Positions 1 through 64,000 of a stretch of 64,000 nucleotides of DNA are shown here, one piece after another. The stretch comes from Bacilli bacterium (GTDB taxonomy: Bacteria > Bacillota_I > Bacilli_A > RFN20 > DUOF01). Location: the NCBI GenBank assembly GCA_045128835.1, contig JBGVRX010000002.1:44145-108144 (forward strand). Reading direction: 5' to 3'. Numbering within the stretch: position 1 is the stretch's first letter; every line of letters begins with the position of its first letter. The notes under the pieces are model-generated. The model was not told the DNA's origin, did no database searches, and saw only the letters and a program-made list of their open reading frames with translations. Made by a program: the position numbers and the translations under genes.

Positions 1-3000
1 TTAGTGATTTTACTGTTGCTGTAAAAAATAGTGATGGTTATACTTCTATTAGAAATGTAGGAGACTATATAGTTGAAGTTGCAATTGATGATGTTGTATA
101 TAGCCAAGCGGGCACAATTAAAGTTACTAAGAAAACTTTAAAGACTACAGTTGATTGTGTTAGTTTCGTTTATAATGGTCAAAAACAACAACCAACATTT
201 GCAATTAGCGAATATGTTGAAGGTGATGATGTAAGCGTTGTTACTTCAACTGCTACATCAGTAAATGTAGGAGAAAATTATAGTGTTAGTGCAACTTTAG
301 TTGGTGAAGATGCTGTTAATTACAACTTAGAATTTACTACTCAAATTTATGAAATTGAAGCTCTGAAAGTTGAATTGGAAGTAAAACCTTATCGTTATTT
401 AAAACTATCAGAAGTAGGAGAAGATGTTTTCTTTGAATATACAATCAAAAATAACGGAAGTTTAAACCCAACTATTGTTTATGAAATAAGAAAAGGAAAC
501 GATGTAGTTGCAACTGTTAGTAATAATCAAGTTAGTGTAGAAGATGGTGCTACATATGGCGTAGGAGAATATAAGGTTTACGCGACTATAAAATCTCGAA
601 ATTATTATGTAGAGAAGTCAATTCCTTGCGACCTAGTAGTTGTTGAAGATAAAGATTATTATATAGTTGAAGTTACTTTTATTAAAGAAGATAAAGTAAT
701 TAGCGAAAGTATATATGATGGTAAAGAGATTTTAGTAAATGTTTCTGTTTCACTATTAGAAACTGGAGAAAGTGTTGAAAAATTTGAGTACGTCATTAAT
801 AATTCTAGTGATACTAAGATTATTAATAGAGGCACATATAAGGTTAGTGTTTCAGTAGATAATGTTACATATAATGATTATGCTCAAATTGTTGTAGCTG
901 CTAGAGAAATTGATTTTGTGTATGATTCAATTAGTTTCGTATATGATGGTAATTTTAAGCAACCAACATTATCTTTAGTAGGCTGTGTTTCGGGTGATGA
1001 TATTGCAGTTAGAGCCGTTAATAGCACTGTAAATGTAGGTGATTATACATTAAATGGAGCACTAGTAGGAACTAGTATTTCAAACTATGAGTTAGTTAGA
1101 GAAATAACTGTAGATTATTCTATAACTAAAGCTAAATTAGAAGTTACAATAGATAAAGTTTCTTCAGTATTTGGAAATGATGAAAATATATTAACGTTCA
1201 CATATAAAGGTAATGTTTCTAGTAAAGATAATATATATAACTTTATTTCGTTAGAAAAAGAAGATGGAAGTGAAGCTGGTTATTATGATGTTACTGGAAC
1301 TAATTCTAATAGCAACTATGAAGTTACTTTTATTGGTGAAGAAGATGCATATGAAATTAGTAAACGTCCATTAACTATTGATATTAGTAAGATTACAATT
1401 ACTTATGGTGAAGCTCATCAACCATTAACTTCTAGATTAATTGTTGGCACTCTTGTAGGTGATGATAAATATGATGATATCGTAAGAATTTATAGAGATG
1501 AAGGAAATAATGCTGGTGTATATACAATTTATTTTGAAAATAAATCAAACAATTATGATATTCAAGAGATAACATCTACTTATACAATACTTCCTAGAAA
1601 AATAGAGGTTGCTATAAGTGACGCCACTAGTGTATATGGTGATGCATATGAAGAGATTAAAGTTGATTTAATAAGTGGAACATTAGCAAGTGGAGAAACT
1701 TTAGATGACGTATTTGAAGTTTATTGCCCGTTAGAAAGAAAAGTAGGTATATATGAAATAGTTGCTAGAGAATTAGGTAATGTAAACTATGAATTAACTG
1801 CAAGATATTCAAATGAAAACTATTCAATTTATGAGATTACAAAAAGACCTATAACAATTGCCGCGGATGATGTTAAAGTTGATAGTGATACAACATGGAG
1901 CCAATTAGAGCCGCTTATAAGATATGAGATTCTTTCAGGAGATATTTCAGAAAATGATAATTTAAATATCGAATTAAGTATAGAAATGCAATCTGGAATA
2001 ACTTTAACTGAACAAAACTATGACACTGTTTTCGGTGGTGGTACTCATACTATAAAAGTTAAAGCTTCTAATAGTAATTACAATATGAATATTATTTATG
2101 GTAAATTAGTAGTTACAAAATGTATGGTCTCGATTCAAGGTATTGTAACAAGTTATGTTTATGATGAAAGTTTAAATGTTGTGCCTTTTAATTGGAGAGA
2201 AAACATTGTTAATTACAATATGAGTGCTAATGATAATAGTTTTGAATATGTTTTAACAATGCTTGATGTAACAACTGGTGAATATGTTCAAGTTGAAACA
2301 GTTTCTGGTGCGGGAGACTATATTTTACAAATAAATATCGTTTATACTCATGCATATGAATTCGAAAAAGGAACAAAGTCAACATACAATATTTTTGTGG
2401 ATAAAAAGGATATTAGTGATCAAATAACTATTTATAATATTCCTAGTAATAATAGTTCTAAATATAATACTTTAGGCTTCTTGCCAGGAGCAGAACTTCC
2501 TTCTGATTATCAATATGTATTCTTTAATGAAAGTTTACTTTGTGATGAGGAAGAAGTTGAAATGGCACTTAACGCAGGTAACTATGTATATAATGTTGTT
2601 ATTGATAATCTTAATTATAAAGGAAGTAAAACAGTAGAATTTGAAATAACTAAGGTTGATATTTCTGAAAACATCAGTTTCAATAAGTCCGTTAATGAAG
2701 TTGTAATTGCTACTGAAATTAATAGTGTAGTTGCTAGCGTTGAAGAATATGATGTAGATATAAATTATGTTTATTATAAAGTTGAAGGTAGTAACTTAGT
2801 TGAAGTTAATGAAGTTGTTTCGGGAACATATCTTGTTAAAACTATTATAAGTAATAGAAACTATTGCGGTTATAAAACACTACAAATAGAGGTAATTACT
2901 TCAGTTTCAGGTAAAATAGATGAAATTAAGAATTTAACTGCATTATTTGAAGAAACAGAAAATGAGGAAGAAAAGGCTGTTTTAATAGAGCAAATGACGG

Positions 3001-3254
3001 CACTGTTAAATAGTCTAACGCAATCTGATTTAGAGCAAATTCAAGCCAATTCAACATATCAAGAAGCAATCTTACAATGGGAAACTAAACATGAAAATTA
3101 TGTTGCAAGATTAGATGAATTAGAAAAAGAATTAGCAAGAAAAGATGCAATCGTGCTATGGACAATTATTGCTTCTTCAATAGTTGTTGTAGGGACAATA
3201 ATTACTATGAGTATAATATTAGTTAAAAGGAAAAATAAAAAGACATTAGCTTAA
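1..3254 (+). CDS. C-terminal part of a very large repetitive cell-surface protein; the frame is open from the window start. Repeated ~70-80 aa MBG/YDG-like modules and a C-terminal TM anchor.
   Basis: Frame 3 is open from nt 3. Recurrent motifs (FVYDG..KQP, VGDY, NYE(L/V)T) recur. The C-terminus IVLWTIIASSIVVVGTIITMSIILVKRKNKK is a hydrophobic anchor followed by a basic tail. Confidence 0.6.
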   Translation, partial: SDFTVAVKNSDGYTSIRNVGDYIVEVAIDDVVYSQAGTIKVTKKTLKTTVDCVSFVYNGQKQQPTFAISEYVEGDDVSVVTSTATSVNVGENYSVSATLVGEDAVNYNLEFTTQIYEIEALKVELEVKPYRYLKLSEVGEDVFFEYTIKNNGSLNPTIVYEIRKGNDVVATVSNNQVSVEDGATYGVGEYKVYATIKSRNYYVEKSIPCDLVVVEDKDYYIVEVTFIKEDKVISESIYDGKEILVNVSVSLLETGESVEKFEYVINNSSDTKIINRGTYKVSVSVDNVTYNDYAQIVVAAREIDFVYDSISFVYDGNFKQPTLSLVGCVSGDDIAVRAVNSTVNVGDYTLNGALVGTSISNYELVREITVDYSITKAKLEVTIDKVSSVFGNDENILTFTYKGNVSSKDNIYNFISLEKEDGSEAGYYDVTGTNSNSNYEVTFIGEEDAYEISKRPLTIDISKITITYGEAHQPLTSRLIVGTLVGDDKYDDIVRIYRDEGNNAGVYTIYFENKSNNYDIQEITSTYTILPRKIEVAISDATSVYGDAYEEIKVDLISGTLASGETLDDVFEVYCPLERKVGIYEIVARELGNVNYELTARYSNENYSIYEITKRPITIAADDVKVDSDTTWSQLEPLIRYEILSGDISENDNLNIELSIEMQSGITLTEQNYDTVFGGGTHTIKVKASNSNYNMNIIYGKLVVTKCMVSIQGIVTSYVYDESLNVVPFNWRENIVNYNMSANDNSFEYVLTMLDVTTGEYVQVETVSGAGDYILQINIVYTHAYEFEKGTKSTYNIFVDKKDISDQITIYNIPSNNSSKYNTLGFLPGAELPSDYQYVFFNESLLCDEEEVEMALNAGNYVYNVVIDNLNYKGSKTVEFEITKVDISENISFNKSVNEVVIATEINSVVASVEEYDVDINYVYYKVEGSNLVEVNEVVSGTYLVKTIISNRNYCGYKTLQIEVITSVSGKIDEIKNLTALFEETENEEEKAVLIEQMTALLNSLTQSDLEQIQANSTYQEAILQWETKHENYVARLDELEKELARKDAIVLWTIIASSIVVVGTIITMSIILVKRKNKKTLA

Positions 3255-3275
3255 ATGCTTAATGTCTTTTTTTTG
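3240..3275. terminator. Bidirectional intrinsic terminator between convergent genes
   Basis: The aagacatta / taatgtctt stem is followed by a T8 run. An A-run lies upstream, which gives a T-run for the minus strand. Confidence 0.5.
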
Positions 3276-4685
3276 CCCTCTACAATAAACTTTTTCGGAT
3301 AATATTAATAATGCTGAATACAAGAATCCTGGACCAAAATTATGGAAGTGACAGTCAAATAAAGAAAGAAGAACAAATCCTAATAATGTTATTGCAATAA
3401 TCATGTTTCCTAGATTTTTGTTTTTCCATAGCATTTTTAGTGTTTGGAACCTATGGAATAAATATGCAAGTATACCTATAATTCCGCAACATGCTAAAAT
3501 TTGAACATAAGTGTTGTGGTATCTTGGTGGTAAAAAGTCCCCCGTTTGATAAGTAACACCCCAACGATAAGCATCGCATTCATAGAAGCCTTTACCAAAA
3601 ATAGGAGATTCTTTAAATTGTTTTAAACCGTTTTCGTATATTTCTATTCTTCCACTGTCATCTGTTCCTGCCTTATAAACTGAAGCAAAGATGTCTTGTA
3701 TTTTTTCTTTAAATACAATAAAGCCTCCAACTAAACATAAAAATAAGAAGGCGAATAAACCTAGATTTTTAATTTTCTCTTTACCGGTGCTTTTTATTAG
3801 AGTTAATAAAGCGCAAATTGCATATATAATAGATCCCATAAGCATACCGTTTCTACTTTGATTAAAGATTAAGAAAACTAGGAATACAGTACCTATTAAA
3901 GAGTAAATCCATCCATTTTTCTTAGTACAAGCAAAATAGAATGGTGCAGGTATACAGAAAATCATTGCTGAAGCTACATTATTATAATGTCCCCATCCGG
4001 TATAAAGGTTACTTCTACTGAATGCTCCATCAGTGACGAATAAACCAGCATCAATAAGCATATATAGTATTTCGATACACATTAGTACTCCAATAAGAGT
4101 AAATAGGAGAGGAAAGTAGTTTTCACTAACTCTTTTCCAATTAACTGTATAGTAGAAACAGAAGTAAGTAAATCCTAAAGCAAGAATTTGTATTAAACCG
4201 AATATTGCCGTTTGTAAACTATAACTTGATGAGAACAGTCCTCCAAGAATATAAGCTAATCCTAAAGCAAAGAATCCATAAAATAGTTTAGGTACTTTTC
4301 TTTTTTCTTTATCCGTGATTAGTTCAAATGTTACTCTTGATAAGATAAATATGAATATTGTGATTCCTATTATTATCATATGTGTTATTGCACTTTGTTC
4401 TAAGAAAATTGAAGTTTGTTCTTTTGATAAAGGATTATTACTTTTTGAAAATGTCATGTAACTACAACAAGACATTGGGAAAGCACATAATAAATCATCA
4501 CAAAATAAACACGCTAAGGTAATCATTAAAGTGTACATGTAATAAACTGGTATTTCTAAGCCAAAAACATTAGAAATAGCAGCTAAACCTATAATTAAAA
4601 CCATTGCCCAAACTGAATCTAAGCATTTTCTAATTATTTTTATTAAAGGGTTTTCTAATAATTTAGGATACAATTTTACTAACAT
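3246..4685 (-). CDS. Polytopic integral membrane protein (>=10 TM), possibly O-antigen ligase/polymerase (Wzy_C-like)
   Basis: 479 aa, highly hydrophobic multi-TM. An NQSRNG motif resembles the Wzy_C loop. No closer identification is possible. Confidence 0.4.
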   Translation of the reverse strand: MLVKLYPKLLENPLIKIIRKCLDSVWAMVLIIGLAAISNVFGLEIPVYYMYTLMITLACLFCDDLLCAFPMSCCSYMTFSKSNNPLSKEQTSIFLEQSAITHMIIIGITIFIFILSRVTFELITDKEKRKVPKLFYGFFALGLAYILGGLFSSSYSLQTAIFGLIQILALGFTYFCFYYTVNWKRVSENYFPLLFTLIGVLMCIEILYMLIDAGLFVTDGAFSRSNLYTGWGHYNNVASAMIFCIPAPFYFACTKKNGWIYSLIGTVFLVFLIFNQSRNGMLMGSIIYAICALLTLIKSTGKEKIKNLGLFAFLFLCLVGGFIVFKEKIQDIFASVYKAGTDDSGRIEIYENGLKQFKESPIFGKGFYECDAYRWGVTYQTGDFLPPRYHNTYVQILACCGIIGILAYLFHRFQTLKMLWKNKNLGNMIIAITLLGFVLLSLFDCHFHNFGPGFLYSALLILSEKVYCRGQKKDIKHLS

Positions 4686-4800
4686 GTTTTACTCTACCTC
4701 AATTTCTTTGTTTTATATATTATTGCAAGTGCAATAAAAAGTTTCAATTGAAATGCGTTTTTTTCTGTGATAGAATAAAAGCGTACATGGAGGATGGCAC

Positions 4801-5361
4801 ATGAAACTAAAATATAAAAACGCGTTAGGTATAATGTACCAAGGAGAACCAACTTTAACAAAGGTTATCCAAAAATTTGTGGATGAATTTCCAGAAGCAT
4901 TCCAAAGAAAAATTAATTTAGGAAGGGAAAACGGAATTACTTCAAAAGAAGGAAAGAGATATGAATTCGAAGAATCAGGAAATGAATTCAGTGTATCTTT
5001 AGGAAGCAGTACTAATTGTAGTAAAGAGTACATAAATTTATGGCTAAAAGGTATTAGTAATGATGATATGACTTGCTGGCCTAGATTTGAAGGTGAAAGA
5101 CTAATTGGATATATAACTATGTATTTGTATCCAACAGAAGGTAGAGGAAAACCTTTAATCGTTAGTTATGATTATTATGTAAAAAAAATAGATAAAAAAG
5201 TTATGTTAACAATAACTACTAATGTTAACTCAGAAAATAAAGATAATGGAGATAGATTAGAAGCATATGGATTGCTTGGTGTACAACAAGATGTTATAAA
5301 TGGATATTATCAAGTTGATACAAATCAAATCTTAGCTGATAATAGAACAGGTTCTAGGTAA
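4801..5361 (+). CDS. hypothetical protein
   Basis: 186-aa ORF with coding-like composition; an RBS-like ggaggatg lies upstream. Confidence 0.4.
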   Translation: MKLKYKNALGIMYQGEPTLTKVIQKFVDEFPEAFQRKINLGRENGITSKEGKRYEFEESGNEFSVSLGSSTNCSKEYINLWLKGISNDDMTCWPRFEGERLIGYITMYLYPTEGRGKPLIVSYDYYVKKIDKKVMLTITTNVNSENKDNGDRLEAYGLLGVQQDVINGYYQVDTNQILADNRTGSR

Positions 5362-5396
5362 CACTAGAACTTTTTTATAAAAAACCAATTTACTAC

Positions 5397-5425
5397 TTGA
5401 AATAGTAAAAGTTATTTGGTATTAT
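5397..5425 (+). promoter_or_regulatory. sigma-A type promoter for rplS (-35 TTGAAA, 17 nt spacer, -10 TATTAT)
   Basis: ttgaaa-N17-tattat lies ~75 nt upstream of the rplS start. The intervening leader contains a GC-rich segment gctgcaggtggtccgctcac. Confidence 0.45.
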
Positions 5426-5502
5426 ATACGAGCATTATGCTGCAGGTGGTCCGCTCACATAGTTTGATGAACACTTAAGATACGAAAAAGGAGGATGTCG
5501 CT

Positions 5503-5853
5503 ATGAACATGAATTTAGTAAACGAAATTACAGCTACTCAACTTAGAAAAGATATCCCTGAATTCAGATCAGGAGATACAGTTAAGGTTCATGTTAGAAT
5601 TACTGAAGGAGAAAAATCTCGTATTCAAATTTACGAAGGTTTAGTAATCTCTGTAAAAGGCGGAGGCGTTTCAAAAACTTTCACAGTTAGAAAGATTTCA
5701 GGAAGCCAAGTTGGAGTTGAAAGAACATTTATGTTTAACTCACCAGTAATTGCTAAATTAGATGTAGTAAGAAGAGGTAAAGTACGTCGTAATAAAATCA
5801 ATTACATTCGTAACTTATCTGGTAAAGCCGCTAGAATTAAAGAAGCTAACTAA
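5503..5853 (+). CDS. rplS: 50S ribosomal protein L19
   Basis: Conserved L19 sequence (VHVRI.EGEK.RIQ.YEG.VI); RBS aaggagg. Confidence 0.95.
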
Positions 5854-5863
5854 TAAGAAGAAA

Positions 5864-5890
5864 AAGGAATTAAGCATTCCTTTTTTTTTA
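5864..5890 (+). terminator. rho-independent terminator after rplS
   Basis: aaggaat-taagc-attcctt hairpin followed by a T9 run. Confidence 0.6.
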
Positions 5891-5909
5891 TATAAATTAT
5901 ATAATTAAT

Positions 5910-6494
5910 ATGGGTGATAATATGACGGAAAAAGAAAATGAAATTACCGTTAAACTTAAATGGGGATTAGATGAAACTAAACTTAATTTTGTTAATAAAG
6001 GTGTTAGATTAATTACTAGTTTTGTTTTAAATGATACTTATTTAGTTAAGAATGATGCTGATATAAATAAAGACTCCAATTTACAAATATTATCACAAGC
6101 AATTATTTTAAGAGAAGTTGAGAGTTCTCAACCTGAAAAAGTATTAATCTATAAAGATAAAAAGCATGATGAAAAAGGAAATATAATAGAGTGTAAAAAA
6201 TATTCGTGCCCTATAGTTGATATGGATAAAACCCATGATTTGTTTGAGGCTATTGGTTATAAAGAATGTTTTACTGTGGAGCAAGAATGCTTGGAGTACG
6301 AAATGAATGGAACAAATATATTTCTTGAATACATTCCTGATATTGGATTATTCTTAGAATTAGAGAACAATAATAAGAGTGTGGATGAATTAGTGTGTAT
6401 GTTAGATGAGTTTGGTATAGCATATTATGAAGATGATTATTTTGTAAAAAAGGCTAGTTTAATGCTAGATGAAATAAGAAAACAAAGAAGGTAA
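5910..6494 (+). CDS. CYTH-domain protein (class IV adenylate cyclase / triphosphate tunnel metalloenzyme-like)
   Basis: N-terminal EIxxKLK motif and C-terminal acidic beta-strands (FLEYIPDIGLFLELE) typical of the CYTH/CyaB fold. Confidence 0.4.
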   Translation: MGDNMTEKENEITVKLKWGLDETKLNFVNKGVRLITSFVLNDTYLVKNDADINKDSNLQILSQAIILREVESSQPEKVLIYKDKKHDEKGNIIECKKYSCPIVDMDKTHDLFEAIGYKECFTVEQECLEYEMNGTNIFLEYIPDIGLFLELENNNKSVDELVCMLDEFGIAYYEDDYFVKKASLMLDEIRKQRR

Positions 6495-6498
6495 GAAT

Positions 6499-7179
6499 AT
6501 GAAAAATAAAAAAGTTGAAGAAGTAAAAACTGAAGAAAAAAAAGAACCAGTTGTAGAAACAAAAGTTGAAGAAGAAACTAATCCAGTAAAAGCGTTTTAT
6601 AAGAAACATAAAAGTAAATTTAATTTTGCTTATATGATTATTATATGTTTGATAGTGGCTAAACTTTTAACTTCTTTTGTGTTTATTAGTGTTATGGTTG
6701 ATGGCTCTTCAATGTCACCAACTTTAACAAATGGAGATAAGGCAATAACAGATGGATTATTTTATAAAATTGGTGGTATCGATCGTTTTGATATCGTTAT
6801 TTTTGAAGAGAAAGGTTATGAAGAAAGATTGGTAAAAAGAGTTATCGGATTGCCGGGAGAAACTGTTAGATTTGAAAAAGGTGTTCTTTATATTAATGGA
6901 GAAAAAGTGGATCAAGATTTTATTCCTGAAGAATTAGCTGCTCAAACTGATACTCCTTACTATAATGATACGTTTGAATGTACTTTAAAAGATGATGAGT
7001 ATTATGTTGTAGGAGATAATAGAGTTCATGGTAAATCAGCAGATTCTAGATATTTTGGGCCTATTAAAAAGAGTCAAATTAAAGGTGTAGGGTTATTAAA
7101 ATTTGCAACTTGTAAATCTGTTAGTGAAAGTGGCGCATGTAAAGGCTTAAAGCTAATTTGGCCAACAACAGTAAAATAA
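6499..7179 (+). CDS. lepB: signal peptidase I
   Basis: An N-terminal TM segment precedes the S26 catalytic boxes VDGSSMSPTL and GDNRxxSxDSR (GDNRVHGKSADSRYFG). Confidence 0.85.
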   Translation: MKNKKVEEVKTEEKKEPVVETKVEEETNPVKAFYKKHKSKFNFAYMIIICLIVAKLLTSFVFISVMVDGSSMSPTLTNGDKAITDGLFYKIGGIDRFDIVIFEEKGYEERLVKRVIGLPGETVRFEKGVLYINGEKVDQDFIPEELAAQTDTPYYNDTFECTLKDDEYYVVGDNRVHGKSADSRYFGPIKKSQIKGVGLLKFATCKSVSESGACKGLKLIWPTTVK

Positions 7180-7208
7180 GATAATTAAGTTTGAAAGAGG
7201 GTGGAAGA

Positions 7209-8060
7209 ATGAATGTACAATGGTTTCCAGGCCATATGGTTAAAGCGTTAAAGGAAATATATGAAAAGCAAAAAATGGTTGATATGATAATAGAAATCGT
7301 TGATTCTAGAGCCCCTTTATCAAGTAGAAATCCGGAATTAGTTAATATTCAAAAGCCTCGACTTATTATAATGAGTAAAAAAGATTATGCGGACCCTAAT
7401 ATTGTTAAGGAATGGATTAATCATTTTACTAATAATGAAGTTAAGGTTGTAGCACAAGATTTAGTGAATGGTTTTAATTTAAAAGAGATTGTTAATGCAT
7501 GTAATGAATTAATGAAACCTAAATTTGAAAGAGATGCTAAAAGAGGAATTAGAAACAGAACAGTTAGAGCAATGGTTGTAGGTATTCCTAATGTAGGTAA
7601 ATCCACTTTCATTAATAAGTTAGCTAAAAGAAAAGCTGCGAAAGCTGGTAATCAACCTGGTGTTACAAAATCACAACAATGGGTTAAGACAGAAAATATA
7701 GAATTATTAGATACTCCAGGCGTTTTATGGCCTAAGTTTGAAAGTAAGGACATAGGTATTAAATTAGCCCTAGTAGGTACTATAAAAGAAGAAATTTTAA
7801 ATTTAGATGAATTAGCGGTAATTTGTTATAAGTTTTTAGAAGAATATTATCCTAATGAATTAAGGAAAAGATATGAGTTGGAAGTAATTGATGATAATGT
7901 TTTTGAAAATATTTGTTCAAGAAGAAAACTTTTAAAAAGCAATGGGGAATATGATATTGATAAGGCAAAATATTTGTTATTAAAAGAATTTAAAGAAGGT
8001 ATTATTGGTAAAGTGTGTGTGGAAAGGCCAGGTGTAGATTATGGCATCTTTAGAGTATGA
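7209..8060 (+). CDS. rbgA: ribosome biogenesis GTPase A (YlqF/RbgA)
   Basis: Starts IQWFPGHM (circularly permuted GTPase). G-motifs GIPNVGKST and DTPG are present. RBS gagggtgg lies 6 nt upstream of the ATG at 7209; the track start 7191 is less likely. Confidence 0.85.
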   Translation: MNVQWFPGHMVKALKEIYEKQKMVDMIIEIVDSRAPLSSRNPELVNIQKPRLIIMSKKDYADPNIVKEWINHFTNNEVKVVAQDLVNGFNLKEIVNACNELMKPKFERDAKRGIRNRTVRAMVVGIPNVGKSTFINKLAKRKAAKAGNQPGVTKSQQWVKTENIELLDTPGVLWPKFESKDIGIKLALVGTIKEEILNLDELAVICYKFLEEYYPNELRKRYELEVIDDNVFENICSRRKLLKSNGEYDIDKAKYLLLKEFKEGIIGKVCVERPGVDYGIFRV

Positions 8061-8661
8061 GGACGAGTTTAGAAGAAAAGGTTATAAAAGAATATTAGGG
8101 ATTGATGAAGCAGGTAGAGGTCCTCTTGCTGGTCCTTTAGTAATTGCAGGAGTAGTTTTACCAGTAGGCTTTTATAATGAAGAAATAGATGATTCTAAAA
8201 AAGTAACTGATAGCAAAAGAAGAGAACTGTTTGATATAATAATGGCTAATGCTTTAGAAGTTAAGGTTAATGTTGTTGATGTTGAAACTATCGATAAATT
8301 AAATATTTTAAGAGCTACAAAAGAAGGAATGGAAGAAATCGTAAGATTAGTTGGAGATAATTGCGATGCTGTTTTTGTTGATGCAGTTAAATTAGATGGA
8401 ATTGATAAACCTGTGTTATCCTTAATTAAAGGTGATGCTTTATCTATGTCTATAGCAGCGGCCTCTATCATTGCTAAAGTAACTCGTGACGATATTATGA
8501 TTGAGTTAGATAAAGAATACCCTATGTATGATTTTAAAAATAATAAGGGATATGGAACAAAGAAACACTTATTAGCATTAGATGAATATGGGATTACAAA
8601 ACATCATCGTATGTCTTATGCCCCAGTATACAAAGCTAGTATGCCTAAATTGGATATTTAG
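8041..8661 (+). CDS. rnhB: ribonuclease HII
   Basis: GIDEAGRGPLAGPLVIAGV active-site motif. The rplS-ylqF-rnhB order matches Bacillus. Confidence 0.9.
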   Translation: MASLEYEDEFRRKGYKRILGIDEAGRGPLAGPLVIAGVVLPVGFYNEEIDDSKKVTDSKRRELFDIIMANALEVKVNVVDVETIDKLNILRATKEGMEEIVRLVGDNCDAVFVDAVKLDGIDKPVLSLIKGDALSMSIAAASIIAKVTRDDIMIELDKEYPMYDFKNNKGYGTKKHLLALDEYGITKHHRMSYAPVYKASMPKLDI

Positions 8662-9260
8662 TGGTGAGTTTTATGGCAGTGTTTTTTAAGTTTGATGCGG
8701 ATGGAATGATTTTAGTGGCAAGAACAAGATTTTCTTCAAAAATTGGTGAGAAAGAGTTTGAAAGAAAAGCTAAGATTATAGATGAAGAAAGATTTCTTTC
8801 TAAGTATCCAAAAGAAAGAGATATATTAAAAAAGCAGATAGAAAAATTGAAGTTTATTTATGAGAAACGTATTTCTAGAGTAGGTCTAGTTATGCAATAT
8901 TTATATACTGAAGGTATGTATCCATCTGGATGTTTTGTTGGGGACAGATATTTTCCTAGGGGTCACGAAGATGGAGCGGAAAAGACCAAGGCTATTGACT
9001 ATGGTTATTGCTTCTATAGTAAAAAGTTTATGGATGAGATTATTAAGAACAAATATATGTTTGAACCGCCAGAAGATTTTTATAAAAAAAGTATAGATGA
9101 TTGTTCTATATATAGTGGTTCTCATTTTTTTGCTGGAGAAGAAAGAATTACGGAAGAAGAGTATATGAAATATATGACAATAATTAAGGAATTAACGGGT
9201 ATAAGAGATGCGAGAAAACCGTTGGAGACAAGAACACCAAAAGTCAATATAAAAAGATAG
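8661..9260 (+). CDS. hypothetical protein (no recognisable domain; not the YraN nuclease fold)
   Basis: 199-aa ORF, start overlapping the rnhB stop. Confidence 0.4.
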   Translation: MVSFMAVFFKFDADGMILVARTRFSSKIGEKEFERKAKIIDEERFLSKYPKERDILKKQIEKLKFIYEKRISRVGLVMQYLYTEGMYPSGCFVGDRYFPRGHEDGAEKTKAIDYGYCFYSKKFMDEIIKNKYMFEPPEDFYKKSIDDCSIYSGSHFFAGEERITEEEYMKYMTIIKELTGIRDARKPLETRTPKVNIKR

Positions 9261-9292
9261 GCTTAAATGAATAATATAAAGTATAATAATAC

Positions 9293-9321
9293 TTGATAAA
9301 TCAAGTAATGCATGGTAAAAT
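9293..9321 (+). promoter_or_regulatory. Promoter of the rimP-nusA-ylxR-ylxQ-infB-rbfA operon (-35 TTGATA, 17 nt, extended TGgTAAAAT -10)
   Basis: ttgata-N17-taaaat, with a TGn extended -10. Confidence 0.5.
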
Positions 9322-9332
9322 ATTGGCGTTGA

Positions 9333-9360
9333 AGAGAGGGAAAACCCTCTCTTTGTTGTT
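9333..9360 (+). terminator. Leader hairpin/attenuator in the nusA operon leader (agagaggg-aaaa-ccctctct + TTGTTGTT)
   Basis: Perfect 8-bp GC-containing stem with a tetraloop, then a U-rich tract. It lies between the promoter and the rimP RBS. Confidence 0.5.
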
Positions 9361-9375
9361 AAATGGGGGGTTAAG

Positions 9376-9843
9376 ATGACATTAGAAGAGAAGCTAAAGA
9401 AGATTATTGAGCCGGTTTTAGAAGAGATGAACTTGATACTTTATGAGTTAAAGTATGAAAAAGAAGATAATGAAAATTATCTTAGAATTTTCTTGGAAAA
9501 AGAACATGATGTAATGGATTTAGATACATGTGTTGAAGCTAGCGAAAAAATATCTTTATTGTTAGATAAAGAAGATCCTATTCCATCAGAATATTACTTA
9601 GAGGTTGCTTCAAGTGGTAGAGAAAAATGCTTTAATGGTAAAGCGGACTACGAAGCTAATATCGATAAGTACATTTTAGTAGACACTAGTGAATTAGTTA
9701 ATGGATATGATGAACTTGTTGGATACTTGAAAGAAGTAACTGATGAAGGAATAAAATTAGAAATTAATCTTAAGGGTCGTATTAAGGTTGTTGACATCCC
9801 ATTTAAGATAATAGAAAAAGCTCATTTGACATATAAGATTTAA
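9376..9843 (+). CDS. rimP: ribosome maturation factor RimP
   Basis: Conserved N-terminus and position directly upstream of nusA. Confidence 0.85.
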   Translation: MTLEEKLKKIIEPVLEEMNLILYELKYEKEDNENYLRIFLEKEHDVMDLDTCVEASEKISLLLDKEDPIPSEYYLEVASSGREKCFNGKADYEANIDKYILVDTSELVNGYDELVGYLKEVTDEGIKLEINLKGRIKVVDIPFKIIEKAHLTYKI

Positions 9844-9863
9844 TAGGAGGAAATTAAGTAAAA

Positions 9864-11417
9864 ATGGATGCTAAAAAGTTATTAAATGCTTTAGAAGAAT
9901 TTGTAGAAGAAAAAGGTATGACTAAAGCAGTTGTTGTTGATGCTTTAAAGGAAGCTTTAGAAAAAGCTTATAAAAAGCACATTGATCCAGATGTTTTATG
10001 TAGAGTAGACATTAATGGTGAATTAGGTACAATTGAAATGTATGAATTGAAAAATGTAGTTGAAGAAGTTGAAGATGACTTATTTGAAATTGAATTGGAT
10101 GAAGCTAAAGAAAAAGATCCTAACATTAAAGTTGGAGATGTTTTAGAAATTCCAGTAGATACAGAAACTTTATCTAGATTAGCTGCTCTTCAAGCTAAAC
10201 AAGTATTTTTCCAAAAAGTAAGAGAATTTGAAAAACAAGAAGTGTATGACAAATTCATTGATAAGAAAGATGATATCATCGTTGGTATTATTGATAGAGT
10301 TGAGCCTGGATTTGTTTTGGTTAACATTGGTAGCAAAAGTAGCGCTATTATGAAAATGAGTCACACAATTCCTGGTGAAACATTCAAATCAGGGCAAACT
10401 GTTAAAGTATACGTTGTAGATGTAGATAAGAGTGCTCAAGGTGCTCCAGTTGTAGTATCTAGAACTGTTCCTGGATTCTTAAAGAGATTATTTGAAAACG
10501 AAATTCCTGAAATTTATGATGGTACAGTAGAAATCAAACATATTTCAAGAGAAGCTGGAGATAGAGCTAAAGTATCTGTATTCTCAAGAAATAAAGATGT
10601 AGACGCTACAGGTGCTTGTATTGGACAAAAGGGATTAAGAATTCAAAAGATTTCTAACCAAATCTTAGGTGAAAAAATTGATGTAATTAACTATTATGAT
10701 GATTCAGTATTGTATATTGCTGAAGCTTTAAAACCTGCTGAAGTTGTTGGTGTAGCAGTAAATGAAGAAACTAAAACAGCAATAGCAGTAGTTAAAGATG
10801 ATAGTTTCTCATTAGCTATTGGTAAAAGAGGAATTAATGCTCGTTTAGCAGTTGCATTAACTGGTTACAAAATTGATATTAAGACATTAACTAACGCTGT
10901 AGCAGAAGGTGTTGAGTATACAACAGTTGAACAAGCTAGAGCAAACTACGAGTATAACAAACAAACTCCAGTTGTAGAAGAAGTTGTTGAAGAAGTTGTT
11001 GAAGAAACTGTAGAGACTCCTGTTAAAGTTGTTGTAGAAGAACCTGTAAAAGTAGAAGTTAAGGTTGAAGAAAAACCAGTTAAGACTGAAGTTAAAGAAG
11101 AAGTTAAGACAAAGACAGAAAAACCTTTAAGAATGCCTAAGTTCCTTAAAGAAGATAATGTTAAACCTTCTAAGAAAGAAGAAACAAGACCTTCAGGAAC
11201 AGGTAAGAAAAAGAAAGAGGATGAAAAGGAAGTTAGAAGAACTGTTCTTTCATCTAAAGAACTTGAAGATATCAAGAAGAAAAATGAAGAGGCAAGATCA
11301 TATATGCCTATTTATACAGATGCTGAGTTAGAAGAACTTGAAGATGATGTTGATGATGACGACTACTATGATAACGTTGACTACGACGAGTATGACAAAT
11401 ACTATGATGAGGACTAA
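9864..11417 (+). CDS. nusA: transcription termination/antitermination factor NusA, with a long acidic/VEE-repeat C-terminal extension
   Basis: S1 and KH domains (GxKGxRI). The C-terminal ~150 aa are low-complexity (VVEEVVEEVVEE, KK/EE rich). Confidence 0.9.
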   Translation: MDAKKLLNALEEFVEEKGMTKAVVVDALKEALEKAYKKHIDPDVLCRVDINGELGTIEMYELKNVVEEVEDDLFEIELDEAKEKDPNIKVGDVLEIPVDTETLSRLAALQAKQVFFQKVREFEKQEVYDKFIDKKDDIIVGIIDRVEPGFVLVNIGSKSSAIMKMSHTIPGETFKSGQTVKVYVVDVDKSAQGAPVVVSRTVPGFLKRLFENEIPEIYDGTVEIKHISREAGDRAKVSVFSRNKDVDATGACIGQKGLRIQKISNQILGEKIDVINYYDDSVLYIAEALKPAEVVGVAVNEETKTAIAVVKDDSFSLAIGKRGINARLAVALTGYKIDIKTLTNAVAEGVEYTTVEQARANYEYNKQTPVVEEVVEEVVEETVETPVKVVVEEPVKVEVKVEEKPVKTEVKEEVKTKTEKPLRMPKFLKEDNVKPSKKEETRPSGTGKKKKEDEKEVRRTVLSSKELEDIKKKNEEARSYMPIYTDAELEELEDDVDDDDYYDNVDYDEYDKYYDED

Positions 11418-11423
11418 TTAGTA

Positions 11424-11681
11424 GTGAAAAAAGTTCCATTAAGAAAATGTGTTGCCACTAATGAAAGACTTCCTAAAGGAGAACTTGTTAGAATTGTAAA
11501 AAATAACGAAGGTAAAGTTTTCGTTGATTTAACAGGTAAAGCTAATGGAAGAGGGGCATACTTAAAAAAGAGTAATGAGGCAATTGATGTTGCTATCAAG
11601 AAAAATAGTTTAGGTAGAGCCTTGGAATGCACAATTGACCAAGAAGTTTATGATGAACTTAGGAAATTAGTTAGTGAATAA
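11424..11681 (+). CDS. ylxR: YlxR family (DUF448) RNA-binding protein
   Basis: PLRKC.....P...L.R motif; GTG start; canonical position after nusA. Confidence 0.8.
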   Translation: MKKVPLRKCVATNERLPKGELVRIVKNNEGKVFVDLTGKANGRGAYLKKSNEAIDVAIKKNSLGRALECTIDQEVYDELRKLVSE

Positions 11682-12000
11682 AGCGTTAAGTACCTTAGGT
11701 ATTTGTGCTTGTGCAAGAAAAATAAGTTATGGCGAGACACTTTTAAAAGACATCAAAGGTAAAAAAGTGCATTTGGTTGTAGTAGCAAGTGATTCAAGTG
11801 ATAACTCAAAAAAGAAGATTATTGATAAGTGCAACTTTTATGGTTGTGAATATGTAGTTTGTTTTGATAAAGAGAGCATTACTAAGTCAATTGGAAGAGT
11901 TGACTTAGTAAGTTCTGTTGGAATTAAAGATTATAATTTAGTTAAAAAATTTAAAGAAAATATAGAAAGGGAAGGTGGTTCTAATGAAGAAAAACAATAA
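11674..12000 (+). CDS. ylxQ: L7Ae/YlxQ family ribosomal-protein-like RNA-binding protein
   Basis: GK..LVVVASD motif; located between ylxR and infB. Confidence 0.75.
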
Positions 12001-13810
12001 ATCAAATTATGATAAAAGAACTTCTAATTTTGATAAGAAACATACTGAAAAAAATGAAGGTGAAAAGGTTGTTGTTTTCAAAGGAAGTAAAAGTGTTCAA
12101 GACCTTGCTAAAGAGTTAGGTGTTAGCGCTACTGAAGTTATTAAGTTTTTATTCATGGAAGGTAAGATGGTTACCATCAACTCTGATTTAGACATTTCTT
12201 TAGCCGAATTAGTTTGTTTAAATTACGGATATGACATAAAAATAGAAAAAGAAGTTAGTGAAGAAAATTTTGAAGAATTAGAAATCGTAGATGATGAAAA
12301 AGATTTAAAAGAAAGACCTCCTGTTGTTACAATTATGGGACACGTTGACCATGGTAAAACAACTCTTTTAGATGCAATTAGAAAAACTAGAGTTGTTGAA
12401 GGAGAAGTTGGTGGTATTACTCAAAGTATAGGTGCTTACCAAGTAGAAATAAATGGTAAAAAGATTACTTTCTTAGATACTCCAGGACACGAAGCTTTTG
12501 CTGCTATGAGAGCAAGAGGTGCGCAAATTACAGATATCGTTATTATCGTAGTTGCTGCTGATGATGGTGTTATGCCTCAAACTAAAGAAGCTATAGATCA
12601 CGCTAAAGCAGCTGGTGTTCCTATTATTGTTGCAGTTAACAAAATGGATAAACCAGGAATTAATGTAGAAAGATTATATAGTGAATTAAGTGAAATTGAT
12701 ATTATTAGTGAAGAATGGGGCGGAGAGAATATCTTCTGTAAAGTAAGTGCTAAAACAGGTCAAGGAATCGAAGAATTACTTGAGTCTATCTTAGTTCTTT
12801 CTGAACTTCAAGAATATAAAGCAAATCCATCTCGTTATGCTTACGGTACAGTAATTGAATCTAAACTTGAAAAAGGTAGAGGTACTGTTGCAACTTTATT
12901 AGTTCAAAATGGTACTTTAAGACATGGTGATAGTATTGTTGCTGGTACTGTATTTGGTAGAATTAGACAAATGAGAAATGATAAAGGTAAAGTTATCAAA
13001 GAAGCAGGTCCTTCAATGCCAGTAGAAATTACAGGTTTAAATGAAGTTCCAGGTGCTGGAGATAAATTTATGGCTTTCCAAGATGAGAAAAAAGCTCGTG
13101 AAGTAGCAGATAAGAGACTTACAGAAAAGACTTTATTAGATCGTCGTGGAAACACAAGTGTATCTTTAGAAGATTTGTATAACCAAATTAAAGTTGGTGA
13201 TGTTCAAACTATTAATATCATTATTAAAGCTGATAGTGATGGTTCAAGTGAAGCTGTTAAACAATCACTATTAAAATTAAGTAATGATGAAGTTAAGATT
13301 AATGTTATAAGAGCACAATCTGGTGCAATTACGGAATCTGATGTTTTATTAGCTAGTGCATCAAAAGCAATTATTTATGGATTCAACGTTAGACCTGACG
13401 CTTCAGTAAGAGCAAAAGCTGAAGAAGAAAGTGTTGATATAAGATTACATAGAATCATTTATGCTTTGGTTGAAGAAATTGAGGCTGCTATGAAAGGTAT
13501 GTTAAAACCAACATACAAAGAAGTAGTTACAGGTCTTGCTGAAGTTAGACAACTTTATAAAGTATCTAAAGTTGGTACAATCGCAGGAAGTTATGTAACG
13601 AGTGGTGTAATCAAAAGAGATTGTGGTGTTAGACTATTAAGAAATGGTGTAGTAGTTTATGAAGGTAAACTTGCTTCACTTAAGAGATTCCAAAATGATG
13701 CTAAAGAAGTATCAACAGGTTATGAATGCGGAATTATGATTGAAAACTTTAATGATTTAAAAGAAGGAGATCATATTGAAGGATTTGTAATGGAAGAAGT
13801 AAAAAGATAA
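11984..13810 (+). CDS. infB: translation initiation factor IF-2
   Basis: GTP-binding motifs [14 protein letters not shown] and NKMD. The ATG at 11984 has RBS ggaaggtgg; the track start 11975 is GTG. Confidence 0.9.
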
Positions 13811-13835
13811 AAAATAGTATTAGGTGGGATTATAA

Positions 13836-14174
13836 ATGGCAAAATTAAAACAAGAAAAACTTGCTGTTCAAATCCAAAAATATATTAGCGATATTATTCA
13901 ATTTGAATTAAAAGCTGATAATTTAGGAATTGTTACAGTTACTAGAGTAAAAGTTAGTGATGATAATTCATGGGCTAAAATATTCGTTAGTTTCTTAGAT
14001 AAAAATAGAGAAGAAAAGTTAGAAAAACTAAAAGAGTATAAAACTCCAATTAGAACAGCTTTAGCTAAGAAATTAACTATTAGAAGAACTCCTGATTTAG
14101 CTTTCGCATTAGATGATAGTTATGAAAAAGGAGAAAAAATCGAGAAAATCATTAGAGAGTTACATAATAAATAA
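13836..14174 (+). CDS. rbfA: ribosome-binding factor A
   Basis: Size, position after infB, and the conserved RTP.L.F..D motif. Confidence 0.85.
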   Translation: MAKLKQEKLAVQIQKYISDIIQFELKADNLGIVTVTRVKVSDDNSWAKIFVSFLDKNREEKLEKLKEYKTPIRTALAKKLTIRRTPDLAFALDDSYEKGEKIEKIIRELHNK

Positions 14175-14189
14175 CTCTCTTTTTTTATA

Positions 14190-14214
14190 CAAAAAAAGCA
14201 CTAATTAAAGTGCT
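14190..14214. terminator. Hairpin terminator shared by convergent rbfA and the PP-loop gene
   Basis: agcact-aattaa-agtgct stem with an A7 run upstream, which is the T-run for the minus-strand gene. Confidence 0.45.
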
Positions 14215-14969
14215 TCATCTTCTTCTTTCTTTTTCTCTTTTTCCCATAAATCTAATTTATCTAGATTATGTAACATTAATAGGAAGTTGTCTTCCGCCAT
14301 TGGGTATTTTTTATATAAATCCCTTAGCATTGTTTTCATATTTTCTCTTTCTGTATGTTTATCGTTAGGGCAAGTTGAAGTAACGATAGGGACATTTAAT
14401 TTGTTTGCAGATTTTACAATTAATTTTTCTCTAGCATATACAAAAGGTCTAATGAATGTTATTTCGCTTCTATCTAAGTACATTTTAGGTTTAAATGTAG
14501 CAATTCTACCTCCAAATATCATGTTCATTGCTAAAGTTTCGATAGCATCTTCGCTATGGTGAGCAAAAGCAACTTTATTACAATTAAACTTTTTAGCACC
14601 TTCAATAACAACAGCTTTCTTTATTTTAGAGCAAATTGAACAAGGAAGTCTACCATTGTTTTGGACATTTGCTTGTAGTATTTCATAAGCATGAGAAGGA
14701 ACTATTTCAAAACGGATGTTTTGTTCTTTGTACCATTCTACCATAGGACTAGGATCCATGTTAGGAAATCCCATTTCAATATGAATTCCAACGATGTCGA
14801 ACTTCTTTTTACTTTCGCACATTCTTTTATAAGCATTCATTGCATATAAAAGCAAAACAGAGTCTTTTCCTCCGCTTACACCTACGGCAATTGTGTCTCC
14901 TTCTTCAATTAGATTGTAATCTTCATCTGCTTTTTTTATACAGCCTAAAATATCTCTTAAATAGTACAT
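14205..14969 (-). CDS. PP-loop ATPase, tRNA 2-thiocytidine/tRNA-cytidine(32) sulfurtransferase TtcA family
   Basis: SGGKDS PP-loop motif and paired CxxC cysteine clusters (CSIC, STCP). Confidence 0.7.
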   Translation of the reverse strand: MYYLRDILGCIKKADEDYNLIEEGDTIAVGVSGGKDSVLLLYAMNAYKRMCESKKKFDIVGIHIEMGFPNMDPSPMVEWYKEQNIRFEIVPSHAYEILQANVQNNGRLPCSICSKIKKAVVIEGAKKFNCNKVAFAHHSEDAIETLAMNMIFGGRIATFKPKMYLDRSEITFIRPFVYAREKLIVKSANKLNVPIVTSTCPNDKHTERENMKTMLRDLYKKYPMAEDNFLLMLHNLDKLDLWEKEKKKEEDEAL

Positions 14970-15025
14970 AACATCATCCTTTTAAATAACAATGCAATAA
15001 TATACTATTATTGGAGATTTTTCAA

Positions 15026-15883
15026 TTATTTCTTTGATATCTTATTTAATAATTTTTCTGCGCCAGATAAATTTCCTTTTTTGGACTTTGTTTCTTTTCT
15101 TTTGTCTATTTGTTTTAGGATTGATTTTTCTAATTCATCTGGATCAATGCCTAAATAATTTCCCTTTGAAACAGCAGTTTGTGTTTTATATTTTAAAAGA
15201 GTTAAAGCAACATTTAAATCATGCATTATAACCTCTTCCTCAATATCTTTTCTTACATCTGCATCCATAAGACTAATATAGTATGTGTAATATAAATAGT
15301 TAGACAATTCATCTACGGCTGCTAGACTTGTTACTACATCAGAAGCAAATTCATTAGCGCTTACTTCAGCAGGAGAAAGCGTATATATTTCTTTCTTTGT
15401 TAAATCATCTTCGGGTAATATTCCTTTTTCCTCACAAATTGCAGAAAATAATTTTTCGTATAAACTTATAAAATAAAGATAAGCTTTATCTTTTTGATTA
15501 GGTGTTAATTCTTCTTCTTGAACTAAATCATTTACTAATTCATATTGATAATAATGGTAGCATTCGTGGGCAATAGTTGTGACTAAAAAGTATGGTAGAA
15601 ACACTTCTAAATTTAAATCACTTCTAAATTTGTTTTCGGCAAATGAGTAATCTACAAAGAAACTGTTTAAGCAAATAAAAGCAGGAACTCCTTTCATGAA
15701 GACTCCTCCGACAGTTTTTTCTTCGCTTAGGGTGTCAAATGTAACAATAACAGGTTCTAAATTTAATTTTCTGAAGAAATATTTAGCCAATTGATTTATT
15801 GCTTCAATCCTTTCTTCACGGCTAAGTGCATTATAATTTTTAGGGGCAAACTTTTCTAATAATTCCATGATTACCAACTCCAT
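15026..15883 (-). CDS. hypothetical protein with an HExxH (HECYH) metallopeptidase-like motif
   Basis: 285-aa ORF; IAHECYHYYQ motif. Confidence 0.4.
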   Translation of the reverse strand: MELVIMELLEKFAPKNYNALSREERIEAINQLAKYFFRKLNLEPVIVTFDTLSEEKTVGGVFMKGVPAFICLNSFFVDYSFAENKFRSDLNLEVFLPYFLVTTIAHECYHYYQYELVNDLVQEEELTPNQKDKAYLYFISLYEKLFSAICEEKGILPEDDLTKKEIYTLSPAEVSANEFASDVVTSLAAVDELSNYLYYTYYISLMDADVRKDIEEEVIMHDLNVALTLLKYKTQTAVSKGNYLGIDPDELEKSILKQIDKRKETKSKKGNLSGAEKLLNKISKK

Positions 15884-16041
15884 GACTATATTATATTATT
15901 GAGTTTGCTCTATTTCAATTATAATTTTTATTAAGTGGGTTAGGGCATTAAGATTTTCTTTGCTATTTTTAATATTATAATATTAAATAAATTGAATAAA
16001 AGCGATAAGTGTTGTAAAATTAGATGGTGAGGTGAAAGAGA

Positions 16042-18174
16042 GTGGCAAAGAAAGTATTTGAAAAAGAATTTGCAGGTAAAAAAATTATAGTTGAAACAGG
16101 AGAAATGGCTAAACAAGCTGATGGTTCTGTTTTAGTTAGATATGATGATACAGTTATTTTATCAACAGCTGTAGCAAGTAGTGAGAAGAAGGATACAGAT
16201 TTCTTCCCTTTAACTGTTACATTTGAAGAAAAATTATATTCAGTTGGTAAAATTCCTGGTAGTTTTTTAAGAAGAGAAGGAAAACCAAGTGAACACGCTA
16301 CATTAACAGCAAGATTAATTGATAGACCTATTAGACCTTTATTTGCTGAAGGTTTCAGAAATGAAGTTCAAGTAGTTAATACAGTTCTTTCAGTTAATAA
16401 GGATGCAACTCCTGAAATGGCTGCTATGTGGGGTGCAAGTTTAGCATTATGTGTAAGTGATATCCCATTTAATGGTCCTATCGCTGGTGTTTATGTAGGT
16501 AGAGTTGATGGTAAATATATCGTTAACCCATCAGTTGAAGAAATGGATAAGAGTGACATCGAATTAGCTGTTGCTGGTACTAAAGATGCAATCAACATGG
16601 TTGAAGCAGGTAGTAAAGAAGTAAGCGAAGAAGATATGCTTGGCGCTATCATGTTCGGTCATGAAAAGATTAAAGAATTAATCGCTTTCCAAGAAGAAAT
16701 CGTTAAAGAAGTAGGAAAAGCAAAAAGAGAAATCGAATTATATGAAGTAAGCGAAGAGATCAGAAATGATGTTGAAGCTAGAGCAAAAGATAGATTATTA
16801 GAAGCTATCAAAATTCAAGGTAAACTTGAAAGATATGCAGCTATTGATGCAATCAATGATGAAGTTGTTGCTTTATATGAAGAAAAAGAATACAAAGATG
16901 ACAAAGAAAAGAAAAATATCTTAATGCAAGTTAAAGATGTATTACATGATATTGAAAAAGCAGAAGTAAGAAGATTAATTACTGAAGATAAAGTTAGACC
17001 TGATGGTAGAGCTATTACAGAAATTCGTCCTCTTAACTCTCAAGTAGATTTATTACCAAGAGTACATGGTAGTGCAATGTTTACTAGAGGTGAAACTCAA
17101 GTATTATCAGTATGTACATTAGGCGCTCAAGGTGATGAACAAATTCTTGATAACGTAACTGATGAAGAAACAAAGAGATTCATGCATCACTATAACTTCC
17201 CACCTTATTCAGTAGGTGAAGTTGGAAGAATGGGTAGTCCTGGTAGAAGAGAAATCGGACACGGTGCATTAGGGGAAAGAGCATTACGTCAAGTAATTCC
17301 TAGTGAAGAAGTATTCCCATATACAATAAGAGTTGTAAGTGAAGTTTTAGAATCTAACGGAAGTAGTTCACAAGCTTCAATTTGTGCTTCAACAATGGCA
17401 TTAATGGCATCAGGTGTTCCAATTAAAGCTCCAGTTGCAGGTATTGCAATGGGATTAATTACTAATGGACCTATCGATTCAGGTGCTCCTTATACAATCC
17501 TAACTGATATTCAAGGTATGGAAGATCACTTAGGTGATATGGACTTCAAAGTTGCTGGTACTGAAAAAGGTATTACAGCATTACAAATGGATATCAAAAT
17601 TACAGGTATCAACGAAGAAATTTTAAGAAAAGCATTAGCACAAGCTAAAGTTGGTAGAAAAGAAATCATGGCTAACATGATGAGTGCTATTAGCGAAGTT
17701 AGACCTGAATTAAGCAAATATGCTCCAAAAGTTGGAATGATGCAAATTAACCCAGATAAGATTAGAGATGTAATCGGTTCTGGAGGAAAAACAATCAATG
17801 ATATTATTGCTAGATGCGATAACGTTAAGATTGATATTAGTGATGAAGGTAAAGTTGTTGTTTACCACCTTGATAGAGAACCAATTAATAAGGCTCTAGC
17901 AATCATCACTCGTTTAACTAAAGAAGCAAGAGTTGGAGAAATCTATGATGCTAAAGTAGTAAGACTTGAAAACTTTGGTGCATTCGTTGAATTATTCGAA
18001 GGATGCGATGCATTAGTTCACGTTTCAAAAATATCACACGAAAGAGTAGCATCTCCAAAAGATGTATTAAAAATCGGTGATGTTGTTAAAGTAGTAGTTA
18101 CTGAAATCGATGAAAAAGGAAGAGTAAATGCTTCAATAAAAGATTTACTTGCTAAACCTGAAGAAAGTAAATAG
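16042..18174 (+). CDS. pnp: polyribonucleotide nucleotidyltransferase (PNPase)
   Basis: Two RNase PH domains, a KH domain (GSGGKTI) and an S1 domain. GTG start with RBS ggtgaggtga. Confidence 0.95.
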
Positions 18175-18185
18175 TTATAAAAATA

Positions 18186-18222
18186 AAAAGGTTTCTAAGA
18201 TTTAATTAGAAACCTTTTTTTT
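18186..18222. terminator. Bidirectional rho-independent terminator after pnp
   Basis: aggtttctaa / ttagaaacct 10-bp stem followed by a T8 run, with an A-run upstream. Confidence 0.7.
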
Positions 18223-18913
18223 ATGGTTTTTTAGGTGTGCTTTTTAATTGCTCCACTTCTTTAAGTTCATCGTCTATTCCTAGTCTTTGAGAAATGTAAG
18301 CAATTGATTTTTCGGCAATGAATATGTGACGCACATCTTTCATTTGTTCTTCTTTTGAAATGTTACTAAATCTATTACCTAATTCAGTTCCTTTAGCGTA
18401 TGCATTTGCAGGTCTATTTTTCCATAGTAAGTGAATAGCAGAACCTATAACATTTACTAAAACTTCTCTTTGAGCAGGATCTGCTAGATATACATAGTTA
18501 TCTAGTGTTAATTCTACCGCCACTTCTGCAGCTTCTTTGTTTTCTTTTTGCCAATGAGGTGATAATTGAGAATATTTCATTTTAGCAATATCAATACTTA
18601 TTGAGTTATCTTCATTTTTTCTAACGTAAGGTAATGTCAAGAAACGTGGATCCCTTAAAATCATATCTACATATCTCTTTTCTTCTGGAGATTCAGTTGG
18701 GTCTAGTTTCTTCCATTTTTCCACTTGTTTAGGATTGCCTTTTTCGTCTAAAACAACATTTCCTTTATCATCTTTTATATAAGTTGTTTTTTTCCAAATT
18801 TCATGTAATTCACTCGCGGTTAAAGTGACAAGTTCTTCTACTGGCAGCTTGTTTAGTGTCTTTTGAATGCGCTCATTAAGCCTAAAGATATCTATTTTAG
18901 CCATTTTAGTCAC
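18221..18913 (-). CDS. hypothetical protein
   Basis: 230-aa ORF with no recognisable motif. Confidence 0.4.
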   Translation of the reverse strand: MTKMAKIDIFRLNERIQKTLNKLPVEELVTLTASELHEIWKKTTYIKDDKGNVVLDEKGNPKQVEKWKKLDPTESPEEKRYVDMILRDPRFLTLPYVRKNEDNSISIDIAKMKYSQLSPHWQKENKEAAEVAVELTLDNYVYLADPAQREVLVNVIGSAIHLLWKNRPANAYAKGTELGNRFSNISKEEQMKDVRHIFIAEKSIAYISQRLGIDDELKEVEQLKSTPKKP

Positions 18914-19073
18914 TTCCCCTTATATATTTTAGTTTATCATTTTCTCTAACTTATTACAAATTGAATATATTAAATGTGCAAAAAAAAGAAATATCAGTTT
19001 ACTTATAAATTTATTGTTTTATAATTGTACTGTAAATATATTAATTAATATATTTAGATGGAAGGAGAATAAT

Positions 19074-19769
19074 ATGATTATTTTAAGAAATGTAAATAAG
19101 ATATACGGCAAAGGTGAAGGTGCGGTTCATGCTTTAAAGGATGTAAATTTAGTAATTGAAGAAGGAAAATTTACTGCGATCCTTGGTAAATCAGGAAGCG
19201 GTAAATCAACATTAATGAATGTTATTGGGGCATTAGATAGTCCTACTAGTGGAACTATTGAGTCTAAGGGATTAATTTTAAATAAAATGAATAAGAATGA
19301 CTTGGCTAAATATAGAAATGAAACAACAGGTTTTGTTTTCCAATCATTCTATCTTGAGCCAACATTTACAGTATTAGAGAATGTTGCTATGCCTTTAACT
19401 ATTGCTGGAGTAAATAAGAAAACTAGAGAAGAAAAGGCATTAAAAATTATTAATGAATTAGGTCTTGGAGAAAAAGTTAATAAGAAAGCATCAGAATTGT
19501 CAGGCGGACAAAAACAAAGAGTTAGTATTGCTAGAGCTTTAGTAAGTGACCCGGATATTGTTTTAGCAGATGAACCAACTGGTAACTTAGACAGCCAAAA
19601 TGGTGCTGAAGTTATGAATTTATTAAAAGAAATCGTAAGAAAAGGTAAATCAGTAATTCTAGTAACACATAACATGGAAGATGCTAAAAATGCTGATAAT
19701 ATAATTGAAATTAAGGATGGAATTGCAACAGCAAGTTATATGAGTAAATATAAGGAGTTATTTAATTAA
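19074..19769 (+). CDS. ABC transporter ATP-binding protein (MacB/LolD/FtsE-like)
   Basis: Walker A GKSGSGKST, ABC signature LSGGQKQR and Walker B ILADEPT. RBS ggaaggag precedes the ATG at 19074. Confidence 0.85.
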   Translation: MIILRNVNKIYGKGEGAVHALKDVNLVIEEGKFTAILGKSGSGKSTLMNVIGALDSPTSGTIESKGLILNKMNKNDLAKYRNETTGFVFQSFYLEPTFTVLENVAMPLTIAGVNKKTREEKALKIINELGLGEKVNKKASELSGGQKQRVSIARALVSDPDIVLADEPTGNLDSQNGAEVMNLLKEIVRKGKSVILVTHNMEDAKNADNIIEIKDGIATASYMSKYKELFN

Positions 19770-21100
19770 TGAAATCTTTTGATAGATATAAGATATCATT
19801 ACATAATATAAAGAATAATAAATCGAGGTCCATCCTTACTACGATTATTGTTTATATTATTTCGTTGTTAATAATGGTTATATTGTGTATTGGTATATCT
19901 TTTTCAAGCAACACGCAAAACATAATAAGAAAGTATTATCAAGAGTCTGGAGAAGCAATATATGTAACTTATAATAACTATGGTTATGGGGACGGTCCTG
20001 TTAAACTTTTAGACGTTAATGCGTATAGTAATTTGCCTAGTATTCTAGAAGAATATGAAGATTTAATTCAATATTCGAAGTATGGTTACAATTCAATGGG
20101 AAATTCAATTGTTGTGCAAGAACATAAGTTCCCTATTTCTGGAAACATTGAAATTTTAGAGGGTAGAAATGTTAATCCGTTAGATTCTAATACTAATAAG
20201 GTTTTGGTATCTGCTGATTATGCTCAAAAATACTATGATTCAACAGGAAACTTATTGAAACCTGGAACTTCATTTAATTATTCATTTGAATTTTATACAA
20301 TTGAAGAAAATTATAGTTCTAAAAATAATGTAAAGAATCTTACTTTTGAAGTTGTAGGCATTTTTGAGGTAAAAGAGGATGAAGATAAAAAATCATATGA
20401 ACAATCTTTAGTTTCAAGTAGTGCACCTATTATTGCGGATGCTGCTTATTTAATTAATAATGTTCCAAGTCTTTATTATACATCTTTAGATTATTATCAT
20501 AATGTCACTAAAACTAATTTTAATAGTAGTGAATTAACTGACAAATTGGATGGTTTAGTAAATGCTTTATCCGATACTCTTCCTAATAACGATCCAAGAT
20601 GGAAGAATGTTTCTTGTTATGCATTAGATGATTTAAAAATGTCTAGTTTAATAGGAGCAATTATAATCGGATTTGCTTCATTTTTGTGTTTGGTTTTAAT
20701 TCTATTATCAATTGGTTCTTTGGCTAATACAATAATGATATCAGTAGACAAAAATAAGAAGTTTATTGGTTTATTAAAAGCTTTAGGCTTAAATGAAAAA
20801 GACTTAAAGTCAACAATTAAATTAGAATCTATAACAACAATTGTTTTAGGAGTATTATTGTCTTTTGGCACAGTATTCTTATTTAAAGGAATAGTAGGAG
20901 ATTTAAACGAATTATTGTTAAGTTCAATGTTTGCTACTTATTTAAATAGTATTGAATATTCAATAATCTTTAGTTTACCTATTTATGTACCAATTATTGT
21001 TCTAATATTCTTTATCTTCTTTACTTTGTTGTTTGCTAGAGGAAGTATGTCTAAGATTGCAAAAACTGACCCAATGGCAGTTATAAGTGAGGTGGCATAA
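19769..21100 (+). CDS. FtsX-family ABC permease with a large extracytoplasmic domain
   Basis: N-terminal TM, a ~250-aa soluble loop, then C-terminal 3-4 TM. Start overlaps the ATPase stop. Confidence 0.7.
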   Translation: MKSFDRYKISLHNIKNNKSRSILTTIIVYIISLLIMVILCIGISFSSNTQNIIRKYYQESGEAIYVTYNNYGYGDGPVKLLDVNAYSNLPSILEEYEDLIQYSKYGYNSMGNSIVVQEHKFPISGNIEILEGRNVNPLDSNTNKVLVSADYAQKYYDSTGNLLKPGTSFNYSFEFYTIEENYSSKNNVKNLTFEVVGIFEVKEDEDKKSYEQSLVSSSAPIIADAAYLINNVPSLYYTSLDYYHNVTKTNFNSSELTDKLDGLVNALSDTLPNNDPRWKNVSCYALDDLKMSSLIGAIIIGFASFLCLVLILLSIGSLANTIMISVDKNKKFIGLLKALGLNEKDLKSTIKLESITTIVLGVLLSFGTVFLFKGIVGDLNELLLSSMFATYLNSIEYSIIFSLPIYVPIIVLIFFIFFTLLFARGSMSKIAKTDPMAVISEVA

Positions 21101-21101
21101 T

Positions 21102-22787
21102 ATGAAGCGTAAAGATTATAAACGATTAGCTAAAATAAGCTTAAAAGCAAGAAAGAAAACAACTAGAAGTACAGTAAGAGGAATAAGTTTTGGTTTAATT
21201 CTTTTAATGCCTTTATTATTTATTGTTATTGCATTCCATTTGGATTTAAATAAGGAAGTAAATAAAGATCCTTCAATTAGAGTATTTAATATAGATTATT
21301 CAAATGAGGATGCTAAAGAAGGTTATTCTATAACTACAATGAAAGAAGAAAAATTAGATAAAATTTCTGAAATAAAAGGTGTAGAAAATATTATAAAATA
21401 CAATCAATATACATTTAGTAATTCGATGACTCAATGGGATGAAAGTATTAATAACATGAAAAAATTATCTCCTTTTGAAGTTGTTATAGGAGATAAAACG
21501 TTCTCTTTAGATTATGATTTAGGGACCACAGAAGATTATAGATCTGATGAAGTAGGAATTACAGTTATTGATAAAGATTATGGTAATAGTATTTTCTTAA
21601 AAGCCGATTATAGTGTATCAAATAGCCCTTTATATGCAGGAAAAGAATTTTCTAGTAATTCTGCAAAAGAGATAATGATATCATCAAATATTCTTAAATA
21701 TTACAATTTAACAGTAGAAGACGTTTTAAATAAAAATATAACTATAAATTATGTTTTACAAAGTTCATATGATACGACAACATCTTTAACTGAAGCCAAT
21801 AATACGTCTATACAACCATTTGAAGGAATTCCAGTAAGTATTTTAAAAGATTATAAAATTATTGGTGTTTTTGATTCAACTATTTATAAAACTGAAGTTA
21901 GAATGAATACTCAAAAATCATATATGTCTAAAGAAGATAAATATGAAACTTATTTCTGGATTACAACAGATTCAGTATTAGGCGTTAATGACAGTAGTTA
22001 TATTCCTGAAATTATAAGAATTGAAGTAGAAACAGAAGATGGATACTCATATCAAAGAACTCTTTATTATTATAAGGATACTCCAGTTAATTTATCTAAG
22101 AGCGCTAAAGCAAATGGATTAGCATTTATTCCTTTAGGTATGGGAGTTAGAAATGGAGATAATGGAGATTCTATTATTTCTTTTAAAACTCTAGTTGAAT
22201 TTGAATCATATGGCGCGGCAAATAATGCTGTATCAGTCGTAAATGGTTTGTATGAAGAAGGTGCAACAGGGACAGAAGATCAAAGTGTTACTAATTCATA
22301 TATGCAAGATACATTTATGAATTATAGAATGTTCTATAATGTATTTACTTATGCGTGTATTGTATTAGCGATATTTGGTGGAGTGATTTTCTTTGCTACT
22401 TTGTTAAACTTATACAATACAATTCATTATTCTGTTCAATCTAGAAGAAATTATTTAGGTATGATAAGAGCTATTGGTATGAAAGGTAAAGAAGTAACTA
22501 AAATGTACTTTGTTGAAGTTTTTCAAATATTTAAAAGGTCATATATTTGGACTGCAATATTTGGTGGAGGTATATGTTATGGTATAACATTACTATTTAA
22601 GATGATAATGGAAAGTGATGCTGCGGCTATTCTAACAATCAATTTATCTCTTAATCCAATCTACATATTAGTAGCATTTGGTGCTTTAATTATTGTCAAT
22701 ACATTAATATCATTGATGTTTGCTTTAATTGCTTGTCATAATGTTTCAAAAAAACCAATATTAGAAGTATTGGTAGAGAATAGGTAG
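21102..22787 (+). CDS. second FtsX-family ABC permease (large extracytoplasmic domain)
   Basis: Same topology as the upstream permease. RBS gaggtgg precedes the ATG at 21102. Confidence 0.65.
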   Translation: MKRKDYKRLAKISLKARKKTTRSTVRGISFGLILLMPLLFIVIAFHLDLNKEVNKDPSIRVFNIDYSNEDAKEGYSITTMKEEKLDKISEIKGVENIIKYNQYTFSNSMTQWDESINNMKKLSPFEVVIGDKTFSLDYDLGTTEDYRSDEVGITVIDKDYGNSIFLKADYSVSNSPLYAGKEFSSNSAKEIMISSNILKYYNLTVEDVLNKNITINYVLQSSYDTTTSLTEANNTSIQPFEGIPVSILKDYKIIGVFDSTIYKTEVRMNTQKSYMSKEDKYETYFWITTDSVLGVNDSSYIPEIIRIEVETEDGYSYQRTLYYYKDTPVNLSKSAKANGLAFIPLGMGVRNGDNGDSIISFKTLVEFESYGAANNAVSVVNGLYEEGATGTEDQSVTNSYMQDTFMNYRMFYNVFTYACIVLAIFGGVIFFATLLNLYNTIHYSVQSRRNYLGMIRAIGMKGKEVTKMYFVEVFQIFKRSYIWTAIFGGGICYGITLLFKMIMESDAAAILTINLSLNPIYILVAFGALIIVNTLISLMFALIACHNVSKKPILEVLVENR

Positions 22788-22797
22788 GTGAGATAAT

Positions 22798-25152
22798 ATG
22801 AAGAAAATATTTAAATATTTATTATTGTTTGTCTGTGTTATCTCGCTAGTTGGATGTAGTAAAGATGGTGTTACTATAAAAGAGCCTAGAACTATTATTT
22901 TGAATGTAGATAGTGAGGTTGTTCCTACTTTCTCAAGTAACTTTGGCACTGGTAGTTACAATGAAACTACCAAAACATATACTCATAACATAGAATCTAT
23001 AAAAGATTTATATATAACTATGTCACATGAAGATTTAAAAACTGTTACAGTTTATGTATCTACAAATGAGATGAGTGAAAAAACAATTACTAAGAATGTA
23101 TCGTTTGGTGTGGAACTAGATGCTAAAGTTCAAATTACAGTAGAGGGAGTGAAAAGTTTAGAGGGACTTGAAATATCAAAACCTTTAAATTACTCTAACT
23201 TAGTAGTAGGTAAAAAGAATACTTTTTCAATGGTTTTGCCATCTAGAGAAAGTGATTATGAAATTAAGTTTACTTTACCTAATTATAAAGAATTTAATCT
23301 AAGTTTAAAGAAAGAAAAATTAGTTAGTGGTAATGCTAAAATTTCTACAATGGCTCTAACAGAAAATCAATTTTTAATAGATATAATTGGTAATTATTAC
23401 AACTATAGTATTTATTCTAAAACAACAAATGAACTAGTTGCTTCAGGATCAAATTATGATATAAATCCAACTACAACTCATGCGGTTATAGATGGAGGAG
23501 ATAGTTATTATATTTATGTTATTAAAAATAATGGTGGAAGTTTCATGAAAGAATTACCAACTAATGAAAATGTTGTTATTGATGTAGGCAACAACTATGT
23601 AAGTTATATGGGATATGTAGATTTTAATACAACATGTAGCTATAGTTCGGCTTATTTATATAATAAAGTAACAGGTGAATTTAATTATGGTGGTAGTCTG
23701 TATGGTTCTTTAGAGGACTATGGATTGTTGTTGTATAGTTATTATGGTGATTCTTTATATTTAGATGATTTAGCAAGTGTTACAACTACTAGTGATGGTT
23801 TTTCTTATCAAGCACAAATTGATTGTACTAATATGGTAGAAGTTTCATTTGATATCACTAAAGTTGATGCTAGAACGAATGATGTGTTAGGTAAAATTAG
23901 TGATACTAGTTATATTAATTTTTCATTGTTAGAAAAAACTTCTTATACTAATGGAGTATTTAGTGGAGAACTAGTAATGATAGAATCAGGCAGTGTTTAC
24001 ATTGATTTATATAATAAAGATAACGTAAAACTTAAAACAGTTACTGAATATATTGATCAATCATTTAGAGGAGGAATATTCTCAGGAACAGTAGAATATG
24101 AAGGAAAAACTATACCATATACATTCCCTATATTTATGGAAAAACTAGTGTATAGTAGCGGTTCATATACATATCCTGCTCAAATTATAAATACAGATAT
24201 TTCTCTAGTTTCAGTTAAATTTTTAACTGAATATGGTTATGTTAATTCATTAGGGGAAGGGCATTATCTTATGGATGAAGAAAATAATATAATAATGCCA
24301 ACACTAATTGGAGGAGTAGCTTATTTTGAGATGGCTGTAGGAGCAACATATAGATTTAAAGATGGAAGTAGAAACTATACGTTCACTGTAACAGAGGAAA
24401 ACGTAAATACAGGTTATGTTTTATTTAAAGATGATTCTATAACTAGTATTAAAATAAAATTACATAAAGGATACTATGTTCAAGTTGATGATATGGCAGG
24501 TATGAAATTCTATGCTGATAGCGAGGGTTATGTGACTATTCCAGTAGGAAATAGATCATACTTATATTTCATTATATCAAATGGTATTATAGACATGAGT
24601 ACGTATTTAAATTTTGATGGTAGAGATTGTTATGAGTATGGAGCGTTTTATCTTCTTAAAGGAGCTAGTATCTCGTCAAGTTATCCTTACTATTATACAA
24701 ATGACGTGAATGATGCCGACGGTAATGTTTATTCTTTATTGCGTAAATATGATGAAAATGACACAATAACAGAGTTGTTTACTACACTTGTTAAAATTGA
24801 TACAAATAATTTTAGAGAAGATAATCAAAAGATTCAAATAAGTGATTTTGTTTATGATAATGAATACAAATCATATTATTTAGATTTAGGCCAATATTAT
24901 GATCATGTAATCAAATTTGACTCTAGTTATCCAACTAGCGCTGTAAGTTTCTCTAGCGAAGTATATGAAGTTGAATTTTATAATAGTGTTAGTGGAAATT
25001 GGGAGAAATACATTTATGTTTATGATGATACTACAATAACACTAGAATATGGAAATGATTCATATACAATCACTAGTCATGATGATAAAAACTTGAAATT
25101 AACTATTGAAGATAATGGAAACGGGTTAGAATTGATAATTAATTCTCAATAA
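22798..25152 (+). CDS. 784-aa lipoprotein of unknown function, cotranscribed with the ABC/FtsX genes
   Basis: Signal peptide with lipobox LVGC. Ser/Tyr/Asn-rich mature region. Confidence 0.6.
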   Translation: MKKIFKYLLLFVCVISLVGCSKDGVTIKEPRTIILNVDSEVVPTFSSNFGTGSYNETTKTYTHNIESIKDLYITMSHEDLKTVTVYVSTNEMSEKTITKNVSFGVELDAKVQITVEGVKSLEGLEISKPLNYSNLVVGKKNTFSMVLPSRESDYEIKFTLPNYKEFNLSLKKEKLVSGNAKISTMALTENQFLIDIIGNYYNYSIYSKTTNELVASGSNYDINPTTTHAVIDGGDSYYIYVIKNNGGSFMKELPTNENVVIDVGNNYVSYMGYVDFNTTCSYSSAYLYNKVTGEFNYGGSLYGSLEDYGLLLYSYYGDSLYLDDLASVTTTSDGFSYQAQIDCTNMVEVSFDITKVDARTNDVLGKISDTSYINFSLLEKTSYTNGVFSGELVMIESGSVYIDLYNKDNVKLKTVTEYIDQSFRGGIFSGTVEYEGKTIPYTFPIFMEKLVYSSGSYTYPAQIINTDISLVSVKFLTEYGYVNSLGEGHYLMDEENNIIMPTLIGGVAYFEMAVGATYRFKDGSRNYTFTVTEENVNTGYVLFKDDSITSIKIKLHKGYYVQVDDMAGMKFYADSEGYVTIPVGNRSYLYFIISNGIIDMSTYLNFDGRDCYEYGAFYLLKGASISSSYPYYYTNDVNDADGNVYSLLRKYDENDTITELFTTLVKIDTNNFREDNQKIQISDFVYDNEYKSYYLDLGQYYDHVIKFDSSYPTSAVSFSSEVYEVEFYNSVSGNWEKYIYVYDDTTITLEYGNDSYTITSHDDKNLKLTIEDNGNGLELIINSQ

Positions 25153-25157
25153 AATTA

Positions 25158-25182
25158 AGGGCTTCGTTAGAAGCCTTTTTTA
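25158..25182 (+). terminator. rho-independent terminator after the lipoprotein gene
   Basis: ggcttc-gtta-gaagcc hairpin followed by a T6 run. Confidence 0.6.
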
Positions 25183-25237
25183 TTAGTTAATCACCTATTT
25201 TTTTATTATACATAAATTAAAATGAAAGGGTGATTGA

Positions 25238-26092
25238 ATGAAATCAAAACTAATTACAGCCTTAGTAACTCCTTTTAACAAAGAAAAAACTATAGATGAA
25301 GAAGAGTTAAGAAGACTTATTAAGGATGTAGAGAGTCAAGGAAGTGACGGAATAGTTTTAGGGGGCACAACAGGAGAAGGAACTTCTTTAACCGTAAATG
25401 AGTTAAAAAGAATTATTGAAATAGCAAATGAAGTAACTAATGTGGAAATAATTATAAATGTAGGAACTAACTGTACCTATAAAACGATAGATTTAATAAA
25501 TAGCATTAAGGACTTAAGACATGATGCTTTAATGATGATAGTTCCTTACTACAACAAACCTACTCAAAAAGGAATTTATGACCATTTTAAAACGATTGCT
25601 GATACTTTTAAAGATGAGAAGTTTATTTTATATAATGTTCCTAGTAGAACAGTAGTTAAATTAGAAACAAACACTTTATTGTCATTAATAGGTGAATGTC
25701 CAAATATTATAGGTTTAAAGCATTCTAGTAGTGATTTTGAAATAGTAAAAGAAGTTAAAGAAAAACACCCAAATTTTCTTATTTACAGTGGTGATGATAA
25801 ATATACACTAGATATGCTAAAAGTGGGCGCAGATGGTGTTATTTCGGTGATTTCTCATGTGTTTGGTAAAGATATGAAAGAATTAATTGAAGATTATAAT
25901 AAAGGAATAGAAAATATTGTGTTAGACAAATATATAAAGGAATTAAGTGATATATTATTTTGTGAGACTAATCCTATTCCTATAAAGTATGTTTTGTCAA
26001 AAAAAGGATATGATTCAATGTGTTTAAGGCTTCCTTTAGTAGAGTTAAGTAAAGATAAACAAAAGAATATTGATATAATTTTAAATTTATAG
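25238..26092 (+). CDS. dapA: DapA/NAL-family lyase (4-hydroxy-tetrahydrodipicolinate synthase-like)
   Basis: N-terminal (A)LVTPF motif, GTTGE, the YNVPSRT motif, and a Schiff-base lysine in the GLKHS region. Confidence 0.65.
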   Translation: MKSKLITALVTPFNKEKTIDEEELRRLIKDVESQGSDGIVLGGTTGEGTSLTVNELKRIIEIANEVTNVEIIINVGTNCTYKTIDLINSIKDLRHDALMMIVPYYNKPTQKGIYDHFKTIADTFKDEKFILYNVPSRTVVKLETNTLLSLIGECPNIIGLKHSSSDFEIVKEVKEKHPNFLIYSGDDKYTLDMLKVGADGVISVISHVFGKDMKELIEDYNKGIENIVLDKYIKELSDILFCETNPIPIKYVLSKKGYDSMCLRLPLVELSKDKQKNIDIILNL

Positions 26093-26140
26093 TTTATCTT
26101 TTGTTTAATCGTTAATACTTATAAATGGGAGGAAAATAAA

Positions 26141-26560
26141 ATGAATAATAAACTTACAAGATACAACGATGATGATTTATTTAGTGGCAGTTGGCTTAAA
26201 ACTTTTTTTGATTTACCTGTTTTAAATAATTCTAATATTTTAAAAACAAATATTAGAAAGGAAGGAAATACTTATTTTTATGATGTCGCAGTTCCAGGCT
26301 ACAGTAAAGATGATGTTTCTATTAACTATGAGAATGGGTATTTAATTGTAGAAGCTAAGGTTAGTGAAGAACATAATAATTCTAATAATAAATATGTAAG
26401 GCAAGAAAGGTATTTGGGTAGTTGCTCTAGAAGTTTCTATATTGGTGAGGTAGATGAAAAGCAAATAAAAGCTAAATATAATAACGGTGTACTTAGTATT
26501 TCTTTTAAAGAAGAAACAAATAATAAAGAAACAAAAATAAAAACTATCGAAATTGAATAA
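26141..26560 (+). CDS. Hsp20/alpha-crystallin family small heat shock protein
   Basis: Alpha-crystallin domain (F.RSF.L) and the C-terminal GVL.I.F.K motif. Confidence 0.85.
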   Translation: MNNKLTRYNDDDLFSGSWLKTFFDLPVLNNSNILKTNIRKEGNTYFYDVAVPGYSKDDVSINYENGYLIVEAKVSEEHNNSNNKYVRQERYLGSCSRSFYIGEVDEKQIKAKYNNGVLSISFKEETNNKETKIKTIEIE

Positions 26561-26564
26561 ATAA

Positions 26565-26606
26565 AAAACCTCTTGTTATTAAAAATAAGAGGTTTTCTTT
26601 TTTTAT
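26565..26606. terminator. Bidirectional terminator between hsp20 and trxB
   Basis: aaaacctctt / aagaggtttt stem followed by a T-rich run. Confidence 0.65.
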
Positions 26607-27499
26607 TTGTTATTTAAGTAGTTAATAGCTTCAGTAGCAGCGACTGTTCCATCACTTGTAGAAATAGTTACTTGTCTAAATGCTTTATCTCTACAGTCTC
26701 CTGCGACAAAGATTCCAGGAAGTTCAGTCTTACAGTTATTAGATTCAATATAACCGTATTTATTGGTTTTTAGAATGTTTTTTACAAATTCACTTTGAGG
26801 AGTTAATCCAATTGAGATAAACATTCCATCAAGTGTAATTTCAGAGTCGATTCCATCAGTAGTGATAATAATAGATTCTAATTTGTCTTCACCAATTATT
26901 TTCTTTACTGTTGAGTTTGTAATAACTTCAACGTTATTCTTTTCTTTTAAATTGTTTTCTAATGCACCTTCACAAGTAAGTGTAGGTAAGTTTTGAATAA
27001 CATATACTTTTGTACAAATATCTGACATAGTTAGAGCATTTATAATAGCACTGTTACCTCCACCTATAATAGCAACAACTTTATCTTTGAAGAAGAATCC
27101 ATCGCATGCAGTACAGAAATGTATTCCATTACCGATTAAGTTTTCTTCATTTTCTAATCCTAATAAACGATATTTTGAACCTGTTGCTATAATAACGCTT
27201 TTTGCTTCGTAAGTGTTATCATCTGTTACTACTTTTTTTGTATCTCCATCAATTATTTCTTTTACTTCTTCTAATTCAAATTCAACGTTTAAACTATCTA
27301 CTTGTTCAAACATATTATTAGCTAATTCACTTCCACTTATGCTTGTAAATCCAGGATAGTTCTCAATTAATGGAGAAGAGGCCATTTGGCCTCCGATTGA
27401 TTCTTTCTCCAGAATTAAAACTTTCTTATTGGATCTAGCAGCATATATTGCAGAAGTCATCCCAGCAGGACCACATCCAACAATAATTACATCGTACAT
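26603..27499 (-). CDS. trxB: thioredoxin-disulfide reductase
   Basis: FAD motif GCGPAG, redox-active CTACDG, and NADPH motif GGGNSA. Confidence 0.9.
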   Translation of the reverse strand: MYDVIIVGCGPAGMTSAIYAARSNKKVLILEKESIGGQMASSPLIENYPGFTSISGSELANNMFEQVDSLNVEFELEEVKEIIDGDTKKVVTDDNTYEAKSVIIATGSKYRLLGLENEENLIGNGIHFCTACDGFFFKDKVVAIIGGGNSAIINALTMSDICTKVYVIQNLPTLTCEGALENNLKEKNNVEVITNSTVKKIIGEDKLESIIITTDGIDSEITLDGMFISIGLTPQSEFVKNILKTNKYGYIESNNCKTELPGIFVAGDCRDKAFRQVTISTSDGTVAATEAINYLNNK

Positions 27500-27510
27500 A
27501 TTAATACCTA

Positions 27511-29880
27511 TTATAATGTTTCAATATATTTTTTGATGTTAGATAAATTAACGATATTTTGAACTTCGTTGTTTTTGATAACTACTAGTGTAGGAGCTTG
27601 TTTTACTCCGTATTTTTTAGTTAATTCAACTTTTTCTTCAGCATCTACGAAGTTGAATTTAGTAGATGATTTATCTAATAATTTTTCAGCCATTCTACAG
27701 TTAGGACAAGTTTTTGTTCCAAATAACATTATTTCATCTTCACTTACAGAAGTTGTAGTTGAAGTTCTTGAAGTTGCTGTAGTAGTTGTAGTTGTTTTAG
27801 GTGAAGAAGAACAACTTAAGTCGTAATTCTTTCTGTTTTTGTATTCTTGAGTCTTACCATCGTTCCAGTTTTTAACAGGACGGTAGTAACCAGTGATTCT
27901 ACTGTAGATTTCAGTTTCAGCACCACAGTCAGGACATGTAGATACTTCACCGTTAATATATCCATGAGTTCTACAAATTGAATATACTGGAGATAATGTA
28001 TAGTAAGGTAATTTGTAGTTTTCAGAAATCTTTCTTACTAGGTTAGCAGCAGATTTCCAATCTTCTAATCTTTCACCTAAGAATGCATGGAATACAGTAC
28101 CAGAAGTATAAAGAGTTTGTAATTCATCTTGAATATCTAATGCTGCGAACATATCATCAGTGTATCCTACTGGAAGGTGAGAACTGTTTGTATAATAAGG
28201 TGTTTCTCCTTCTTTTGCAGCAGTGATTAAATCAGGATATAAACTCTTATCTTTCTTAGCAAAACGATAAGTAGTAGATTCAGCAGGAGTAGCTTCTAAG
28301 TTATATAGATCACCATATTCTTCTTGATAATCTGACAATTTTTCTCTCATGAAGTTAAGAACGTTCTTAGTGAATTCTTGTGCTTCTGTTTCTGTTAAAT
28401 CTTTCTTAATCCATTTAGCATTTAAACATGCTTCATTCATACCAACTAATCCGATTGTAGAGAAGTGGTTATTGAATGTACCTAAGTATCTTCTTGTATA
28501 TGGATATAATCCTTCATTTAATAATTTTGTAATAACATTACGTTTGATTTTTAAACTTCTTGCAGCTAAATTCATCATGTTTTCTAATCTTTCATAGAAT
28601 TCTTTTTCTGTTTTAGCTAAGTATGCGATACGAGGAATATTGATAGTTACAACACCAATTGATCCTGTTGATTCACCACTACCGAAGAATCCTCCTGATT
28701 TCTTTCTAAGTTCTCTTAAGTCAAGTCTTAAACGGCAGCACATACTACGAACATCACTTGGTTCCATATCACTATTGATATAGTTAGAGAAGTAAGGTGT
28801 TCCGTATTTTGCAGTCATTTCAAATAATAATTTGTTGTTTTCTGTTTCAGACCAGTCGAAGTCTTTTGTGATTGAATAAGTTGGGATTGGGTATTGGAAT
28901 CCTCTTCCGTTAGCATCTCCTTCGATCATTGTTTCGATGAATGCTTTGTTTACCATATCCATTTCTTTTTGACAATCTTTATATTTGAAGTCAACTTCTT
29001 TACCTCCAACGATACAGTTAAGTTCTGCTAAATCGTTTGGAACAGTCCAGTCTAATGTGATGTTTGTAAATGGTGCTTGAGTACCCCATCTACTTGGTGT
29101 ATTAACACCATATATAAATGATTGAATACATTGTTTAGTTTGTTTGTATGTTAAATTATCGATTTTTACAAATGGTGCTAAATAAGTATCGAATGATGAG
29201 AATGCTTGAGCTCCAGCCCATTCATTTTGCATGATACCTAAGAAGTTAACCATTTGGTTACATAAAGTTGATAGGTGTTTAGCAGGAGATGATGTAATCT
29301 TTCCAGGAATGCCTCCTAAACCTTCTTGGATTAATTGTTTTAAACTCCATCCAGCACAATAACCTGTTAACATTGAAAGGTCATGTAAGTGGATGTCACA
29401 GTTACGATGAGCATCAGCAATAGCGTTATCATAAACTTCACTTAACCAGTAATTAGCAGTAATAGCTCCAGAGTTTCCTAAAATTAATCCGCCTACTGAA
29501 TAAGTAACAGTAGAGTTTTCTTTAACTCTCCAGTCAGTAACATTTAAGTAACTATTCACTACATCTTTATAATCTAATACTGTAGATTTCATGTTACGCA
29601 TTTTATCGTGTAATTTACGGTATAGGATGTAAGCTTTAGCGACATCTCCATAACCAGCACTAATTAAAACGCTTTCAACGCTATCTTGGATGTCTTCAAC
29701 ATCTACGATATTATCTTTTACTTTGCTTTCGAAATTAGCAGTAACTTTTAATGCTAAGAAATCAATGATGTTTTCATCATATACTTTATTCTCAGCTTCA
29801 AATGCCTTAGTTATTGCTTCTGTGATTTTTTTGATTTCAAATGAAACTATTTTTCCTTCTCTTTTTCTTACTTTAAACAT
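27511..29880 (-). CDS. nrdD: anaerobic ribonucleoside-triphosphate reductase (class III) with a C-terminal glutaredoxin/NrdH-like domain attached via a poly-Thr linker
   Basis: N-terminal ATP-cone and an IHLHDL active-site region. Zn-ribbon CPDCG plus the glycyl-radical motif SRITGYY. Then PKTTTTTTATSRTSTTTS, followed by a thioredoxin-fold domain with CPNC. Confidence 0.9.
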   Translation of the reverse strand: MFKVRKREGKIVSFEIKKITEAITKAFEAENKVYDENIIDFLALKVTANFESKVKDNIVDVEDIQDSVESVLISAGYGDVAKAYILYRKLHDKMRNMKSTVLDYKDVVNSYLNVTDWRVKENSTVTYSVGGLILGNSGAITANYWLSEVYDNAIADAHRNCDIHLHDLSMLTGYCAGWSLKQLIQEGLGGIPGKITSSPAKHLSTLCNQMVNFLGIMQNEWAGAQAFSSFDTYLAPFVKIDNLTYKQTKQCIQSFIYGVNTPSRWGTQAPFTNITLDWTVPNDLAELNCIVGGKEVDFKYKDCQKEMDMVNKAFIETMIEGDANGRGFQYPIPTYSITKDFDWSETENNKLLFEMTAKYGTPYFSNYINSDMEPSDVRSMCCRLRLDLRELRKKSGGFFGSGESTGSIGVVTINIPRIAYLAKTEKEFYERLENMMNLAARSLKIKRNVITKLLNEGLYPYTRRYLGTFNNHFSTIGLVGMNEACLNAKWIKKDLTETEAQEFTKNVLNFMREKLSDYQEEYGDLYNLEATPAESTTYRFAKKDKSLYPDLITAAKEGETPYYTNSSHLPVGYTDDMFAALDIQDELQTLYTSGTVFHAFLGERLEDWKSAANLVRKISENYKLPYYTLSPVYSICRTHGYINGEVSTCPDCGAETEIYSRITGYYRPVKNWNDGKTQEYKNRKNYDLSCSSSPKTTTTTTATSRTSTTTSVSEDEIMLFGTKTCPNCRMAEKLLDKSSTKFNFVDAEEKVELTKKYGVKQAPTLVVIKNNEVQNIVNLSNIKKYIETL

Positions 29881-29884
29881 AAAC

Positions 29885-30613
29885 TTACCTCTTTCCTCTC
29901 CCCCTAATTGTTACATTAGGATATCTTCTTTCTAATTTTTTTTCGATTTCTAGTAATTCAGCATCGCTAAACCCACTTAATCCTTTTTGTAAAACTGTAT
30001 CGCAATCTCGATAATTTTGAATGTAGAATTTAACGCTTGGACCTAGATAGTCTAGAATTTCTTCAATATTTTCGAAACTATGCAACTCTTTTACTACAGT
30101 TGTTCTAAACTCATAGTCGATATTAGATGATTTAAGAACATCAATACTTTCTTTTATATCATCTAAACTTACTTTTGCTCCGGAAGTAACATCATACTTT
30201 GAAAAAGTGTTTTTTACATCCATTGCTACATAATCGATCAGGTTACAATCAATTAGTTTCTTCAATATTTTTGGTTTGCTACCATTAGTGTCCAATTTAA
30301 CTTTATAACCTTTCTCTTTTATTTTTCTAATGAACAGTTCAATATCTTTCTGTAATAGTGGTTCCCCTCCACTAATACATACTCCATCAATCAACCCCTT
30401 TCGTTTATCTAAATAATCAAATAAAACCTGCTCATCAATTTTATTTGAGTCATTAGCACCTTTAATCAAGCCACTGTTATGACAGAACGGACATTTAAAG
30501 TTACACCCTTGAGTGAAAATTATACATGCCGTATGTCCAGGAAAATCAACCAATGTTAATTTTTGAAAACCACTAATTTCCATAATTGTATTTGTTTCCT
30601 CCAAATTTAACAA
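29885..30613 (-). CDS. nrdG: anaerobic RNR activating enzyme (radical SAM)
   Basis: CNFKCPFCHN radical-SAM cluster motif, 242 aa. Confidence 0.85.
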   Translation of the reverse strand: MLNLEETNTIMEISGFQKLTLVDFPGHTACIIFTQGCNFKCPFCHNSGLIKGANDSNKIDEQVLFDYLDKRKGLIDGVCISGGEPLLQKDIELFIRKIKEKGYKVKLDTNGSKPKILKKLIDCNLIDYVAMDVKNTFSKYDVTSGAKVSLDDIKESIDVLKSSNIDYEFRTTVVKELHSFENIEEILDYLGPSVKFYIQNYRDCDTVLQKGLSGFSDAELLEIEKKLERRYPNVTIRGRGKR

Positions 30614-32549
30614 AACCTACATTGTTCTCTATTAAATGATTAATAATGTTTAATATATCTTTTTGTTTACTACTCTTAGATAAATTTACTATTACTAAAT
30701 TTCCTCCTGTTAGTAGTGATTGATATTTTCCAATGTAGTAGAAGTCTTCTTCTTTGTTTGATTTGAATTCGAATAAACTATCGATTCTTGAATAATGTTC
30801 TTTATCGGTGATTTTCTTTCTGATTCCATATATTGATTTATCTAATTCCATTAATTTCTTTAATGGACGACGTTTGCTTGTTTCGCTGACAACGAAATTC
30901 ATTTTGGTTTCTTTTGTATATTTTATGCACTGTTCTTTTACGTAATTTATAATACTTACTAATAATTCTTTTTGTTTTATTTCATCTTTTTCTAAATTTA
31001 AGACACATTCGCTTAGACCTGCAAGTTCTAAGTTTAAAACACCTTTTTTGATAATCTTTCTGATCTTTTGACTGCTTTCTAACTTTTCGTCATCAATGAT
31101 ATTTCCGTTAAATAATATTTGGTAATTATCTTTACTCTTATCACCAATGATTTCAAAGATATTAACTAAGCAGTTTTTAGCCATTTCTAACCAACCATCA
31201 AGAGCTAGGTAGAAATCTTTGATATCTTTATTTTCGTACTTAAACCCTAGTCTACCCATATTTACTGAAACAGAAGCTACAATCATTCTTCCAGTAGATT
31301 CGTTTTCTTCATAAACATAATTTTCATAAACTCGGTGTCCATTACTGAAGTATTCGGTATTTTCTAAATTGTAACTAGTATTTATATTAGCTAAAGCAAT
31401 GTTTTTTTCTTCAATAATTAAACCGCTTACTTTATTTAATAAATCTTTATTGGTATCTTTACTTATTTTATAGATGGTAGTTATATTTTCTAGTCTATCC
31501 ATCTTTTCTAAGATAGATAAGTAAGTTTCATTTATTAATGTTCCATCTAATGAAGTATTTCCTCCTAAACTAATTGAATACTTTTTGTTTTCTAAGTAAT
31601 TGTTGTTTAGATTGTTTAGCAGTACTTCAAGTGAATTAACTAGTAGACTTTTTATGTATTTCATACTGTCACTATAAGCTAAATCGAATATTTCTTCTGT
31701 TTTTTTGTTAAGAATAAAGTTATCAAATAAAGTTTTCTCAAAATAAATACTGTTTTGTTTATCGATGATTTCTTCGATTCTTTTGATATTTATATATTCT
31801 AAATATCCAGTTAAATCTAAGTATTTATTTAAATTGCTTTTTAATTCTTCTTTAAATTGTTCGCTAACATAAGGTAGTAACAAATGATCTAATGCGTCTA
31901 TGCATATTTCACCATCAATTTCTAGTTTTACATTTAAGGCATTAAATATTAAGTCATTTGGGAAACTCTTGTTAATGTCTTTTGTAAAAATTGGGTGAGT
32001 TGATGATAACTTACCTAGATTGAAGTAATCTAAGTTATGTATGTATAAATTTCCTTCTTCGTGAGATCTAACATACTTGTTATCTAAAACAAAAGCTTTT
32101 GTATATTCACATGATATGGTTTTTCCAAAATCCAAAAGGATTTCATTTGGGGTACTATCTTTTTTGAATTCACCAATACGTTCAATTGCTTTTGCAAATT
32201 TGTGTTGTTGTCTTAAACCAAATACTTTTCTAGAAGTTGCTCTTCTAATTCTGTAATCACTAAATGCCTCATAAACATCGGTGAAATTGTTTTCTTTTAA
32301 TTTTGTTTCTATAATATCTTGTATATCTTCAACATTGATAGTCTTTCTATCTATGTAAGTGTTGTTGATGAAATTTAGAACGTCTGCGTAAACTTTATTA
32401 ATTCCAGGTTCAGAATTAATAGGTCTAACTTGGTCGAAGGCTTTTTTGATTGCTACAGCAATTTTGGTGCTGTTGAACTCAACTCTTTGACCGCTTCTTT
32501 TGACGACAACTAAATCTTTTAAGATATTTTTTATGTTCTCCCCAGCCAT
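30573..32549 (-). CDS. NrdD-like paralog: ATP-cone plus truncated/degenerate class III RNR core lacking the catalytic Cys and the glycyl-radical domain
   Basis: N-terminal ATP-cone (VVKRSGQRVEFNSTKI). LYIHNLDYFNLGKL aligns to the NrdD IHLHDL..GYCAGW region but the catalytic Cys is replaced. No RxxGY and no Zn ribbon. Overlaps nrdG by 41 nt. Confidence 0.6.
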   Translation of the reverse strand: MAGENIKNILKDLVVVKRSGQRVEFNSTKIAVAIKKAFDQVRPINSEPGINKVYADVLNFINNTYIDRKTINVEDIQDIIETKLKENNFTDVYEAFSDYRIRRATSRKVFGLRQQHKFAKAIERIGEFKKDSTPNEILLDFGKTISCEYTKAFVLDNKYVRSHEEGNLYIHNLDYFNLGKLSSTHPIFTKDINKSFPNDLIFNALNVKLEIDGEICIDALDHLLLPYVSEQFKEELKSNLNKYLDLTGYLEYINIKRIEEIIDKQNSIYFEKTLFDNFILNKKTEEIFDLAYSDSMKYIKSLLVNSLEVLLNNLNNNYLENKKYSISLGGNTSLDGTLINETYLSILEKMDRLENITTIYKISKDTNKDLLNKVSGLIIEEKNIALANINTSYNLENTEYFSNGHRVYENYVYEENESTGRMIVASVSVNMGRLGFKYENKDIKDFYLALDGWLEMAKNCLVNIFEIIGDKSKDNYQILFNGNIIDDEKLESSQKIRKIIKKGVLNLELAGLSECVLNLEKDEIKQKELLVSIINYVKEQCIKYTKETKMNFVVSETSKRRPLKKLMELDKSIYGIRKKITDKEHYSRIDSLFEFKSNKEEDFYYIGKYQSLLTGGNLVIVNLSKSSKQKDILNIINHLIENNVGFVKFGGNKYNYGN

Positions 32550-32578
32550 ATAAATTCTCCTAACTTTTGTCTATTCCA

Positions 32579-32607
32579 ATCATAGCAAACACTATATATG
32601 TGGTCAA
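32579..32607 (-). promoter_or_regulatory. Promoter of the nrd operon (minus strand: -35 TTGACC, 17 nt, -10 TATGAT). An NrdR-box-like palindrome (CCACATATATAGTGTT) lies in the spacer.
   Basis: On the minus strand the sequence reads ttgacc-acatatatagtgtttgc-tatgat. The spacer matches the NrdR box consensus acaCwAtATaTwGtgt. Confidence 0.5.
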
Positions 32608-32861
32608 TGTTTTTTTTTACCTTTTTTTAAAAAAATAAAAATCAATATTTTTGACTAAAAAATTTTTTGGCAAAAAAAACATGATGGTTTTCATTGGCGC
32701 TCTAAGCGAAAAAAAGTTTCTGAATTAACGAAATTTGGAAATATTTTTAAAAAAATTTTTTCTCTTATTATAGGAATTTTATTTTAATGAGACATAAAAG
32801 CAGAAAAAAAACAAAGATTTTGACTATATTTGATATAATAAATTTGTAAAGGAGGGCGCAC

Positions 32862-33974
32862 ATGAACATTAAAATCGCAGATGAAATACTTGAAGTATTA
32901 AATTTGATTAGCAAAGACGGGTATGAAGCATATGTTGTAGGTGGTTATATTAGGGATGCACTTCTAGGAAAAGTAAATTTTGATGCCGATATAACTACAA
33001 GTGCTACTCCAAATAAATTGAAGGAAATATTTAGTAATTATGAATTAGAAGAATCTTTTATGGAACTTGGAAGTATTAAGTTCCAATTTAATGATTATCA
33101 TATAGAAATAACTACTTATAGAAAAGAATATGAATATATAAATCATAGGAAACCCTCTAAAGTAGAGTTTACTACTTCTTTAAAGGAAGATTTAATAAGA
33201 AGAGATTTCACTATCAATGCTTTATGCAGTGATGGGAAAAATGTTGTTGATATGTTTGATGGAATAAATGATTTAGAAGACAAAAGAATAAAAACTATAG
33301 GAAATCCTTTTGTTAGATTTGAAGAAGATGCTTTAAGAATTTTAAGAGCTTTAAGATTTGCTTCTAAGTTAGAATTTAGTTTAGAGGATGTTAAAGAGGC
33401 AATTTATGCTAATTATAAATATTTAAAAGATATTGCTTTTGAAACAAAACTTAGAGAGTTAAGAGGACTTTTAAACGAGAAAAACTATATAAATATTTTA
33501 AAAGAGTATAAAGATGTATTAATAGATATTTTTGAACTTGATAATTTAAGAGTTCATTTATTTAGTGATAGTTTAAGTTTTGAAGATAGAGAAAGGTTGT
33601 TTTTTTATGATAGCCAATATAATAATTTAGCAAATAAAGATATTAAATTTATAAATGATAAAAAAGATTTGAAAAGAAAATTAAGGGAATACGGTAAAGA
33701 AAATATTGAAACTTTGCTGTTATTTAAAAGTAGAGTCTTAAAAGAAGATATTATTATATATAATTTATTAAATAATATATTAAATAATGAAGAATGTTAT
33801 AATTTGAAAATGTTGGCGGTAAATGGAGAAAATCTGTTGCAGTTTAATATTGAAAAGAATAAAATAGGTAAGCATTTGAATATGTTATTAGATGCGGTAA
33901 TTGAAGAAAAGTGTTCTAATGAGGAAAGTGAATTATTAGAATATTTAAGAAATATATTGAATGAAGAGGGATAG
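32862..33974 (+). CDS. cca: CCA-adding tRNA nucleotidyltransferase / poly(A) polymerase family, head domain only (370 aa)
   Basis: Pol-beta-like NT motif GGYIRDALLG...DADI and a downstream RRDFTINA motif. Confidence 0.8.
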   Translation: MNIKIADEILEVLNLISKDGYEAYVVGGYIRDALLGKVNFDADITTSATPNKLKEIFSNYELEESFMELGSIKFQFNDYHIEITTYRKEYEYINHRKPSKVEFTTSLKEDLIRRDFTINALCSDGKNVVDMFDGINDLEDKRIKTIGNPFVRFEEDALRILRALRFASKLEFSLEDVKEAIYANYKYLKDIAFETKLRELRGLLNEKNYINILKEYKDVLIDIFELDNLRVHLFSDSLSFEDRERLFFYDSQYNNLANKDIKFINDKKDLKRKLREYGKENIETLLLFKSRVLKEDIIIYNLLNNILNNEECYNLKMLAVNGENLLQFNIEKNKIGKHLNMLLDAVIEEKCSNEESELLEYLRNILNEEG

Positions 33975-33975
33975 A

Positions 33976-35133
33976 ATGAATTTTTTATATAAAACTTTTA
34001 TTAAAAATTATCAAGACGTAAAGAATCCTCAAGTTGCTAAAAAATATGGTTTGTTAGCAAGTATTGTTGGTATTGTTTTGAATTCTTTTTTGTTTGCTGC
34101 TAAATTAGTTGTAGCAATATTAAGTGGAAGTGTTTCTATCATAAGTGATGCTTTTAATAACTTAAGTGATGCCTCTAGTTCTGTTGTTACACTTATTGGT
34201 TTTAAGATTTCTTCCAAACCTGCTGATGAGGATCATCCTTTTGGTCATCAAAGAATGGAGCATATTTGTGCTTTTATTGTTTCGGCGATTATTTTATATA
34301 TTGGAATAGAATTAGGAATATCTAGTATTCAAAAAATCATTAATCCTAGTATAGTTGAATTTAGTTATATAACTTTTGGTATTTTAATAGTTACTATTTT
34401 TGTTAAATTATGGATGAGTTTTTTCTATAAGAAGACAAGTAAGAAAATAGATTCGTTGTCTTTAAAAGCAAGTAGTAAAGATTCACTTAATGATGTAATT
34501 GCAACTTCAGTTATTGTTGTGGGCTTATTCATTGGGAAATTATTTAATATTAATATAGATGGATATTTAGGAATTGTAGTTTGTGCTTATATTTTAATAA
34601 GTGGTGTATTCATTATTAAAGAAACTATTAATCAGTTAATTGGTGGAACTCCAGATAAAGAAATAATAAATAAAGTAGTTGAGGAGATATCTAAAGAAGA
34701 ACAAGTTATTGGTGTTCATGATGTTTTATATCATAGTTATGGTTTAGGGGAAGTATATATAAGTTTACATGCTGAAATGGATAGTTCGTTAACTCTAATT
34801 GCCGCGCATGATATCGTAGATAATTTAGAAAAAATGATTAAGAAAACGTATAATGTAGAGTTAGTTATACACGTAGATCCTATTTTATTGAATGATGAGC
34901 TTTTAAGTGAAGTTAGTTATAAGTTAAAAAATATTATTAAAAAGATTAGCGATAAGTTAAGCTATCACGAATTAAAGATAATAAATAAAAAGAAGAGAAC
35001 TACTATTTGTTTTGATTTACTAGTCCCTTATAATTTTGAAATGAATAATAAGGAAATATATGATTTAGTTAATAAAGAGTTAAGATTAATAAATGATGAT
35101 TATAGAGCAAGTATAAATTTTGATAAGTATTAA
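33976..35133 (+). CDS. cation diffusion facilitator (CDF) family metal efflux transporter
   Basis: 6 TM plus a C-terminal cytoplasmic domain. Conserved SDAxxxxxD in TM2 and HxxxD (HDIVD). RBS gaagaggg precedes the ATG at 33976. Confidence 0.8.
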   Translation: MNFLYKTFIKNYQDVKNPQVAKKYGLLASIVGIVLNSFLFAAKLVVAILSGSVSIISDAFNNLSDASSSVVTLIGFKISSKPADEDHPFGHQRMEHICAFIVSAIILYIGIELGISSIQKIINPSIVEFSYITFGILIVTIFVKLWMSFFYKKTSKKIDSLSLKASSKDSLNDVIATSVIVVGLFIGKLFNINIDGYLGIVVCAYILISGVFIIKETINQLIGGTPDKEIINKVVEEISKEEQVIGVHDVLYHSYGLGEVYISLHAEMDSSLTLIAAHDIVDNLEKMIKKTYNVELVIHVDPILLNDELLSEVSYKLKNIIKKISDKLSYHELKIINKKKRTTICFDLLVPYNFEMNNKEIYDLVNKELRLINDDYRASINFDKY

Positions 35134-35136
35134 AAA

Positions 35137-35163
35137 AGTTACCGAGAGGTAACTATTTTTTTT
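35137..35163. terminator. Bidirectional terminator (agttacc-gaga-ggtaact + T8)
   Basis: Perfect 7-bp stem flanked by A- and T-runs. Confidence 0.6.
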
Positions 35164-35662
35164 CTTCTTCATTTTCTTTTTCTATTTGAGCACCTGTAAT
35201 ATCTGCGATTTTATAAACGGATGTATTACTTAATGTTACTGGATATTGCCCGGTTGAGGTAAATAAAGTCCATTTATTATCTTTTTTTACAAGTTTATGA
35301 ATGTCTTTGATTTCCGTTACTAGGTTATTAACGTAAATGCTTTTTTCCGCTCTTAGGATAACTGATTGACCTATTGTTCTTGTAAAGATTATAAGAGCAA
35401 TTGTAGGAAGTATTTCTGTAAATATTAAATGATTTGTGGTCATTTCATCTCCGATAGAAATCCAAATGATTATTTTTATTACAATAATTAAGAAAGCACT
35501 TACATAAGAGAACCAATATAATAATGGGTCCGTTACTTCTTTTCTCATTCCAAATTTTTTGGCTTGAGTTCTAATTGTTTTTATTCTAAGGAATGTTATT
35601 AAAACAAAGGCAATCATGGCTAATGAAGAGATAATAATTAGCAAAATATTCAATAACTTCAT
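35153..35662 (-). CDS. membrane protein, 2 TM plus a C-terminal soluble domain (bacterial PH-like?)
   Basis: 169 aa with two N-terminal hydrophobic helices. Confidence 0.4.
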   Translation of the reverse strand: MKLLNILLIIISSLAMIAFVLITFLRIKTIRTQAKKFGMRKEVTDPLLYWFSYVSAFLIIVIKIIIWISIGDEMTTNHLIFTEILPTIALIIFTRTIGQSVILRAEKSIYVNNLVTEIKDIHKLVKKDNKWTLFTSTGQYPVTLSNTSVYKIADITGAQIEKENEEEKK

Positions 35663-35739
35663 AGCCTTTCTCCTCCTTTTAAATTTCTCTTATTATAAAA
35701 TATTAAATTTTTTAAATCAATAACTTCACAAGTTTGATT

Positions 35740-36624
35740 TTAGTTAGCTGTTTCTAGCAGTTCTTTTATTTTTAAAACGTCTTCTTTCATTGTTGAAGCT
35801 CCAGCAGTAATTCCTATTTTTTGATGTTTTTTTTCGATAAATATTTTTATTAAATCTAAGACTTCTTCTGGATTTTCGATAAAATAAGTTTCTATGATAG
35901 TGCTTATATTATTGTATAGTTCTTTAGAATTACTTGAGTGTTTACCTCCAATGACAATCATAACATCCATGTCTTTTGCTAATTTTTCAGCAGCTTTATT
36001 GATGTTTTTTTGAGCATTACAAATAGTATTTCTATATTCAAAATGCTTGTTGTTCTTTTTCATCAAATCTTCAATTAAATTAATATATTTTTCTGATTTA
36101 TCTCTAGAAAATGTTGTTTGGACAACTAGATAATATTTTTCATAAGATAAATCAATACTATTTATCTCTGATTCATCTTCAATTAGGATAGGACTATCTT
36201 TGCACCAACCAATTGTAGCGAATACTTCTGGATGCATTGCTTTATTATTAAACCCGTATTTACCAATTAGGATTATTTTATATCCAAGTTCTGATTTTTC
36301 TTTTACTAGAAGATTAATGGTTTTTACATTAGGACAAGTGCAATCAAGATAACTGATGTTATTCTCTTCTAAATATTTAAAAGTAGAAAGTGGTTCGCCA
36401 TGACCTCTAATGATTACGTAGTCATTTTTTTCTAATTCACTTAATGTTTCCTTTTGCTTAGCGCCACTCTTTTCTAATTCATTTAAAACGTTTTTGTTAT
36501 GAAGTATTTCTTTGTATAAGACAACATTTTTATTTGTTTTTAGTACTTCTTTAGTTTTATTAACAGCAGTAGTTGAGCCATAGCATAACCCACATATAGG
36601 TGATACATATACATCAAACTTCAT
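35740..36624 (-). CDS. ispH: 4-hydroxy-3-methylbut-2-enyl diphosphate reductase
   Basis: Three conserved Cys (C12, C96-region DCTCPNV, C...NTIC) and the GGKHSSNS and TAGASTM motifs of IspH/LytB. Confidence 0.85.
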   Translation of the reverse strand: MKFDVYVSPICGLCYGSTTAVNKTKEVLKTNKNVVLYKEILHNKNVLNELEKSGAKQKETLSELEKNDYVIIRGHGEPLSTFKYLEENNISYLDCTCPNVKTINLLVKEKSELGYKIILIGKYGFNNKAMHPEVFATIGWCKDSPILIEDESEINSIDLSYEKYYLVVQTTFSRDKSEKYINLIEDLMKKNNKHFEYRNTICNAQKNINKAAEKLAKDMDVMIVIGGKHSSNSKELYNNISTIIETYFIENPEEVLDLIKIFIEKKHQKIGITAGASTMKEDVLKIKELLETAN

Positions 36625-36626
36625 TT

Positions 36627-37229
36627 TTAATTACCTAAGAAAGATTTTTCTTCTTTTAATAGTTTTTGAATAGCTCTACCTCTATGAGAAACGCTATTTT
36701 TTTCTTCTGCGGTTGCTTCTCCAAAACATTTGTTTATATCAGTAGAGAAGAACAAGCAATCATAACCAAAAGAAGTATCTCCAGTTTCTTCTTTTAAAAT
36801 GTATCCTTCAGTTTTTCCTTCAACATGAATATAAGTGTCATTAGGGAAATATTCTACTAAAGAACATATAAAGTAAGCACTACGATCTTCTTTATCGCTT
36901 AATTCCTTCAATAGTTTGTTTCTATTTTCTTTGTTATTTCCATGTCCTCCAGCATATCTAGCGCTGTAAACTCCAGGCATTCCATTTAATGAATTTACGC
37001 ATAGTCCACTATCATCTGCAATAACAGAAGCATTTATATTTTTTTCTTTTAAATAAGCGCTGATTGTTTTTGCTTTTATTAAAGAGTTTTCTAAGAATGT
37101 TTCACCAGTTTCTTCAATTTCTTCAGTATAGTTAATGTCTTTTAAAGATAATACTTGGTCATTTGAAAATATTTCTTTAAATTCTTTTATTTTATGTTCG
37201 TTTGATGAGGCTAAAATTATTGTTCTCAT
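36627..37229 (-). CDS. rdgB: non-canonical purine NTP pyrophosphatase (RdgB/Ham1 ITPase)
   Basis: SSNEHKIKE, GMPGVYSARY, FGYDCLF and SHRGRA motifs. Confidence 0.85.
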   Translation of the reverse strand: MRTIILASSNEHKIKEFKEIFSNDQVLSLKDINYTEEIEETGETFLENSLIKAKTISAYLKEKNINASVIADDSGLCVNSLNGMPGVYSARYAGGHGNNKENRNKLLKELSDKEDRSAYFICSLVEYFPNDTYIHVEGKTEGYILKEETGDTSFGYDCLFFSTDINKCFGEATAEEKNSVSHRGRAIQKLLKEEKSFLGN

Positions 37230-37414
37230 TTATATCTCTCCTTTACTAAACTATCATAGCATAATACTACTTTATAAAAAATATTATTAAAGGAATAAAA
37301 ATAAAGCAAATCTCGACTTAAGAGAATAATTAATTTATTTTTGGTCAAATATTGTTATAAAAAAATATTAATTGTATACTTAGCATGTAGTTAAAGATGG
37401 GGGGATAAATAACT

Positions 37415-38605
37415 ATGGAAAGAAAAGTAGGTACTATATCGAGAGGAATTAGATGTCCTATTATTCGTGAAGGAGATAATCTAGTAGATATTACTGTAAA
37501 CAGTGTACTAGAAGCGTGTGAAAGTGAAAACTTCTCTTTAAGAAATAAAGATGTTGTTGCACTTACAGAGTCAATCGTTGCAAGAGCACAAGGAAATTAT
37601 GCAACTGTTGACGATATTGCAGCAGATGTAAAAACTAAATTAGGTGGCGATACAGTAGGAGTTATTTTTCCTATATTATCAAGAAATCGTTTTGCAATAT
37701 GCTTAAGAGGTATTGCTAAAGGATGTAAAAAGGTTGTTTTAATGCTAAGTTATCCAAGTGATGAAGTTGGAAATGCTTTATTAACTTATGATCAATTGGA
37801 TGAAAAAGGCGTTAACCCATATAGTGATGTATTATCACTTGAAACATATAGAGAATTATTTGGTGAAAACAAGCATGAATTCACTGGTGTAGATTATGTT
37901 TCTTATTATGCTGATATTGTTAAAGAAGCAGGAGCAGAAGTAGAAATCGTTTTTGCTAACCAAGCTAAGGCTATTTTAAATTACACAGATACAGTTTTAA
38001 CTTGTGATATTCATACAAGAGCAAGAACAAAGAGAATCTTAAAAGCTGCTGGTGCTAAAGTGGTATTAGGATTAGATGATATTTTAACTTCTTCAGTAAA
38101 TGGAAGTGGATATAATGAAAAATGGGGGCTACTAGGTTCTAATAAATCTACTGAAGATAAAATTAAATTATTCCCTCGTGATTGTTTTGAATTAGTAAGC
38201 GGTATACAAAATAAAGTTTATGATTTAACAGGAAAGCATATTGAAGTTATGGTATATGGTGATGGAGCATTTAAAGATCCTCAAGGTAAGATTTGGGAAT
38301 TAGCCGATCCTGTTGTTTCTCCAGCATTTACTGATGGATTAATTGGTACTCCAAATGAACTAAAACTTAAATATTTAGCAGATAATGATTTTAAAAATTT
38401 AAGTGGCGATAAACTAAAAGAAGCTATTAAAGACAGTATTAAAGCTAAAACAGGAAACTTAGTAGGTAATATGGCGTCTCAAGGTACAACTCCTAGACAA
38501 TTAACTGATTTAATTGGTTCATTATGTGATTTAACTAGTGGTTCTGGAGATAAGGGAACTCCAATAGTACTAGTTCAAGGATATTTCGATAATTATACAG
38601 ATTAA
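37415..38605 (+). CDS. CofE-like protein (F420-0:gamma-glutamyl ligase family, PF01996-like)
   Basis: N-terminal ISRGIRCPIIREGDNL resembles the CofE GxRxPxxxxGDDL motif. Glycine-rich nucleotide-binding segments are present. Confidence 0.55.
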   Translation: MERKVGTISRGIRCPIIREGDNLVDITVNSVLEACESENFSLRNKDVVALTESIVARAQGNYATVDDIAADVKTKLGGDTVGVIFPILSRNRFAICLRGIAKGCKKVVLMLSYPSDEVGNALLTYDQLDEKGVNPYSDVLSLETYRELFGENKHEFTGVDYVSYYADIVKEAGAEVEIVFANQAKAILNYTDTVLTCDIHTRARTKRILKAAGAKVVLGLDDILTSSVNGSGYNEKWGLLGSNKSTEDKIKLFPRDCFELVSGIQNKVYDLTGKHIEVMVYGDGAFKDPQGKIWELADPVVSPAFTDGLIGTPNELKLKYLADNDFKNLSGDKLKEAIKDSIKAKTGNLVGNMASQGTTPRQLTDLIGSLCDLTSGSGDKGTPIVLVQGYFDNYTD

Positions 38606-38612
38606 TAAATTG

Positions 38613-38640
38613 GCTACTCAAAAAGAGTAGCTTTTTATTT
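38613..38640 (+). terminator. rho-independent terminator
   Basis: gctactc-aaaaa-gagtagc hairpin followed by TTTTTATTTTTT. Confidence 0.7.
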
Positions 38641-38708
38641 TTTCTTGAATTTTAGTTTGTTATAATTTAACTACCTTTTTGGTAGTTTTTTGTTTGGGAG
38701 GTGAGTGT

Positions 38709-39422
38709 ATGGAAAATAATAAAACAAGATTTTTAAGTGGCAATGTTTTAAAGATAATTGGTTTAATAAGTATGGTTGTTGATCATGTCGGATATATGTT
38801 TTTTGAAAATTGTATGTGGCTTAGAATAATTGGAAGATTATCTTTTCCTATATTTGCCTTTATGATAGCAGAGGGATGTAAATATACTAGTAATAAGTTA
38901 AAGTATTTTTTGTCTGTATTTGTGGTTGCTTTAGTATGTCAAGTAGGAGTATTTGTATTTGATGGCTCTACTAAAATATATTCATTGATGTCTTTAGCCA
39001 TATCTATTCCTATTATTTATTTATTACAACTTTTTAAGAAGAGTTTATTTAATAAGGATAAAAGCAAATATGTTTATGGAAGCTTATTTATTTTATCTAT
39101 TGTTACTTTATATTTTTTGAATAAAATTATTGAAATTGATTATGGCTTTTTTGGAACTATATTAGCGGTGCTTACTAGTTTATTTAAAAGAGAAAAAGGT
39201 AAAGAAGATAATCTTTATTTAGATTTAATTTTAATGGGGATTGGGTTAATTCTTTTAGCTAAGTTTACTTTCGTGGAGCAATATTATGCTTTGTTATCAT
39301 TACCTATTTTAGGGTTATATTCTGGTAAAAGAGGCAAGTTAAATATGAAGTGGTTCTTCTATTTGTTCTATCCTCTTCATTTTGTTGTTTTAGAGTTAAT
39401 TTATTTAATAATTTATCATTAA
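38709..39422 (+). CDS. TraX-family membrane protein
   Basis: The LKIIGLISMVVDHVGY motif is characteristic of TraX. Multi-TM. RBS gggaggtgag precedes the ATG at 38709. Confidence 0.55.
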   Translation: MENNKTRFLSGNVLKIIGLISMVVDHVGYMFFENCMWLRIIGRLSFPIFAFMIAEGCKYTSNKLKYFLSVFVVALVCQVGVFVFDGSTKIYSLMSLAISIPIIYLLQLFKKSLFNKDKSKYVYGSLFILSIVTLYFLNKIIEIDYGFFGTILAVLTSLFKREKGKEDNLYLDLILMGIGLILLAKFTFVEQYYALLSLPILGLYSGKRGKLNMKWFFYLFYPLHFVVLELIYLIIYH

Positions 39423-39475
39423 GAAAAGCAATTTTATTTGTCAAATGTTAATATATTAGAGGTAGAGGTGTAGTT

Positions 39476-40222
39476 ATGGAAAAGAAAAATAAAAAGAAAC
39501 CAGCATTTTATAGACTAAGCGTTTCTATTGCAAAATTATTTTATAAGAAAAGAACTTTTGTGGGGGTAGAAGACTTACCAGAAGAACCTTCATTAATTAT
39601 AGGAAATCACGCTCAACTTCATGGGCCACTTGCTTGCGAGGCTTATTTTCCTACTGATAAAGCCATTTGGTGTATCGGCGAGATGATGAATTTAAAGGAA
39701 GTTCCATCTTATGCTTATAAAGACTTTTGGTCATATAAACCTAAATGGATTCGTTGGTTTTATAAAATATTATCTTATGTTATAGCGCCGATATGTTCTT
39801 ATTATTTAAAACATGCGGATACAATTGCTGTTTATAAAGATACAAGATTATTAAAAACATTTAGAGATACAATGGAAAGGTTAGATGATGGAGCAAATGT
39901 AGTAATATTCCCTGAATGTCATCAAGATTTTAATGATATAGTTTGTGAGTTTCAAGATAAGTTTGTAGATGTAGCAAAGCTTTATTATAATAAAACAGGT
40001 AAATGTTTATCTTTTGTTCCTATGTATAATGCTGCGACAATTAAAACAATTGTATTTGGGACTCCAATTAAGTATGATCCTTCAATTGATATAAAGGAAC
40101 AAAGACAAATAATGTGCGAATATTTAAAGAAAGAAATAACTAAACTTGCTAAGGAATTACCAGTTCATAAAGTAGTCCCATATAAAAATATAAAGAAAAA
40201 AAACTACGTTAATTCAAAATAA
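39476..40222 (+). CDS. putative lysophospholipid/glycerol-3-phosphate acyltransferase (PlsC-like)
   Basis: NHxxxxxG block (GNHAQLHGP) and the VIFPEC motif typical of acyltransferase box III. Confidence 0.45.
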   Translation: MEKKNKKKPAFYRLSVSIAKLFYKKRTFVGVEDLPEEPSLIIGNHAQLHGPLACEAYFPTDKAIWCIGEMMNLKEVPSYAYKDFWSYKPKWIRWFYKILSYVIAPICSYYLKHADTIAVYKDTRLLKTFRDTMERLDDGANVVIFPECHQDFNDIVCEFQDKFVDVAKLYYNKTGKCLSFVPMYNAATIKTIVFGTPIKYDPSIDIKEQRQIMCEYLKKEITKLAKELPVHKVVPYKNIKKKNYVNSK

Positions 40223-40297
40223 TATTTATTTGTTTAATGGCAATAATATAAATATATTGCTTTAATGATTTAATATAAATAGAAAGAATGATTAAAG

Positions 40298-41035
40298 ATG
40301 GAAAAAAATGAAAGAAAAAAATTAATAAAAAAATTAATAGCATCAGGTATTGGTTTGGCTGTTTTTTTGGTGCTTGTTTATATTGTTTTGAAAAAGTTGG
40401 GATTAACACAAATTAGTCAATCAGAAATGCAAGAAGCGATAAGTTCAACAGGAGCAATAGCACCTCTTATCTTTATTTTAGTAACTTTTTTACAGGTTAC
40501 ATTTATTCCTATTCCTAGTACAATTCCTATTATTGTTGGGTCTTATTTGTTTGGGCCTATTCTTGCTTTTATATATTCATATATTGGGTTAATGGTAGGT
40601 TCAATAGTAGCATTTTATTTAGGTAAAGCTTTAGGTAGACCTTTTATAAATTGGTTGTCTGGAGGTAAAGAAGAAACTGATAAATGGATGAAGAAATTGC
40701 ATGGGAAAGAAAAAATATTATTATTCTTTATGTTTTTGTTCCCTGTATTTCCAGATGATTTGTTATGTTCAATCGCCGGTATTTTGCCAATTAATTTCCC
40801 AACCTTTTTAATTATGCAAGTTTTAACTAGAGCTACTACAGTTGGATGTACTTTATTATTTATGAGCGGCGAGGTTATACCTTTTAATGCTTGGGGGATT
40901 TCTCTTATTGTATTAGCGGTTATTTTTTGCTTCTTTGCATTTATTTATTGTTTTAGAAATGCAGATAAGATTAATGATTATTTTAGTAAAATGTATAATA
41001 AAGTTTTTAAAAAAGAAGAAACTAAAAATAAATAG
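40298..41035 (+). CDS. DedA/TVP38/TMEM64 family membrane protein
   Basis: Multi-TM with the conserved F.P.FPDDLL....G motif. Confidence 0.7.
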   Translation: MEKNERKKLIKKLIASGIGLAVFLVLVYIVLKKLGLTQISQSEMQEAISSTGAIAPLIFILVTFLQVTFIPIPSTIPIIVGSYLFGPILAFIYSYIGLMVGSIVAFYLGKALGRPFINWLSGGKEETDKWMKKLHGKEKILLFFMFLFPVFPDDLLCSIAGILPINFPTFLIMQVLTRATTVGCTLLFMSGEVIPFNAWGISLIVLAVIFCFFAFIYCFRNADKINDYFSKMYNKVFKKEETKNK

Positions 41036-41045
41036 AATGAAGTAT

Positions 41046-41073
41046 AGAAGTCTAAAAAGACTTCTTTTTTTAT
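41046..41073 (+). terminator. rho-independent terminator
   Basis: agaagtct-aaaa-agacttct hairpin followed by a T8 run. Confidence 0.7.
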
Positions 41074-41100
41074 TAACAAAATTTTAGGCTGTGCTATAAT
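41073..41100 (+). promoter_or_regulatory. sigma-A promoter (-35 TTAACA, 16 nt, extended TGtgcTATAAT)
   Basis: Perfect TATAAT with an upstream TG; drives the small ORF and the ferritin-VIT1/ZIP genes. Confidence 0.5.
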
Positions 41101-41109
41101 CAAAATAAG

Positions 41110-41346
41110 GTGATGGATATGGAAAAGATAATTGAAGAAGTAACCGAGAAAATTATGAATTTAGAAATAGGTAATATTTTTACTTTGTCTTCATATTTTA
41201 GTGAGTATTCTTTAACAAGTAATGAAAAATTAAAGATTTCATTAAAAATTATTAATGATTTAAGAAAAAATGGATTAATAAAGGAAGTTAATGAAGAAGA
41301 AACTGTAGGTTTGATCTACAATATTCCATTCGTCATTATTGATTAA
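41110..41346 (+). CDS. hypothetical small protein
   Basis: 78-aa ORF. Confidence 0.3.
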   Translation: MMDMEKIIEEVTEKIMNLEIGNIFTLSSYFSEYSLTSNEKLKISLKIINDLRKNGLIKEVNEEETVGLIYNIPFVIID

Positions 41347-41360
41347 GAAGGAGGAAAAAC

Positions 41361-42236
41361 ATGAAAAAAGAATTATCTAGTAAAGCATTGTCTATTATAA
41401 AGAAGATGCAACAAAGCGAATTAACAGAAAGTGTTATTTATGAAAAAATAGCTAAGTTTGCTAAAGGAGAAGATAATAAGAAAACTTTACAACGTTTAGC
41501 AAAAGAAGAAAAGAGCCATTATGAAATTTGGAAGAGTTATACGGGTCTTGAAATGAAACCTCAAAAATTAAAGGTTTTAAAGTATACGATGATTGCTAGA
41601 GTATTTGGCTTTACTTTTGCAGTTAAATTAATGGAAAAAGGCGAAGAGAATGCTCAATCAGAATATGAGTTATTAGCACAAGAAGTTGAAGAAAGTATTG
41701 TTATAAGACAACAAGAAGAAGAGCATGAAAAAGCTTTACTTGAAATGCTTGATGAAGAAAGATTAAGATATGTAGGAAGTATGGTTCTAGGTCTTAACGA
41801 TGCTTTAGTTGAGTTAACTGGTTCTTTAGCTGGTTTTACATTTGCAATGCAAAATACAAAACTGATTGCTTTATCAGGGTTAATAATAGGAATATCAGCG
41901 ACTTTTTCAATGGCATCTAGTGAATTCTTGTCTGCAAGAAGTGAAGGAAGAACTGATGCATTTAAATCTTGTGCATATACAGGTATTGCTTATTTGATTA
42001 CTGTTGTTTTATTAATTGCACCTTATTTATTATTGAGTAATTATATGGTTGCTTTAGGATGCATGATTGGTATCGTTTTACTTATTATTACAGTATTTAC
42101 TTATTATACTTCTGTTGCTCAAGGTCAACCATTCAAATCAAGATTCTTAGAAATGGCTATAATTAGTGTTACTGTAGCAGTTGTTTCATTCGGTGTTGGT
42201 GTTTTAGCTAAACAATTATTTGGTGTAGATATTTAA
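41361..42236 (+). CDS. ferritin-like (rubrerythrin/ER) domain fused to a VIT1/CCC1 iron-manganese transporter domain
   Basis: N-terminal E..H ferritin-like helices (LAKEEKSHYEIW) and C-terminal TM helices of the VIT1 type. RBS aaggagga. Confidence 0.7.
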   Translation: MKKELSSKALSIIKKMQQSELTESVIYEKIAKFAKGEDNKKTLQRLAKEEKSHYEIWKSYTGLEMKPQKLKVLKYTMIARVFGFTFAVKLMEKGEENAQSEYELLAQEVEESIVIRQQEEEHEKALLEMLDEERLRYVGSMVLGLNDALVELTGSLAGFTFAMQNTKLIALSGLIIGISATFSMASSEFLSARSEGRTDAFKSCAYTGIAYLITVVLLIAPYLLLSNYMVALGCMIGIVLLIITVFTYYTSVAQGQPFKSRFLEMAIISVTVAVVSFGVGVLAKQLFGVDI

Positions 42237-42247
42237 GGTAATTTAGT

Positions 42248-43027
42248 ATGAGTACAATATTAGTTGGTATCACAATACCATTTTTAGGAACAATATTAGG
42301 ATCATTTTTAGTTTTCTTTTTAAAGAATACTTTAAGTGAAAAGATAGAAAAAATATTACTAGGATTTGCTGCAGGAGTAATGATGGCGGCTTCAGTTTGG
42401 TCATTAATAATTCCTTCAATTAATATGCCGGAAGGAATGGGAAATTTTTCTTTTGTTCCCGCAGCAGTAGGTTTTTTATTAGGTATATTTTTCTTGCTAA
42501 TACTTGATATTTATATACCTCATTTACATGTTAATAGCGAGGAACCAGAAGGTGTTAAGTCAAAATTAAAGAGAGCAACAATGCTTTTTATATCTGTTGC
42601 TTTACATAATATTCCAGAAGGTATGGCAGTAGGTGTTGTTTTAGCGGGAGCTTATTATGGAAATGCTTTAATTACGTTTACTGGTGCACTTACTTTGGCA
42701 ATAGGTATTGCAATTCAAAACTTTCCAGAAGGGGCAATTATATCTTTACCTTTAAAGAGTGAATGTGTATCTAAACCTAAATCGTTTTTATTAGGTGTGA
42801 TGTCAGGAATAGTAGAACCAATTGCTGCAATTATAACAATTTTACTTATTAAATATATAGAACCTATATTACCGTATTTATTATCATTTGCAGCTGGAGC
42901 AATGATTTATGTAGTTGTGGAGGAGTTAATTCCAGAATCACAAGCAAAAAAACATAGTAACTGGGCTACTATATCATTAGCGATAGGCTTTACTTTAATG
43001 ATGATATTAGATGTGGCTTTAGGATAA
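42248..43027 (+). CDS. zupT: ZIP-family zinc/metal transporter
   Basis: Two HNIPEG / NFPEG motifs in an 8-TM protein. Confidence 0.85.
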   Translation: MSTILVGITIPFLGTILGSFLVFFLKNTLSEKIEKILLGFAAGVMMAASVWSLIIPSINMPEGMGNFSFVPAAVGFLLGIFFLLILDIYIPHLHVNSEEPEGVKSKLKRATMLFISVALHNIPEGMAVGVVLAGAYYGNALITFTGALTLAIGIAIQNFPEGAIISLPLKSECVSKPKSFLLGVMSGIVEPIAAIITILLIKYIEPILPYLLSFAAGAMIYVVVEELIPESQAKKHSNWATISLAIGFTLMMILDVALG

Positions 43028-43032
43028 AACAA

Positions 43033-43058
43033 AAAAAGGACTTAGGTCCTTTTTATTT
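43033..43058. terminator. Bidirectional terminator
   Basis: aggac-ttag-gtcct stem flanked by an A7 run and a T5 run. Confidence 0.6.
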
Positions 43059-43754
43059 TACTAAAGTTACAAATATTATTTTATCGTTATTAGTGCCTAT
43101 TACATATTCTTCATTTTCTTGTTTTATTAGTGAAACAGTTATCTCATCATTAAGTTTACTTTCATTAATAAAGTTTATTTCAAAATGAGATATAGTTTTT
43201 CTTTCACAAGCGTTTAATACTAAATTAGCGTAGTTAGTATTATTCATATGTTGATTTTGGTCTAAATCACTGAATTGGACTTTATGGTTAAACATAAAGT
43301 TTTTTTCTTCATTAGGAAGAATTATTTTATTGAATTTATCAGTATAGTTTATATCAGGGAATATTTCTCCGATATAATTAATGTTATCAGTTCTTTCAAG
43401 CATTCTAGTACTACTATTTATAACACACCATTTAGAAGTGCCAATAATTAGAACTTCTCCCTCTTTACTAGATATTTTCATATCTCTATCAAAATCAATT
43501 CTTCCTTTTTCATGAGGCCAAGTTTCTACGATTACTTCTTCATTTATTTTAGGCATTCTTAGAATATCAAATTTAACTCTACTTAGAACCCAATATAGAT
43601 TTTTAGAAAGCATTGATTCGTATCCAACACCTATTTCTTCACCATGAATAGATGCGACATCTTGAAATATTTCAAGTATTGATTTAGCTGTTAAGTTATT
43701 ATTTATATCAAAATGACTATTATATAAAGTCATTGTAGTTTTGTATTTTAACAT
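43053..43754 (-). CDS. acyl-ACP thioesterase family protein
   Basis: Tandem hotdog-domain pattern (YWVLSRV...; second half with NQHMNN). Confidence 0.6.
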   Translation of the reverse strand: MLKYKTTMTLYNSHFDINNNLTAKSILEIFQDVASIHGEEIGVGYESMLSKNLYWVLSRVKFDILRMPKINEEVIVETWPHEKGRIDFDRDMKISSKEGEVLIIGTSKWCVINSSTRMLERTDNINYIGEIFPDINYTDKFNKIILPNEEKNFMFNHKVQFSDLDQNQHMNNTNYANLVLNACERKTISHFEINFINESKLNDEITVSLIKQENEEYVIGTNNDKIIFVTLVK

Positions 43755-43765
43755 TTTATATCTCC

Positions 43766-44173
43766 TTATCTATTTTTAGTTTTTTTGGTTTCTAGTTCAT
43801 TCATTTTTAAATTGCATTTATAAATTTCAGTGTCATAGCCATCTTTATAAATAGAATACCCATGTTTTTCATAAAAGGATTTAACAACATCTCCTTCTTC
43901 ATCGTGAGGGTAGAACTTGCCTTCAACTACTTTAATGTAATGTTCTATGCAATCGTTTTCAAATAATTTAAGAAGCATTGATCCAATTCCTTTAGTTCTA
44001 TATTCTTTATTTACAACAATATTATTTAGCCAAACTTTACCACTGCGTTTAAATTTATAATTAATGAAACCTACTATTTCATTATTATCTATTGCTTCGA
44101 TTTGAATATAATCATCTTTTTCTTTTCTTTCAAATTTCATAATTTCACCTTGCTTGCTTTTAATTATAATCAA
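43766..44173 (-). CDS. GNAT family N-acetyltransferase
   Basis: V..EYRTKGIGS.LL acetyl-CoA binding motif. Confidence 0.75.
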   Translation of the reverse strand: MIIIKSKQGEIMKFERKEKDDYIQIEAIDNNEIVGFINYKFKRSGKVWLNNIVVNKEYRTKGIGSMLLKLFENDCIEHYIKVVEGKFYPHDEEGDVVKSFYEKHGYSIYKDGYDTEIYKCNLKMNELETKKTKNR

Positions 44174-44268
44174 ATTTATTGATTTTGAAATTATTTTTTA
44201 TTCAAAAAATTGTTATAGCTATAAATAATCTATACAATATAAGTATTATGTATTAAGGAGGGTTTGTT

Positions 44269-45681
44269 TTGGAAAATAAACTAGAGAAAAAGTATGGCTT
44301 ATTTATGGCCATATGTATGGTAATTGGAATTGTTATTGGTTCTGGTATTTTCTTTAAGGCTCAAGATATTCTTGTAGATACTGGAGGAAATATGTTGATT
44401 GGGGTTTTAGCATTCTTAATTGGTGGAGTTGTAATGATTATTTGTGCTTTATCATTTGCAAACTTTGCTTCTAAATATGAAAAAGTTAATGGGATTGTAG
44501 ATTATGCAGAAGCGATAGTAGGAAAGAAGTATGCTTATTTTGTAGGTTGGTTTGTTAGTATTATTTATTTTCCTGCGATGACCTCTGTTTTAGCGTGGGT
44601 TAGTGCTAGATATACGCTTGTTTTGTTTGGTAGTAGTGATATTACTGGAGGTTTGTGTCTAGCTCTTGCTTGTATGTATTTAATTATGGCTTATGCACTT
44701 AATGTTTTGTCTCCAAAGTTAGCAGGTAAATTTCATGTTTCTTCAACTATTATAAAATTAATTCCTATTTCAATTATGATAGTAGTAGGCACAATAATTG
44801 GGTTAATAAACGGAAATACTGTTAATGCCTTTAGTGAAGCATCATCTAGTGGTTCTGTTAGATTTGATTCAATATTTTCAGCAATAGTAGCAGCTTCGTT
44901 TGCTTATGAAGGTTGGATCATTGCAACGACAATTAACTCAGAATTAAAGGATTCAAAAAAGAATCTTCCTAAGGCTTTAGTTATTGGAACTCTTATTATT
45001 ATTGTTGTATATACTTTATATTTTATATCTTTAACAGGCGGTGCAAATACTGAGACATTAATGAATAAAGGCGCTACTACAGCATTTACTAATTTATTTG
45101 GTTCAATAGGAGGAACAATACTTAATGCCTTTATTGTTATTTCTTGTTGGGGAACTTTAAATGGTTTAATGCTTGGATGTACTAGAGGGGTTTATTCATT
45201 GGCTGTTCGTGGATTAGGGCCTAAACCTAAAACTTTGGCAAATGTAGATGAGAACACTAATATGCCTGCGAATGCTGGTGTCGTAGCAGTTCTTGCTTGT
45301 GCTTGTTGGTTGTTCTATTTTGTAGGAGCAAATTTAGTAGAAAATCCTATTTTTGGAGTATTTAGTTTTGATTCATCAGAACTTCCAATTGTAACTACTT
45401 ATGCAGTTTATTTACCTATTTTTATTATGTTTATTATTAAAGAAGGTAAAAAAGATAAATTGAAAAATATGGTGCTTCCTATAGTTGGATGTATTTGTTG
45501 TGTGTTTATGATATTTGCTGCGATATATTCTCATGGGGTTGTTCCTTATTTAGAAGCTAAAGAAAATGGAACATTCGCATTCCCAATATTATTTTATTTA
45601 ATATTATTCGTTGTTATCATGGGAATTGGATTGTTATTTAATATAAAGAAAAATAAAACAGAAAAAGAAAAGGACAATTAA
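44269..45681 (+). CDS. APC-family amino acid permease
   Basis: 12 TM with the GSGIF motif in TM1. TTG start with RBS aaggaggg. Confidence 0.8.
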   Translation: MENKLEKKYGLFMAICMVIGIVIGSGIFFKAQDILVDTGGNMLIGVLAFLIGGVVMIICALSFANFASKYEKVNGIVDYAEAIVGKKYAYFVGWFVSIIYFPAMTSVLAWVSARYTLVLFGSSDITGGLCLALACMYLIMAYALNVLSPKLAGKFHVSSTIIKLIPISIMIVVGTIIGLINGNTVNAFSEASSSGSVRFDSIFSAIVAASFAYEGWIIATTINSELKDSKKNLPKALVIGTLIIIVVYTLYFISLTGGANTETLMNKGATTAFTNLFGSIGGTILNAFIVISCWGTLNGLMLGCTRGVYSLAVRGLGPKPKTLANVDENTNMPANAGVVAVLACACWLFYFVGANLVENPIFGVFSFDSSELPIVTTYAVYLPIFIMFIIKEGKKDKLKNMVLPIVGCICCVFMIFAAIYSHGVVPYLEAKENGTFAFPILFYLILFVVIMGIGLLFNIKKNKTEKEKDN

Positions 45682-45697
45682 AATGTCCTTTTTTTCT
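45669..45697 (+). terminator. rho-independent terminator
   Basis: aaggaca-attaaaa-tgtcctt hairpin followed by a T6 run. Confidence 0.65.
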
Positions 45698-46131
45698 TAC
45701 ATTAATCCAATCATGAATCCTATAATGAAACCAACTATAATTGCAATTAGTAAAACATTTGATCCTTTTTTCTTTCCTTCATTTCTGTTTTCTAATGCTT
45801 CAAAGTCTGTGTTGTTATTGAAACGGAAAGCATTTCCTGCTGATAAACTAAATTTAGGTTTACCGCTCAAATAAATATCTTCAGTTCCTGCGGGAATTTT
45901 ATACATTTCATTACAATACTCTTTACTCATTTTATCGGCAATTACAAATATTTTTGCTTCAGTATCGTCGATTGTAAAAGTTGATTCTTGTCCGTTTTTT
46001 AATTCTCCTAGTTTACGACAAGGTGTGCCTTTAATAGTAAGTTCATTACTTTTAATATCTTCGATGTAAACTTTGAATTTACCTAGACACGCAACAAATG
46101 TCTTCTCTCTTTTAATTGTTAAATTTCTCAT
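45697..46131 (-). CDS. hypothetical tail-anchored protein (C-terminal TM)
   Basis: 144 aa; the C-terminus VLLIAIIVGFIIGFMIGLM is a single TM. Confidence 0.4.
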   Translation of the reverse strand: MRNLTIKREKTFVACLGKFKVYIEDIKSNELTIKGTPCRKLGELKNGQESTFTIDDTEAKIFVIADKMSKEYCNEMYKIPAGTEDIYLSGKPKFSLSAGNAFRFNNNTDFEALENRNEGKKKGSNVLLIAIIVGFIIGFMIGLM

Positions 46132-46298
46132 TTTTAGTCCTCCTATAAGTTATTCATAATTAAATTATAGTACAAAATTTACAATATTCCAGTTTTTTTC
46201 ACATAATTCAAACTTCCTTTTTAAGAGTCATATAAATAAAAAAAAGTGAGTGCTAGAATAATTTCATAGTTAGTTAGTGAAAAACGGAGGGGTTATTT

Positions 46299-47984
46299 AT
46301 GAAAAGGCGTGGCTTTATACGAGTAGTATTAGTTTTGTTATTTGCATTAGTTATATCGGCTTGTTCGTTGCAGAAGGATCAAAATATTAAATCAATTGCA
46401 ATTAATGAGAAATCAATCCCTGAGTTTGTTTTAATAGGTGAATTTGATAAAGCAGGAATTGAAGCTTTAGTTACCTATGAAGATGGCACTCAAGAGACAA
46501 TTGAAGTAAATTCAAATCTTTTAAAAGATGCTTATCAAGAGCAAATAAATAAAGCTGGTGAATATGAGTTTGAAATTTTATTTAGAGGACAATCAGCTAA
46601 ATTTAAAGTTAAAATAGTAGATGCAGAAGGAGCACATGTTGTCAAATTCTTTAATGGTTTTAACGAACTAGTTTCAATGCAACTTGTAAAACATGGAGAA
46701 GCGGCTAAGGCTCCAGAAGGAGCAGCGCATCTTTTAAAGGGTTATGAGTTTGTTGGATGGGATAGAAAGTTTGAAAATGTTAGAGAAGATATTGAGGTTT
46801 ATGGTATATACGCTAAGGTTGATGAAGCAGAAAATGAGCAAGAAGAAAATATGGAATTTAGAAATGAATTGTTTGCTGCAGTAGAAAATATGAGAGATGG
46901 CAATGTAAATGTTTTAGAAGTATGGGAATCAGTAGCTAAACGTTTTGAAAAGAGTTTAGTTTATGGTGATAATCATGAGTTAATGCATGTAGTAAAGAAG
47001 GAAATAAATGATGATAGAGAAGTAATATATCATAAGTATTCTAAGCAACTTAGTGAAACTGCAAATATTAAATATTATTATGAAAAGTTTGATGAGGATG
47101 GATTCTATACTAAAGTAGAAACATTTGTAGATGAATTTGATCAATATGATATATATGCAGCAGTAAAGAAAATAGTATCTTCTACAGATATGTTAAATTA
47201 CTCTGTAATGCATACAGCAGAGGAGAAGATTTATAAGTTAGAAGCCGTAATTCCAAATCGTGGAGATGGAAATTATAAAAGCGAACAAATCGAAATCTTA
47301 TTTAATGAAAATCAAATTATATCATTAAAGAGATTCTTGAATTATCCTAATACAACAGGAATTATTGAAAAAGTATTATCAACATCACAATACTTTGAAA
47401 TTAATGTAGAAGAGCCTGTAGTATTTCCAAAAGATATTGATTTAGGAAAGATAGTAGGAAGCGTATTCAATCATGATGTAGGAATTTATGTATATGAACT
47501 TAGAGATGAATTTGTGTTAGTAAAAACAATTAAAAATGATGCTGATAATAGAGCAGCTAGAATTATTGAAGGAAATGAAATGAACTTCATGTGGGACAAG
47601 GATGTTGCTACTTACTATACTAAAAAAGTTCAAGATGTAGGAATGGAGATTGTAAGAGTTTTTAAAACAACTAATTCGGAAGAAAGATATGGAAATATGT
47701 TCTACTATGAATGGAAGAACTTAGCTAACTATCAACCATCAATTAGTTTAGATGAACAAGGAAGAATTGAAGTGATGTTTAGGGTTGGAGAAACTAGTAG
47801 TTCAAGAGCTCATAATGTTGTATTCATTATAGAAAATAATAGATTAGTAGAATTTGAAAAACATCATTATGAGGCAAATGAAAAAGTTGTAACAGAGAGA
47901 ATGGAATTACATTATGCAGAGACAGAGGTAGAAGTTCCTCAAGAATACATTAATAGTGAACCAAATGCTCATGTGGAACAATAA
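46299..47984 (+). CDS. lipoprotein of unknown function
   Basis: Signal peptide with lipobox ISAC. 561 aa. Confidence 0.5.
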   Translation: MKRRGFIRVVLVLLFALVISACSLQKDQNIKSIAINEKSIPEFVLIGEFDKAGIEALVTYEDGTQETIEVNSNLLKDAYQEQINKAGEYEFEILFRGQSAKFKVKIVDAEGAHVVKFFNGFNELVSMQLVKHGEAAKAPEGAAHLLKGYEFVGWDRKFENVREDIEVYGIYAKVDEAENEQEENMEFRNELFAAVENMRDGNVNVLEVWESVAKRFEKSLVYGDNHELMHVVKKEINDDREVIYHKYSKQLSETANIKYYYEKFDEDGFYTKVETFVDEFDQYDIYAAVKKIVSSTDMLNYSVMHTAEEKIYKLEAVIPNRGDGNYKSEQIEILFNENQIISLKRFLNYPNTTGIIEKVLSTSQYFEINVEEPVVFPKDIDLGKIVGSVFNHDVGIYVYELRDEFVLVKTIKNDADNRAARIIEGNEMNFMWDKDVATYYTKKVQDVGMEIVRVFKTTNSEERYGNMFYYEWKNLANYQPSISLDEQGRIEVMFRVGETSSSRAHNVVFIIENNRLVEFEKHHYEANEKVVTERMELHYAETEVEVPQEYINSEPNAHVEQ

Positions 47985-47999
47985 ATAAAATACTAATGA

Positions 48000-48026
48000 A
48001 AGGGGTGCATTGCACCTCTTTTTTTA
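48000..48026 (+). terminator. rho-independent terminator
   Basis: aggggtgc-att-gcacctct hairpin followed by a T7 run. Confidence 0.7.
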
Positions 48027-48074
48027 GTTGAAACTTGATGGCGGTTATTATATAATTTTTTTGGAGATGATGGT

Positions 48075-48449
48075 ATGAGAGTATATTTATTACTAGAAGA
48101 AGTAAAACAATATGTAGAAGGTGCACTTGCTTATTTAAATGAGCAAAAAAGAAATTATACATATGAAGAGATTGTTGCTTTAGAAAGCAGAGCACAAGAA
48201 AAGTATAGTACTCTATATAAAAAGAAGGCATTTAAATCATCAATAACGGCGTTAGAAGGAAGAAGAATAACTTCATTGCATTCTAAATATATAATATTAA
48301 ATTATTTGAAAACGATCATGGAAACACTAGATGTAAGTAATACATCAGAAATTAAAAATATAGATATAGACGATTTAAGCTTAAAAATTTTTGAAAAAAC
48401 AGATAAACTTGGTTATTCAAAATATTTAGAATCAAAGAATAAAAGATAA
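48075..48449 (+). CDS. hypothetical protein
   Basis: 124-aa ORF. Confidence 0.35.
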   Translation: MRVYLLLEEVKQYVEGALAYLNEQKRNYTYEEIVALESRAQEKYSTLYKKKAFKSSITALEGRRITSLHSKYIILNYLKTIMETLDVSNTSEIKNIDIDDLSLKIFEKTDKLGYSKYLESKNKR

Positions 48450-48463
48450 AGAGGACAAAATAA

Positions 48464-48486
48464 AAACCACGATTGTGGTTTTTTTT
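48464..48486. terminator. Bidirectional terminator
   Basis: aaaccac-gatt-gtggttt hairpin followed by a T9 run, with an A-run upstream. Confidence 0.65.
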
Positions 48487-48487
48487 A

Positions 48488-49138
48488 TTATATTTCGTTA
48501 TTTAATACGCTTGTTACTAGTTTAGTAATATGTTTAGCGTTATCTACATAGAAAGCGTTCATTCCTAAGTGTCTAGCAGGTGTTAAATCTGATTCAACAC
48601 TATCACCGAATACATAAACATCGTGAGGATGAGCATTTTCTTTCTTTACAATTTCTTCATAATAATGTTGTTTTGATGGATCTTCTTTTTTGAATTCGTT
48701 ACCAATTACTTTTTTAAACCATTTAGTATTAACATTAATTTTATCCATATAATAATAGATATGTTTTAAAGAAGAATTACTTACAACATATACAGAATAA
48801 TTCGAACATAATTCTTCCATGAATTTACTATCTACGATTTGATTTGTATCAATAACTATGTCATAAATGAAATCATTTTGCCAATTATAGAAATCATCGA
48901 TTGTGATATTCATTTCTTTGTATTTTTTCATTAATCTAATCATACAGCGAACAATATCGTTTCCTGTAGTAGCACTTAACCATCTAGGGTTTTCTTTACA
49001 TATTATTTCATATTGTTCATCTGATAAATGAGCTAAAAATTGTCTTCTGTTATCTTCGATATTTTTTGTTACCTTATCAAATTTGTGTTCACCAGAATAA
49101 AATGTTCCATCAAAATCAAAAATAAAAACTTTTTTCAT
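48488..49138 (-). CDS. HAD-superfamily hydrolase
   Basis: Motif I FIFDFDGTFY (DxDGT) and motif IV GDSxxD. Confidence 0.7.
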   Translation of the reverse strand: MKKVFIFDFDGTFYSGEHKFDKVTKNIEDNRRQFLAHLSDEQYEIICKENPRWLSATTGNDIVRCMIRLMKKYKEMNITIDDFYNWQNDFIYDIVIDTNQIVDSKFMEELCSNYSVYVVSNSSLKHIYYYMDKINVNTKWFKKVIGNEFKKEDPSKQHYYEEIVKKENAHPHDVYVFGDSVESDLTPARHLGMNAFYVDNAKHITKLVTSVLNNEI

Positions 49139-49277
49139 ATAATACCTCTTTTAATCTTTACATATTTTTGATTTTAAAGACATTATTATTAAAAGTCAAT
49201 TAATGAAGGTGTTAAAAACTAAATAAATACTATATATCATTAAAGAGTAATGATATAATTAAATTAAGGTGATTAAA

Positions 49278-50492
49278 ATGATTAAGTATGAAACACTCAA
49301 AAAAATTAGTGATGAAATAGATGATTTAGAGTCTAGTATTTATGATTTAGAACGCGAAAAAAGATACTTAGAAAATGATAAAAGAGAGGCTGAAGGCGTA
49401 TCTAACATAGGTATGGCTACAATGGCTGTTAATATGACTGTTGGACTTTCTTCAAAAATGGTAGCAGATAATAAGGTAAGAGAACTTGAAAGTAAAATTG
49501 ATAAAATAAAAGATAAAATATATGAAACTGAAAAACTTTTATCAAAAAGAAAAACAGAATATCGTGATGCTTTAAAGGAATGGGAAGAAGAAAGAAAAGA
49601 GGCGGAACTTGTAATAGATGGTGATAATATCTATATAAAAGGTGATAAAGATAAAAAAGATGTTTTAGAGTCTGTGAAGAGTGTTCGTGAAAATAGAAAA
49701 AATAGATATAATGAGATTAAAAAAAATAAAGATGTTATGGACTATGTAGATGCTAGAATAGAACTTATTCAAGAATTTGAAGATAGAGGGTTCTGTCATA
49801 AAACAGATACTTTTAAATCTGATTTTTATAAAGATTTTTTGAGAATTGCAAATTATGTTAGTTTCTCTTGTCAAGATGAAATAGAGGGCTATTATGTTCC
49901 AAAATCAGGTTTTGATAAAGAACTAATTACTGTTTTGAAAAATAGAATTGCTATTTGCGAAGATAACATTGCAAATCAAAAGAAAACATATGAAAGATTA
50001 ACTCCTGGATTTTTTGGAAATTTGTTTAAGGCTGCATATAACAAAAAGTATATGAAGGTTAAATCTTTAGCGGAACACGAAATCTCTTGTCAAAAACTAA
50101 AAATTGCGGAATATGAAAGAGAAATAAAGGCTGTTTTAGACTTTAAAGAGAAATATCCTCAAGTTTATGATGAAAAACTTAATAAATTAATTAAGGACTA
50201 TGAAAATAAGAGAAATACATTAGATGAAAAAGGTGAGTTACATCTTGCTAGAGAGATTGTAGAAATTGTAAAAGGATTAAAGGAAAATCGTTGTATAGTT
50301 CATAAAGGTGTTTTCTTGCCTTATGAAGTAAAACAATATTTACTTGAGAATAATTTGTCGTTATCAAAAGAAAATCTTGTTGCATGTATGGATAAAATGG
50401 ATCAATTAGATAATGAGATAAAGAAGGATGTAAAAAATATTTTGGAAGATGAAGGTGGATATACACCTTTAAATCAGGTAAAGAAAAGATAG
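49278..50492 (+). CDS. hypothetical coiled-coil protein
   Basis: Lys/Glu-rich heptad-like sequence. RBS aaggtga precedes the ATG at 49278. Confidence 0.45.
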   Translation: MIKYETLKKISDEIDDLESSIYDLEREKRYLENDKREAEGVSNIGMATMAVNMTVGLSSKMVADNKVRELESKIDKIKDKIYETEKLLSKRKTEYRDALKEWEEERKEAELVIDGDNIYIKGDKDKKDVLESVKSVRENRKNRYNEIKKNKDVMDYVDARIELIQEFEDRGFCHKTDTFKSDFYKDFLRIANYVSFSCQDEIEGYYVPKSGFDKELITVLKNRIAICEDNIANQKKTYERLTPGFFGNLFKAAYNKKYMKVKSLAEHEISCQKLKIAEYEREIKAVLDFKEKYPQVYDEKLNKLIKDYENKRNTLDEKGELHLAREIVEIVKGLKENRCIVHKGVFLPYEVKQYLLENNLSLSKENLVACMDKMDQLDNEIKKDVKNILEDEGGYTPLNQVKKR

Positions 50493-50504
50493 AGAGTAGT
50501 AGAT

Positions 50505-50533
50505 TTGCAAAAAAAATAAAGATATGATATAAT
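50505..50533 (+). promoter_or_regulatory. Near-consensus sigma-A promoter (-35 TTGCAA, 17 nt, -10 TATAAT) driving the large ncRNA locus
   Basis: ttgcaa-N17-tataat. No ORF lies downstream for >600 nt. Confidence 0.55.
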
Positions 50534-50539
50534 ACCAAA

Positions 50540-51125
50540 CTGTGGAGGTGCAGTATTCTAGTCAGTTTTGCTGCTATGAAGACGTATTAAGACGTTTGAG
50601 GGCACATCTATGAAGTTCTTGGTGCTTGCTTTGGTTGCCCAAACTGGGGTGGGTGCTGAGAGTTAAGATTTTTGGGCGCACTATAACGGCATATAGTATA
50701 CGACCCAACTATCGCGGAGACGCAGATGGGTGTAGATTCGTTTACACTCCCTGCGAAGAACCTGCATTGCAGTAACATGTGTGCAGTGTAGCCTGGTTTG
50801 AGTGAATAACGAGGGATTACATGTATGACAAATATAAATACTTGGCCAGTTTTATATTCTGATTTTGTATGAAATCTTATTTGCAAAACATCCTAGTAGC
50901 ATGTCAAAGCTGTCAAGGAAAACTTCTAGACTGTTAAATTTATTTAGATGTTTTAAGGATTATAGTGTGTACTAAGTGGCGATTCGGTGTGTAAACTTGC
51001 TTAATAGGAAACTGCTCTACTGGTAACGGTAAGCGTGAGTTTGAGAAATTCGACCGAACCTAAGACATAAGGTTTACTTAATTCATTACCTTCACATAAC
51101 GCAGTGCATTCGTGCTGCGTTTTAC
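50540..51125 (+). ncRNA. Large (~585 nt) structured noncoding RNA candidate; OLE-like (ornate large extremophilic) RNA or related large ornate RNA
   Basis: 650 nt without any credible ORF in an otherwise gene-dense region. GC content is visibly elevated (~43-45%) relative to the flanking ~28%. Many local helices (ctgcattgcag, gtgtagattcgtttacac, cgcag...ctgcg). Own strong promoter. 3' hairpin aacgcag-N10-ctgcgtt. A DxxxD 4-TM protein gene lies immediately downstream, like oapA. Confidence 0.5.
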
Positions 51126-51126
51126 T

Positions 51127-51154
51127 TTGTAAATATTTAAGATTAGTATATAAT
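51127..51154 (+). promoter_or_regulatory. Candidate internal promoter upstream of the oapA-like gene (-35 TTGTAA, 16 nt, -10 TATAAT)
   Basis: ttgtaa-N16-tataat. Confidence 0.4.
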
Positions 51155-51189
51155 GTAATTAACAATTAAGTAATGAGAGGATATGAAAA

Positions 51190-51807
51190 ATGGAAAAAGA
51201 TGGATCGAAAAAGAAAAAGAATAAAAATGTGTTTACGGAATATTTTAGGTGGCCATTAATAGTTTTGGCAGTTTCTTTATTTTTATCATTTTCTTTTAGT
51301 TTTCTTAGTGAATTAGCATTGAGTAATGCTAGTTTAGTAGTAGCTATTTTAGTTATTGTGTTCTTTATGTTTGTATCAATAATAACTGACGCTATTGGTG
51401 TTGCAGTTACTGCAGCAGTGGAAGTGCCTTTTAGAGCAATGGCTGCTAAAAAAGTAAAAGGTGCGAAAGAAAGTATTATTTTAATTAATAATGCAGATAA
51501 GGTTGCAAGTATTATTGCAGATATCTTAGGTGATATTTGTGGTATCTTATCAGGAGCCGCAGGTGCAGTTGTTACAGCTAAACTTATTGAAGGAGTAACA
51601 GACTCAATGCAACTTGTAGTAATAGCATCTATGGTTAGTGCAGTTATCGCAGGTGTAATTATCTTTGGTAAAGCCATGGGTAAAAAAGTAGCTTTGGATA
51701 ATTGCGATAAAATAGTGCTTATGATAGGTAAAATAGTTTATATATTTACTTTTGGTAAATTATCACTAAAGAATAAAAATCCAAACAAACAACAAGGGTC
51801 TAATTAA
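51190..51807 (+). CDS. small 4-TM membrane protein with DxxxD motifs in TM helices, OapA-like (OLE-associated protein A)
   Basis: 205 aa; 4 predicted TM helices. TM2 has ITDAIGV. TM3 has ADILGDICG, a DxxxD motif. Located directly 3' of the large ncRNA. Confidence 0.5.
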   Translation: MEKDGSKKKKNKNVFTEYFRWPLIVLAVSLFLSFSFSFLSELALSNASLVVAILVIVFFMFVSIITDAIGVAVTAAVEVPFRAMAAKKVKGAKESIILINNADKVASIIADILGDICGILSGAAGAVVTAKLIEGVTDSMQLVVIASMVSAVIAGVIIFGKAMGKKVALDNCDKIVLMIGKIVYIFTFGKLSLKNKNPNKQQGSN

Positions 51808-51885
51808 GTTAGGCTCTTTTTTATTTAGTAAAATGAAAGAAAGTGTGATATACTTTTAATAGTTAATTAGTAAAGGGGATAAGTC

Positions 51886-52443
51886 ATGTATTATAGAATA
51901 AGTTGTGATGCTGAAAATTACAGAAATTATATTTTAAAAAAAGAAGAAGTTAAAGAAGGCGACGAACTTTATCGTGACAAGTTTGATGGCAGTTCTCAAA
52001 AAGATAATTATGAAACACAAACTTTTGTAATGACAAGAAAAAGAGAAGTAAGTTTTCCAGTAGCAGATATATTTTTTAGTGATCTTCCTATTTGTAGTGA
52101 AAGAGCAAAAGAAGTTATAGAAAGTATTTGTAATGAGGGAGAGATAGAATTTTTACCATGTGAAGTAGAAGCAACAGAAGGTAATTATTATATTTTAAAT
52201 GTACTGGGTGCAGAAGATTGCGTTGATTATGATAATTCGGATTTTGTTAGATTTTCTAGTGGTAGAATAATGTTTTTTAATCATATAAAGTTTAATAAGA
52301 AAATAGAAAGGCACTTTTTTAGAATTACAGATTTAATTAATGGTTTTTATTTTATAAGTGAAGAAACTAAAGAAATTTTAGAAAAAGCTGATTTGAAAGG
52401 TTTAGTTTTTGATAATAGTTTATTTATAGAAAAGAGTAACTAG
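51886..52443 (+). CDS. hypothetical protein (possible immunity/accessory protein)
   Basis: 185-aa soluble ORF between the ncRNA/oapA locus and the RiPP cluster. Confidence 0.4.
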   Translation: MYYRISCDAENYRNYILKKEEVKEGDELYRDKFDGSSQKDNYETQTFVMTRKREVSFPVADIFFSDLPICSERAKEVIESICNEGEIEFLPCEVEATEGNYYILNVLGAEDCVDYDNSDFVRFSSGRIMFFNHIKFNKKIERHFFRITDLINGFYFISEETKEILEKADLKGLVFDNSLFIEKSN

Positions 52444-52522
52444 TGTTTTAGAGGCACAAACCTTAGATATATCTTGAATAAAGGGCACTTTTGTGGTAGC
52501 ATTAGTGCATAGAGGTGATAAC

Positions 52523-52609
52523 ATGGATATTAAAATTGAAGATGTTTTAGACTTAGAAGTTGCATTAGTAGACAACTGTGGCTGCGCTAATGGCGGAGAC
52601 AAGTGTTAA
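52523..52609 (+). CDS. RiPP precursor peptide, 28 aa: MDIKIEDVLDLEVALVDNCGCANGGDKC (acidic leader plus Cys/Gly-rich core)
   Basis: ATG at 52523 is preceded by RBS gaggtga (52513-52519). Stop TAA at 52607. Not in the ORF track (too short). Directly upstream of two rSAM/SPASM genes. Confidence 0.6.
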   Translation: MDIKIEDVLDLEVALVDNCGCANGGDKC

Positions 52610-52634
52610 TTTAAAAAAAATTTAATAAGAAAAG

Positions 52635-52667
52635 GCATAACAGTTTTATTAAATTGTTATGCTTTTT
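52635..52667 (+). terminator. Intrinsic terminator/attenuator immediately after the precursor gene
   Basis: gcataacagttt-tatt-aaattgttatgc 12-bp stem (1 GU) followed by a T5 run. It lies between the precursor stop and the next gene's RBS. Confidence 0.6.
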
Positions 52668-52688
52668 AGTTATTCAAAGGAGAAGTAT

Positions 52689-53111
52689 ATGAAAAAAATA
52701 TGCAATTTAAGCCAAAGTAAAATAGAATTAAAAGGCTTTTTAGAAGATAAATTAGAAAATATGGGATCTAGTGATTTTAATGTGTTAGTAATAGATGATC
52801 AAAAGGAAAATAAAGGATTAGTAATTAAATATCAAGATAAACTAGATTGTGTTATATTAAATGATTACAAAGGGAATCTTAATGACATCTTTTTTGTTCC
52901 TGTTGTTATAACTAGTGAAGTTAATAATGCTCCTCAATATTTTTACTGTAAAGATAATATTGAAGAAGTTCTTTTGGATATTGAAAAGTTTAGTAATGCT
53001 ATACCTAATATGAGAAGAATTTCAGCGGAAGAAATTTCATGTAAGATGGTTGATTTAACATCTAAGAAAAAGAAAGGCAATTCTAATAAATTAAAGATAT
53101 TGGTAGGGTAA
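52689..53111 (+). CDS. hypothetical 141-aa protein in the RiPP operon
   Basis: RBS aaggaga lies 5 nt upstream of the ATG at 52689. The track start 52659 lies inside the terminator hairpin. Confidence 0.45.
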   Translation: MKKICNLSQSKIELKGFLEDKLENMGSSDFNVLVIDDQKENKGLVIKYQDKLDCVILNDYKGNLNDIFFVPVVITSEVNNAPQYFYCKDNIEEVLLDIEKFSNAIPNMRRISAEEISCKMVDLTSKKKKGNSNKLKILVG

Positions 53112-53115
53112 GAGT

Positions 53116-54315
53116 ATGTATAGAGGCTATTTAATTGATTATAGAAAAGAAAACGATGATTTATATATCTTAAAAAATAAAAAGAGCGGGGTTTATTATT
53201 ACTCTAACTATGTTGCTACTAGAGTTTATGAATTATTAGATAAAAGAGTTAGTGTTAAAGAAATAGTAGAAACTTTAGCTAAAGAATATAATGCTCCTAT
53301 TTATTTTATGGAGAAGATGGTTTTAATGGCTATTTCTCAAATTCAAAGTAAAGAAGATGCTGTACATTGGAAACAAGAGTCTAAATTCCCTTTAAGAGTA
53401 TCTTGGAGATTAACAGATCGATGTAACTTAAAGTGCTTACATTGTTACGCTACTTGTGAAAGTGAAGCAAAACAAAAAGAATTACCTTTAGAAACAATAA
53501 AATCAATCGTAGATAAATTAGAAGAAGCAAATATTTTTGAAATCTCTTTAACAGGAGGAGAAATATTTGTTAGACATGATTTAAAAGAAATAATTGAGTA
53601 TATTAATTCTAAGAATATTACTTTAGCTTTATTTACTAACGCCACATTAGTTTTAAGTAACTATGAGTGGTTAAAAGAATGTCATATTAGAAGATTTAAT
53701 ATAAGTTTAGATGGATTAGAAGAAGAACACGATTTATTAAGAGGAAAAGGTAATTTTAAAAGAACAGTAGATGCGATAAAACTTTTACAAAAAGATGGGG
53801 CAAGAATAGTAATAAATTGCGTTATTAACTCTTTAAATGTTCATAGGCTAGTAGAAATATTGCATTTCTTTGTAGATAATAAATTAGAATTCCAATTTTC
53901 ATTGATGACTCCAATTGGAAGAGGGGCAGATAACATTGATATCGTTCCTAAAAAAGAAGTTTATATGGAAGCAGTTAAGAAGTTACAAGAAGAATATGAA
54001 AAACTTAAAATAGCGGGATTTATTCATAATGCTTATACTGGAGAGGATTTGCAAATTGATGAAGATGGAGAAACTACTGTTAGTGAAGATAAATGGGTAT
54101 GTAATGCTGGTACTACTAAGTTTGATATAGATGTTAATGGTGATGTCTATTGTTGTCCATTTAGTAAGAGTAGTTTTGTAGGTAATATTGTAGATAAAAC
54201 AGTAAAAGAGTTATGGGAAAATGAGAGTAGATTTAATTTTATTAATTTCACTAAGACATATAATGGAAGATTCTGTAAACCAATAGGAGATACAATGAAT
54301 GAACAAAATAAGTAA
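53116..54315 (+). CDS. radical SAM/SPASM-domain peptide-modifying enzyme with an N-terminal RRE/PqqD-like extension
   Basis: CNLKCLHCY (CxxxCxxC). SPASM region CNAGTTKFDIDVNGDVYCCP...C. The ~95-aa N-terminal region contains a VSVKEIVETLAKEY..P wHTH-like segment. Confidence 0.85.
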   Translation: MYRGYLIDYRKENDDLYILKNKKSGVYYYSNYVATRVYELLDKRVSVKEIVETLAKEYNAPIYFMEKMVLMAISQIQSKEDAVHWKQESKFPLRVSWRLTDRCNLKCLHCYATCESEAKQKELPLETIKSIVDKLEEANIFEISLTGGEIFVRHDLKEIIEYINSKNITLALFTNATLVLSNYEWLKECHIRRFNISLDGLEEEHDLLRGKGNFKRTVDAIKLLQKDGARIVINCVINSLNVHRLVEILHFFVDNKLEFQFSLMTPIGRGADNIDIVPKKEVYMEAVKKLQEEYEKLKIAGFIHNAYTGEDLQIDEDGETTVSEDKWVCNAGTTKFDIDVNGDVYCCPFSKSSFVGNIVDKTVKELWENESRFNFINFTKTYNGRFCKPIGDTMNEQNK

Positions 54316-55636
54316 TCAAGTATTAAAACTGTCACAAAATTTAAAATTTTTAGAAGTTAATGAAAAAGTATCTATTTGTTACAATAAAAATGCTTTTAAA
54401 CCAGTATTATTACCTAATTCAGTTAGAGAAAACTATTTAAATGGTCTTAGAGAAATAAATAATCCGGATGAAAATATTGTAAAGATGTTTACTAATAATT
54501 ATATTGGCTTTTTTGATAAGGAATTAACTAAAGAAGAAATATATAGTAAGTTAAAACAAGATTATGATAAGAAAGAATCTACTTTAAATGTTAGATTTAT
54601 TCCAAGTTATAATTGCGATAAGAATTGCTCTTATTGTTTAATTCAAAATATAAGAGGTCAGATGAAAGAGTCTTTTGATCTTAGTTATTTAGATAATTTA
54701 AAAAATCTTGTAGATATTTATAAGAAGAGTACTCCTAATTTAAATAAAGTTAGCGCTACTATTATTGGAGGAGAACCTACTTTAGATAAGAACTGGGATA
54801 TTACTAAAAAGTTCATCAATGAGCTAAATAAGTATTTTGATAAAAAAGAACATGTTCTAGTTACAAATGGGTATGGAGTTAATGAATCATTATTAAAAGA
54901 GTTTAAGGATATGGGCGGTAAATCTGTTTACTTATCATATGATTTAAGAGGTAATGTTATAGATGATAGTGAGCCGGAATCTAAGTCTAATTTTGAAAAA
55001 TTTAAGAGTTTGTGCCTTTTAGTAGTTAATAATGGTGTTTCTTTGACAGTAGATTTTAAATGTAATAAAGATACTAAAATAAATGAAACCGTTAAGTCTT
55101 TCTTGGATAATCTTATCTCTTTAGATTCTTCAATAAATATTGTCGCATCTAAAATAGTATCTCAAAAAGAATATGATGTTTTAGAAAGCCCTCAATGTCA
55201 AAGGTATGAACTTGTAGATTTAAAAGAGGAAGATATATTGCCTGTATATTATGAGTTTATAAATTTATATCCTTATAATTTTTCTTATCCTAGACAATTT
55301 GAAATAATGATTTATAGATGCTCTACTGTATCAATGAAATCATTTGTAGTATTCCCAAATGGAAAAGTATCTTTATGCGGTAAGTTATATTCCTCAAATC
55401 CCGATAATATACCTTATATTTATGATTTTAAAACAAGTGAATTTAACTTTGAGTTAACTGAATCGTTTTGTAAGACAGTGTTAGATGATGAAGAATGTAA
55501 AGAGTGCGAGTATTCACTTATTTGTGGAGGCAAGTGTCCTTTTAAAAAAGGAAAATGTGATAAAGAAAAAATAAATGTAGAGTTATTACTAGAAATTTAT
55601 AAAAGCAATATAAAAAGACAATTAAATAAAAAGTAA
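54299..55636 (+). CDS. second radical SAM/SPASM-domain enzyme, translationally coupled to the first
   Basis: YNCDKNCSYC radical-SAM motif. C-terminal SPASM cysteines CKECEYSLICGGKCPFKKGKC. Overlaps the upstream gene by 17 nt. Confidence 0.85.
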   Translation: MNKISNQVLKLSQNLKFLEVNEKVSICYNKNAFKPVLLPNSVRENYLNGLREINNPDENIVKMFTNNYIGFFDKELTKEEIYSKLKQDYDKKESTLNVRFIPSYNCDKNCSYCLIQNIRGQMKESFDLSYLDNLKNLVDIYKKSTPNLNKVSATIIGGEPTLDKNWDITKKFINELNKYFDKKEHVLVTNGYGVNESLLKEFKDMGGKSVYLSYDLRGNVIDDSEPESKSNFEKFKSLCLLVVNNGVSLTVDFKCNKDTKINETVKSFLDNLISLDSSINIVASKIVSQKEYDVLESPQCQRYELVDLKEEDILPVYYEFINLYPYNFSYPRQFEIMIYRCSTVSMKSFVVFPNGKVSLCGKLYSSNPDNIPYIYDFKTSEFNFELTESFCKTVLDDEECKECEYSLICGGKCPFKKGKCDKEKINVELLLEIYKSNIKRQLNKK

Positions 55637-55660
55637 GATGCAAATTTAGCATCTTTTTTA
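55635..55660 (+). terminator. rho-independent terminator closing the RiPP operon
   Basis: aagatgc-aaattta-gcatctt hairpin followed by a T6 run. Confidence 0.7.
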
Positions 55661-55790
55661 TTGCTGGAAAAAACTTTGTTTTCATGAAAAGTATGCTTGT
55701 GGCATAAAAGATAAGACTGAATGCTCTAGAATGAAAATTTCTTCTTTCATTTTATATATTTCTATAATATAATTGAAGTAGGTGATTTAG

Positions 55791-56267
55791 ATGAATATTA
55801 AGTTTTATAAAAGTTGTTATGATTTAGCGGCATTTGCTACTTGTCTTAAAGATGGTAAGCCTACTCTTACTATAGGAGATAGAGTACAAGAAAGAATTGA
55901 ATTTACGGATAATTTCTTTGTTGTTGCTCAATATAAGTTTTTAGGTTCAGATTATTTGTCTTCATTTGATTATGAAGTTCATAGTTTTTCTATTAACTTT
56001 ATAAGAGATGATGAGTTAGTAGAATCTATTAATTTTGAAAAGAAGTTTGATTGTAAGAAAGTTGGTTCTTTAGCAGATCCTAGAGTTAATAAGGAAGCGA
56101 AAATGGAAGTTATTAAAGAATGTAGACCTACTAAAGCTGAGCAATTTGAAAATATGTTTAAGAAAACAAAACTACAAAGTCATGAAGTAGCAATGGTAAT
56201 TGCAAAGAATAAAAAGTTGTTCGATGAATTAGTTGCTAAACAAGAAATAAAAAATGTAAAAAAATAA
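55791..56267 (+). CDS. hypothetical protein
   Basis: 158-aa ORF. Confidence 0.4.
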   Translation: MNIKFYKSCYDLAAFATCLKDGKPTLTIGDRVQERIEFTDNFFVVAQYKFLGSDYLSSFDYEVHSFSINFIRDDELVESINFEKKFDCKKVGSLADPRVNKEAKMEVIKECRPTKAEQFENMFKKTKLQSHEVAMVIAKNKKLFDELVAKQEIKNVKK

Positions 56268-56332
56268 GGCCATAAGGCCTTTTTCTTTTGGTATTAATAT
56301 AAACAAAAAGTTAGGAGTTTCCTAACTTTTTT
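56266..56332. terminator. Two adjacent hairpin terminators between convergent genes
   Basis: aaggcc-ataa-ggcctt + T5 for the plus strand. gttagg-agttt-cctaac flanked by A/T runs for the minus strand. Confidence 0.65.
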
Positions 56333-56984
56333 AACGACTGCTTACTTTTTCTTTGTTTTCACTTTTATCTTTTAAAAGTTTCACGTATTCTTCTAGGCAT
56401 AAGCCTTGTTCACTCATAGCTTTAGCGTGTTCTACTCCGACATATCTAAAGTGCCATAATTCACCATTAAATCCTGTTATTTCTTTTTTACTGTCATCAT
56501 ATCTTTTTATTAATCCAAATTGAACTGCTTCTTTTTCAATGATTTTAAATGTTTTTTGATATATTCCCATTTTTTTTGATAATTTTCTAGCCTTATCTCT
56601 TAGTGGCTTAGGGATAACAGGGCATTTGAAACGTAAATCAAAGGCTAATCCAGTATGATGTTCACTTGTACCAGGGAGAGCTACATGATTTTTAACCCAC
56701 TCTTCACCATATTCTTCTTTTAATTCTTCCATAACCTTTTTTTGAGTTTCAATAGATCTCCAAGTAGAACGGGCATCTACATCTATAAGATATTTTCTCT
56801 TCATATGTTTAACAAGTGCAGTATATGCTTTGAAAGTTTCTTCTTCTAAACAACTTTCTCCATCTTCATCTTTATAAGGAACATAGTTAAACATTTCCTT
56901 TAACATTTCTTCTTTTTCTGGTGTTAATGGGTGATTCTTACTTACAATAATTAAGTATTTATCTAAATCTATTTGTTGTTCCAT
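56331..56984 (-). CDS. VanY-like D-alanyl-D-alanine carboxypeptidase (M15 peptidase)
   Basis: Zn-binding signature GTSEHHTGLAFDL (SxHxxGxAxD) and a downstream EWWH-like (ELWHFRY) motif. Confidence 0.7.
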   Translation of the reverse strand: MEQQIDLDKYLIIVSKNHPLTPEKEEMLKEMFNYVPYKDEDGESCLEEETFKAYTALVKHMKRKYLIDVDARSTWRSIETQKKVMEELKEEYGEEWVKNHVALPGTSEHHTGLAFDLRFKCPVIPKPLRDKARKLSKKMGIYQKTFKIIEKEAVQFGLIKRYDDSKKEITGFNGELWHFRYVGVEHAKAMSEQGLCLEEYVKLLKDKSENKEKVSSR

Positions 56985-57225
56985 TTTTTATTACCTCTCT
57001 TTGCTTAGGTCCTATCAATATAACACATATTTCTAAAAATTGGAAGTATTAGTTTTTGGGCCTATATTTCGTTGTTGAAAGGTTGTTTTATCAATGATAT
57101 AATCTTTTCGGTGATTAAAGTGATTCTATATAGAGTTATGTCAAGTTATGAATTGAAGCAATTAATGGGTGTTAATGTTAATGAAAATGATAGAAATGTA
57201 TTGTATGGTAATAACACTTTTAAAT

Positions 57226-57711
57226 ATGAAAAAAAATACTGAGTATATGCATTTCTTTAGATATGCAGATCACGCGAAAGCAATGGTCTATAAGTTTGGA
57301 GAAATTATTGTAAGATGTGATATTCCGGATGAACTTGTAGATCAAGAAGGGTTTGGTTTTTATAGTAATGAAATCTCTGTTCTTCCTGAATGCATAATAA
57401 AAAAGGAAAATTTTGATGTTAATTTTATAAAAGGGTTTAAATATCAACTTACATGTGGTTGGAGTAATCCTCCTATTCCTATTGAAGAGCATAAGGGTAG
57501 ATATATTGGAGGATATGGCGAGTTATATGCTGAATTATTTAATGATTTGAAAAAACAATACTATAAAGAAGATCCTCCAGAGTTAATTAATTCTTATATA
57601 GTAGGGAAATTAAAAGGAAAAAACTTAGATGAAATCTTATTGAGGTATATAGATAAAGTTGATCAAAAACATAAACCTAATGGTTTTTCTAAATTATTTA
57701 TGAAAAGATAA
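57226..57711 (+). CDS. hypothetical protein
   Basis: ORF with an uncertain start; the upstream M-rich extension in the track is unlikely. Confidence 0.3.
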   Translation: MKKNTEYMHFFRYADHAKAMVYKFGEIIVRCDIPDELVDQEGFGFYSNEISVLPECIIKKENFDVNFIKGFKYQLTCGWSNPPIPIEEHKGRYIGGYGELYAELFNDLKKQYYKEDPPELINSYIVGKLKGKNLDEILLRYIDKVDQKHKPNGFSKLFMKR

Positions 57712-57785
57712 TAGGCATATATTGGTGCCTATTTTTTTGTGTTGAAAGGAGAAACTTGAGATGGTAAAATATTGCTAGTGAGGAA

Positions 57786-58376
57786 GTGAAATTTATGGCA
57801 TTTGAAATATATTCGGGACCAAATTATGATGTTATAGAAATAGAGGAAGTAAATAGGAAGTATCAAATTGCGGCATTTGCTAAAAATGATGATGGGAAAA
57901 TTGGTACATCTATGATAGATAGAGTAGATAATAAGATTAAGACAATAATATACACTGATGGTAAGGTTATTAAGGTTGAAAAGAGTGAACCAATTCCTAT
58001 AAGCGAATATTTTATTGATAAGAAAAAATATAATTATGAAGTTAATCAATTAGTAAAGAAGAGATTATATATTGAAGATGCTACTTATATTGTTAAAGTT
58101 AATTTAGCAGAAGAAATATTAGATTTCGAAAGTAGAGGAAGAAAAGGAAGAGGTAACTTCTACGTTATAACTTCTAGTGAACTTTTAGTTAAAGACAAGA
58201 AGGATAAAGAAGCTATAAGGAAAGCAAAAGAAACAGTAAAAAGTATAAAAGCAAATTCTAGAGAGTTTAATTCTGTTTGGGATGTTTTGTTTAAGAAAAA
58301 AGCAAATAATGAATCTACTTTAGAATATGAAAGTACTCAAGAAGATATATATCAATTAAAGAGTAGAACTAGATAG
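57786..58376 (+). CDS. hypothetical protein
   Basis: 196-aa Lys-rich ORF. Confidence 0.4.
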   Translation: MKFMAFEIYSGPNYDVIEIEEVNRKYQIAAFAKNDDGKIGTSMIDRVDNKIKTIIYTDGKVIKVEKSEPIPISEYFIDKKKYNYEVNQLVKKRLYIEDATYIVKVNLAEEILDFESRGRKGRGNFYVITSSELLVKDKKDKEAIRKAKETVKSIKANSREFNSVWDVLFKKKANNESTLEYESTQEDIYQLKSRTR

Positions 58377-58383
58377 TTACTAA

Positions 58384-58414
58384 GATGTGTGTTTAGCGCA
58401 TCTTTTTTATTGAA
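58384..58414 (+). terminator. rho-independent terminator
   Basis: aagatgtg-tgtttag-cgcatctt stem followed by a T6 run. Confidence 0.55.
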
Positions 58415-58470
58415 GAAGCGGTTATGTTGACTAGAAAATAGAGAAATCATATAATTATTATAGTTTTGAG

Positions 58471-58866
58471 GTGATTTTAATGGAGAATAAGGAAAACAAA
58501 AAAAGAAGATTTGAATGGTATCTTTTGGGAGCAATAATTTCAGTAGTAGCTTTTATGGGATTTTATGTTTTTAATGATAATATTATAATATCTGTAGGAT
58601 TAAGTGTTGTTTGCTTGGGGTATAGTTTGTTTTTGAATAGTGCGAAAGGAATGAAACATTCAATTATAAAGACATTGGTTACTTTTATATTATTAGCGAT
58701 TGTAATAATGCTTATAGTATTGCTTAGTCAATCTCAAATAAATATTGCGGAGTTACCTAAAAATATATACGATACTGTTATTACTTCTTTTATACTTTTG
58801 CCAGGTATTGATTTGTTTGTTAAAACTATTGTAATAGTTGCTTATATGTTTTCTTCGGTAGCATAA
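58471..58866 (+). CDS. small membrane protein (4 TM)
   Basis: 131 aa, hydrophobic. Confidence 0.4.
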   Translation: MILMENKENKKRRFEWYLLGAIISVVAFMGFYVFNDNIIISVGLSVVCLGYSLFLNSAKGMKHSIIKTLVTFILLAIVIMLIVLLSQSQINIAELPKNIYDTVITSFILLPGIDLFVKTIVIVAYMFSSVA

Positions 58867-58877
58867 TATATAAAAAT

Positions 58878-59966
58878 ATGAAGAAGATAATCACTAAGAT
58901 ATTAGTTTTATTTTTAACCGTTTCATCTATGATGATTTTTTCATCATGTAAAAAAGTGTCATATGACAACTATAACATTCATGCTGAAGGTATTAAAAAT
59001 ATAATTATTTTAATAGGTGATGGCATGGGTAAAAATCATATTGAGAATACTAAAACTTATTTTGAACTGGGAGAACAATCATTTGAAAAATATTATATTA
59101 CAGATGTAAATACAAATTCTCTTACAGTAGAATCTCCGACAGATAGTGCTGCTGGTGCTACAGCGTTAGCAACAGGAGTTAGTGTAACAAATGGTAGAGT
59201 TGGATATGATGGGAAAAATAATTTAAAAAATATCATGGAATACGCTAGTGATAAAAACATGAAAACCGGGATAGTCACAAATGATTATTTGTTTGGTGCT
59301 ACTCCAGCTGGGTACTCTTCGCATGCAAGTGATAGGACAGATGTAGGGACAATATTAGCAACTCAAAGCACAAGTCCACTAGATTTATTAATAGGCCAAT
59401 ATCACGAGATTTATTATGAATATGAAGAGTTATTTACTTCTAATGATTTTGTTATGTGTGATGAAGAGGAAGAATTATATTCTATAGATTTTTCTAAAAA
59501 AGTTATCGCTAATTTAGATAATATTTATTCTATATATAATCCCGAGATGATTAATCCAATAAATATGGTTGATTTAGCTGAGTACGCAATTGATTATTTG
59601 GATAATGATAATGGTTTTGTTTTAATGATTGAGTGCGCTTATATAGATAAGTTTAGTCATGCTAACGAGATTATTCCTGCTTTATCAGAGGTAAGAACTT
59701 TGTTTGATATAGCAGATTATGTTTTGGAATACATTAAAGACAATGAAGATACAGCTTTAATTATTACTGCAGATCATGAAACTGGAGGATTAATTAAAGC
59801 AGAAAGTAAAGAGAATGTTACTGATTCGTTGTATACAAGTGATGACCATAGTGCTGCGAATGTATCGTTATATTCTATAGGAATAGGACTTGATACTAGT
59901 AAAGTTGTTAGAAATACTTTTATATTTATTGTGTGCTATAAAACTGTAAGTGAAGAAGATAATTAA
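58878..59966 (+). CDS. alkaline phosphatase family lipoprotein (short form)
   Basis: Lipobox FSSC. ILIGDGMG metal site. TDSAAGATALATG (active Ser in DSA). ADHETGG. DDHSAANVSLYSIG. Confidence 0.7.
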   Translation: MKKIITKILVLFLTVSSMMIFSSCKKVSYDNYNIHAEGIKNIIILIGDGMGKNHIENTKTYFELGEQSFEKYYITDVNTNSLTVESPTDSAAGATALATGVSVTNGRVGYDGKNNLKNIMEYASDKNMKTGIVTNDYLFGATPAGYSSHASDRTDVGTILATQSTSPLDLLIGQYHEIYYEYEELFTSNDFVMCDEEEELYSIDFSKKVIANLDNIYSIYNPEMINPINMVDLAEYAIDYLDNDNGFVLMIECAYIDKFSHANEIIPALSEVRTLFDIADYVLEYIKDNEDTALIITADHETGGLIKAESKENVTDSLYTSDDHSAANVSLYSIGIGLDTSKVVRNTFIFIVCYKTVSEEDN

Positions 59967-60062
59967 GTTATTATGGGTTTAAAAAAGGCAAAATATTGTC
60001 TGTTTTAGGCCCATTATTTTATTTAAGTTGTATAATTTAGTTAAAGTATGGAGGATTTTAAA

Positions 60063-61100
60063 ATGGATAAAAACGAAAACATGAAGCAAAACTCTAAAAA
60101 ATTTAGAGTGGGTGTTATTGGTTGTGGTCGTATTTCTGTTAGACATCTTTTGCCTTTAACATCAATTGAAGAAGTTGAACTTGTGGCTTGCTGTGATATC
60201 AAAAAGGATAGAGCAGACGCTGCAGCAAAAGAGTATGGGATAAAGGCATACTATTCATATGAAGAAATGTTAGAGAAAGAAAATTTAGATGCTGTACATT
60301 TGTGCTTACCTCATTATCTTCATTCTAAGGTTGCGATTTGTGCTTTTGAACATGGAGTAAATGTTCTTACAGAGAAACCAATGGATGTAGACTTTGATAG
60401 CGCAGTTAGAGCTGTTGAAGTAGCTAAAGAGAAAGATTTGCAATTTGGTGTAATATTTCAATGCAGATACAATAATCCTGCTCAACTAGTTAAAAAGGCT
60501 GTTACAAGTGGTAAGTTAGGAAAAATATTATCAGCACGTTCTGTTTTAACATGGCATCGTTCAGATGATTATTATAAAAGTAGTGACTGGAAAGGTACTT
60601 GGGATAAAGAAGGCGGCGGTGTTGTAATTGACCAAGCAATTCACTCTATTGATTTAGTAAACTGGATTATTGATAGTGAGATAGAGTCAATTGATTGTAC
60701 TATGCATAATAGAGGGCATAAAATAGTTAGTGTTGAAGATACTGCAGAAGGGTATATTACTTATAAAAATGGAACTAAGTATGGCTTTTACTGTATGAAC
60801 AATTATTGTTGTGATGAACCTATTGAAATTCGTATGTTCTGTGAAAATGGTAAAGTTGTTTTTAGTTATCATGATGCTTATATTACGTATAATGATGGGA
60901 CTATGGAAGAGGCTCATGAAAACAATAAAACAAATGCTGCGGATGGAGGCAAAGATTATTGGGGTTCATGGCATATTCGTCAAATACGTCAATACTATAA
61001 TGCTTTATTAGGCAAAGAAAAACTTGAAATCAGTGGTGAAGAGGCTTTAAAGACACATAAACTTATCATGACTTTATATGATAAAGGTGGAATGAAGTAA
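60063..61100 (+). CDS. Gfo/Idh/MocA family NAD(P)-dependent oxidoreductase
   Basis: Rossmann GVIGCGRIS motif and an EKP motif. RBS ggagga precedes the ATG at 60063. Confidence 0.8.
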   Translation: MDKNENMKQNSKKFRVGVIGCGRISVRHLLPLTSIEEVELVACCDIKKDRADAAAKEYGIKAYYSYEEMLEKENLDAVHLCLPHYLHSKVAICAFEHGVNVLTEKPMDVDFDSAVRAVEVAKEKDLQFGVIFQCRYNNPAQLVKKAVTSGKLGKILSARSVLTWHRSDDYYKSSDWKGTWDKEGGGVVIDQAIHSIDLVNWIIDSEIESIDCTMHNRGHKIVSVEDTAEGYITYKNGTKYGFYCMNNYCCDEPIEIRMFCENGKVVFSYHDAYITYNDGTMEEAHENNKTNAADGGKDYWGSWHIRQIRQYYNALLGKEKLEISGEEALKTHKLIMTLYDKGGMK

Positions 61101-61166
61101 AAAAATATTCCTTGTTATTTAATTTGACAAGGATTTTTTTAATAATTTTTATAGGAGATGATTGTA

Positions 61167-61694
61167 ATGAATCGAAAAGAGATGCATAAAATTGTTTTTT
61201 CTTTATATTGCGTTTTTTGTCTTATTTTAGTGTTTTTTATGAATTTTGGTTATGGATATGTTGTGGAAACGCTTCCAACAACACCATTTGGAGACATAAT
61301 AGAGGAAAGGTTTTTTTATAGTGTTCCTTTACGAGAATTGCTTTTAAAGGATGATGTTAAAGTTTTTGATACTACAACAGCACAGATTAGAGAAAACATT
61401 CCTGGGGCGACAATATTTTTATGGATAAGTATATCTTTAATAATTCTTGCTATTGTTCTTTCAATTATTAATATTTTAACAGAGAAATCGTATTTAAGTT
61501 TTATATGTTCTATTTGCTTGATTATAGCATTTTTCTTGTTTATGCCTATTCCAGCGTTTTATCACAGGGTTAAGGGGGTTGCTGAAGGATTTGTTAGATA
61601 TTTAATGTATCCACTTAGCCAGGTTATTGCAGGTTTGGTAAGTAGCATAATTGTTGCAATTTTTGAAGGCAGAAAATGCTTCGGCGGGAAATAA
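61167..61694 (+). CDS. hypothetical membrane protein
   Basis: Multi-TM. RBS aggaga precedes the ATG at 61167. Confidence 0.4.
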   Translation: MNRKEMHKIVFSLYCVFCLILVFFMNFGYGYVVETLPTTPFGDIIEERFFYSVPLRELLLKDDVKVFDTTTAQIRENIPGATIFLWISISLIILAIVLSIINILTEKSYLSFICSICLIIAFFLFMPIPAFYHRVKGVAEGFVRYLMYPLSQVIAGLVSSIIVAIFEGRKCFGGK

Positions 61695-61721
61695 ACATAA
61701 TTTTTATTAAAGGAGAACATT

Positions 61722-62243
61722 ATGTATACTGTATTAGAAGAAAAAAGAAATGAAAAAAATTTGAATTCTATAGGCTTTTATATTGCAATTAATGAGAATG
61801 GAAATTTATTGATGTTTCCTAGTGGCAAAGGAAGAGATATTCAAGTATATATTGAAAATAATATAAATAATATGACTTTAAATGAGTTTTCTTCATATAG
61901 TTTAAAGTTAATGGATATGTCATTAATGAAAGAAAATATCGATTTTGAGGAAGAGACCATAGATAAATTTCATGATTTTGAAAAAAGTGAGTATAAAGAA
62001 GATAAATGTAAAAGTATGAAGTTAATTAAAATAGAACTCCATAAAACATACCCAAATAAACTTATTATTGTAGATATGGTAAATGTATCTAAGTATGAAT
62101 GGGGCGGAGGCAGATATATGCATTTCTTGCCTATCACTTCAAGTAATGAAGAAGTTTTTGATTATATAAAGAAGGTATATAGTTATAAAGGTCATATGCC
62201 TGGTGCTACTCAAGAGGAAAAGAAAGAATATAGAGTTATGTAA
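61722..62243 (+). CDS. hypothetical protein
   Basis: 173-aa ORF with RBS aaggaga. Confidence 0.4.
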   Translation: MYTVLEEKRNEKNLNSIGFYIAINENGNLLMFPSGKGRDIQVYIENNINNMTLNEFSSYSLKLMDMSLMKENIDFEEETIDKFHDFEKSEYKEDKCKSMKLIKIELHKTYPNKLIIVDMVNVSKYEWGGGRYMHFLPITSSNEEVFDYIKKVYSYKGHMPGATQEEKKEYRVM

Positions 62244-62374
62244 AAGATAGCAAGTAATATTTGCTATCTTTTATTTTGTCATTTTATTATATAGTGAAAT
62301 TTTAGGTTTATAAAATTGTGATATCGTTGTTATGACATTTATCAAATGATAGAATTGATGGTGTATAGAGGTGA

Positions 62375-63055
62375 TTGGTAATGTTCAACTTTTTGAAAAA
62401 AGATAATTCGTACCCAGGATTATTATATAGAGAATATGGTAAAGCTAATAAATTTAATAAAGAAATAGCAATTTTATTTGTTAGTGATACACATAACGCT
62501 TTATATGGTAATGAGAAAGAATTTTCTAAAATTGCTAAAAAAGAATATGATGTTTGTATTTTATTAGGAGATCATAGTAATAGTGATATTGATATTATTT
62601 TAAAATATGTGCCTATAAATAAGATTTATGGTATTTTGGGAAATCATGATACTTTTTCTTTGTACGAAAATTATAATATTGAATCATTGCATAATAAAGT
62701 AGTAGAAGTTAATGGAGTTAAGATTTCAGGATTTCAAGGGTCGTTTAAATATACTAGTAAAGAAAAGCCTTTGTTTACTCATGAGGAGAGTATTGATATT
62801 TTAAATAATTTAGAGGGTTCTGATATTTTTGTTACTCATGATAAGCCTTTCTTGATAGATAATAATGATCCACCTCATGATGGATTAAAGGGAATTACTA
62901 ATTATATTTTTAAAAATAAAATTCCTTTTCATATTCATGGACATCTACATAATAATGAAAGAATGATATTGAAAAATAAATCAATTAGTTATTGTGTTTA
63001 TCCATTTGAATTAATGAAATTTAATACCGATGGAATTAAAACCTCAAAAGTTTAG
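62375..63055 (+). CDS. calcineurin-like metallophosphoesterase
   Basis: Motifs D.H (SDTHN), GDHSNSD, GNHD and H.H (HIHGHLH). Confidence 0.7.
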   Translation: MVMFNFLKKDNSYPGLLYREYGKANKFNKEIAILFVSDTHNALYGNEKEFSKIAKKEYDVCILLGDHSNSDIDIILKYVPINKIYGILGNHDTFSLYENYNIESLHNKVVEVNGVKISGFQGSFKYTSKEKPLFTHEESIDILNNLEGSDIFVTHDKPFLIDNNDPPHDGLKGITNYIFKNKIPFHIHGHLHNNERMILKNKSISYCVYPFELMKFNTDGIKTSKV

Positions 63056-63170
63056 TAAAATCCTAGGGAAATCGGCAAAATTTGTCAAAAAAAGTGATAT
63101 TTATTTGCAAAAAAAATTGAAGAATTTTTAATAATGGTATACAATTAAATCGTTATCTGGAGGTGCAGTT

Positions 63171-64000
63171 GTGGCTAAGGAGTTTAAAGAGATTTTAAAA
63201 GAGGCCAAAAAAGATAACGTTGAGTCAAAATTAATTGTTGCAGATAAGTATGAATCTGATGGAAAATATAAGGACGCTTTTAAATGGTATTTAGAGGCGG
63301 CAAATGACGGGAAGATAGAAGCTCAATTAAAAGTTGCAGATTATTATTTTGATGGAGTATATGCTAAAAAGGATCACACTGAAGCTTGCTTTTGGTATAG
63401 TAAAGCAGCAGACGGTGGGAATATTGAAGCTATGACGAAATTAGCTGATTTGTATAAAGATGGATTCGTTGTTGAAAAGGATTTAGATAAGGCCTTTAAT
63501 TTATATTATAAGGCAGCAGATGCTGGAAATAATGAAGCAAAATATAATTTAGGTGTCATGTACAGAAATGCACTAGGAGTAGAACGAGATGATAATAAGG
63601 CTTTCTACTGGTTTTCTGAAGCAGCAAAAGAAAAGCATGAAAAAGCTATTGTTAACTTAGGATACTGCTATTGCAATGGAATAGGTACTTTTGTTGACCA
63701 AAAAAAAGGTATTGCTTTATACGAACAAATCGCAAAATTAGGCAATAAAACAGCGTTATATAATTTAGGCATGTGTTATAAAGATGGATTTGGTGTTGAG
63801 AAGAACACTAGTCTAGCTATTGCTTGTTTTGAAGAAGCAGGAAAAAAAGGACATGGAAAAGCATTATATGAAATAGGATTAATATATCAAACTAATCCTG
63901 ATTTCAGAAGAAATATAGAGTTTGCCTTAACTAGTTATGAACGTGCGATTAAATGTGGTTGTTTAGAGGCATCAATAAAAATAGCAGAAGTATATTTAGA
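63171..64000 (+). CDS. Sel1/TPR-like repeat protein (partial; runs off the window end)
   Basis: GTG start after RBS ggaggtg. Repeated A..G...A...L(A/G)..Y..G.GV.KD..KA..W(Y/F)..AA modules (>=7 Sel1-like repeats). Not in the ORF track. Confidence 0.65.
   Translation, partial: MAKEFKEILKEAKKDNVESKLIVADKYESDGKYKDAFKWYLEAANDGKIEAQLKVADYYFDGVYAKKDHTEACFWYSKAADGGNIEAMTKLADLYKDGFVVEKDLDKAFNLYYKAADAGNNEAKYNLGVMYRNALGVERDDNKAFYWFSEAAKEKHEKAIVNLGYCYCNGIGTFVDQKKGIALYEQIAKLGNKTALYNLGMCYKDGFGVEKNTSLAIACFEEAGKKGHGKALYEIGLIYQTNPDFRRNIEFALTSYERAIKCGCLEASIKIAEVYL

Follow-up and report, generated by a model that had tools for sequence, protein, structure and literature searches.

Ribonucleotide reductases (RNRs) of class III are essential to DNA synthesis in strict anaerobes. 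The NrdDs that use thioredoxin are defined by a double-Cys finger loop, a Cys on strand beta-A and a Glu (PMC9669993), and the residue put forward as proton donor in redoxin-dependent NrdDs is Glu495 in the T. maritima enzyme (PMC9669993). In formate-dependent NrdDs, a finger-loop Met is the thiosulfuranyl-radical residue (PMC9669993). This Met is kept by 83% of double-Cys NrdDs, which are apparently equipped for either reductant (Burnim et al. 2022, PMC9669993), and these Met-containing enzymes form the majority class among NrdDs (PMC9669993). Turnover of N. bacilliformis NrdD is supported by Trx/TrxR/NADPH, according to the summaries of Wei 2014 given in PMC9669993 and PMC4493059.

Redoxins can also be fused to RNR subunits. 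In Facklamia ignava, a glutaredoxin (Grx) domain attached to NrdB serves as a working reductant for the RNR (Rozman Grinberg et al. 2018, PMC6187632), and Grx fusions to NrdA, NrdD and NrdJ are also listed (PMC6187632). The single NrdD case listed, from Lachnospiraceae TWA4 (subclass NrdDd), is a Glutaredoxin:NrdD protein, in which the redoxin is N-terminal (PMC6187632). A C-terminal thioredoxin (Trx)-like fusion to NrdD is not mentioned in PMC6187632, and a full-text literature search, with Wei et al. (PNAS 2014; Biochemistry 2015) and the 2020 Annual Review outside its scope, returned no description of one. Here we describe such a fusion, encoded in a four-gene cluster within a 64-kb window (the whole stretch of DNA that was analysed).

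NrdD with a C-terminal thioredoxin-fold domain

The product of the minus-strand gene at 27511..29880 (789 aa plus stop codon) is confirmed as a class III RNR NrdD with a C-terminal thioredoxin-fold domain. Its translation contains SRITGYY, SSSPKTTTTTTATSRTSTTTSVSEDE, LFGTKTCPNCRMAEKLL and APTLVV exactly as quoted in an earlier note on this DNA. An ATP-cone (aa 3-93, 29602..29874; PF03477, E 6e-22) is followed by the NrdD catalytic core (aa 121-686, 27823..29520; PF13597 (NRDD), E 2e-191), which holds the Zn site and a glycyl-radical domain with the motif RITGYY, then by a linker and, just past the Zn-finger/glycyl-radical region, by the redoxin, all on the minus strand. The NrdD core, the glycyl-radical motif with the Zn site and an adjacent NrdG identify the system as a class III RNR. 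TIGR02487 scores 522 bits on the fusion protein (cut-off 326) and NCBIfam PRK08270 scores 1134 bits (cut-off 548). Because the PRK08270 equivalog match is confined to residues 2-688, some 100 C-terminal residues are additional to what the family model describes.

The linker (aa 689-716, 28 residues; 27733..27816) is Ser/Thr-rich and lies outside all family models. The linker, called poly-threonine in the earlier note, is Thr-rich only in the closest strains (at least 92% identity). Among 66 full-length relatives it is the sole hypervariable part, of 13-50 aa and without a conserved sequence, and the relatives' linkers are mutually unrelated, being K/E-rich, Cys-rich or Ala-rich.

The thioredoxin-fold domain (aa 717-789, 73 residues; 27514..27732) holds a CPNC active site (aa 725-728; 27697-27708) and a QAPTL cis-Pro motif. 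In a domain search of the kind the earlier note had proposed, Pfam Glutaredoxin PF00462 (residues 717-767; 25.7 bits, cut-off 22.9, rising to 30.6 bits on the isolated domain) and Thioredoxin PF00085 (residues 714-778; 25.4 bits, cut-off 23.5) both scored above cut-off. Structure prediction, which the note had named as a possible refutation, confidently placed the invariant CxxC in a thioredoxin fold: in the AlphaFold2 (AF2) model of the last 82 residues (pLDDT 92.4; beta-alpha-beta-alpha-beta-beta-alpha), CPNC stands at the start of helix H19-30 and QAPTL ahead of strand E57-62. The domain thus has the fold, the CxxC at the N terminus of helix 1 and the cis-Pro loop before strand 3 of a thioredoxin-fold oxidoreductase. 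The best Foldseek matches in the PDB are thioredoxins (probability 1.00), and among the thioredoxins matched is the B. subtilis TrxA of an RNR complex (9BXS_E).

What kind of redoxin is it? The CPxC domain on a linker proved to be as the note had said, but the label glutaredoxin/NrdH-like did not hold. A GSH-dependent glutaredoxin was rejected (TIGR02181 20.6 against a cut-off of 90; APTL rather than TVP; no GG..D), and of the references scored with the family profile E. coli Grx1 came lowest (13.7 bits, on an approximate reference sequence). An NrdH-redoxin was likewise rejected (TIGR02194 24.7 bits, cut-off 85.75; no CVQC site and no WSGFRP). Nor is the domain a classical TrxA (TIGR01068 27.4 bits, cut-off 96.8), having CPNC rather than WCGPC and 73 aa, where TrxA has about 105 aa and one more beta-alpha unit at its N terminus. 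It is thioredoxin-like, with an xPTL cis-Pro motif, and is closest to Desulfovibrio desulfothioredoxin. D. vulgaris DvTrx3 (2L6C) is the best match in both sequence and structure (phmmer E 7e-8, Foldseek rank 1), and the family profile scores 39.9 bits on DvTrx3 versus 18 on E. coli Trx. Both DvTrx3 and the fused domain are CPxC proteins with a co-encoded atypical TrxB, although DvTrx3, of 104-110 aa, stands free and has CPHC, whereas the window domain is tethered and has CPNC.

The four-gene cluster

The cluster lies on the minus strand in the order NrdD paralogue, nrdG, nrdD::trx and trxB-like, with genes overlapping or separated by 4-11 nt. Upstream is a promoter-like element, TTGACC-17-TGnTATGAT (32579..32607, minus strand; a 10/12 consensus match with an extended -10 TG). 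A near-palindrome in this promoter, CACATATATAGTG, was considered as an NrdR box but is not claimed as one, its spacing being 1 nt shorter than what we take to be the consensus. A terminator-like palindromic hairpin (26565..26596) between trxB and the convergent plus-strand hsp20 ends the cluster.

The first gene (30573..32549, minus strand) encodes a 658-aa NrdD paralogue with an ATP-cone (Pfam ATP-cone and a weak NRDD match), a member of a family of at least 1189 clusters. It aligns to NrdD residues 3-602 in hhalign (98% probability), and its AF2 model (pLDDT 83) best matches the P. copri and S. thermophilus NrdDs. The beta-A Cys, the finger-loop Cys, the Zn finger and the glycyl-radical domain are all missing, and the only invariant Cys, C515, is not at a catalytic position. 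Since it lacks these elements, the paralogue is predicted to be catalytically dead. Such a protein may be stranger than the redoxin fusion itself, and it hints at a regulatory subunit that has so far gone unrecognised.

The second gene encodes the radical SAM activase NrdG (29885..30613, minus strand; longest ORF, TTG start; Pfam Radical_SAM and Fer4_12). It scores 224 bits with the TIGR02495 NrdG2 model (cut-off 131) and lies 4 nt upstream of nrdD::trx. On a near-identical contig an independent gene call makes the protein 232 aa long; the start would then be near 30583. NrdG was found in 49 of the 52 loci with upstream sequence sufficient to judge.

Eleven nucleotides past the NrdD stop codon is the gene for a 298-aa TrxB-like low-Mr flavoprotein disulfide reductase (26603..27499, minus strand). 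That trxB adjoins NrdD, as the earlier note had remarked, extends well beyond this window, since a trxB-like gene comes next on the same strand in 78 of 80 fusion loci (median gap 9 nt) and an adjacent trxB is absent from two. The protein has the basic features of TrxB, namely VGCGPAG at the N terminus, the redox CxxC C129-T-A-C132 (27104-27115) and GIFVAGDC, and scores 319.6 bits with TIGR01292, under the cut-off of 343.45. Its NADPH motif is absent: by motif comparison Q169-N-L-P-T-L-T-C176 (26972-26995) replaces HRRDxxRA, with QNLPTLT standing for HRRxxxR, and GGGNSAII, without the Glu, stands for GGGxxAxE. Because the 2'-phosphate motif HRRxxxR is missing, the electron donor in this lineage is probably not NADPH, and NADH or a low-potential protein donor are candidates.

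Loss of HRRxxxR from an otherwise normal low-Mr TrxR is also seen in clostridial FFTR (6GNA), DvTRi and T. acidophilum TrxR (3CTY), although the window protein has QNLxxLT whereas DvTRi has TQ/NGK. Membership in the FFTR family was rejected, as the best PDB relatives are Firmicute thioredoxin reductases (NTRs; E 6e-71, versus E 4e-37 to FFTR 6GNA). TR3-type reductases carry His, not Ser, ahead of the CxxC, as does the window protein (GIHFC), and DvTR3 prefers NADH (PMC5627308). The orthologous TrxBs are themselves split, with HRRDEFRG in Lachnospiraceae and QNL in Bacilli and Oscillospirales, a natural experiment in electron-donor switching.

Active site and proposed electron flow

By sequence, the nearest solved relative of the NrdD core is T. 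maritima NrdD (4COI/4U3E, E 5e-43). In the alignment, Cys175 (29356..29358), which follows Tyr174 (= Tyr124), corresponds to T. maritima Cys125 on strand beta-A; the finger-loop residues Met380-Cys381-Cys382-Arg383 (28732..28743) align with 328-SCCR-331; and Glu529 (28294..28296) corresponds to Glu495, the column being that of PMC9669993. The Zn site consists of Cys636/His639/Cys649/Cys652 (27925..27975), and Gly664 (27889..27891) belongs to the glycyl-radical motif RITGYY (R661-I-T-G664-Y). All of these minus-strand features, together with CPNC, are invariant in 66/66 full-length relatives from different species.

The earlier note had asked whether the active site has the Cys residues of thioredoxin-dependent NrdDs or the Met of formate-dependent ones, and the answer is that it has both. 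Cys175, an xCCR finger loop and the active-site Glu are present, as in redoxin-dependent NrdDs (NrdD2/double-Cys class), but the loop reads MCCR rather than SCCR. As Met380 is invariant among the 66 relatives, the Met-free loop of the "thioredoxin-only" subclades is absent, and the fusion NrdD falls in the larger Met-containing double-Cys group, in which retention of the Met leaves formate-driven turnover possible (PMC9669993).

How might the fused redoxin be used? In our view the cluster probably specifies a class III RNR that depends on a redoxin and is self-contained. The layout, fold, residue invariance and gene order are observed, and a direction of electron flow, a target disulfide and a donor that feeds the flavoprotein are inferred. 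NrdG would put the glycyl radical on Gly664, from which it would move to Cys381 or Cys382 in the finger loop. Together with Cys175, the second cysteine of this loop would give two electrons per turnover, forming a disulfide, with Glu529 as the proton donor each time. The Trx-like domain, on its flexible and fast-evolving tether, would then re-reduce this active-site disulfide through the CPNC pair, working on its own subunit or on the dimer partner, and would in turn be re-reduced by the co-transcribed TrxB-like flavoprotein (FAD and C129xxC132).

The earlier suggestion that the fused redoxin is a built-in electron donor, a function read from the invariant CPNC, Cys175, finger loop and Glu529 and from the adjacent trxB, is supported. 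Redoxin dependence is favoured by the fusion itself, in which catalytic residues and CPNC stay invariant despite the variable linker, by the neighbouring trxB-like gene (78/80 loci) and tight four-gene spacing, by catalytic residues matching those of thioredoxin-using NrdDs, by the confident thioredoxin-matching fold, by the precedent of the F. ignava NrdB Grx fusion and by the 64-kb window, where neither a further CxxC redoxin motif nor another glycyl-radical motif (as in pyruvate formate-lyase) occurs. Counting against it are the invariant Met380, a TrxB-like protein that lacks HRRxxxR and scores below its cut-off, and the two of 80 loci without trxB. Access of a redoxin to a disulfide in the barrel interior is a further difficulty, although the same puzzle exists for the N. 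bacilliformis and T. maritima NrdDs (PMC4493059). The behaviour of DvTrx3 also argues against a reductant role, as it is cited in PMC5627308 as having disulfide isomerase, not reductase, activity in vitro; the DvTrx3/DvTR3 system has no described link to RNR.

The whole cluster could also be a four-part, self-sufficient anaerobic dNTP factory of an undescribed kind, consisting of the dead paralogue as partner or regulator, NrdG, the tethered-Trx NrdD and a TrxB that has abandoned NADPH, although we regard this as somewhat unlikely. The paralogue would then be a pseudo-enzyme allosteric subunit, by analogy with yeast Rnr4, a pseudo-enzyme subunit in class I. If so, TrxB might be fed by NADH or by a low-potential carrier, for instance ferredoxin or flavodoxin, tying DNA-precursor synthesis to the fermentative redox state, and the universal fusion would give genomic evidence, for the first time, that the majority NrdDs (MCCR and Glu) use a protein reductant and not formate.

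Another possibility, which we consider unlikely, is that formate drives turnover through Met380 and Cys175 and that the fused redoxin serves activation or maintenance, holding cysteines of NrdG or of the adjacent C-terminal Zn-finger/glycyl-radical domain in the reduced state, in which the glycyl radical can be put in place or, after mild oxidation, restored. Such a role would fit the invariance of Met380, the tethering of the redoxin immediately past the Zn-finger/glycyl-radical domain and the Cys-rich linkers of some relatives. However, Glu529 and the second finger-loop Cys are both dispensable for formate chemistry and yet invariant, and a dedicated flavoprotein reductase in 78/80 loci is more in keeping with a stoichiometric flux of electrons than with repair from time to time.

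It is also conceivable, though improbable in our view, that the MCCR and Glu site takes either formate or the fused redoxin, with the fusion and trxB as a back-up when formate is missing. The Met, double Cys and Glu are all invariant in 66/66 relatives, in keeping with the apparent capacity of the 83% of double-Cys NrdDs that keep the Met for either reductant (Burnim et al., PMC9669993). Against this, no enzyme is known to work with both reductants, and the invariance of the Met might instead be structural.

Distribution and comparison with known systems

The NrdD::Trx fusion is common rather than rare and occurs in hundreds of gut Firmicutes species. It is present in 120/120 of the closest database homologues, all with CPNC and MCCR, and is encoded by at least 559 stretches in species-representative genomes; in the best 80 species-level genomes, isolates included, the match spans both the NrdD and redoxin parts in 80/80. 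Carriers include gut Bacilli/RF39-like MAGs, Lachnospiraceae and Oscillospirales, and the cultured Faecalicatena contorta, Faecalicatena orotica, Schaedlerella arabinosiphila and Mediterraneibacter hominis. In a search for split forms, most of the short matches (72-151 aa) were fragments, either beginning at the internal Met of "MLFGTKTCPNC" or located on short contigs. An 89-aa domain query against the representatives gave 764 matches, nearly all short fragments, in a set whose 50% clustering merges fused and free forms.

This distribution bears on whether the fused domain could be the cell's general thioredoxin, parked on NrdD in a reduced genome and serving many clients together with TrxB. 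RF39-like Bacilli, which are among the carriers, have small genomes, and the 64-kb window has no other Trx-type CxxC motif. However, we consider this very improbable, as large-genome Lachnospiraceae such as S. arabinosiphila (on a 6.3-Mb contig) retain both the fusion and the operon, several Trx systems are typical of Clostridia (PMC10880999) and a tethered domain is ill-suited as a diffusible reductant.

An assembly or frameshift artefact joining two separate genes, a concern raised in the earlier note, is refuted by the fused homologues from independent assemblies and the species-level genomes above, as its one apparent support, a stand-alone 90-aa redoxin (P0048 at locus L081), is a broken fusion rather than a split form, with an N and a frameshift in the 3' end of the upstream NrdD and no trxB after it. 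Independent metagenome assemblies also contain one near-identical protein, differing by one linker residue, and others 98-99% identical, which likewise argues against an artefact.

Returning to redoxin dependence as the probable mode of this enzyme, how does it compare with the systems described? N. bacilliformis NrdD2 and T. maritima NrdD (4U3E/4COI) share with the fusion NrdD the double-Cys finger loop, the beta-A Tyr-Cys, a Glu at the Glu495 position, the Zn site, the glycyl-radical motif and, as proposed for the fusion, a protein disulfide reductant. They differ in having SCCR without Met and a free thioredoxin, whereas the fusion NrdD has MCCR, an attached redoxin and a reductase in its operon; T. 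maritima NrdD also lacks the ATP-cone that the fusion NrdD possesses. F. ignava Grx::ATP-cone::NrdB is a class I protein, with an N-terminal fusion of the GSH-dependent GrxC type on the radical-generating subunit.

Methanosarcina barkeri NrdD3, reportedly described by Wei et al. in 2015, is said to use a separate NrdH-like redoxin and an Fe-S ferredoxin:disulfide reductase (FDR). By that account it resembles the window cluster in having an operon-encoded dedicated redoxin and a non-NADPH disulfide reductase, although its reductase is reportedly an Fe-S FDR and that of the window a flavoprotein. NrdD3 carries QCCR/A and lacks both the Met and the Glu (PMC9669993), whereas the fusion NrdD has MCCR and Glu529.

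A Met-type active site fused to a Trx-like domain with a linked trxB, in hundreds of species, speaks strongly, on comparative grounds, for a protein reductant, and the cultured carriers offer a handy experimental system for studying the route by which a redoxin gains access to a disulfide buried in a glycyl-radical RNR. Known RNR chemistry is left unchanged, and the fusion is an architectural variant foreseen by existing concepts.

A thioredoxin domain fused to NrdD

The AT-rich window (28.9% G+C) encodes on its minus strand (27511–29880) a 789-aa class III ribonucleotide reductase (RNR), here called NrdD::Trx; all strings quoted in an earlier note on this DNA are present in the translation. 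Pfam places an ATP-cone at residues 3–93 and the NRDD domain at residues 121–686 (E 2e-191), while residues 714–778 match both Glutaredoxin (25.7 bits) and Thioredoxin (25.4 bits), two overlapping matches that each exceed their gathering scores. As the match to the NCBIfam equivalog PRK08270 (1134 bits) does not go beyond residue 688, the final 101 residues count as an extension of this family, consisting of a 28-residue Ser/Thr-rich linker (residues 689–716) and a 73-residue redoxin domain with the site Cys725-Pro-Asn-Cys728.

This architecture is established by its recurrence. The fusion is real, and the concern that it could be an assembly or frameshift artefact is refuted by independent metagenome assemblies, which contain a near-identical protein (differing at one linker residue) and others 98–99% identical, with matching neighbouring genes. 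Among the best 120 homologues (81–100% identity; 771–799 aa, with one of 950 aa), all 120 have the ATP-cone, NRDD and Grx/Trx Pfam matches, and MCCR as well as a C-terminal CPNC occurs in every one of the 120. When each species was represented by one genome, at least 559 of the 598 candidate stretches scanned encode a sequence related to the final 159 residues; the best 80 of these all match over the NrdD C terminus plus the redoxin domain (80/80). The carriers are gut and rumen Bacilli/RF39-like metagenome-assembled genomes (MAGs), Oscillospirales and Lachnospiraceae, as well as MAGs labelled Erysipelotrichaceae, Tenericutes or Mycoplasma sp. CAG; isolates include Faecalicatena contorta, F. 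orotica, Schaedlerella arabinosiphila and Mediterraneibacter hominis. The sole apparent stand-alone redoxin proved to be a broken assembly and was rejected as a free form.

The fold of the redoxin domain is likewise established. AlphaFold2, using an alignment of 41 sequences, predicts a minimal thioredoxin fold (beta-alpha-beta-alpha-beta-beta-alpha; pLDDT 92.4), and the top Foldseek matches in the PDB are thioredoxins: Desulfovibrio desulfothioredoxin (2L6C) ranks first and C. acetobutylicum thioredoxin (6GN9) second, with B. subtilis TrxA, from its RNR complex, also among the matches. A sequence search again returned 2L6C as the top match (E 7e-8). A profile of 66 fused domains gave the 2L6C segment 39.9 bits, compared with 18.1 for Trx1, 16.7 for NrdH and 13.7 for Grx1 of E. 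coli. Its cis-Pro motif, APTL, is of the thioredoxin kind and differs from the TVP of glutaredoxins; the domain contains none of GG..D, CVQC or WSGFRP, and all curated redoxin equivalogs score far below cut-off against it (at most 27 bits versus 85–97). We therefore conclude that the domain is a truncated thioredoxin resembling desulfothioredoxin, its CPNC site being specific to this family, and neither a glutaredoxin nor an NrdH. The earlier description of a glutaredoxin/NrdH-like CPxC domain was thus right in fold and CPxC motif and wrong in identity.

The gene cluster and its surroundings

Four closely spaced minus-strand genes form a cluster in which NrdD::Trx is the third. The first (30573–32549) encodes a 658-aa NrdD paralogue and is overlapped by nrdG (29885–30613); NrdD::Trx starts 4 nt after nrdG and is followed, 11 nt downstream, by a gene for a 298-aa TrxB-like protein (26603–27499), confirming the reported adjacency to trxB. 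This synteny is established across species: 78 of 80 species-level loci have a same-strand trxB-like gene 3′ of NrdD::Trx (median gap 9 nt), and NrdG lies 5′ in 49 of the 52 loci whose upstream sequence is long enough. Bacilli-like lineages and Lachnospiraceae, and those between, therefore share a conserved nrdG-nrdD::trx-trxB module.

A predicted sigma-70-like site with a good match (32607–32579, minus strand) lies upstream of the cluster. The near-palindrome CACATATATAGTG between its −35 and −10 hexamers resembles an NrdR box, with a central spacing 1 nt short of the consensus. Downstream, an HSP20 small heat-shock gene (26141–26560, plus strand) converges on trxB, and the palindromic hairpin between them (26565–26596; 13-bp stem) could be a terminator of both transcripts. 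Elsewhere on the plus strand, the window contains a full-length OLE (ornate large extremophilic) RNA at 50529–51108 (Rfam RF01071, 369 bits), just 3′ of which an ORF (51190–51807) might encode an OLE-associated protein. A 784-aa predicted lipoprotein (22798–25152, plus strand), whose signal peptide ends in LVGC, is rich in N, Y, S and T and looks low in complexity.

The paralogue aligns with NrdD residues 3–602 (hhalign, 98% probability). Foldseek matches its AF2 model (pLDDT 83) best to class III RNRs from P. copri and S. thermophilus (E down to 1e-28; TM-scores 0.67–0.81). The RNR barrel is present and the ATP-cone highly conserved, with VVKRSGQRVxF invariant. Since its beta-A and finger-loop positions lack Cys and its sequence stops short of the Zn finger and glycyl-radical domain, the paralogue is predicted to be a pseudo-enzyme that cannot act as a reductase. 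The family comprises at least 1189 clusters, which are uniform in length (~658 aa) and labelled "hypothetical protein" at NCBI, with no description found in the literature searched. It occurs in Bacilli/RF39-like operons (26/52 loci with enough upstream sequence) and is absent from Lachnospiraceae operons. An attractive hypothesis is that it is a regulatory or scaffolding pseudo-subunit.

Active site and proposed electron path

Class III RNRs divide into single-Cys MGCR enzymes, in which formate acts through a Met-Cys thiosulfuranyl radical, and double-Cys enzymes with an xCCR motif; in the NrdD of N. bacilliformis, one finger-loop Cys and the beta-A Cys form a disulfide that thioredoxin reduces, and the proposed proton source is a Glu (position 495 in T. 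maritima numbering) (Burnim et al., PMC9669993). The closest solved structure to the window's NrdD core is that of T. maritima NrdD (E 5e-43), whose Tyr124-Cys125, 328-SCCR-331 and Glu495 align with Tyr174-Cys175, Met380-Cys381-Cys382-Arg383 and Glu529. By these motifs, the enzyme belongs to the majority class with Met, Cys-Cys and Glu.

Invariance is established among 66 full-length relatives from different species: Cys175, MCCR, Glu529, the Zn site (Cys636/His639/Cys649/Cys652), the radical Gly664 within RITGYY, and CPNC are present in 66/66. The linker varies from 13 to 50 residues without conservation. The poly-threonine linker noted earlier holds for the window protein and its closest strains; elsewhere it is replaced by unrelated K/E-rich, Ala-rich or Cys-rich sequences. 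Judged from sequence, invariant residues on both sides of a variable linker are the signature of two functional modules on a disordered tether. The linker is strikingly Cys-rich at the relatives' loci L022, L069, L061, L013, L034, L064 and L002 (e.g., CECGDKCECGDNCECDGCTC, GDCCCCES), and these cysteines might bind metal or, like the C-terminal tails of class I and II RNRs, carry electrons; only 15/66 relatives share the window protein's Cys690.

Taking N. bacilliformis NrdD and the F. ignava Grx::NrdB fusion as models, we infer the electron path, its target and its upstream donor. NrdG would generate the radical on Gly664, and a thiyl radical would then form on Cys381 or Cys382. Cys175 and the adjacent finger-loop Cys would reduce the 2′ carbon, with Glu529 as proton donor, leaving a disulfide that the tethered CPNC domain would reduce, in cis or across the dimer. 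The operon flavoprotein would re-reduce the CPNC domain.

The earlier note had proposed inspecting the active site for the Cys triad of thioredoxin-dependent enzymes versus the Met of formate-dependent ones; the double Cys, beta-A Cys and Glu are all present, and the formate-type Met is also kept. It is conceivable, if unlikely, that the redoxin serves activation or maintenance and formate is the turnover reductant. Still more doubtful is an enzyme that uses both reductants. That the tethered domain is a general cellular thioredoxin is highly improbable.

The TrxB-like protein carries FAD motifs, and its redox centre is CTAC; Firmicute NADPH-thioredoxin reductases are the best matches to it in the PDB (E 6e-71), and it scores slightly below the NCBIfam equivalog cut-off. 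QNLPTLTC (residues 169–176, nt 26972–26995) replaces the NADPH 2′-phosphate motif HRRDxxRA, GGGNSAII stands where GGGxxAxE is expected, and GNG replaces the Trx-contact GR/KG. Operon-linked orthologues retain HRRDEFRG in Lachnospiraceae and have QNLxxLT in Bacilli-like lineages and Oscillospirales, with intermediates elsewhere (e.g., YRGxxLR, CRKDKFK); this split among orthologues in the same position suggests that the electron donor switched within one orthologous group. Variation in the HRRxxxR region tracks donor switching among thioredoxin reductases, with NADH the donor for DvTR3 and T. maritima TrxR, and an unknown donor or ferredoxin for TRi and FFTR (Valette et al., PMC5627308). TR3-type enzymes have His, not Ser, just before CxxC (PMC5627308), as does the window protein (GIHFC). 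DvTR3 is the partner of desulfothioredoxin, which the fused domain matches best; this pairing provides a tentative lead toward NADH or another non-NADPH donor.

Relation to known redoxin fusions

The fused family described here is abundant in public databases, annotated merely as "ribonucleoside triphosphate reductase." Full-text literature searches returned no description of the C-terminal Trx-like fusion or its trxB linkage; an earlier mention by Wei et al. (2014, 2015) is possible. In concept, class III RNRs that depend on a redoxin are already known, as are fusions of redoxins to RNR subunits. A 2018 RefSeq survey recorded only one NrdD fusion, a Glutaredoxin:NrdD from Lachnospiraceae TWA4 (subclass NrdDd) with the glutaredoxin at the N terminus, and the F. 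ignava Grx::NrdB fusion is functional (PMC6187632).

Follow-up and report, generated by a model that had tools for sequence, protein, structure and literature searches.

A P13-less OLE RNA of the variant 1 type and its oapA gene in a Bacilli bacterium of the gut

Results and discussion

Identification of the ole-oapA locus

Positions 50505-51807 of the window, that is, of the whole 64,000-nucleotide stretch of DNA analysed here, make up an ole-oapA locus comprising a promoter, an OLE RNA of about 585 nt, a terminator hairpin, and the oapA gene, and we put the probability of this reading at about 95%. OLE RNA is known as a membrane-associated structured RNA of about 600 nt in Firmicutes. Both the RNA family and the type of variant found here were already known; the present results establish that the RNA belongs to this family, how it folds, how its promoter and terminator are arranged, and which protein the downstream gene encodes. 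An earlier note on this DNA had proposed an OLE-like large non-coding RNA and this was borne out by a search with the Rfam OLE model (RF01071), which gave a match at 50529-51108 on the forward strand, as are all features described below unless stated otherwise, with a score of 369 bits against a cut-off of 50 and an E-value of 8.1e-105. The alignment spans positions 1-616 of the 616 positions of the model and is not truncated. OLE was the sole match at the Rfam gathering threshold in the 64-kb window and ROOL, GOLLD, HEARO, and raiA gave no match at this threshold anywhere in it, which rules out these other families of large non-coding RNA. The predicted RNA runs from near 50541 to about 51128, in agreement with the size of about 585 nt estimated in the earlier note, and its structured core, which is closed by helix P1, is at 50541-51096 (about 557 nt). 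The conserved blocks GCAGUAUUCUAGUC, GCCCA, GGCAU, GGAUUAUAGUG, GGAAAC, ACCGAACCUA, and GGUUUAC are invariant in all 26 aligned sequences.

The interval from the stop codon of the upstream ORF (50492) to the ATG of the downstream ORF (51190) is 697 nt long. The description of this interval as free of plausible ORFs and enriched in GC holds, because it contains only short ORFs, none of the six ORFs that overlap it has a significant match in Pfam, and the GC content is 0.39-0.43 at 50500-50950 compared to 0.22-0.30 in the surroundings. All 46 related loci that were found are in Bacillota records and the nearest are metagenome-assembled genomes (MAGs) of gut bacteria labelled 'Bacilli bacterium', CAKPSD010000001.1 and JAFWYE010000006.1 being examples of the nearest MAGs. 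Two anaerobic ribonucleotide reductases are encoded in the window. The host appears to be a gut anaerobe that is known from metagenomes alone and not an extremophile.

Fold of the RNA and its support by covariation

The fold was assessed on an alignment of 26 sequences, the window and 25 relatives, that was made with MAFFT and was blind to structure. Over 23 helices, 85.2% of the cells were paired compared to 38-46% when the partners were slid by 1-3 columns, 85 pairs were changed on both sides, and none of 500 shuffles attained any of the five measures. The paired segments that had been noticed throughout the locus are backed by both the level of pairing and the double-sided changes. In the window itself, 155 of the 169 mapped pairs are canonical. 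The z-score of the minimum free energy (MFE) was modest (-1.93) and 3 of 100 shuffles folded as well. Distal P9 (16-60%) and the inner helix of P3 (64%) paired poorly on this alignment, probably because of alignment error. Support was also found for two helices beyond the Rfam annotation, namely, P1 and P3/P3.1. A guessed P2 pairing of CAGU-AUU-CUAG with CUAG-ACUG involves only invariant columns and so is untestable by covariation; we do not claim it.

Helix P1, which is unannotated in the Rfam model, closes the whole RNA by pairing 50541-50549 (UGUGGAGGU) with 51088-51096 (ACCUUCACA). It was 85% paired compared to 39-56% when slid, its six core pairs were 92-100% paired, and the core exchanges include AU in 15 sequences for GC in 11, and UA in 11 for UG in 11 and CG in 4. 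The MFE fold independently joined the ends of the RNA with the same 9 bp. The 5' strand of P3/P3.1 (50563-50576) pairs with 50894-50912 in two helices, of 6 and 8 bp, and its 3' partner strand carries a bulge. All 14 pairs are canonical in the window, and the outer helix was 96.8% paired with five of its six pairs changed on both sides. This is the helix that has been proposed to span the membrane in the cryo-EM-based model (PMC12265935). The P4 hairpin (50581-50596; stem GACG/CGUU), as given by the Rfam alignment, is below consensus length and has an A-rich loop of 8 nt, UAUUAAGA; this helix (helix 3) was 100% paired. P5/P5.1 (50616-50662, helix 4) is a hairpin of 20 bp that was 97.9% paired, and its loop, GCCCA, is the kissing partner of the P6.1 loop. 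P6/P6.1 (50667-50713, helices 5 and 6) follows, with the P6.1 loop AACGGC, of which GGC is complementary to GCC in the P5.1 loop; P6.1 was 100% paired and three of its five pairs covary. The joining regions J4a/5 (..AUCUAUGAAGUU) and J5/6 (GAGUUAAGA) flank P5/P5.1, and in H. halodurans nucleotides of these two regions build the k-turn that OapC binds, to which the left shoulder of P6 also contributes (PMC9723947). In the window the k-turn-region nucleotides UGAAGUU and AGUUAAGA agree with the consensus and are invariant in the clade.

The P7 hairpin (50721-50755, helix 7) is present and is 9 nt below model length owing to a deletion in the loop region; it was 86% paired with eight pairs changed on both sides. 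The P8 hairpin (50762-50786, helix 8) is also present, is shortened by a deletion of 4 nt, has three unpaired model pairs, and was 89.6% paired. The long arm P9 (50795-50893) was 71-87% paired in its basal helices. Its distal part, which MAFFT aligned poorly, contains unpaired model pairs in the Rfam alignment, and in its distal loop is a GGCC palindrome at 50844-50847, the site where two P9 arms kiss in the OLE dimer (PMC12265935). Dimerization of OLE RNA occurs through the P4, P5.1/P6.1, and P9 loops, the A-rich loop of P4 being a dimer contact in the cryo-EM models (PMC12265935), and the sequence determinants of these contacts, namely, the A-rich loop, GCCCA/GGC, and GGCC, are all present in the window. 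The 3' domain (50947-51087) is made up of P12 (50947-50957/51077-51087), P12.1 (50966-50970/51065-51069), P12.2 (50983-50988/51053-51058), a 4-nt linker, GUGU (50989-50992), at the expected position of P13, P14 (50993-51000/51035-51042), P14.1 (51014-51034) with the GNRA loop GUAA, and P15 (51043-51051), in which GC is exchanged for AU (19 and 7 sequences). Its helices (17-23) were 85-100% paired.

Loss of P13 and the class of the variant

The RNA of this locus is a reduced form of OLE without P13, and hence without the OapB site, and is not the canonical full-length form. The anchors on either side of P13 are 27 nt apart in the window, as they are in 24 relatives, and 45 nt apart where the hairpin is kept, which is the case in loci L034, L036, L039, L041, L043, and L045. 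In the Rfam alignment, 21 model positions at this site are reduced to 3 nt. The deletion is precise and all neighbouring helices are intact. It has been reported that the P13 hairpin, with its GNRA tetraloop and single-nucleotide bulge, is the primary docking site of OapB (PMC12265935, PMC7936274, PMC9723947, PMC11332333). Without P13, the four-way junction of P12.2, P13, P14, and P15 becomes a three-way junction. Since a P13 of the full-length class, with tetraloop and bulge, is absent in the window, the RNA is outside that class and is still a member of the OLE family, and its particle would assemble without OapB at the P13 site. When the 64-kb window was searched for OapB and OapC, only an L7Ae-family protein was found. 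It is encoded in a nusA-infB operon and from this context it appears to be YlxQ-like rather than an ortholog of YbxF/OapC.

Two reduced classes of OLE RNA have been described. Variant 1 scores 310-390 bits, has short P7-P9 helices, and often lacks the OapB site (Fernando & Breaker 2024, mSphere; PMC11332333). The score of 369 bits is within this band, although its authors defined it using a covariance model of theirs and not that of Rfam, and, taking the score band together with the short P7 and P8, the poorly paired distal P9, and the lack of P13, this copy is of the variant 1 type. Like variant 1 it comes from an uncultured gut anaerobe known from metagenomes, it is missing the OapB-binding nucleotides of P13, and it keeps all the remaining conserved OLE nucleotides. 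Variant 1 is most common in TANB77 gut Clostridia, and the closest relatives of the window are MAGs labelled 'Bacilli bacterium' and Christensenella/Clostridia. In the window the entire P13 hairpin is gone and not its tip alone. Variant 2, which is common in RF39 gut Bacilli, scores 235-310 bits and has no P7 and P8 at all (PMC11332333). This class was suggested by the 'Bacilli' labels of the nearest MAGs, and it too is a reduced OLE from uncultured gut bacteria with small genomes, but it was rejected because the score is 369 bits and because P7 and P8 are present and covary. The full-length OLE RNAs of H. halodurans and, from cryo-EM, of C. acetobutylicum and C. botulinum share with the window P1, P3-P12.2, P14, P14.1, P15, the joining regions, the dimer-contact loops (GCCCA/GGC and GGCC), and an oapA gene immediately downstream. 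They differ in that the OapB-clamped four-way junction is three-way in the window, in the shorter P4, P7, and P8 of the window, and in total length, which is about 580 nt in the window and about 610-640 nt in the full-length RNAs. In addition, ole in H. halodurans shares a long polycistronic operon with housekeeping genes, those for isoprenoids and DNA repair among them (PMC12265935), whereas in the window it has its own promoter and terminator.

Promoter, terminator, and layout of expression

The sigma-70-type promoter of ole is at 50505-50533 and consists of a -35 box TTGCAA (50505-50510), a spacer of 17 nt that ends in TG (50525-50526) and so gives an extended -10, and a -10 box TATAAT (50528-50533). 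The scan that found this promoter is by itself non-significant in DNA this rich in AT, since it gave 6 sites where 7.7 are expected. In all six of the closest relatives (L001-L006), however, the same -35 box and TGnTATAAT precede the conserved GAAGGTGCAGTAT core at a fixed distance of 8-10 nt, and they recur at many more distant loci, including the canonical loci L031, L036, L042, and L045. The promoter reported in the earlier note is thus conserved in close and in more distant loci, and transcription probably starts near 50540-50541. The same note had called a terminal hairpin, and one is found at 51098-51121 (AACGCAGUGC-AUUC-GUGCUGCGUU), followed by UUUUACUUUG, the whole element being at 51098-51131. 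It resembles an intrinsic terminator, with 10 bp, of which 5 are G-C, and a U-rich tail in which the U-tract is interrupted, and the scan gave 2 such sites in comparison to 0.4 expected. For comparison between loci a strict rule was used that required a perfect stem and a U-tract 16-30 nt after the conserved GGUUUAC. By this rule the element is present in the window and in 21 of the 24 P13-less relatives; of the other three (L001, L004, and L010), L001 and L004 were inspected by eye and have a looser form. The stems differ in sequence between species at the same place. From these sequence features the hairpin at 51098-51121 is predicted to function as a terminator. No such hairpin was found at the P13-containing loci L034, L036, and L039; at L031, L035, L036, and L041 the space is too short to hold one. 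Canonical loci run directly into oapA, whereas in the P13-less clade of gut MAGs a terminator hairpin comes after the RNA. Our search of the OLE literature found no description of a terminator hairpin that accompanies P13-less OLE. In a Christensenellales-like subgroup the stem UAGAGCC/GGCUCUA is conserved, and at the 3' end of the RNA it could have a function of its own in addition to that of a terminator.

A candidate second promoter, TTGTAA-16-TATAAT, lies before oapA at 51127-51154; it is a weak candidate, a consensus match in AT-rich DNA, and it is not conserved in the relatives. In L001, L005, and L006, the ribosome binding site (RBS) of oapA is within about 12-25 nt after the terminator, and because it is so close oapA would have to be expressed by read-through in these loci. 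In the window, the terminator would make OLE a discrete and abundant transcript, and oapA may be expressed by partial read-through and possibly also from its own weak promoter. It is conceivable, although we hold this only tentatively, that the loss of P13 and the gain of a terminator after P1 together define a streamlined OLE that is independent of OapB at the primary site, with the RNA over-produced as a discrete transcript and oapA expressed by read-through only. A streamlined particle of this kind with a terminator is undescribed in the literature that we searched.

The OapA protein

The oapA gene (51190-51807) codes for a membrane protein of 205 residues. It begins 82 nt after the end of the Rfam match and its RBS, GAGAGGA, is at 51175-51181. 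The earlier note had described a downstream gene for an OapA-like protein with four transmembrane (TM) segments and a DxxxD motif, and we found the same: Kyte-Doolittle hydropathy gives an estimate of four hydrophobic segments at about 22-44, 47-76, 105-130, and 136-164, the motif DILGD is at residues 111-115, and D67, G70, the AMAAKK patch, D111, G114, and D115 are invariant in 14 OapA homologs, those from Clostridium and Bacillaceae included. In the basic patch, AMAAKKVKGAK (84-94), M84, A86, K87, and K88 are invariant among these 14 homologs. The N-terminus, with seven lysines or arginines among the first 20 residues, and the 80-104 loop are rich in these residues, and the basic patch is probably on the cytoplasmic face. 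The identity to the OapA proteins of Clostridium and Bacillaceae is 32-43%. Against the Pfam CNNM domain (PF01595), for which the cut-off is 28.4 bits, the protein reached 20.7 bits (E 3.6e-4), and similarity to CNNM that is below threshold has been reported for OapA, as has the absence of DxxxD from CNNM domains (PMC11332333). The protein agrees with OapA in this similarity, in having four predicted TM helices, with an invariant DxxxD in the third, and in its basic patch. The CNNM/CorB/MpfA Mg2+ transporters are distant relatives of OapA, but the protein has no CBS or CorC domains and therefore is not an MpfA/CorB transporter. A search of PDB sequences with OapA gave no match to any chain. 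Among the fetched loci that were scanned with Rfam, OLE is upstream of an oapA homolog at 21 of 24, and it adjoins the homolog except in L024 (2.2 kb) and L008 (about 550 nt). Two palindromes in OLE RNA have been reported to be partial sites for OapA (PMC12265935). One of them, CUAG in UUCUAGUC, is intact in the window, and the other, with the consensus CAUCGAUG, reads CAUCUAUG.

Other explanations of the locus

We considered whether the interval might be a degraded protein gene, or might code for the minus-strand ORFs of 92 and 44 residues (50608-50886 and 50574-50708), with its RNA-like features being incidental. Open minus-strand frames of 52-123 codons do recur in most of the homologous regions, probably as a by-product of base composition. 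On the other hand, a Pfam search at E ≤ 10 gave nothing for five of the six overlapping ORFs. For the sixth, a minus-strand ORF at 50248-50538 that reaches no further than the promoter, it gave a chance-level match with E 0.18 and 12 bits, where the cut-off is 23.7, so the protein homology by which the earlier note would have recognized a pseudogene was not found in Pfam. Gene callers placed no gene in the interval in four independent metagenome contigs with the identical locus, and the substitutions preserve base pairs, with a covariance-model E-value of 8e-105. A coding origin is effectively refuted by these results and we regard it as almost certainly wrong. A related explanation, that the locus is a decaying, non-functional OLE remnant in the reduced genome of a gut symbiont and that its losses are steps toward complete loss, is very improbable. 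It would fit the score of 369 bits, which is below that of eight of the nine P13-containing copies scored with Rfam (405-522 bits; the ninth, L044, scored 355 bits), the deletion of P13, the alteration of one OapA palindrome, and the reduced genomes of such hosts, which are largely without OapB and OapC (PMC11332333). However, no fewer than 25 species keep the same reduced architecture, in which compensatory changes are extensive and about 40% of the columns are invariant, the promoter, the terminator, and an intact oapA are kept, and the P13 deletion is precise and leaves the adjoining helices whole. Such a pattern points to a streamlined RNA that is under purifying selection and not in decay.

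It could also be asked if the ole-oapA unit in this genome is a mobile two-gene cassette that was acquired recently from Christensenellales-like Clostridia and not inherited vertically. With a promoter and a terminator of its own the unit is self-contained, and its neighbours are accessory genes, namely, those for an Imm11 immunity protein, a RiPP-like cluster, and a coiled-coil protein, while the usual OLE neighbours of the ispA, dxs, and recN type are absent. When 16 flanking proteins of the window were compared by tblastn to the 46 related loci, only OapA and one weak radical-SAM match were found, so that the window shares no flanking gene with any of these loci. After the 'Bacilli' MAGs, the next-closest OapA and OLE are labelled Clostridia/Christensenella, and a true Bacillaceae homolog, L038 from Virgibacillus, is just 33% identical. 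Yet the ole-oapA unit has no match on known plasmids or phages or in viral contigs, the pattern used for the viral contigs being valid because it matches the window itself; Rfam, at its gathering thresholds, gives no tRNA in the window, and the ORFs that were scanned include no integrase; and the GC content of the flanking genes is typical of the window. Moreover, the NCBI labels of MAGs are coarse and the true phylogeny may be different, and poor synteny is expected between genera with 72-83% identity in OapA. Recent acquisition as a mobile cassette is, in our judgement, unlikely.

Conclusions

The functional statements made here are drawn from work on the OLE RNAs of H. halodurans and Clostridium (PMC12265935, PMC7936274, PMC9723947, PMC11332333). 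In that literature, OapA binds OLE RNA and tethers it to the membrane, perhaps with OLE passing through the membrane, and the OLE particle makes cells better able to withstand cold, alcohol, and excess Mg2+ and to live on poor carbon sources. By analogy, the dedicated promoter of the window would give an OLE RNA of about 585 nt that ends at the terminator hairpin and that OapA would tether to the membrane. For annotation, the locus is settled as ole and oapA and not as a set of hypothetical ORFs on the antisense strand. Its contribution to OLE biology is small, namely, another natural "minimal" OLE, this one from a gut anaerobe that is not an extremophile, in which P1, P3-P6, P9, P12, P14, P15, and the dimer-contact loops are under selection and P13 is dispensable. 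That the loss of P13 goes along with a terminator ahead of oapA is a minor finding of the comparison. It could be of use when minimal constructs are designed, and it suggests that the stoichiometry of RNA to protein is set differently in the P13-less clade.

Identity of the RNA

A 697-nt interval with only short ORFs on both strands separates the upstream ORF, whose stop codon is at 50492, from the downstream ORF, which starts at 51190, and the GC content at 50500-50950 is 0.39-0.43 vs 0.22-0.30 in the flanking 10 kb, as expected from the ORF-free, GC-enriched locus that the earlier note had described. When the whole window was scanned with all 4227 Rfam families at their gathering thresholds, the single match was OLE (RF01071) at 50529-51108 on the plus strand, with 369 bits against a cut-off of 50 and an E-value of 8.1e-105. 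The match is untruncated, spanning model positions 1-616 of 616, and ROOL, GOLLD, HEARO and raiA gave none at threshold in the window. This match is decisive for the identity of the RNA and bears out the OLE reading of the earlier note.

The reading of this interval as a gene remnant could appeal to the minus-strand open frames of 52-123 codons that recur in relatives, which base composition probably explains. Of the six ORFs that overlap the interval, five had no Pfam match at E≤10 and the sixth had one chance-level match (E 0.18), and no gene is called in the interval in four independent metagenome contigs with the identical locus. Thus, the protein homology that the earlier note had named as counter-evidence was not found in Pfam, its view that there is no plausible ORF held, and the gene-remnant reading is effectively ruled out.

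Conservation of the fold

Using the downstream protein as query, 46 related loci (handles of the type L001) were retrieved from GTDB species representatives and 24 of them were scanned with Rfam. A full-length OLE (355-522 bits) lies upstream of the protein homolog in 21 of these 24, directly adjacent to it in all except L024 and L008. The window RNA and 25 of the closer copies were aligned with MAFFT, which is blind to structure, and the Rfam consensus pairs present in the window, together with P3/P3.1 and P15 inferred from sequence, were projected on this alignment. Standard pairs occupy 85.2% of 4087 cells vs 38-46% when the 3' partners are slid by 1-3 columns, both-sided changes occur in 85 of 160 pairs, and none of 500 column shuffles matched the observed value on any of five measures. 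Pairing reaches 96.8% in the outer part of P3, where five of six pairs change on both sides. The closing helix P1 (50541-50549 with 51088-51096), missing like P3 from the Rfam OLE model, is 85% paired vs 39-56% when slid, and its core shows AU/GC and UA/UG/CG exchanges. In the window sequence itself 155 of 169 mapped pairs are canonical, and the minimum free energy (MFE) fold of the single sequence closes the molecule with the identical 9 bp of P1; the MFE z-score is modest (-1.93). Distal P9 and inner P3 paired poorly in the alignment (16-64%), most likely because these AU-rich, length-variable segments were misaligned. L008 carries an insertion of about 70 nt in the distal P9 arm.

The window OLE lacks P13

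The Rfam stems were assigned from published descriptions to P4, P5/5.1, P6/6.1, P7, P8, P9, P12, P12.1, P12.2, P14, P14.1 and P15. The motifs of the cryo-EM dimer contacts are found in the window RNA, namely, the A-rich P4 loop, the GCCCA (P5.1) and GGC (P6.1) kissing pair, and the GGCC palindrome of P9. The clear deviation from the canonical form is that P13 is missing. In the cmscan alignment 3 nt replace 21 model positions between the 5' strand of P12.2 and P14, and the distance between the anchors ACUAAGUGG and GGAAAC is 27 nt in the window as in all close relatives; it is 45 nt in L034, L036, L039, L041, L043 and L045, where it takes in a hairpin with a GNRA cap. OapB binds primarily, and with high affinity, at P13, which has a GNRA loop and a bulged U and whose tetraloop docks into P12.2 (PMC7936274). 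In the window RNA the four-way junction is reduced to a three-way junction. Weak, secondary binding of OapB has been reported at the GNRA loop of P14.1; this loop is retained, as GUAA in the window and as GUGA or GCGA in relatives. One of the two reported partial OapA sites, the CAUCGAUG palindrome near P4a (PMC12265935), at 50605-50612 in the window, reads CAUCUAUG there and in L002-L004, CAUCUGUG in L005, L006, L015 and L025, and CACCUGUG in L008; CUAG, the second palindrome, shows no variation.

Two reduced classes have been described, and variant 2 (RF39-type) is without P7 and P8 (PMC11332333). In the window OLE P7 falls 9 nt short of the model and P8 is also reduced; since both are present and covary, variant 2 is excluded. 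Variant 1 has a short P7-P9, often lacks the OapB site, and occurs in uncultured gut hosts largely without OapB and OapC (PMC11332333), a description that fits the window OLE. At 369 bits it is also within the band of 310-390 published for this variant, a comparison that is approximate because the covariance models differ. The window OLE therefore belongs to a known family and to a variant type already described in a GTDB-wide survey.

The transcription unit

The TTGCAA-17-TATAAT promoter and the terminal hairpin claimed by the earlier note were both recovered on the plus strand by a consensus scan, the promoter (50505-50533) with a TG extended -10 and the hairpin (51098-51121) with 10 bp, 5 of them G-C, and a U-rich tail. 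The scan gave 6 promoter-like matches vs 7.7 expected; such sites being no commoner in this AT-rich DNA than in shuffles, the scan by itself proves nothing, and it is the relatives that make both elements credible. All six closest relatives have a TTG-type -35 and a TGnTATAAT extended -10 at the same spacing, 8-10 nt, from the conserved GAAGGUGCAGUAU core. An equivalent promoter is found at many canonical loci (L031, L036, L042, L045 and L033), and a dedicated ole promoter is thus common and not special to the window copy.

A perfect-stem hairpin with a U-tract follows the conserved GGUUUAC by 16-30 nt in the window and 21 of 24 P13-less relatives; the other three are L001, L004 and L010, and the two of these examined by eye, L001 and L004, have looser hairpins. 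No such hairpin and U-tract was found in those P13-containing copies that could be anchored, and in canonical L031, L036, L035 and L041 the OLE 3' end is 11-26 nt from the oapA ribosome-binding site (RBS). The stems differ among the 'Bacilli' MAGs, which argues that structure and not sequence is conserved. One stem, UAGAGCC/GGCUCUA, is shared within the Christensenellales-like subgroup; in L012-L030, 16-22 nt past GGTTTAC, it is nearly identical in many species, with variable loops. Such sequence conservation exceeds what a plain terminator needs and hints at an extra role, e.g., 3'-end protection or protein binding. In L001, L005 and L006 the oapA RBS almost directly follows the hairpin and oapA must therefore be read through there. 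The extra spacer of the window holds a weak candidate second promoter (51127-51154, plus strand, TTGTAA-16-TATAAT). The association of P13 loss with a terminator was not found described in the literature searched; it is a minor comparative point that leaves the identity of the element unchanged. Unusual layouts in the P13-less clade are those of L024 (3268-6001) and L008 (4800-6001), with about 2.2 kb and 550 nt, respectively, between OLE and oapA.

The downstream protein

The ORF at 51190-51807 (plus strand, 205 aa, RBS GAGAGGA eight nt upstream) is, judged from its sequence, an oapA gene. Four segments of the protein are strongly hydrophobic, with DILGD (residues 111-115) inside the third, and both its N-terminal segment and segment 80-104 are rich in lysine. 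Its alignment with 13 homologs, which go down to 32% identity and include copies from records that bear the names Clostridium sp., Virgibacillus salarius and Candidatus Avamphibacillus, shows no variation at D67, G70, the AMAAKK patch or D111/G114/D115. The 4-TM DxxxD protein of the earlier note is thus confirmed. Its Pfam CNNM match is below threshold (20.7 bits vs 28.4). Under the CNNM model OapA is the next-closest cluster to MpfA and is set apart by DxxxD (Fernando & Breaker, PMC11332333); the window protein likewise combines a sub-threshold CNNM match with DxxxD. A PDB sequence search with it matched no chain.

OapA-like genes, from position 6001 onward in each locus, are also present in L007 (Christensenella sp. 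UBA6406, 62% identity, tRNA genes upstream instead of OLE), L038 (Virgibacillus salarius, 33%) and L040 (labelled Roseburia sp. 1XD42-34, 35%). In the 6 kb upstream of them no OLE reaches the Rfam gathering threshold on either strand. They could be OapA paralogs that work with no ole beside them; alternatively, ole could be at another place in these genomes.

Genomic context

The DNA of the window is chromosomal and its host is an anaerobe. Among its genes are rimP-nusA-ylxR-(L7Ae family)-infB-rbfA, pnp, rplS and those of two anaerobic ribonucleotide reductases. The two NrdD paralogs, one canonical (27511-29880, minus strand, 638 bits) and one divergent (30573-32549, minus strand, 101 bits), are nearly side by side with a 242-aa ORF (29885-30613) between them. 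The ole-oapA pair of the window is not in the housekeeping cluster that is typical of H. halodurans (PMC12265935). Upstream are a HAD hydrolase gene and, immediately before ole, a gene (49269-50492, plus strand) for a highly charged 407-aa coiled-coil protein without a Pfam family, whose similarity to the anti-phage ProA is far sub-threshold (19 bits) and which is not adjacent to ole in any relative. Directly after oapA is an Imm11-family immunity protein gene (51886-52443, plus strand, 44.5 bits), with no cognate polymorphic toxin gene recognised beside it. It is followed by what looks like a RiPP biosynthetic cluster (52493-55636, plus strand) with two ORFs and two radical SAM/SPASM enzymes: a 38-aa ORF with a Cys-rich C-terminus (read from an internal Met, MDIKIEDVLDLEVALVDNCGCANGGDKC), called as a gene in four metagenome assemblies; a 150-aa ORF without a family; a PqqD-fused enzyme (53116-54315); and a second enzyme (54299-55636) whose best NCBIfam match, the RiPP maturase TIGR04463, is far below cut-off at 58 bits. 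None of 16 flanking window proteins is beside ole-oapA in the 46 related loci. The nearest OapA relatives (72-83% identity) are in human and ruminant gut 'Bacilli bacterium' MAGs and the next-nearest in Christensenella/Clostridia-labelled MAGs; an identical OapA with the same neighbours is in at least four metagenome assemblies. A mobile ole-oapA cassette found no support, with no match in plasmids, phages or viral contigs, the last searched with a pattern verified by a positive control.

Between ylxR and infB is a gene for an L7Ae-family (k-turn-binding) protein (11674-12000, plus strand), which by this context is YlxQ-like. OapC (YbxF) is reported to be largely absent in variant OLE hosts (PMC11332333) and the k-turn-forming nucleotides of OLE are invariant in the P13-less clade; together these raise the speculative idea that a paralogous L7Ae protein could replace OapC.

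Proposed working of the particle

In the window a promoter, an RNA, a hairpin and oapA thus form one unit; the RNA shows the fold and the conserved nucleotides of OLE, and the protein carries the hallmarks of OapA. OapA binds OLE RNA cooperatively and carries it to the membrane (PMC12265935, PMC11332333), and it resembles the transmembrane domain of CNNM/CorB Mg2+ transporters (PMC11332333). Two OLE RNAs dimerise via the P4, P5.1/P6.1 and P9 loops, P3/P3.1 is proposed to cross the bilayer, and H. halodurans requires the particle under cold, short-chain alcohol, high Mg2+ and poor-carbon stress (PMC12265935). By analogy with this literature, membrane tethering, dimerisation and a stress role may extend to the window copy. 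The hairpin, as an attenuating terminator, would yield free OLE RNA in excess over oapA mRNA, and the reduced OLE of this organism would assemble without OapB at P13.

Follow-up and report, generated by a model that had tools for sequence, protein, structure and literature searches.

A compact ole-oapA locus in an uncultured gut Bacillota bacterium

Introduction

Of the bacterial non-coding RNAs that still lack a known function, OLE RNA is, to our knowledge, among the largest. Its obligatory membrane partner is OapA. The OapA family has been in the literature since 2006-2011, and lineages represented by gut metagenome-assembled genomes (MAGs) have already been included in large surveys. The OapA of Clostridium botulinum is CLB_RS09010.

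In Halalkalibacterium halodurans, the OLE ribonucleoprotein (RNP) is needed to tolerate cold, ethanol, and a modest excess of Mg2+. OapA of this species binds OLE RNA (ratio at least 2:1) and directs the RNA to the membrane, according to the account of Block et al. 2011 cited in PMC12265935. The protein has four predicted transmembrane (TM) helices and a conserved positive cluster on its cytoplasmic face (PMC12265935). It also carries a distinctive DxxxD motif that CNNM domains do not have (PMC11332333), and the double substitution D100A/D104A (PM1) makes the H. halodurans protein dominant-negative (PMC9723947). Among matches to Pfam family PF01595 (CNNM), OapA proteins rank as a group just behind the MpfA proteins (PMC11332333). 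In the literature, the distributions of MpfA-type proteins and of the OLE RNP are anticorrelated, and their Mg2+-sensitivity phenotypes overlap. OapA proteins are further described as lacking a proline that CNNM domains conserve.

Here we describe an OLE RNA and the membrane protein gene that follows it within a 64-kb stretch of DNA (hereafter the window) from an uncultured gut bacterium, and we compare this locus with the described OapA and MpfA systems.

OLE RNA and the adjacent gene

OLE RNA (RF01071) was the sole Rfam family found across the whole window, located on the plus strand at 50529..51108 (369 bits; E = 8e-105 or about 1e-105; model positions 1-616 of 616). It is 580 nt long; its internal stems are shortened, and 18 nt are deleted compared with the Rfam consensus. 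The oapA coding sequence (51190..51807, plus strand) comprises 205 codons and a stop codon, and its ATG at 51190 lies 81 nt past OLE on the same strand. This agrees with the first-pass annotation, which had described an ORF of this extent and had placed it immediately downstream of a non-coding RNA.

Related loci were collected by a genome scan with a 32-sequence alignment. The best 80 loci all came from gut MAGs, and the nearest genomes among them are uncultured and labelled as Bacilli, Clostridia, Christensenella, or Ca. Onthoplasma. An nhmmer search with the window OLE found OLE upstream of the oapA homologue and on the same strand in 73 of these best 80 loci. Five of the seven OLE-negative loci end at a contig end and have less than 250 nt of upstream DNA, so that OLE was present in 73 of the 75 testable loci. 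Rfam confirmed OLE in every positive locus that was checked, as well as its absence in L007 and L047. Among the relatives, oapA follows OLE at distances between ~0 and 2.1 kb (median close to 100 nt). The OapA-family genes of L007 (Christensenella sp. UBA6406) and L047 have full 2.5-kb flanks and no OLE on either strand; in L007 two tRNA genes lie upstream, and the protein has a long acidic, Cys-rich N-terminal extension.

The OLE RNAs of the nearest genomes scored 345-388 bits on RF01071. A shortened class of OLE RNA, 'variant 1', has been described with scores of 310-390 bits on the model of that paper, in reduced-genome gut clades that are largely without OapB and OapC (PMC11332333). The window OLE appears consistent with this class of gut-clade OLE RNAs, the correspondence in bit scores being only indicative because the covariance models differ.

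Relationship to known OapA proteins

A profile search reached an OapA homologue of C. tetani (P0341) with 39% identity over 165 residues (E = 9e-34), whose gene starts 15 nt after an OLE RNA that scores 555 bits. Look-ups of clusters together with a second profile search led to C. argentinense, C. senegalense, and C. tetani, and did not extend to Halalkalibacterium. D111/D115 of the window protein would correspond to D100/D104 of H. halodurans OapA (BH2780 / WP_010898928.1). NCBIfam contained no family for the window protein and returned only a meaningless 12-bit match to GroES.

The window protein thus shares with OapA its position directly downstream of OLE, a length of ~200 residues, four TM helices, a DxxxD motif in TM3, and a basic cytoplasmic cluster. 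It further shares a sub-threshold similarity to CNNM, a CorB-like predicted fold, and the lack of CBS and CorC domains. Together with the homology to the C. tetani protein, these features bear out the OapA-like identity proposed in the first-pass annotation, and the window ORF very probably encodes an OapA orthologue. It differs from the C. tetani system in its OLE RNA (580 nt and 369 bits, compared with 611 nt and 555 bits) and in the spacer between OLE and oapA (81 nt here, including a hairpin and a promoter-like insert, compared with 15 nt in C. tetani). It differs from known OapA proteins in its host, an uncultured gut Bacillota bacterium with 29% GC, and in its Lys-rich N-terminus.

Topology and conserved residues

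TM helices were assigned from hydropathy and from the helices of two AlphaFold2 models (first model, pLDDT 73.8; second model, pLDDT 78.8 and pTM 0.69). Hydropathy and both models agreed on long helices at residues 14-45, 49-75, 102-132, and 139-170, which upheld the earlier description of a four-TM protein of this size, and also on a short loop helix (79-86) and a C-terminal amphipathic helix (172-191).

TM1 (~residues 21-45; 51250..51324) follows a Lys-rich N-terminus (KKKKNKN), predicted to be cytoplasmic, and includes the nearly invariant W21. TM2 (residues 49-75; 51334..51414) contains ITDAIGV from residue 65, with the invariant D67 encoded at 51388-51390. The predicted cytoplasmic loop that comes next (51415..51501) contains the basic cluster PFRAMAAKKVKGAKE, in which K88 and K93 are kept as K/R. 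TM3 (~residues 105-132; 51502..51585) carries ADILGDICGILSG, with ADILGDICG from residue 110 and the DxxxD motif (D111 and D115) at 51520-51534. TM4 (~residues 139-160; 51604..51669) is followed by the invariant K161 and K165, and the C-terminal amphipathic/hydrophobic helix (51703..51762) falls inside the stretch that aligns with the CNNM profile (54-187). Because the helix positions agree between methods, D67 can be assigned to TM2 and DxxxD to TM3, as had been claimed for the two motifs from the sequence.

The only DxxxD in the window protein is D111-ILG-D115. With eight Asp in 205 residues, ~0.3 such motifs per protein are expected by chance, and the motif is therefore not significant on its own; it is meaningful because it is invariant in the homologues. 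Conservation was counted in 151 representatives of 50%-identity clusters, with the aligned ones as denominators. D67 was found in 150/150 representatives, D111 in 149/149, G114 in 148/149, D115 in 147/149 (the other two having Glu), G122 in 149/149, K161 in 146/148, and K165 in 148/148. D111 and D115 were also invariant in alignments A1 and A4, and only ~10 residues were invariant across the 85 sequences of A4. D67 is thus a third invariant membrane aspartate beside DxxxD.

The TM2-TM3 loop has six basic residues, and R82, K87, K88, K90, and K93 lie in its residues 76-104. K88 was K or R in 145/151 representatives (125 K and 20 R) and K93 in 126 (110 K and 16 R of 151), so that K88, K93, K161, and K165 were all kept as K/R in 126-148 of the 151. 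The TM3-TM4 loop is acidic, and a K-rich segment follows TM4. By the positive-inside rule, this distribution of charges fits an N-in/C-in four-TM topology in which the TM2-TM3 loop would be cytoplasmic, and the basic loop is presumed to be the RNA-facing surface. D67 is located 8 residues from the cytoplasmic end of TM2; counted from the cytoplasmic start of that helix, D111/D115 are 6-10 residues into TM3. These helix positions place all three aspartates in the cytoplasmic half of TM2/TM3, adjoining the basic loop.

Relation to CNNM proteins and other membrane protein families

The window protein matched PF01595 at residues 54-187 with 20.7 bits, below the gathering score of 28.4, and C. tetani OapA was likewise sub-threshold (24.2 bits). 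Pfam found no CBS or CorC_HlyC domain in the window protein, which ends 14 residues past its last helix. The top six PDB matches in Foldseek were all MtCorB (7m1t, 7m1u) or the CorC TM domain (7cfg, 7cff), with probabilities of 0.96-1.00; the fold match was moderate for both models (TM 0.39-0.57; Foldseek E 5e-3 to 0.4), and the next PDB match had a probability of <= 0.18. In sequence searches of the PDB, the single protein found no relative and the 85-member profile found no chain at E <= 10; no OapA structure has therefore been deposited, and the CNNM similarity is undetectable by sequence against the PDB. The Pfam and fold results match the published traits of OapA (PMC11332333).

The predicted helical TM fold moderately resembles that of MpfA/CorB/CorC proteins (7M1T, 7M1U, 7CFG), with ~155-170 aligned columns. 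Identity in the structural alignments was only 14-17%, and the window OapA differs in having an extra N-terminal TM helix and a DxxxD motif, the latter reported absent from CNNM, and in lacking the CBS pair and CorC_HlyC.

The weak Pfam match, and the fact that CorB and CorC were the only structural matches, would also be expected of a truncated or stand-alone CNNM/DUF21 Mg2+/Co2+ transporter of the CorB/MpfA type that happens to lie next to OLE. Several homologues do carry precomputed PF01595 labels and JGI names, and automatic annotations among them include 'Mg2+/Co2+ transporter CorB' and 'CBS domain containing-hemolysin-like protein'. We consider such a transporter very improbable, however, given the score below the cutoff, the missing CBS and CorC_HlyC domains, and the additional N-terminal helix. 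Furthermore, the DxxxD motif is invariant in this family but does not occur in CNNM domains (PMC11332333), and OLE linkage in 73 of the 75 testable loci means that the adjacency is not a coincidence. It should be noted that this alternative concerns family membership only, and that a CNNM-like transport mechanism stays compatible with OapA. A Pfam scan of 38 further window ORFs turned up no MpfA-type protein.

A holin-like or other unrelated small membrane protein had been named in the first-pass annotation as the competing outcome of a database search. The small size and the several TM helices would suit a holin, the neighbours include an Imm11 immunity protein and a cluster resembling those for ribosomally made, modified peptides, and one distant family member (P0193) has a sub-threshold match to Phage_holin_5_2 (18.6 bits, cutoff 29.2). 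However, Pfam gave no holin family at E <= 1 for the window protein, and PHROGs at E <= 0.01 gave only a generic 'membrane protein' (17.7 bits, E = 0.006). The surrounding window carries chromosomal housekeeping genes (rplS, the nusA-infB operon, pnp, nrdD), and the homology to OapA is strong, leaving an unrelated protein of this kind with barely any credibility beside an OapA orthologue.

Coding evidence

A ribosome-binding site, GAGAGGA, is located at 51175-51181 on the plus strand, 8 nt before the ATG of oapA, and is aligned with GAAAGG in L002-L004. Six independent metagenome contigs carry the identical protein, flanked by the same genes. At E <= 1e-3, searches returned 862 homologues in a 90%-clustered database and 1178 representatives in a 50%-clustered library, 323 of the latter at E <= 1e-30. 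The dN/dS values of oapA against the orthologues in L001, L002, and L004 were 0.15, 0.15, and 0.09, respectively, which indicates a conserved gene under purifying selection. A chance open frame in AT-rich DNA, or a true gene in the overlapping 172-aa antisense ORF (51159..51677), is exceedingly improbable in view of the hundreds of homologues with conserved motifs, the dN/dS of 0.09-0.15 in the plus frame, the ribosome-binding site and terminator, and the calling of the gene on independent assemblies. The antisense ORF was rejected as a low-complexity shadow frame of an Ala/Ile/Val-rich gene.

Expression signals

A promoter-like site for OLE, TTGCAA-17-TATAAT with TG before the -10 element, was found at 50505..50533 on the plus strand (pattern scan only). 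Judged by this pattern, transcripts would begin near 50540, immediately ahead of the conserved 5' sequence of OLE, GGAGGUGCAGUAUUCUAGUCAG; the conserved core of OLE starts at about 50544 in the Rfam alignment. Such sites are no more numerous in this region than chance predicts (see below).

At the other end of OLE, a terminator-like hairpin of 10 bp with a GNRA-like UUCG loop region, followed by UUUUACUUU, was predicted at 51098..51125 on the plus strand (-13.7 kcal/mol, z -2.7). It is largely outside the Rfam OLE model. In L001-L006 the corresponding position also holds a hairpin and T-run, with stems that differ in sequence, and this retention of structure argues for a conserved terminator or 3'-end element after OLE. 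The hairpin at 51098-51125 may thus serve OLE specifically, as a terminator or 3'-end element placed between the two genes.

The promoter-like pattern TTGTAA-16-TATAAT at 51127..51154 on the plus strand (10 of 12 matches) had been taken in the first-pass annotation as a sign that oapA can also be expressed independently. The pattern is present as described. TATAAT is kept in the window, L002, L003, and L004, but the -35 element is not kept, and the ~35-nt segment that bears the pattern is common only to the window and L002-L004 and absent in L001, L005, and L006. In those three loci the ribosome-binding site comes directly after the U-run, and oapA must therefore depend on read-through. Between 50300 and 52100, seven promoter-like sites were observed, compared with 8.0 ± 2.6 in shuffled sequences. 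The count is no higher than in the shuffles, and independent expression of oapA is therefore possible but unproven.

A second intrinsic-terminator-like hairpin with a T-run (51794..51824, plus strand; -10.5 kcal/mol, z -3.6) overlaps the stop codon of oapA. From these predicted signals, we infer that the OLE promoter would start transcription, that most transcripts would probably end at the conserved hairpin and U-run after OLE, and that oapA would be expressed by read-through, from its own weak promoter within the sub-lineage's 35-nt insert, or by both. The terminator at 51794-51824 would then close a two-gene ole-oapA unit.

Genomic context

The window is ordinary chromosome of an anaerobe with 29% GC, and its genes include rplS, rimP-nusA-ylxR-ylxQ-infB-rbfA, an Hsp20 gene, pnp, two nrdD-like genes, ABC permeases, and an amino-acid permease. 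The two NrdD-family genes (anaerobic ribonucleotide reductase), each with an ATP-cone domain, are arranged in tandem on the minus strand (27511-29880 and 30573-32549), and the second is much more divergent (101 vs 638 bits).

In the canonical locus of C. tetani the gene order is nusB-folD-xseA-xseB-ispA-OLE-oapA-dxs-tlyA-nadK-argR-recN. None of nusB, folD, xseA, xseB, ispA, dxs, tlyA, nadK, argR, or recN was found in the 64-kb window. Across 85 related loci, ispA or dxs was kept in none, xseA in 14, argR in 27, and recN in 22. With the C. tetani neighbours missing, ole-oapA has therefore become detached from the ancestral isoprenoid/DNA-repair operon in this lineage.

The upstream flank of ole-oapA consists of a HAD hydrolase gene on the minus strand and a gene for an uncharacterised, Lys/Glu-rich 407-aa protein (49269-50492, plus strand), which is kept beside OLE on the contigs with identical OapA. 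Neither this ORF nor a 561-aa ORF at 46299-47984 (plus strand) matched a significant Pfam or PHROG family, the latter having one weak PHROG match only (E = 0.0024). The downstream flank holds an Imm11 immunity-family gene and a radical-SAM/SPASM cluster, all on the plus strand. The Imm11 gene (51886-52443) is directly downstream of oapA and is followed by a small ORF (52493-52609) that encodes ...MDIKIEDVLDLEVALVDNCGCANGGDKC and has a Cys-rich C-terminus, a 150-aa ORF, a PqqD-radical SAM-SPASM enzyme (53116-54315), and a second radical SAM protein (54299-55636). The segment 51886-55636 looks like a RiPP (sacti- or ranthipeptide-like) cluster.

A search for homologues of oapB and oapC had been suggested for the genome, and we carried it out within the 64-kb window. 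No oapB was found, with no KOW-type candidate among the scanned small ORFs; a 78-aa ORF at 41110-41343 had no PDB or Pfam relative. The only L7Ae-family protein of the window (11674-11997, plus strand), a K-turn-binding protein, is an OapC paralogue. This candidate for OapC/YbxF was rejected as YlxQ because of its synteny (rimP-nusA-ylxR-X-infB-rbfA) and because BH2414 and B. subtilis YlxQ are its top matches in the PDB.

With a shortened class of OLE RNA and with OapB/OapC largely missing from the clades that carry it, the complex may therefore differ from that of H. halodurans. A tentative and rather doubtful extension is that this reduced-genome gut lineage has a self-contained ole-oapA cassette, perhaps without OapB/OapC, as a natural minimal OLE RNP, with the phosphodiesterase fusions described below as a clue to its function. 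Such a cassette may have an OLE promoter of its own, an internal terminator that is conserved in structure, and perhaps a second promoter.

Phosphodiesterase fusions in a sister clade

A sister clade has fusion proteins in which the OapA TM domain retains DxxGD and is followed, at its C-terminal side, by a ~350-aa PF01663 domain (60-66 bits), i.e., a type I phosphodiesterase/nucleotide pyrophosphatase. The fusion loci are L017 (= L088 3001-4755, P0122), L015, L033, L046, and L047 (2498-4276), together with L045, in which the two parts are adjacent and in another frame. OLE is located upstream in five of these six loci, L047 being the one without it. We found no mention of OapA-PF01663 fusions in the OLE literature searched.

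Proposed mechanism and significance

By analogy with the H. halodurans work, the window OapA would dimerise in the membrane, bind OLE RNA cooperatively via its cytoplasmic basic face, and tether OLE at the membrane or help to insert it. OapA is most likely a CNNM-like module for the transport or sensing of divalent cations. Cation handling would fall to the acidic cluster in the inner-leaflet half of TM2/TM3, and OLE RNA would replace the cytosolic CBS/CorC regulatory domains of MpfA-type proteins. The Breaker laboratory has reportedly proposed such a substitution of OLE RNA for the CBS/CorC regulatory domains.

The protein described here is an unannotated copy of an already known family in an uncultured gut bacterium, and its identification as OapA adds no new biology. 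The window does hold a complete ole-oapA unit; public sources either leave its protein unannotated or mislabel it as 'CorB' or 'hemolysin-like'. As a compact and divergent OLE/OapA pair, with 39% identity to the clostridial protein, it could help to define the minimal conserved core of the system, which would be of modest value. The phosphodiesterase fusions in the related loci may be a more useful lead; if true, they could hint at nucleotide or phosphodiester processing at the place where MpfA carries its nucleotide-binding CBS domains.

Follow-up and report, generated by a model that had tools for sequence, protein, structure and literature searches.

A putative RiPP maturation cassette with a 28-residue precursor, a small protein of no known family and two radical-SAM enzymes in a Bacilli bacterium

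Closest described systems

In the sporulation killing factor system SkfA/SkfB, a small Cys-containing peptide is the target of SkfB, a twitch-type thioether synthase. SkfB is the nearest solved relative of rSAM1, one of two radical-SAM enzymes encoded in a cassette within the 64,000-nucleotide stretch of DNA analysed here (the window). In both enzymes the radical-SAM core precedes a shortened auxiliary-cluster domain of the twitch type, and a similar peptide target is predicted for rSAM1. However, the match of rSAM1 to the SkfB model TIGR04403 is far below its cut-off (75.7 against 300 bits), and the alignment is limited to core residues 86–253. In contrast to SkfA/SkfB, the cassette has an unrelated precursor, a second, SPASM-containing enzyme (rSAM2) and a small protein (X), and the skf genes for export and immunity are missing.

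The closest structure to the predicted model of rSAM2 is that of CteB from the SCIFF system, and a 7-Cys SPASM array is common to both. Other ranthipeptide systems (PapB/freyrasin, NxxcB and QhpD/QhpC) are also relevant. QhpD, which is paired with QhpC, makes thioethers between Cys and Asp or Glu. Cys–Asp thioethers are likewise described for PapB, the freyrasin enzyme (PMC9413430), and the invariant Cys and Asp of the precursor studied here recall this linkage. Nevertheless, sequence identity is only 15–17%, and no SCIFF, QhpD or PapB family models were present among its NCBIfam matches. Instead of CX3D repeats or the 6-Cys core of SCIFF, the precursor carries D-x-C at its C-terminus, with Asp upstream of Cys.

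Thuricin CD (TrnA/B, TrnC/TrnD; PMC12093266) likewise has two adjacent radical-SAM genes and small Cys-bearing precursors in one operon. The cassette differs in having one DxC precursor plus X, no transporter in the window, and enzymes of different architecture (twitch versus SPASM) rather than paralogues of similar type.

The mycofactocin system (MftA/MftB/MftC) resembles the cassette in its short precursor with invariant last residues, which in MftA are the terminal Val-Tyr, as well as in RRE-based recognition by a radical-SAM enzyme; in both, the operon encodes one further small protein. Its peptidase MftE and GT2 protein MftF also have parallels, since GT2 and peptidase genes occur in extended relatives of the cassette. 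In contrast to mycofactocin, the precursor ends in Asp-x-Cys and not in Val-Tyr, X does not belong to the PqqD/RRE proteins, and homologues of MftD and MftE and linked dehydrogenases are absent. Finally, rSAM2 aligns nearly end to end with the TIGR04463 (rSAM_vs_C_rich) and TIGR04334 (Clo7bot) models. These families go with short Cys-rich peptides in Firmicutes; to our knowledge, their chemistry is uncharacterised.

Gene content, conservation and regulatory elements

We identified a four-gene operon encoding the precursor, protein X, rSAM1 and rSAM2; a conserved promoter-like site precedes it and a terminator follows (Table 1). The initial annotation had placed all four genes at positions that our analysis bears out, and its core interpretation of the region as a compact RiPP operon, with a Cys-containing precursor, an unfamiliar small protein and two radical-SAM maturases, stands. 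The four parts co-occur in 12 distinct loci (designated by L numbers) whose neighbouring genes vary. A short precursor ORF conserved beside modifying enzymes in relatives, which is the mark of a RiPP cluster, was found in all 12: an ORF ending in D-x-C-stop adjoins the rSAM1-family gene in each. This conservation in syntenic relatives, suggested earlier as a check on the annotation, extends down to 28–32% enzyme identity, and the presence of the precursor in every related locus is more than chance. The cassette family is tiny, lacks a specific curated model, and is rare, patchy in its distribution and island-borne.

Table 1. Features of the cassette (positions are those of the window)
Feature	Position	Strand	Description
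Promoter-like site	52474..52502	+	TTGAAT 52474-52479 (-35), 17-nt spacer, TGn, TAGCAT 52497-52502 (-10)
Shine-Dalgarno sequence of precursor gene	52511..52518	+	AGAGGTGA; invariant in window, L001 and L017
Precursor gene	52523..52609	+	ATG 52523 to TAA 52609; 28 aa, MDIKIEDVLDLEVALVDNCGCANGGDKC
Intrinsic-terminator-like hairpin and T-run between precursor gene and X	52630..52667	+	-19.2 kcal/mol, z -6.55
Protein X	52689..53111	+	140 aa; preceded by AAAGGAG; without known family
Conserved core motif of X	53004..53057	+	Residues 106-123, PNMRRISAEEISCKMVDL; from alignments; I111, E114 and C118 invariant
rSAM1	53116..54315	+	399 aa; PqqD/RRE N-terminus, radical-SAM core, twitch-like C-terminal domain
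rSAM2	54299..55636	+	445 aa; possibly RRE-like N-terminus, radical-SAM core, 7-Cys SPASM; 17-nt overlap with rSAM1
Terminator-like hairpin and T-run at operon end	55635..55661	+	Hairpin 55635-55655; 7 pairs, 3 G-C

The precursor comprises an acidic leader (approximately residues 1–17) and a core that in the window reads NCGCANGGDKC, so that the peptide ends in Asp-Lys-Cys. The 38-aa form predicted by gene callers, which begins at a GTG, is ruled out in L001 by a stop codon immediately upstream, leaving the 28-aa form alone. Asp26 and the C-terminal Cys28 are invariant in the family, and all 12 precursors have an upstream Cys, which is at variable spacing and, in the 10 loci with a long leader, corresponds to Cys19. 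The three-Cys core of the initial annotation is present in the window, but the family keeps only C...D-x-C-COOH: given that D-x-C at the C-terminus and one or more upstream Cys are all that is fixed, the third Cys can be dispensed with. Between the window and L001, six codons differ synonymously and one non-synonymously, which indicates that the precursor gene is under purifying selection. A strictly C-terminal invariant Cys is also compatible with C-terminal chemistry of the MftC type.

The candidate promoter noted earlier corresponds to a promoter-like site of putative function that falls below the 9-of-12 threshold of a consensus scan. Its TTGAAT hexamer is identical in L001 and L017, where a -10-like hexamer (TAATAT, TAGTAT) keeps its position; upstream of the site, the sequence diverges among the three loci. 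The gap between the precursor gene and X contains the strongest hairpin of the operon, for which none of 200 shuffled sequences folded equally well. Its stem is invariant and the loop alone varies in L001 and L017; at the same place, L002, L005, L007, L011, L013 and L015 have stable hairpins that are not homologous to it, and most relatives repeat a hairpin directly 3' of the peptide gene. This element, probably an attenuator, was overlooked in the initial annotation. A strong terminator had also been reported at 55635–55660. A terminator is indeed located there, but "strong" is an overstatement because its stability is only moderate (-9.5 kcal/mol, z -2.2).

No protease, exporter or immunity gene was found in the window's cassette. 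Such genes for export and processing do accompany relatives: L013 encodes an ABC exporter plus an M16 peptidase, L006, L011 and L015 have ABC transporters together with TldD/PmbA, and extended relatives also carry a GT2 glycosyltransferase and TldD/PmbA peptidases. Because relatives carry ABC exporters and peptidases, the product is suggested to be a secreted peptide, one that may have biological activity.

The two radical-SAM enzymes and protein X

rSAM1 is a member of the radical-SAM superfamily (PF04055, 82.9 bits, cut-off 29.5), and its residues 18–62 form a PqqD domain (PF05402, 30.9 bits, cut-off 23.4) that identifies an RRE. The core cysteines, C103-x3-C107-x2-C110, are invariant in the family. 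The auxiliary domain contains only C329-x12-G-x4-C347 plus C387, all three Cys being conserved as measured over 15 family members, and the Pfam SPASM model (31.2 bits) covers its first half. The full 7-Cys SPASM signature is CX9-15GX4C ... CX2CX5CX3C ... C; because the CX2CX5CX3C motif is absent, rSAM1 is twitch-like and not a full two-cluster SPASM enzyme. Its three-Cys auxiliary cluster can be likened to those of MoaA and to Aux I of CteB, which have an open coordination site. The solved sequences nearest to rSAM1 are SkfB (6efn, E 1.5e-16) and MoaA. It reaches no NCBIfam equivalog, scoring 87.8 bits for AlbA (NF012164, cut-off 850) and 107 bits for StsB (NF045574, cut-off 625); MftC (TIGR03962) is among its top NCBIfam matches, at 121 bits with a cut-off of 265. 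Residues 95–244 match the PADLOC pVip profile at 76.7 bits over 152 of its 257 positions, that is, over the generic core only; the PqqD and twitch domains, like the conserved peptide gene, speak against a pVip identity.

In rSAM2, also a superfamily member (PF04055, 37.4 bits, cut-off 29.5), the core cysteines C106-x3-C110-x2-C113 are invariant in the family, as are all elements of the SPASM domain: C341-x13-G355-x4-C360, C400-x2-C403-x5-C409-x3-C413 and C420. The TIGR04085 SPASM model scores 31.7 bits, above its cut-off of 27. The full SPASM arrays that the initial annotation had assigned to both enzymes are thus confirmed for rSAM2, and for rSAM1 are replaced by the three-Cys twitch-like domain. 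Comparison of rSAM2 with PDB sequences yielded nothing at E<=0.1. Its AlphaFold model (pLDDT 77.7) has CteB (5why, E 1e-12) and TigE as best Foldseek matches, followed by SuiB and anSME; the structural alignment with CteB spans approximately 459 columns (TM 0.54–0.57) and is full-length, including the N-terminal domain. This domain, modelled as a beta-sheet plus helices, may be RRE-like. The best NCBIfam matches of rSAM2 are maturases of Cys-rich peptides, TIGR04463 (58.2 bits) and TIGR04334 (48.8 bits), yet their cut-offs of 525 and 600 bits exclude membership, as does that of PqqE (TIGR02109, 19.1 bits, cut-off 381). Assignment to anSME (TIGR03942) was rejected, with 35.5 bits against a cut-off of 349 and no sulfatase gene nearby. 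The HMM placement suggested earlier as a check gave the same answer for both enzymes: neither reaches the cut-off of anSME, MftC, PqqE, AlbA, SkfB or any other curated family. As we also found no published account of the cassette family in the literature, its earlier description as an undescribed type is upheld.

Protein X has no Pfam, NCBIfam or PADLOC match, and its AlphaFold model is unusable (pLDDT 38). An exhaustive homologue search of 1.84 billion representatives returned five matches at E<=1e-3, one of which, a repeat protein, is spurious. In 10 of the 12 loci X has 140–212 aa, including an N-terminal domain that varies; it reduces to a 14-residue motif, [RK]I..EE.SC[KR]M[VI]. Nothing else is left of X in L013 (45 aa) and L016 (35–40 aa), and in these two loci the motif suffices as a mini-protein of 35–45 aa. 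Its invariant Cys could equally make X a substrate. In the window, the gene ends 4 nt from rSAM1; in L013 and L016 it overlaps the next radical-SAM gene. In the 10 long-leader loci X lies 3' of the hairpin, on the enzyme side; in the window, an ATG at 52659, upstream of the X start, falls inside the hairpin. For X, the role of a small accessory subunit in the enzyme complex is the most probable one, ahead of that of a second substrate.

Predicted chemistry and competing explanations

Peptide maturation is the role suggested by the features of both enzymes: the PqqD/RRE domain and kinship to SkfB in rSAM1, and the CteB match and 7-Cys SPASM domain in rSAM2. We consider it somewhat more probable than the contrary that the region is a self-contained, leader-guided RiPP maturation cassette, probably with thioether cross-links on the invariant Cys. 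The 28-aa peptide would be transcribed from its own promoter; through the leaky terminator hairpin after its gene, transcripts of the peptide probably outnumber those of the enzymes. The acidic leader is probably bound by the PqqD-type domain of rSAM1, and the RRE-like N-terminal domain of rSAM2 may bind it likewise; both enzymes would then work on the short C-terminal core. The invariant Cys and the nearest solved enzymes, SkfB and CteB, lead us to infer, by analogy, a product of the sacti-/ranthipeptide class, the likeliest chemistry being thioether formation from Cys sulfur to carbon, with one cross-link per enzyme. The pair of Asp(-2) and C-terminal Cys, with its fixed spacing, is one probable cross-link site, by analogy with PapB and QhpD. 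The three-Cys twitch cluster of rSAM1 would provide an open iron site for the substrate thiolate, and X, coupled tightly or translationally to the downstream radical-SAM gene, would most likely act in the enzyme complex. Cyclophane and Lys-Trp chemistry are excluded for the window because its core contains no aromatic residue. Function prediction is unreliable for divergent radical-SAM enzymes (PMC10288494).

The C-terminal position of the invariant residues, D-x-C-stop in 12 of 12 loci, would also fit a chemistry of the mycofactocin or PQQ type, in which one of the enzymes oxidatively decarboxylates or rearranges Cys28, possibly cyclising it onto Asp(-2), and the product is a small C-terminal fragment, a cofactor or small molecule, instead of a cross-linked peptide. 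MftA is invariant at the same end, MftC is among the top matches of rSAM1, the GT2 and TldD/PmbA genes of extended relatives parallel MftF and MftE, and the window's cassette has no exporter. However, the MftC score, besides falling short of its cut-off, is no better than those of a dozen unrelated SPASM families, dependent oxidoreductase genes are not linked, and ABC exporters do occur in relatives. The rare, patchy and island-borne distribution is unlike that of a cofactor pathway, and the upstream Cys of all 12 precursors is left without explanation. We regard this route as unlikely.

It is distinctly unlikely that X is a second precursor, modified at its motif Cys, with the two enzymes acting one per peptide or jointly on both. 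Two enzymes would match two small Cys-bearing products, and the two-peptide sactibiotic thuricin CD needs two radical-SAM enzymes (PMC12093266); moreover, X is the first gene of the L016 cluster, and its shortest forms, in L013 and L016, keep the motif and its Cys. Against this stand the length and variable N-terminal domain of X in 10 of 12 loci, its place on the enzyme side of the attenuator hairpin in the loci with a long leader and its tight coupling to a radical-SAM gene. A comparison of X with the precursor by hhalign revealed no homology (probability 1%), and the motif of X is conserved over the whole length like a binding surface, not at single modification sites.

A non-peptide system, with an incidental small ORF and enzymes of the anSME, viperin-like defence or MoaA/NirJ/AhbD cofactor type, is very improbable: the rSAM1 core does match pVip models (77 bits) and MoaA, AhbD and NirJ models (98–119 bits), and rSAM2 matches anSME, but these scores fall far short of the 284–650 bits set as cut-offs and reflect the generic radical-SAM core only, the small ORF is conserved at every locus under purifying selection, rSAM1 bears a peptide-recognition PqqD domain, and no sulfatase, kinase, or haem or molybdopterin genes are linked in the window.

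Beyond the thioether-forming cassette that we favour, there is a slim but real prospect of a three-component radical-SAM system without described counterpart, in which the X motif acts in trans in a new reaction at the C-terminal Asp-x-Cys. The Cys of X might then serve as a thiol partner, for example as the missing fourth ligand of the three-Cys auxiliary cluster of rSAM1, or X might be transiently joined to the peptide by a covalent bond. If true, the outcome could be, for example, a radical decarboxylative cyclisation instead of ordinary sacti-/ranthipeptide thioethers.

A compendium of 2023 catalogued approximately 15,000 RiPP-associated radical-SAM proteins (PMC10288494). Uncharacterised radical-SAM RiPP families are numerous, and the cassette would represent a rare, unstudied family inside a well-known class of peptide natural products.

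Layout of the cassette and its precursor peptide

The gene content that the initial annotation had read from the sequence, namely a 28-aa ORF, an ORF of the size of X (a protein of no known family) and two overlapping radical-SAM genes, rSAM1 and rSAM2, is confirmed at the places assigned to them. X is separated from rSAM1 by 4 nt in the window, the two enzyme genes share a 17-nt overlap, and AGAGGTGA sits 5' of the precursor ORF. A 38-aa precursor from a GTG start was rejected because a stop codon lies directly upstream of the ATG in L001, one of the related loci that we retrieved (designated by L numbers), and a 150-aa version of X from the ATG at 52659 was rejected because this codon lies inside a hairpin and has no ribosome-binding site.

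Features of the cassette and its surroundings in the window and in related loci
Locus	Feature	Position	Strand	Remarks
Window	Promoter-like TTGAAT-17-TGnTAGCAT	52474-52502	+	Below consensus-scan threshold
Window	Precursor ORF, 28 aa, MDIKIEDVLDLEVALVDNCGCANGGDKC	52523-52609	+	ORF reading of the window
Window	Hairpin and T-run between peptide gene and X	52630-52667	+	-19.2 kcal/mol, z -6.55
Window	X, 140-aa ORF	52689-53111	+	AAAGGAG directly 5'
Window	rSAM1, 399 aa	53116-54315	+	Radical-SAM gene
Window	rSAM2, 445 aa	54299-55636	+	Radical-SAM gene
Window	Terminator-like hairpin, operon end	55635-55655	+	-9.5 kcal/mol, z -2.2; moderate stability
Window	OLE RNA, full length	50529-51108	+	Rfam RF01071, 369 bits, E 8e-105
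Window	Terminator-like hairpin after OLE RNA	51098-51121
Window	205-aa membrane protein	51190-51807	+	Weak CNNM/DUF21 match, E 3.6e-4
Window	Imm11-family protein	51886-52443	+	PF07791, E 1.4e-11
Window	Neighbour ORFs of 407, 158, 180, 196 aa	49269-50492, 55791-56267, 57169-58376	+
L001	Weak GNAT match, upstream of cassette	102-794
L001	SUFU-type protein, downstream	6003-6584
L017	SUFU-type protein, downstream	5489-6070
L002	Acetyltransf_3, convergent, downstream	8578-9138	-
L003	Acetyltransf_3, convergent, downstream	4590-5150	-
L007	Acetyltransf_3, convergent, downstream	5339-5908	-
L005	LytTR response regulator	505-1224
L005	543-aa protein	1385-3016		No Pfam match
L005	Extended cluster	3086-11018
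L011	506-aa protein of unknown kind	2447-3967
L011	Extended cluster	4050-19278
L006	Extended cluster	1-13245
L015	Extended cluster	1-16862
L013	Cluster	1-4720
L013	moaA/moaC/MOSC/moaB genes	5086-8053		51.2% GC
L016	Hybrid cluster	1275-8658

The "strong terminator" previously proposed for the operon end proved only moderately stable, and a much stronger hairpin, overlooked in that reading, lies between the peptide gene and X. The candidate promoter falls below the threshold of a consensus scan, but its TTGAAT hexamer is identical, and the position of its -10-like hexamer is kept, in two relatives whose farther-upstream sequence diverges. A stable hairpin 3' of the peptide gene is found in the window, L001, L017, L002, L007, L005, L011, L015 and L013, with hairpin sequences that are unrelated. 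A hairpin after a highly expressed structural gene, with the enzymes behind it, is the usual arrangement; since the hairpin separates the peptide gene from X, X lies on the enzyme side in these loci.

Scanning the loci in six frames with a regular expression for short ORFs ending in D-x-C-stop, we found such an ORF beside an rSAM1-family gene in every one of the 12 distinct loci. Alignment of the peptides therefore defines the family-wide invariants as a C-terminal Cys, an Asp two residues earlier and one or more Cys upstream, their distance being variable. C21, the second Cys of the window precursor, is not conserved among relatives. The peptide ORFs of the window and L001 differ by six synonymous codons and one non-synonymous codon. 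Loss of the precursor from relatives that keep the enzymes, which the initial annotation had held to be fatal to its proposal, is ruled out by the D-x-C ORF in every locus and by these codon differences. The precursor has no match in NCBIfam, Pfam or PADLOC.

C-terminal parts of the precursor peptides
Locus	C-terminal part
Window	...VDNCGCANGGDKC
L017	...VDNCSCANGGDKC
L002	...LSLSCAGEAHNDSC
L007	...LSLSCTGQAHNDAC
L005	...VSTCSCIGSDKC
L011	...VSTCTCNGSDKC
L006	...VSTCGCAQCGGSDKC
L015	...VSTCGCSQCGGSDRC
L013	...GVSCSCSNGGDKC
L016	...AELGGDYCTDVC
L008	...AELGGNYCSDSC

The two radical-SAM enzymes and protein X

rSAM1 consists of a PqqD-type peptide-recognition domain (residues 18-62), a radical-SAM core and a C-terminal domain that Pfam assigns to SPASM. 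Outside the SAM cluster, its conserved cysteines among 15 family members are C329, C347 and C387 (C387 being found in 14 of the 15), arranged as CX12GX4C...C without a CX2CX5CX3C block; judged by this pattern, the C-terminal site is twitch-like, with one cluster and three Cys. Among solved sequences, the twitch enzymes SkfB and MoaA come closest. rSAM2 has the complete 7-Cys SPASM signature, each Cys being invariant. The full SPASM arrays earlier ascribed to both enzymes are thus present in rSAM2 but not in rSAM1, which lacks the CX2CX5CX3C block. Among PDB sequences rSAM2 has no match at E<=0.1, and the profile of its family reaches only ChlB and MoaA, weakly. For the AlphaFold model of rSAM2 (pLDDT 77.7), the thioether synthase CteB is the best match, at E 1e-12 over some 459 aligned columns that take in the N-terminal domain, ahead of TigE, SuiB and anSME.

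Neither enzyme reaches any NCBIfam equivalog cut-off. For rSAM1 the best match is TIGR04053 (129 bits; cut-off 395), with MftC at 121 bits (265), AlbA at 88 bits (850) and SkfB at 76 bits (300). For rSAM2 it is TIGR04463, a Cys-rich-peptide maturase (58 bits; 525), with Clo7bot at 49 bits (600), anSME at 35.5 bits (349) and PqqE at 19 bits (381). With all scores below cut-off, the enzymes stand outside anSME and other non-RiPP clades, so that the second objection raised in the initial annotation is ruled out as well.

The N-terminal portion of X, some 100 residues, is poorly conserved. It is wholly missing from the 45-aa X of L013 and the 35-40-aa X of L016, and in these two loci the X gene runs into the next rSAM gene. 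The part retained throughout is the motif P-x-x-x-[RK]-I-x-x-E-E-[IVL]-S-C-[KR]-[MV]-[IV], with I111, E114 and C118 invariant. A six-frame scan located it in every locus save L008, a 3.1-kb contig that starts about 210 nt upstream of rSAM1, so that a possible X region would lie outside it. X had 8 close matches in a homologue search and 5 when HMMER was run exhaustively against 1.84 billion representatives, one of which (P0140) is a spurious hit to a Q-rich repeat protein. A Pfam scan of 10 X proteins returned only sub-threshold noise (KaiA_N; COXG, E 0.005-0.12), X has no match in NCBIfam or PADLOC, and its AlphaFold model (9 close homologues; pLDDT 38) is too poor for a fold search. We favour X as a small accessory subunit; alternatively it may serve as a second substrate or as a Cys partner acting in trans. 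An hhalign probability of 1% led us to reject the reading of X as a precursor paralogue.

Distribution and genomic neighbourhood

The cassette family is very small, with about a dozen loci among billions of predicted proteins. rSAM1 has 13 relatives of full or nearly full length, at 39-99% identity, and a further one at 32%, after which generic SPASM proteins follow, and rSAM2 has 11 matches among 5.8 billion proteins. An exact-match lookup of the window rSAM1 found no entry. The named source among the retrieved loci is a fecal MAG, 'Bacilli bacterium fecal_MAG_421'; the remaining loci are metagenome, MAG or sequencing-run assemblies. Searches with rSAM2 of plasmids, phages and viral contigs gave no match and hence no evidence of a plasmid- or phage-borne cassette.

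The flanks vary between loci while the four cassette parts remain together. In the window, an OLE RNA, an OapA-like gene and Imm11 lie upstream and VanY downstream. The OLE (ornate large extremophilic) RNA lies about 1.4 kb upstream of the cassette and has 40% GC within a 29% GC window; the membrane protein encoded 3' of it is probably the OLE-associated protein OapA. Imm11 is encoded directly upstream of the cassette. In L001 and L017 a GNAT-like gene precedes the cassette and SUFU-type genes follow it, and the orphan immunity-type neighbours suggest a variable accessory island rather than any connection with the peptide pathway. L002 and L007 are flanked by a convergent GNAT gene; GNAT genes adjoin the minimal cassette in three clades, the window having none, and their products could be tailoring or self-protection enzymes. 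Pfam (E<=0.01) has no match for any of the four window ORFs of 407, 158, 180 and 196 aa, and PADLOC has none for the 407- and 158-aa ORFs; the four lack a counterpart next to the cassette in L001.

The L013 cluster, which also encodes an ABC-2 exporter and an M16 peptidase, has 27.6% GC beside flanks of 51.2% GC, a compositional contrast that fits horizontal transfer; its junction with the abutting moa genes indicates that the cluster was gained horizontally in recent times or that the metagenome contig is a chimera. The extended clusters (L005, L006, L011 and L015) carry a further gene set, in whole or in part. Genes for two alpha/beta hydrolases and a carbamoyltransferase are inserted between rSAM1 and rSAM2, and the set also encodes GT2, TldD/PmbA peptidases, a carrier protein, an adenylating (AMP-binding) enzyme and two ABC transporters; an additional 503-aa rSAM occurs in L015. 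These clusters look like pathways in which the same C...DxC scaffold is built up into a more elaborate natural product. The regulator and the 543-aa protein of L005 are encoded just upstream of the precursor, the 506-aa protein of L011 occupies the same position, and these genes hint at quorum-sensing-type regulation. L016 is a hybrid cluster in the order X mini-protein, extra (third) SPASM rSAM with a C-terminal RRE-like tail, rSAM1 homologue, precursor, rSAM2, PPDK-like protein and YcaO; its precursor, MKTNIIIIDDEENLAELGGDYCTDVC, has a double-Gly leader and a tandem [DN]-x-C.

Proposed chemistry and significance

Four parts are inherited together: a peptide with leader and core, a twitch rSAM that bears an RRE, a SPASM rSAM with an RRE-like domain, and a conserved partner motif. 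The locus is very likely a RiPP maturation cassette. Both enzymes would act on the core under guidance of the leader. The window core is made up of Cys, Gly, Ala, Asn, Asp and Lys alone; with no aromatic residue present, cross-links that need one are impossible. The invariant Cys and Asp of the core point to thioether formation, a reading that draws on SkfB and CteB being the solved enzymes that come nearest to rSAM1 and rSAM2, on the nearest sequence families being maturases of Cys-rich peptides, and on the three Cys of the rSAM1 auxiliary site. The full statement, thioether chemistry included, seems to us somewhat better than an even proposition. Its main rival is MftC-like chemistry at the C-terminal residue. 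If thioethers are formed, the Asp(-2)/C-terminal Cys pair, with its fixed spacing, is a likely cross-link site, a proposal made by analogy with established knowledge of QhpD and NxxcB. The analogy extends to PapB (PMC9413430).

The undescribed type claimed at the outset is upheld, as we found no specific curated model, close solved relative or paper for any of the four parts, and literature searches on peptide motifs, family names and gene combinations found no description of the family. RiPPs modified by radical-SAM enzymes, with an RRE, a twitch or SPASM domain and a precursor that bears Cys, are well known as a general kind, and many such families are still uncharacterised (PMC10288494). 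Distinctive of this cassette are the D-x-C signature at the C-terminus of the peptide, the combination of one twitch and one SPASM enzyme, and the obligatory X motif, which has no known family. Radical-SAM enzymes that act on peptides rank among the main sources both of new enzyme chemistry and, in anaerobes, of peptides with signalling or narrow-spectrum antimicrobial activity. With its simple, sharply defined substrate signature C...D-x-C-COOH, the contrasting auxiliary-cluster architectures of its enzymes and its obligatory partner motif, the four-gene cassette is a compact target for heterologous expression. Should its product turn out to be an ordinary thioether peptide, the cassette represents one more uncharacterised sacti- or ranthipeptide family; if the C-terminal Asp-x-Cys is a new cross-link site, or X a trans-acting Cys partner, it would be of real interest for RiPP enzymology.
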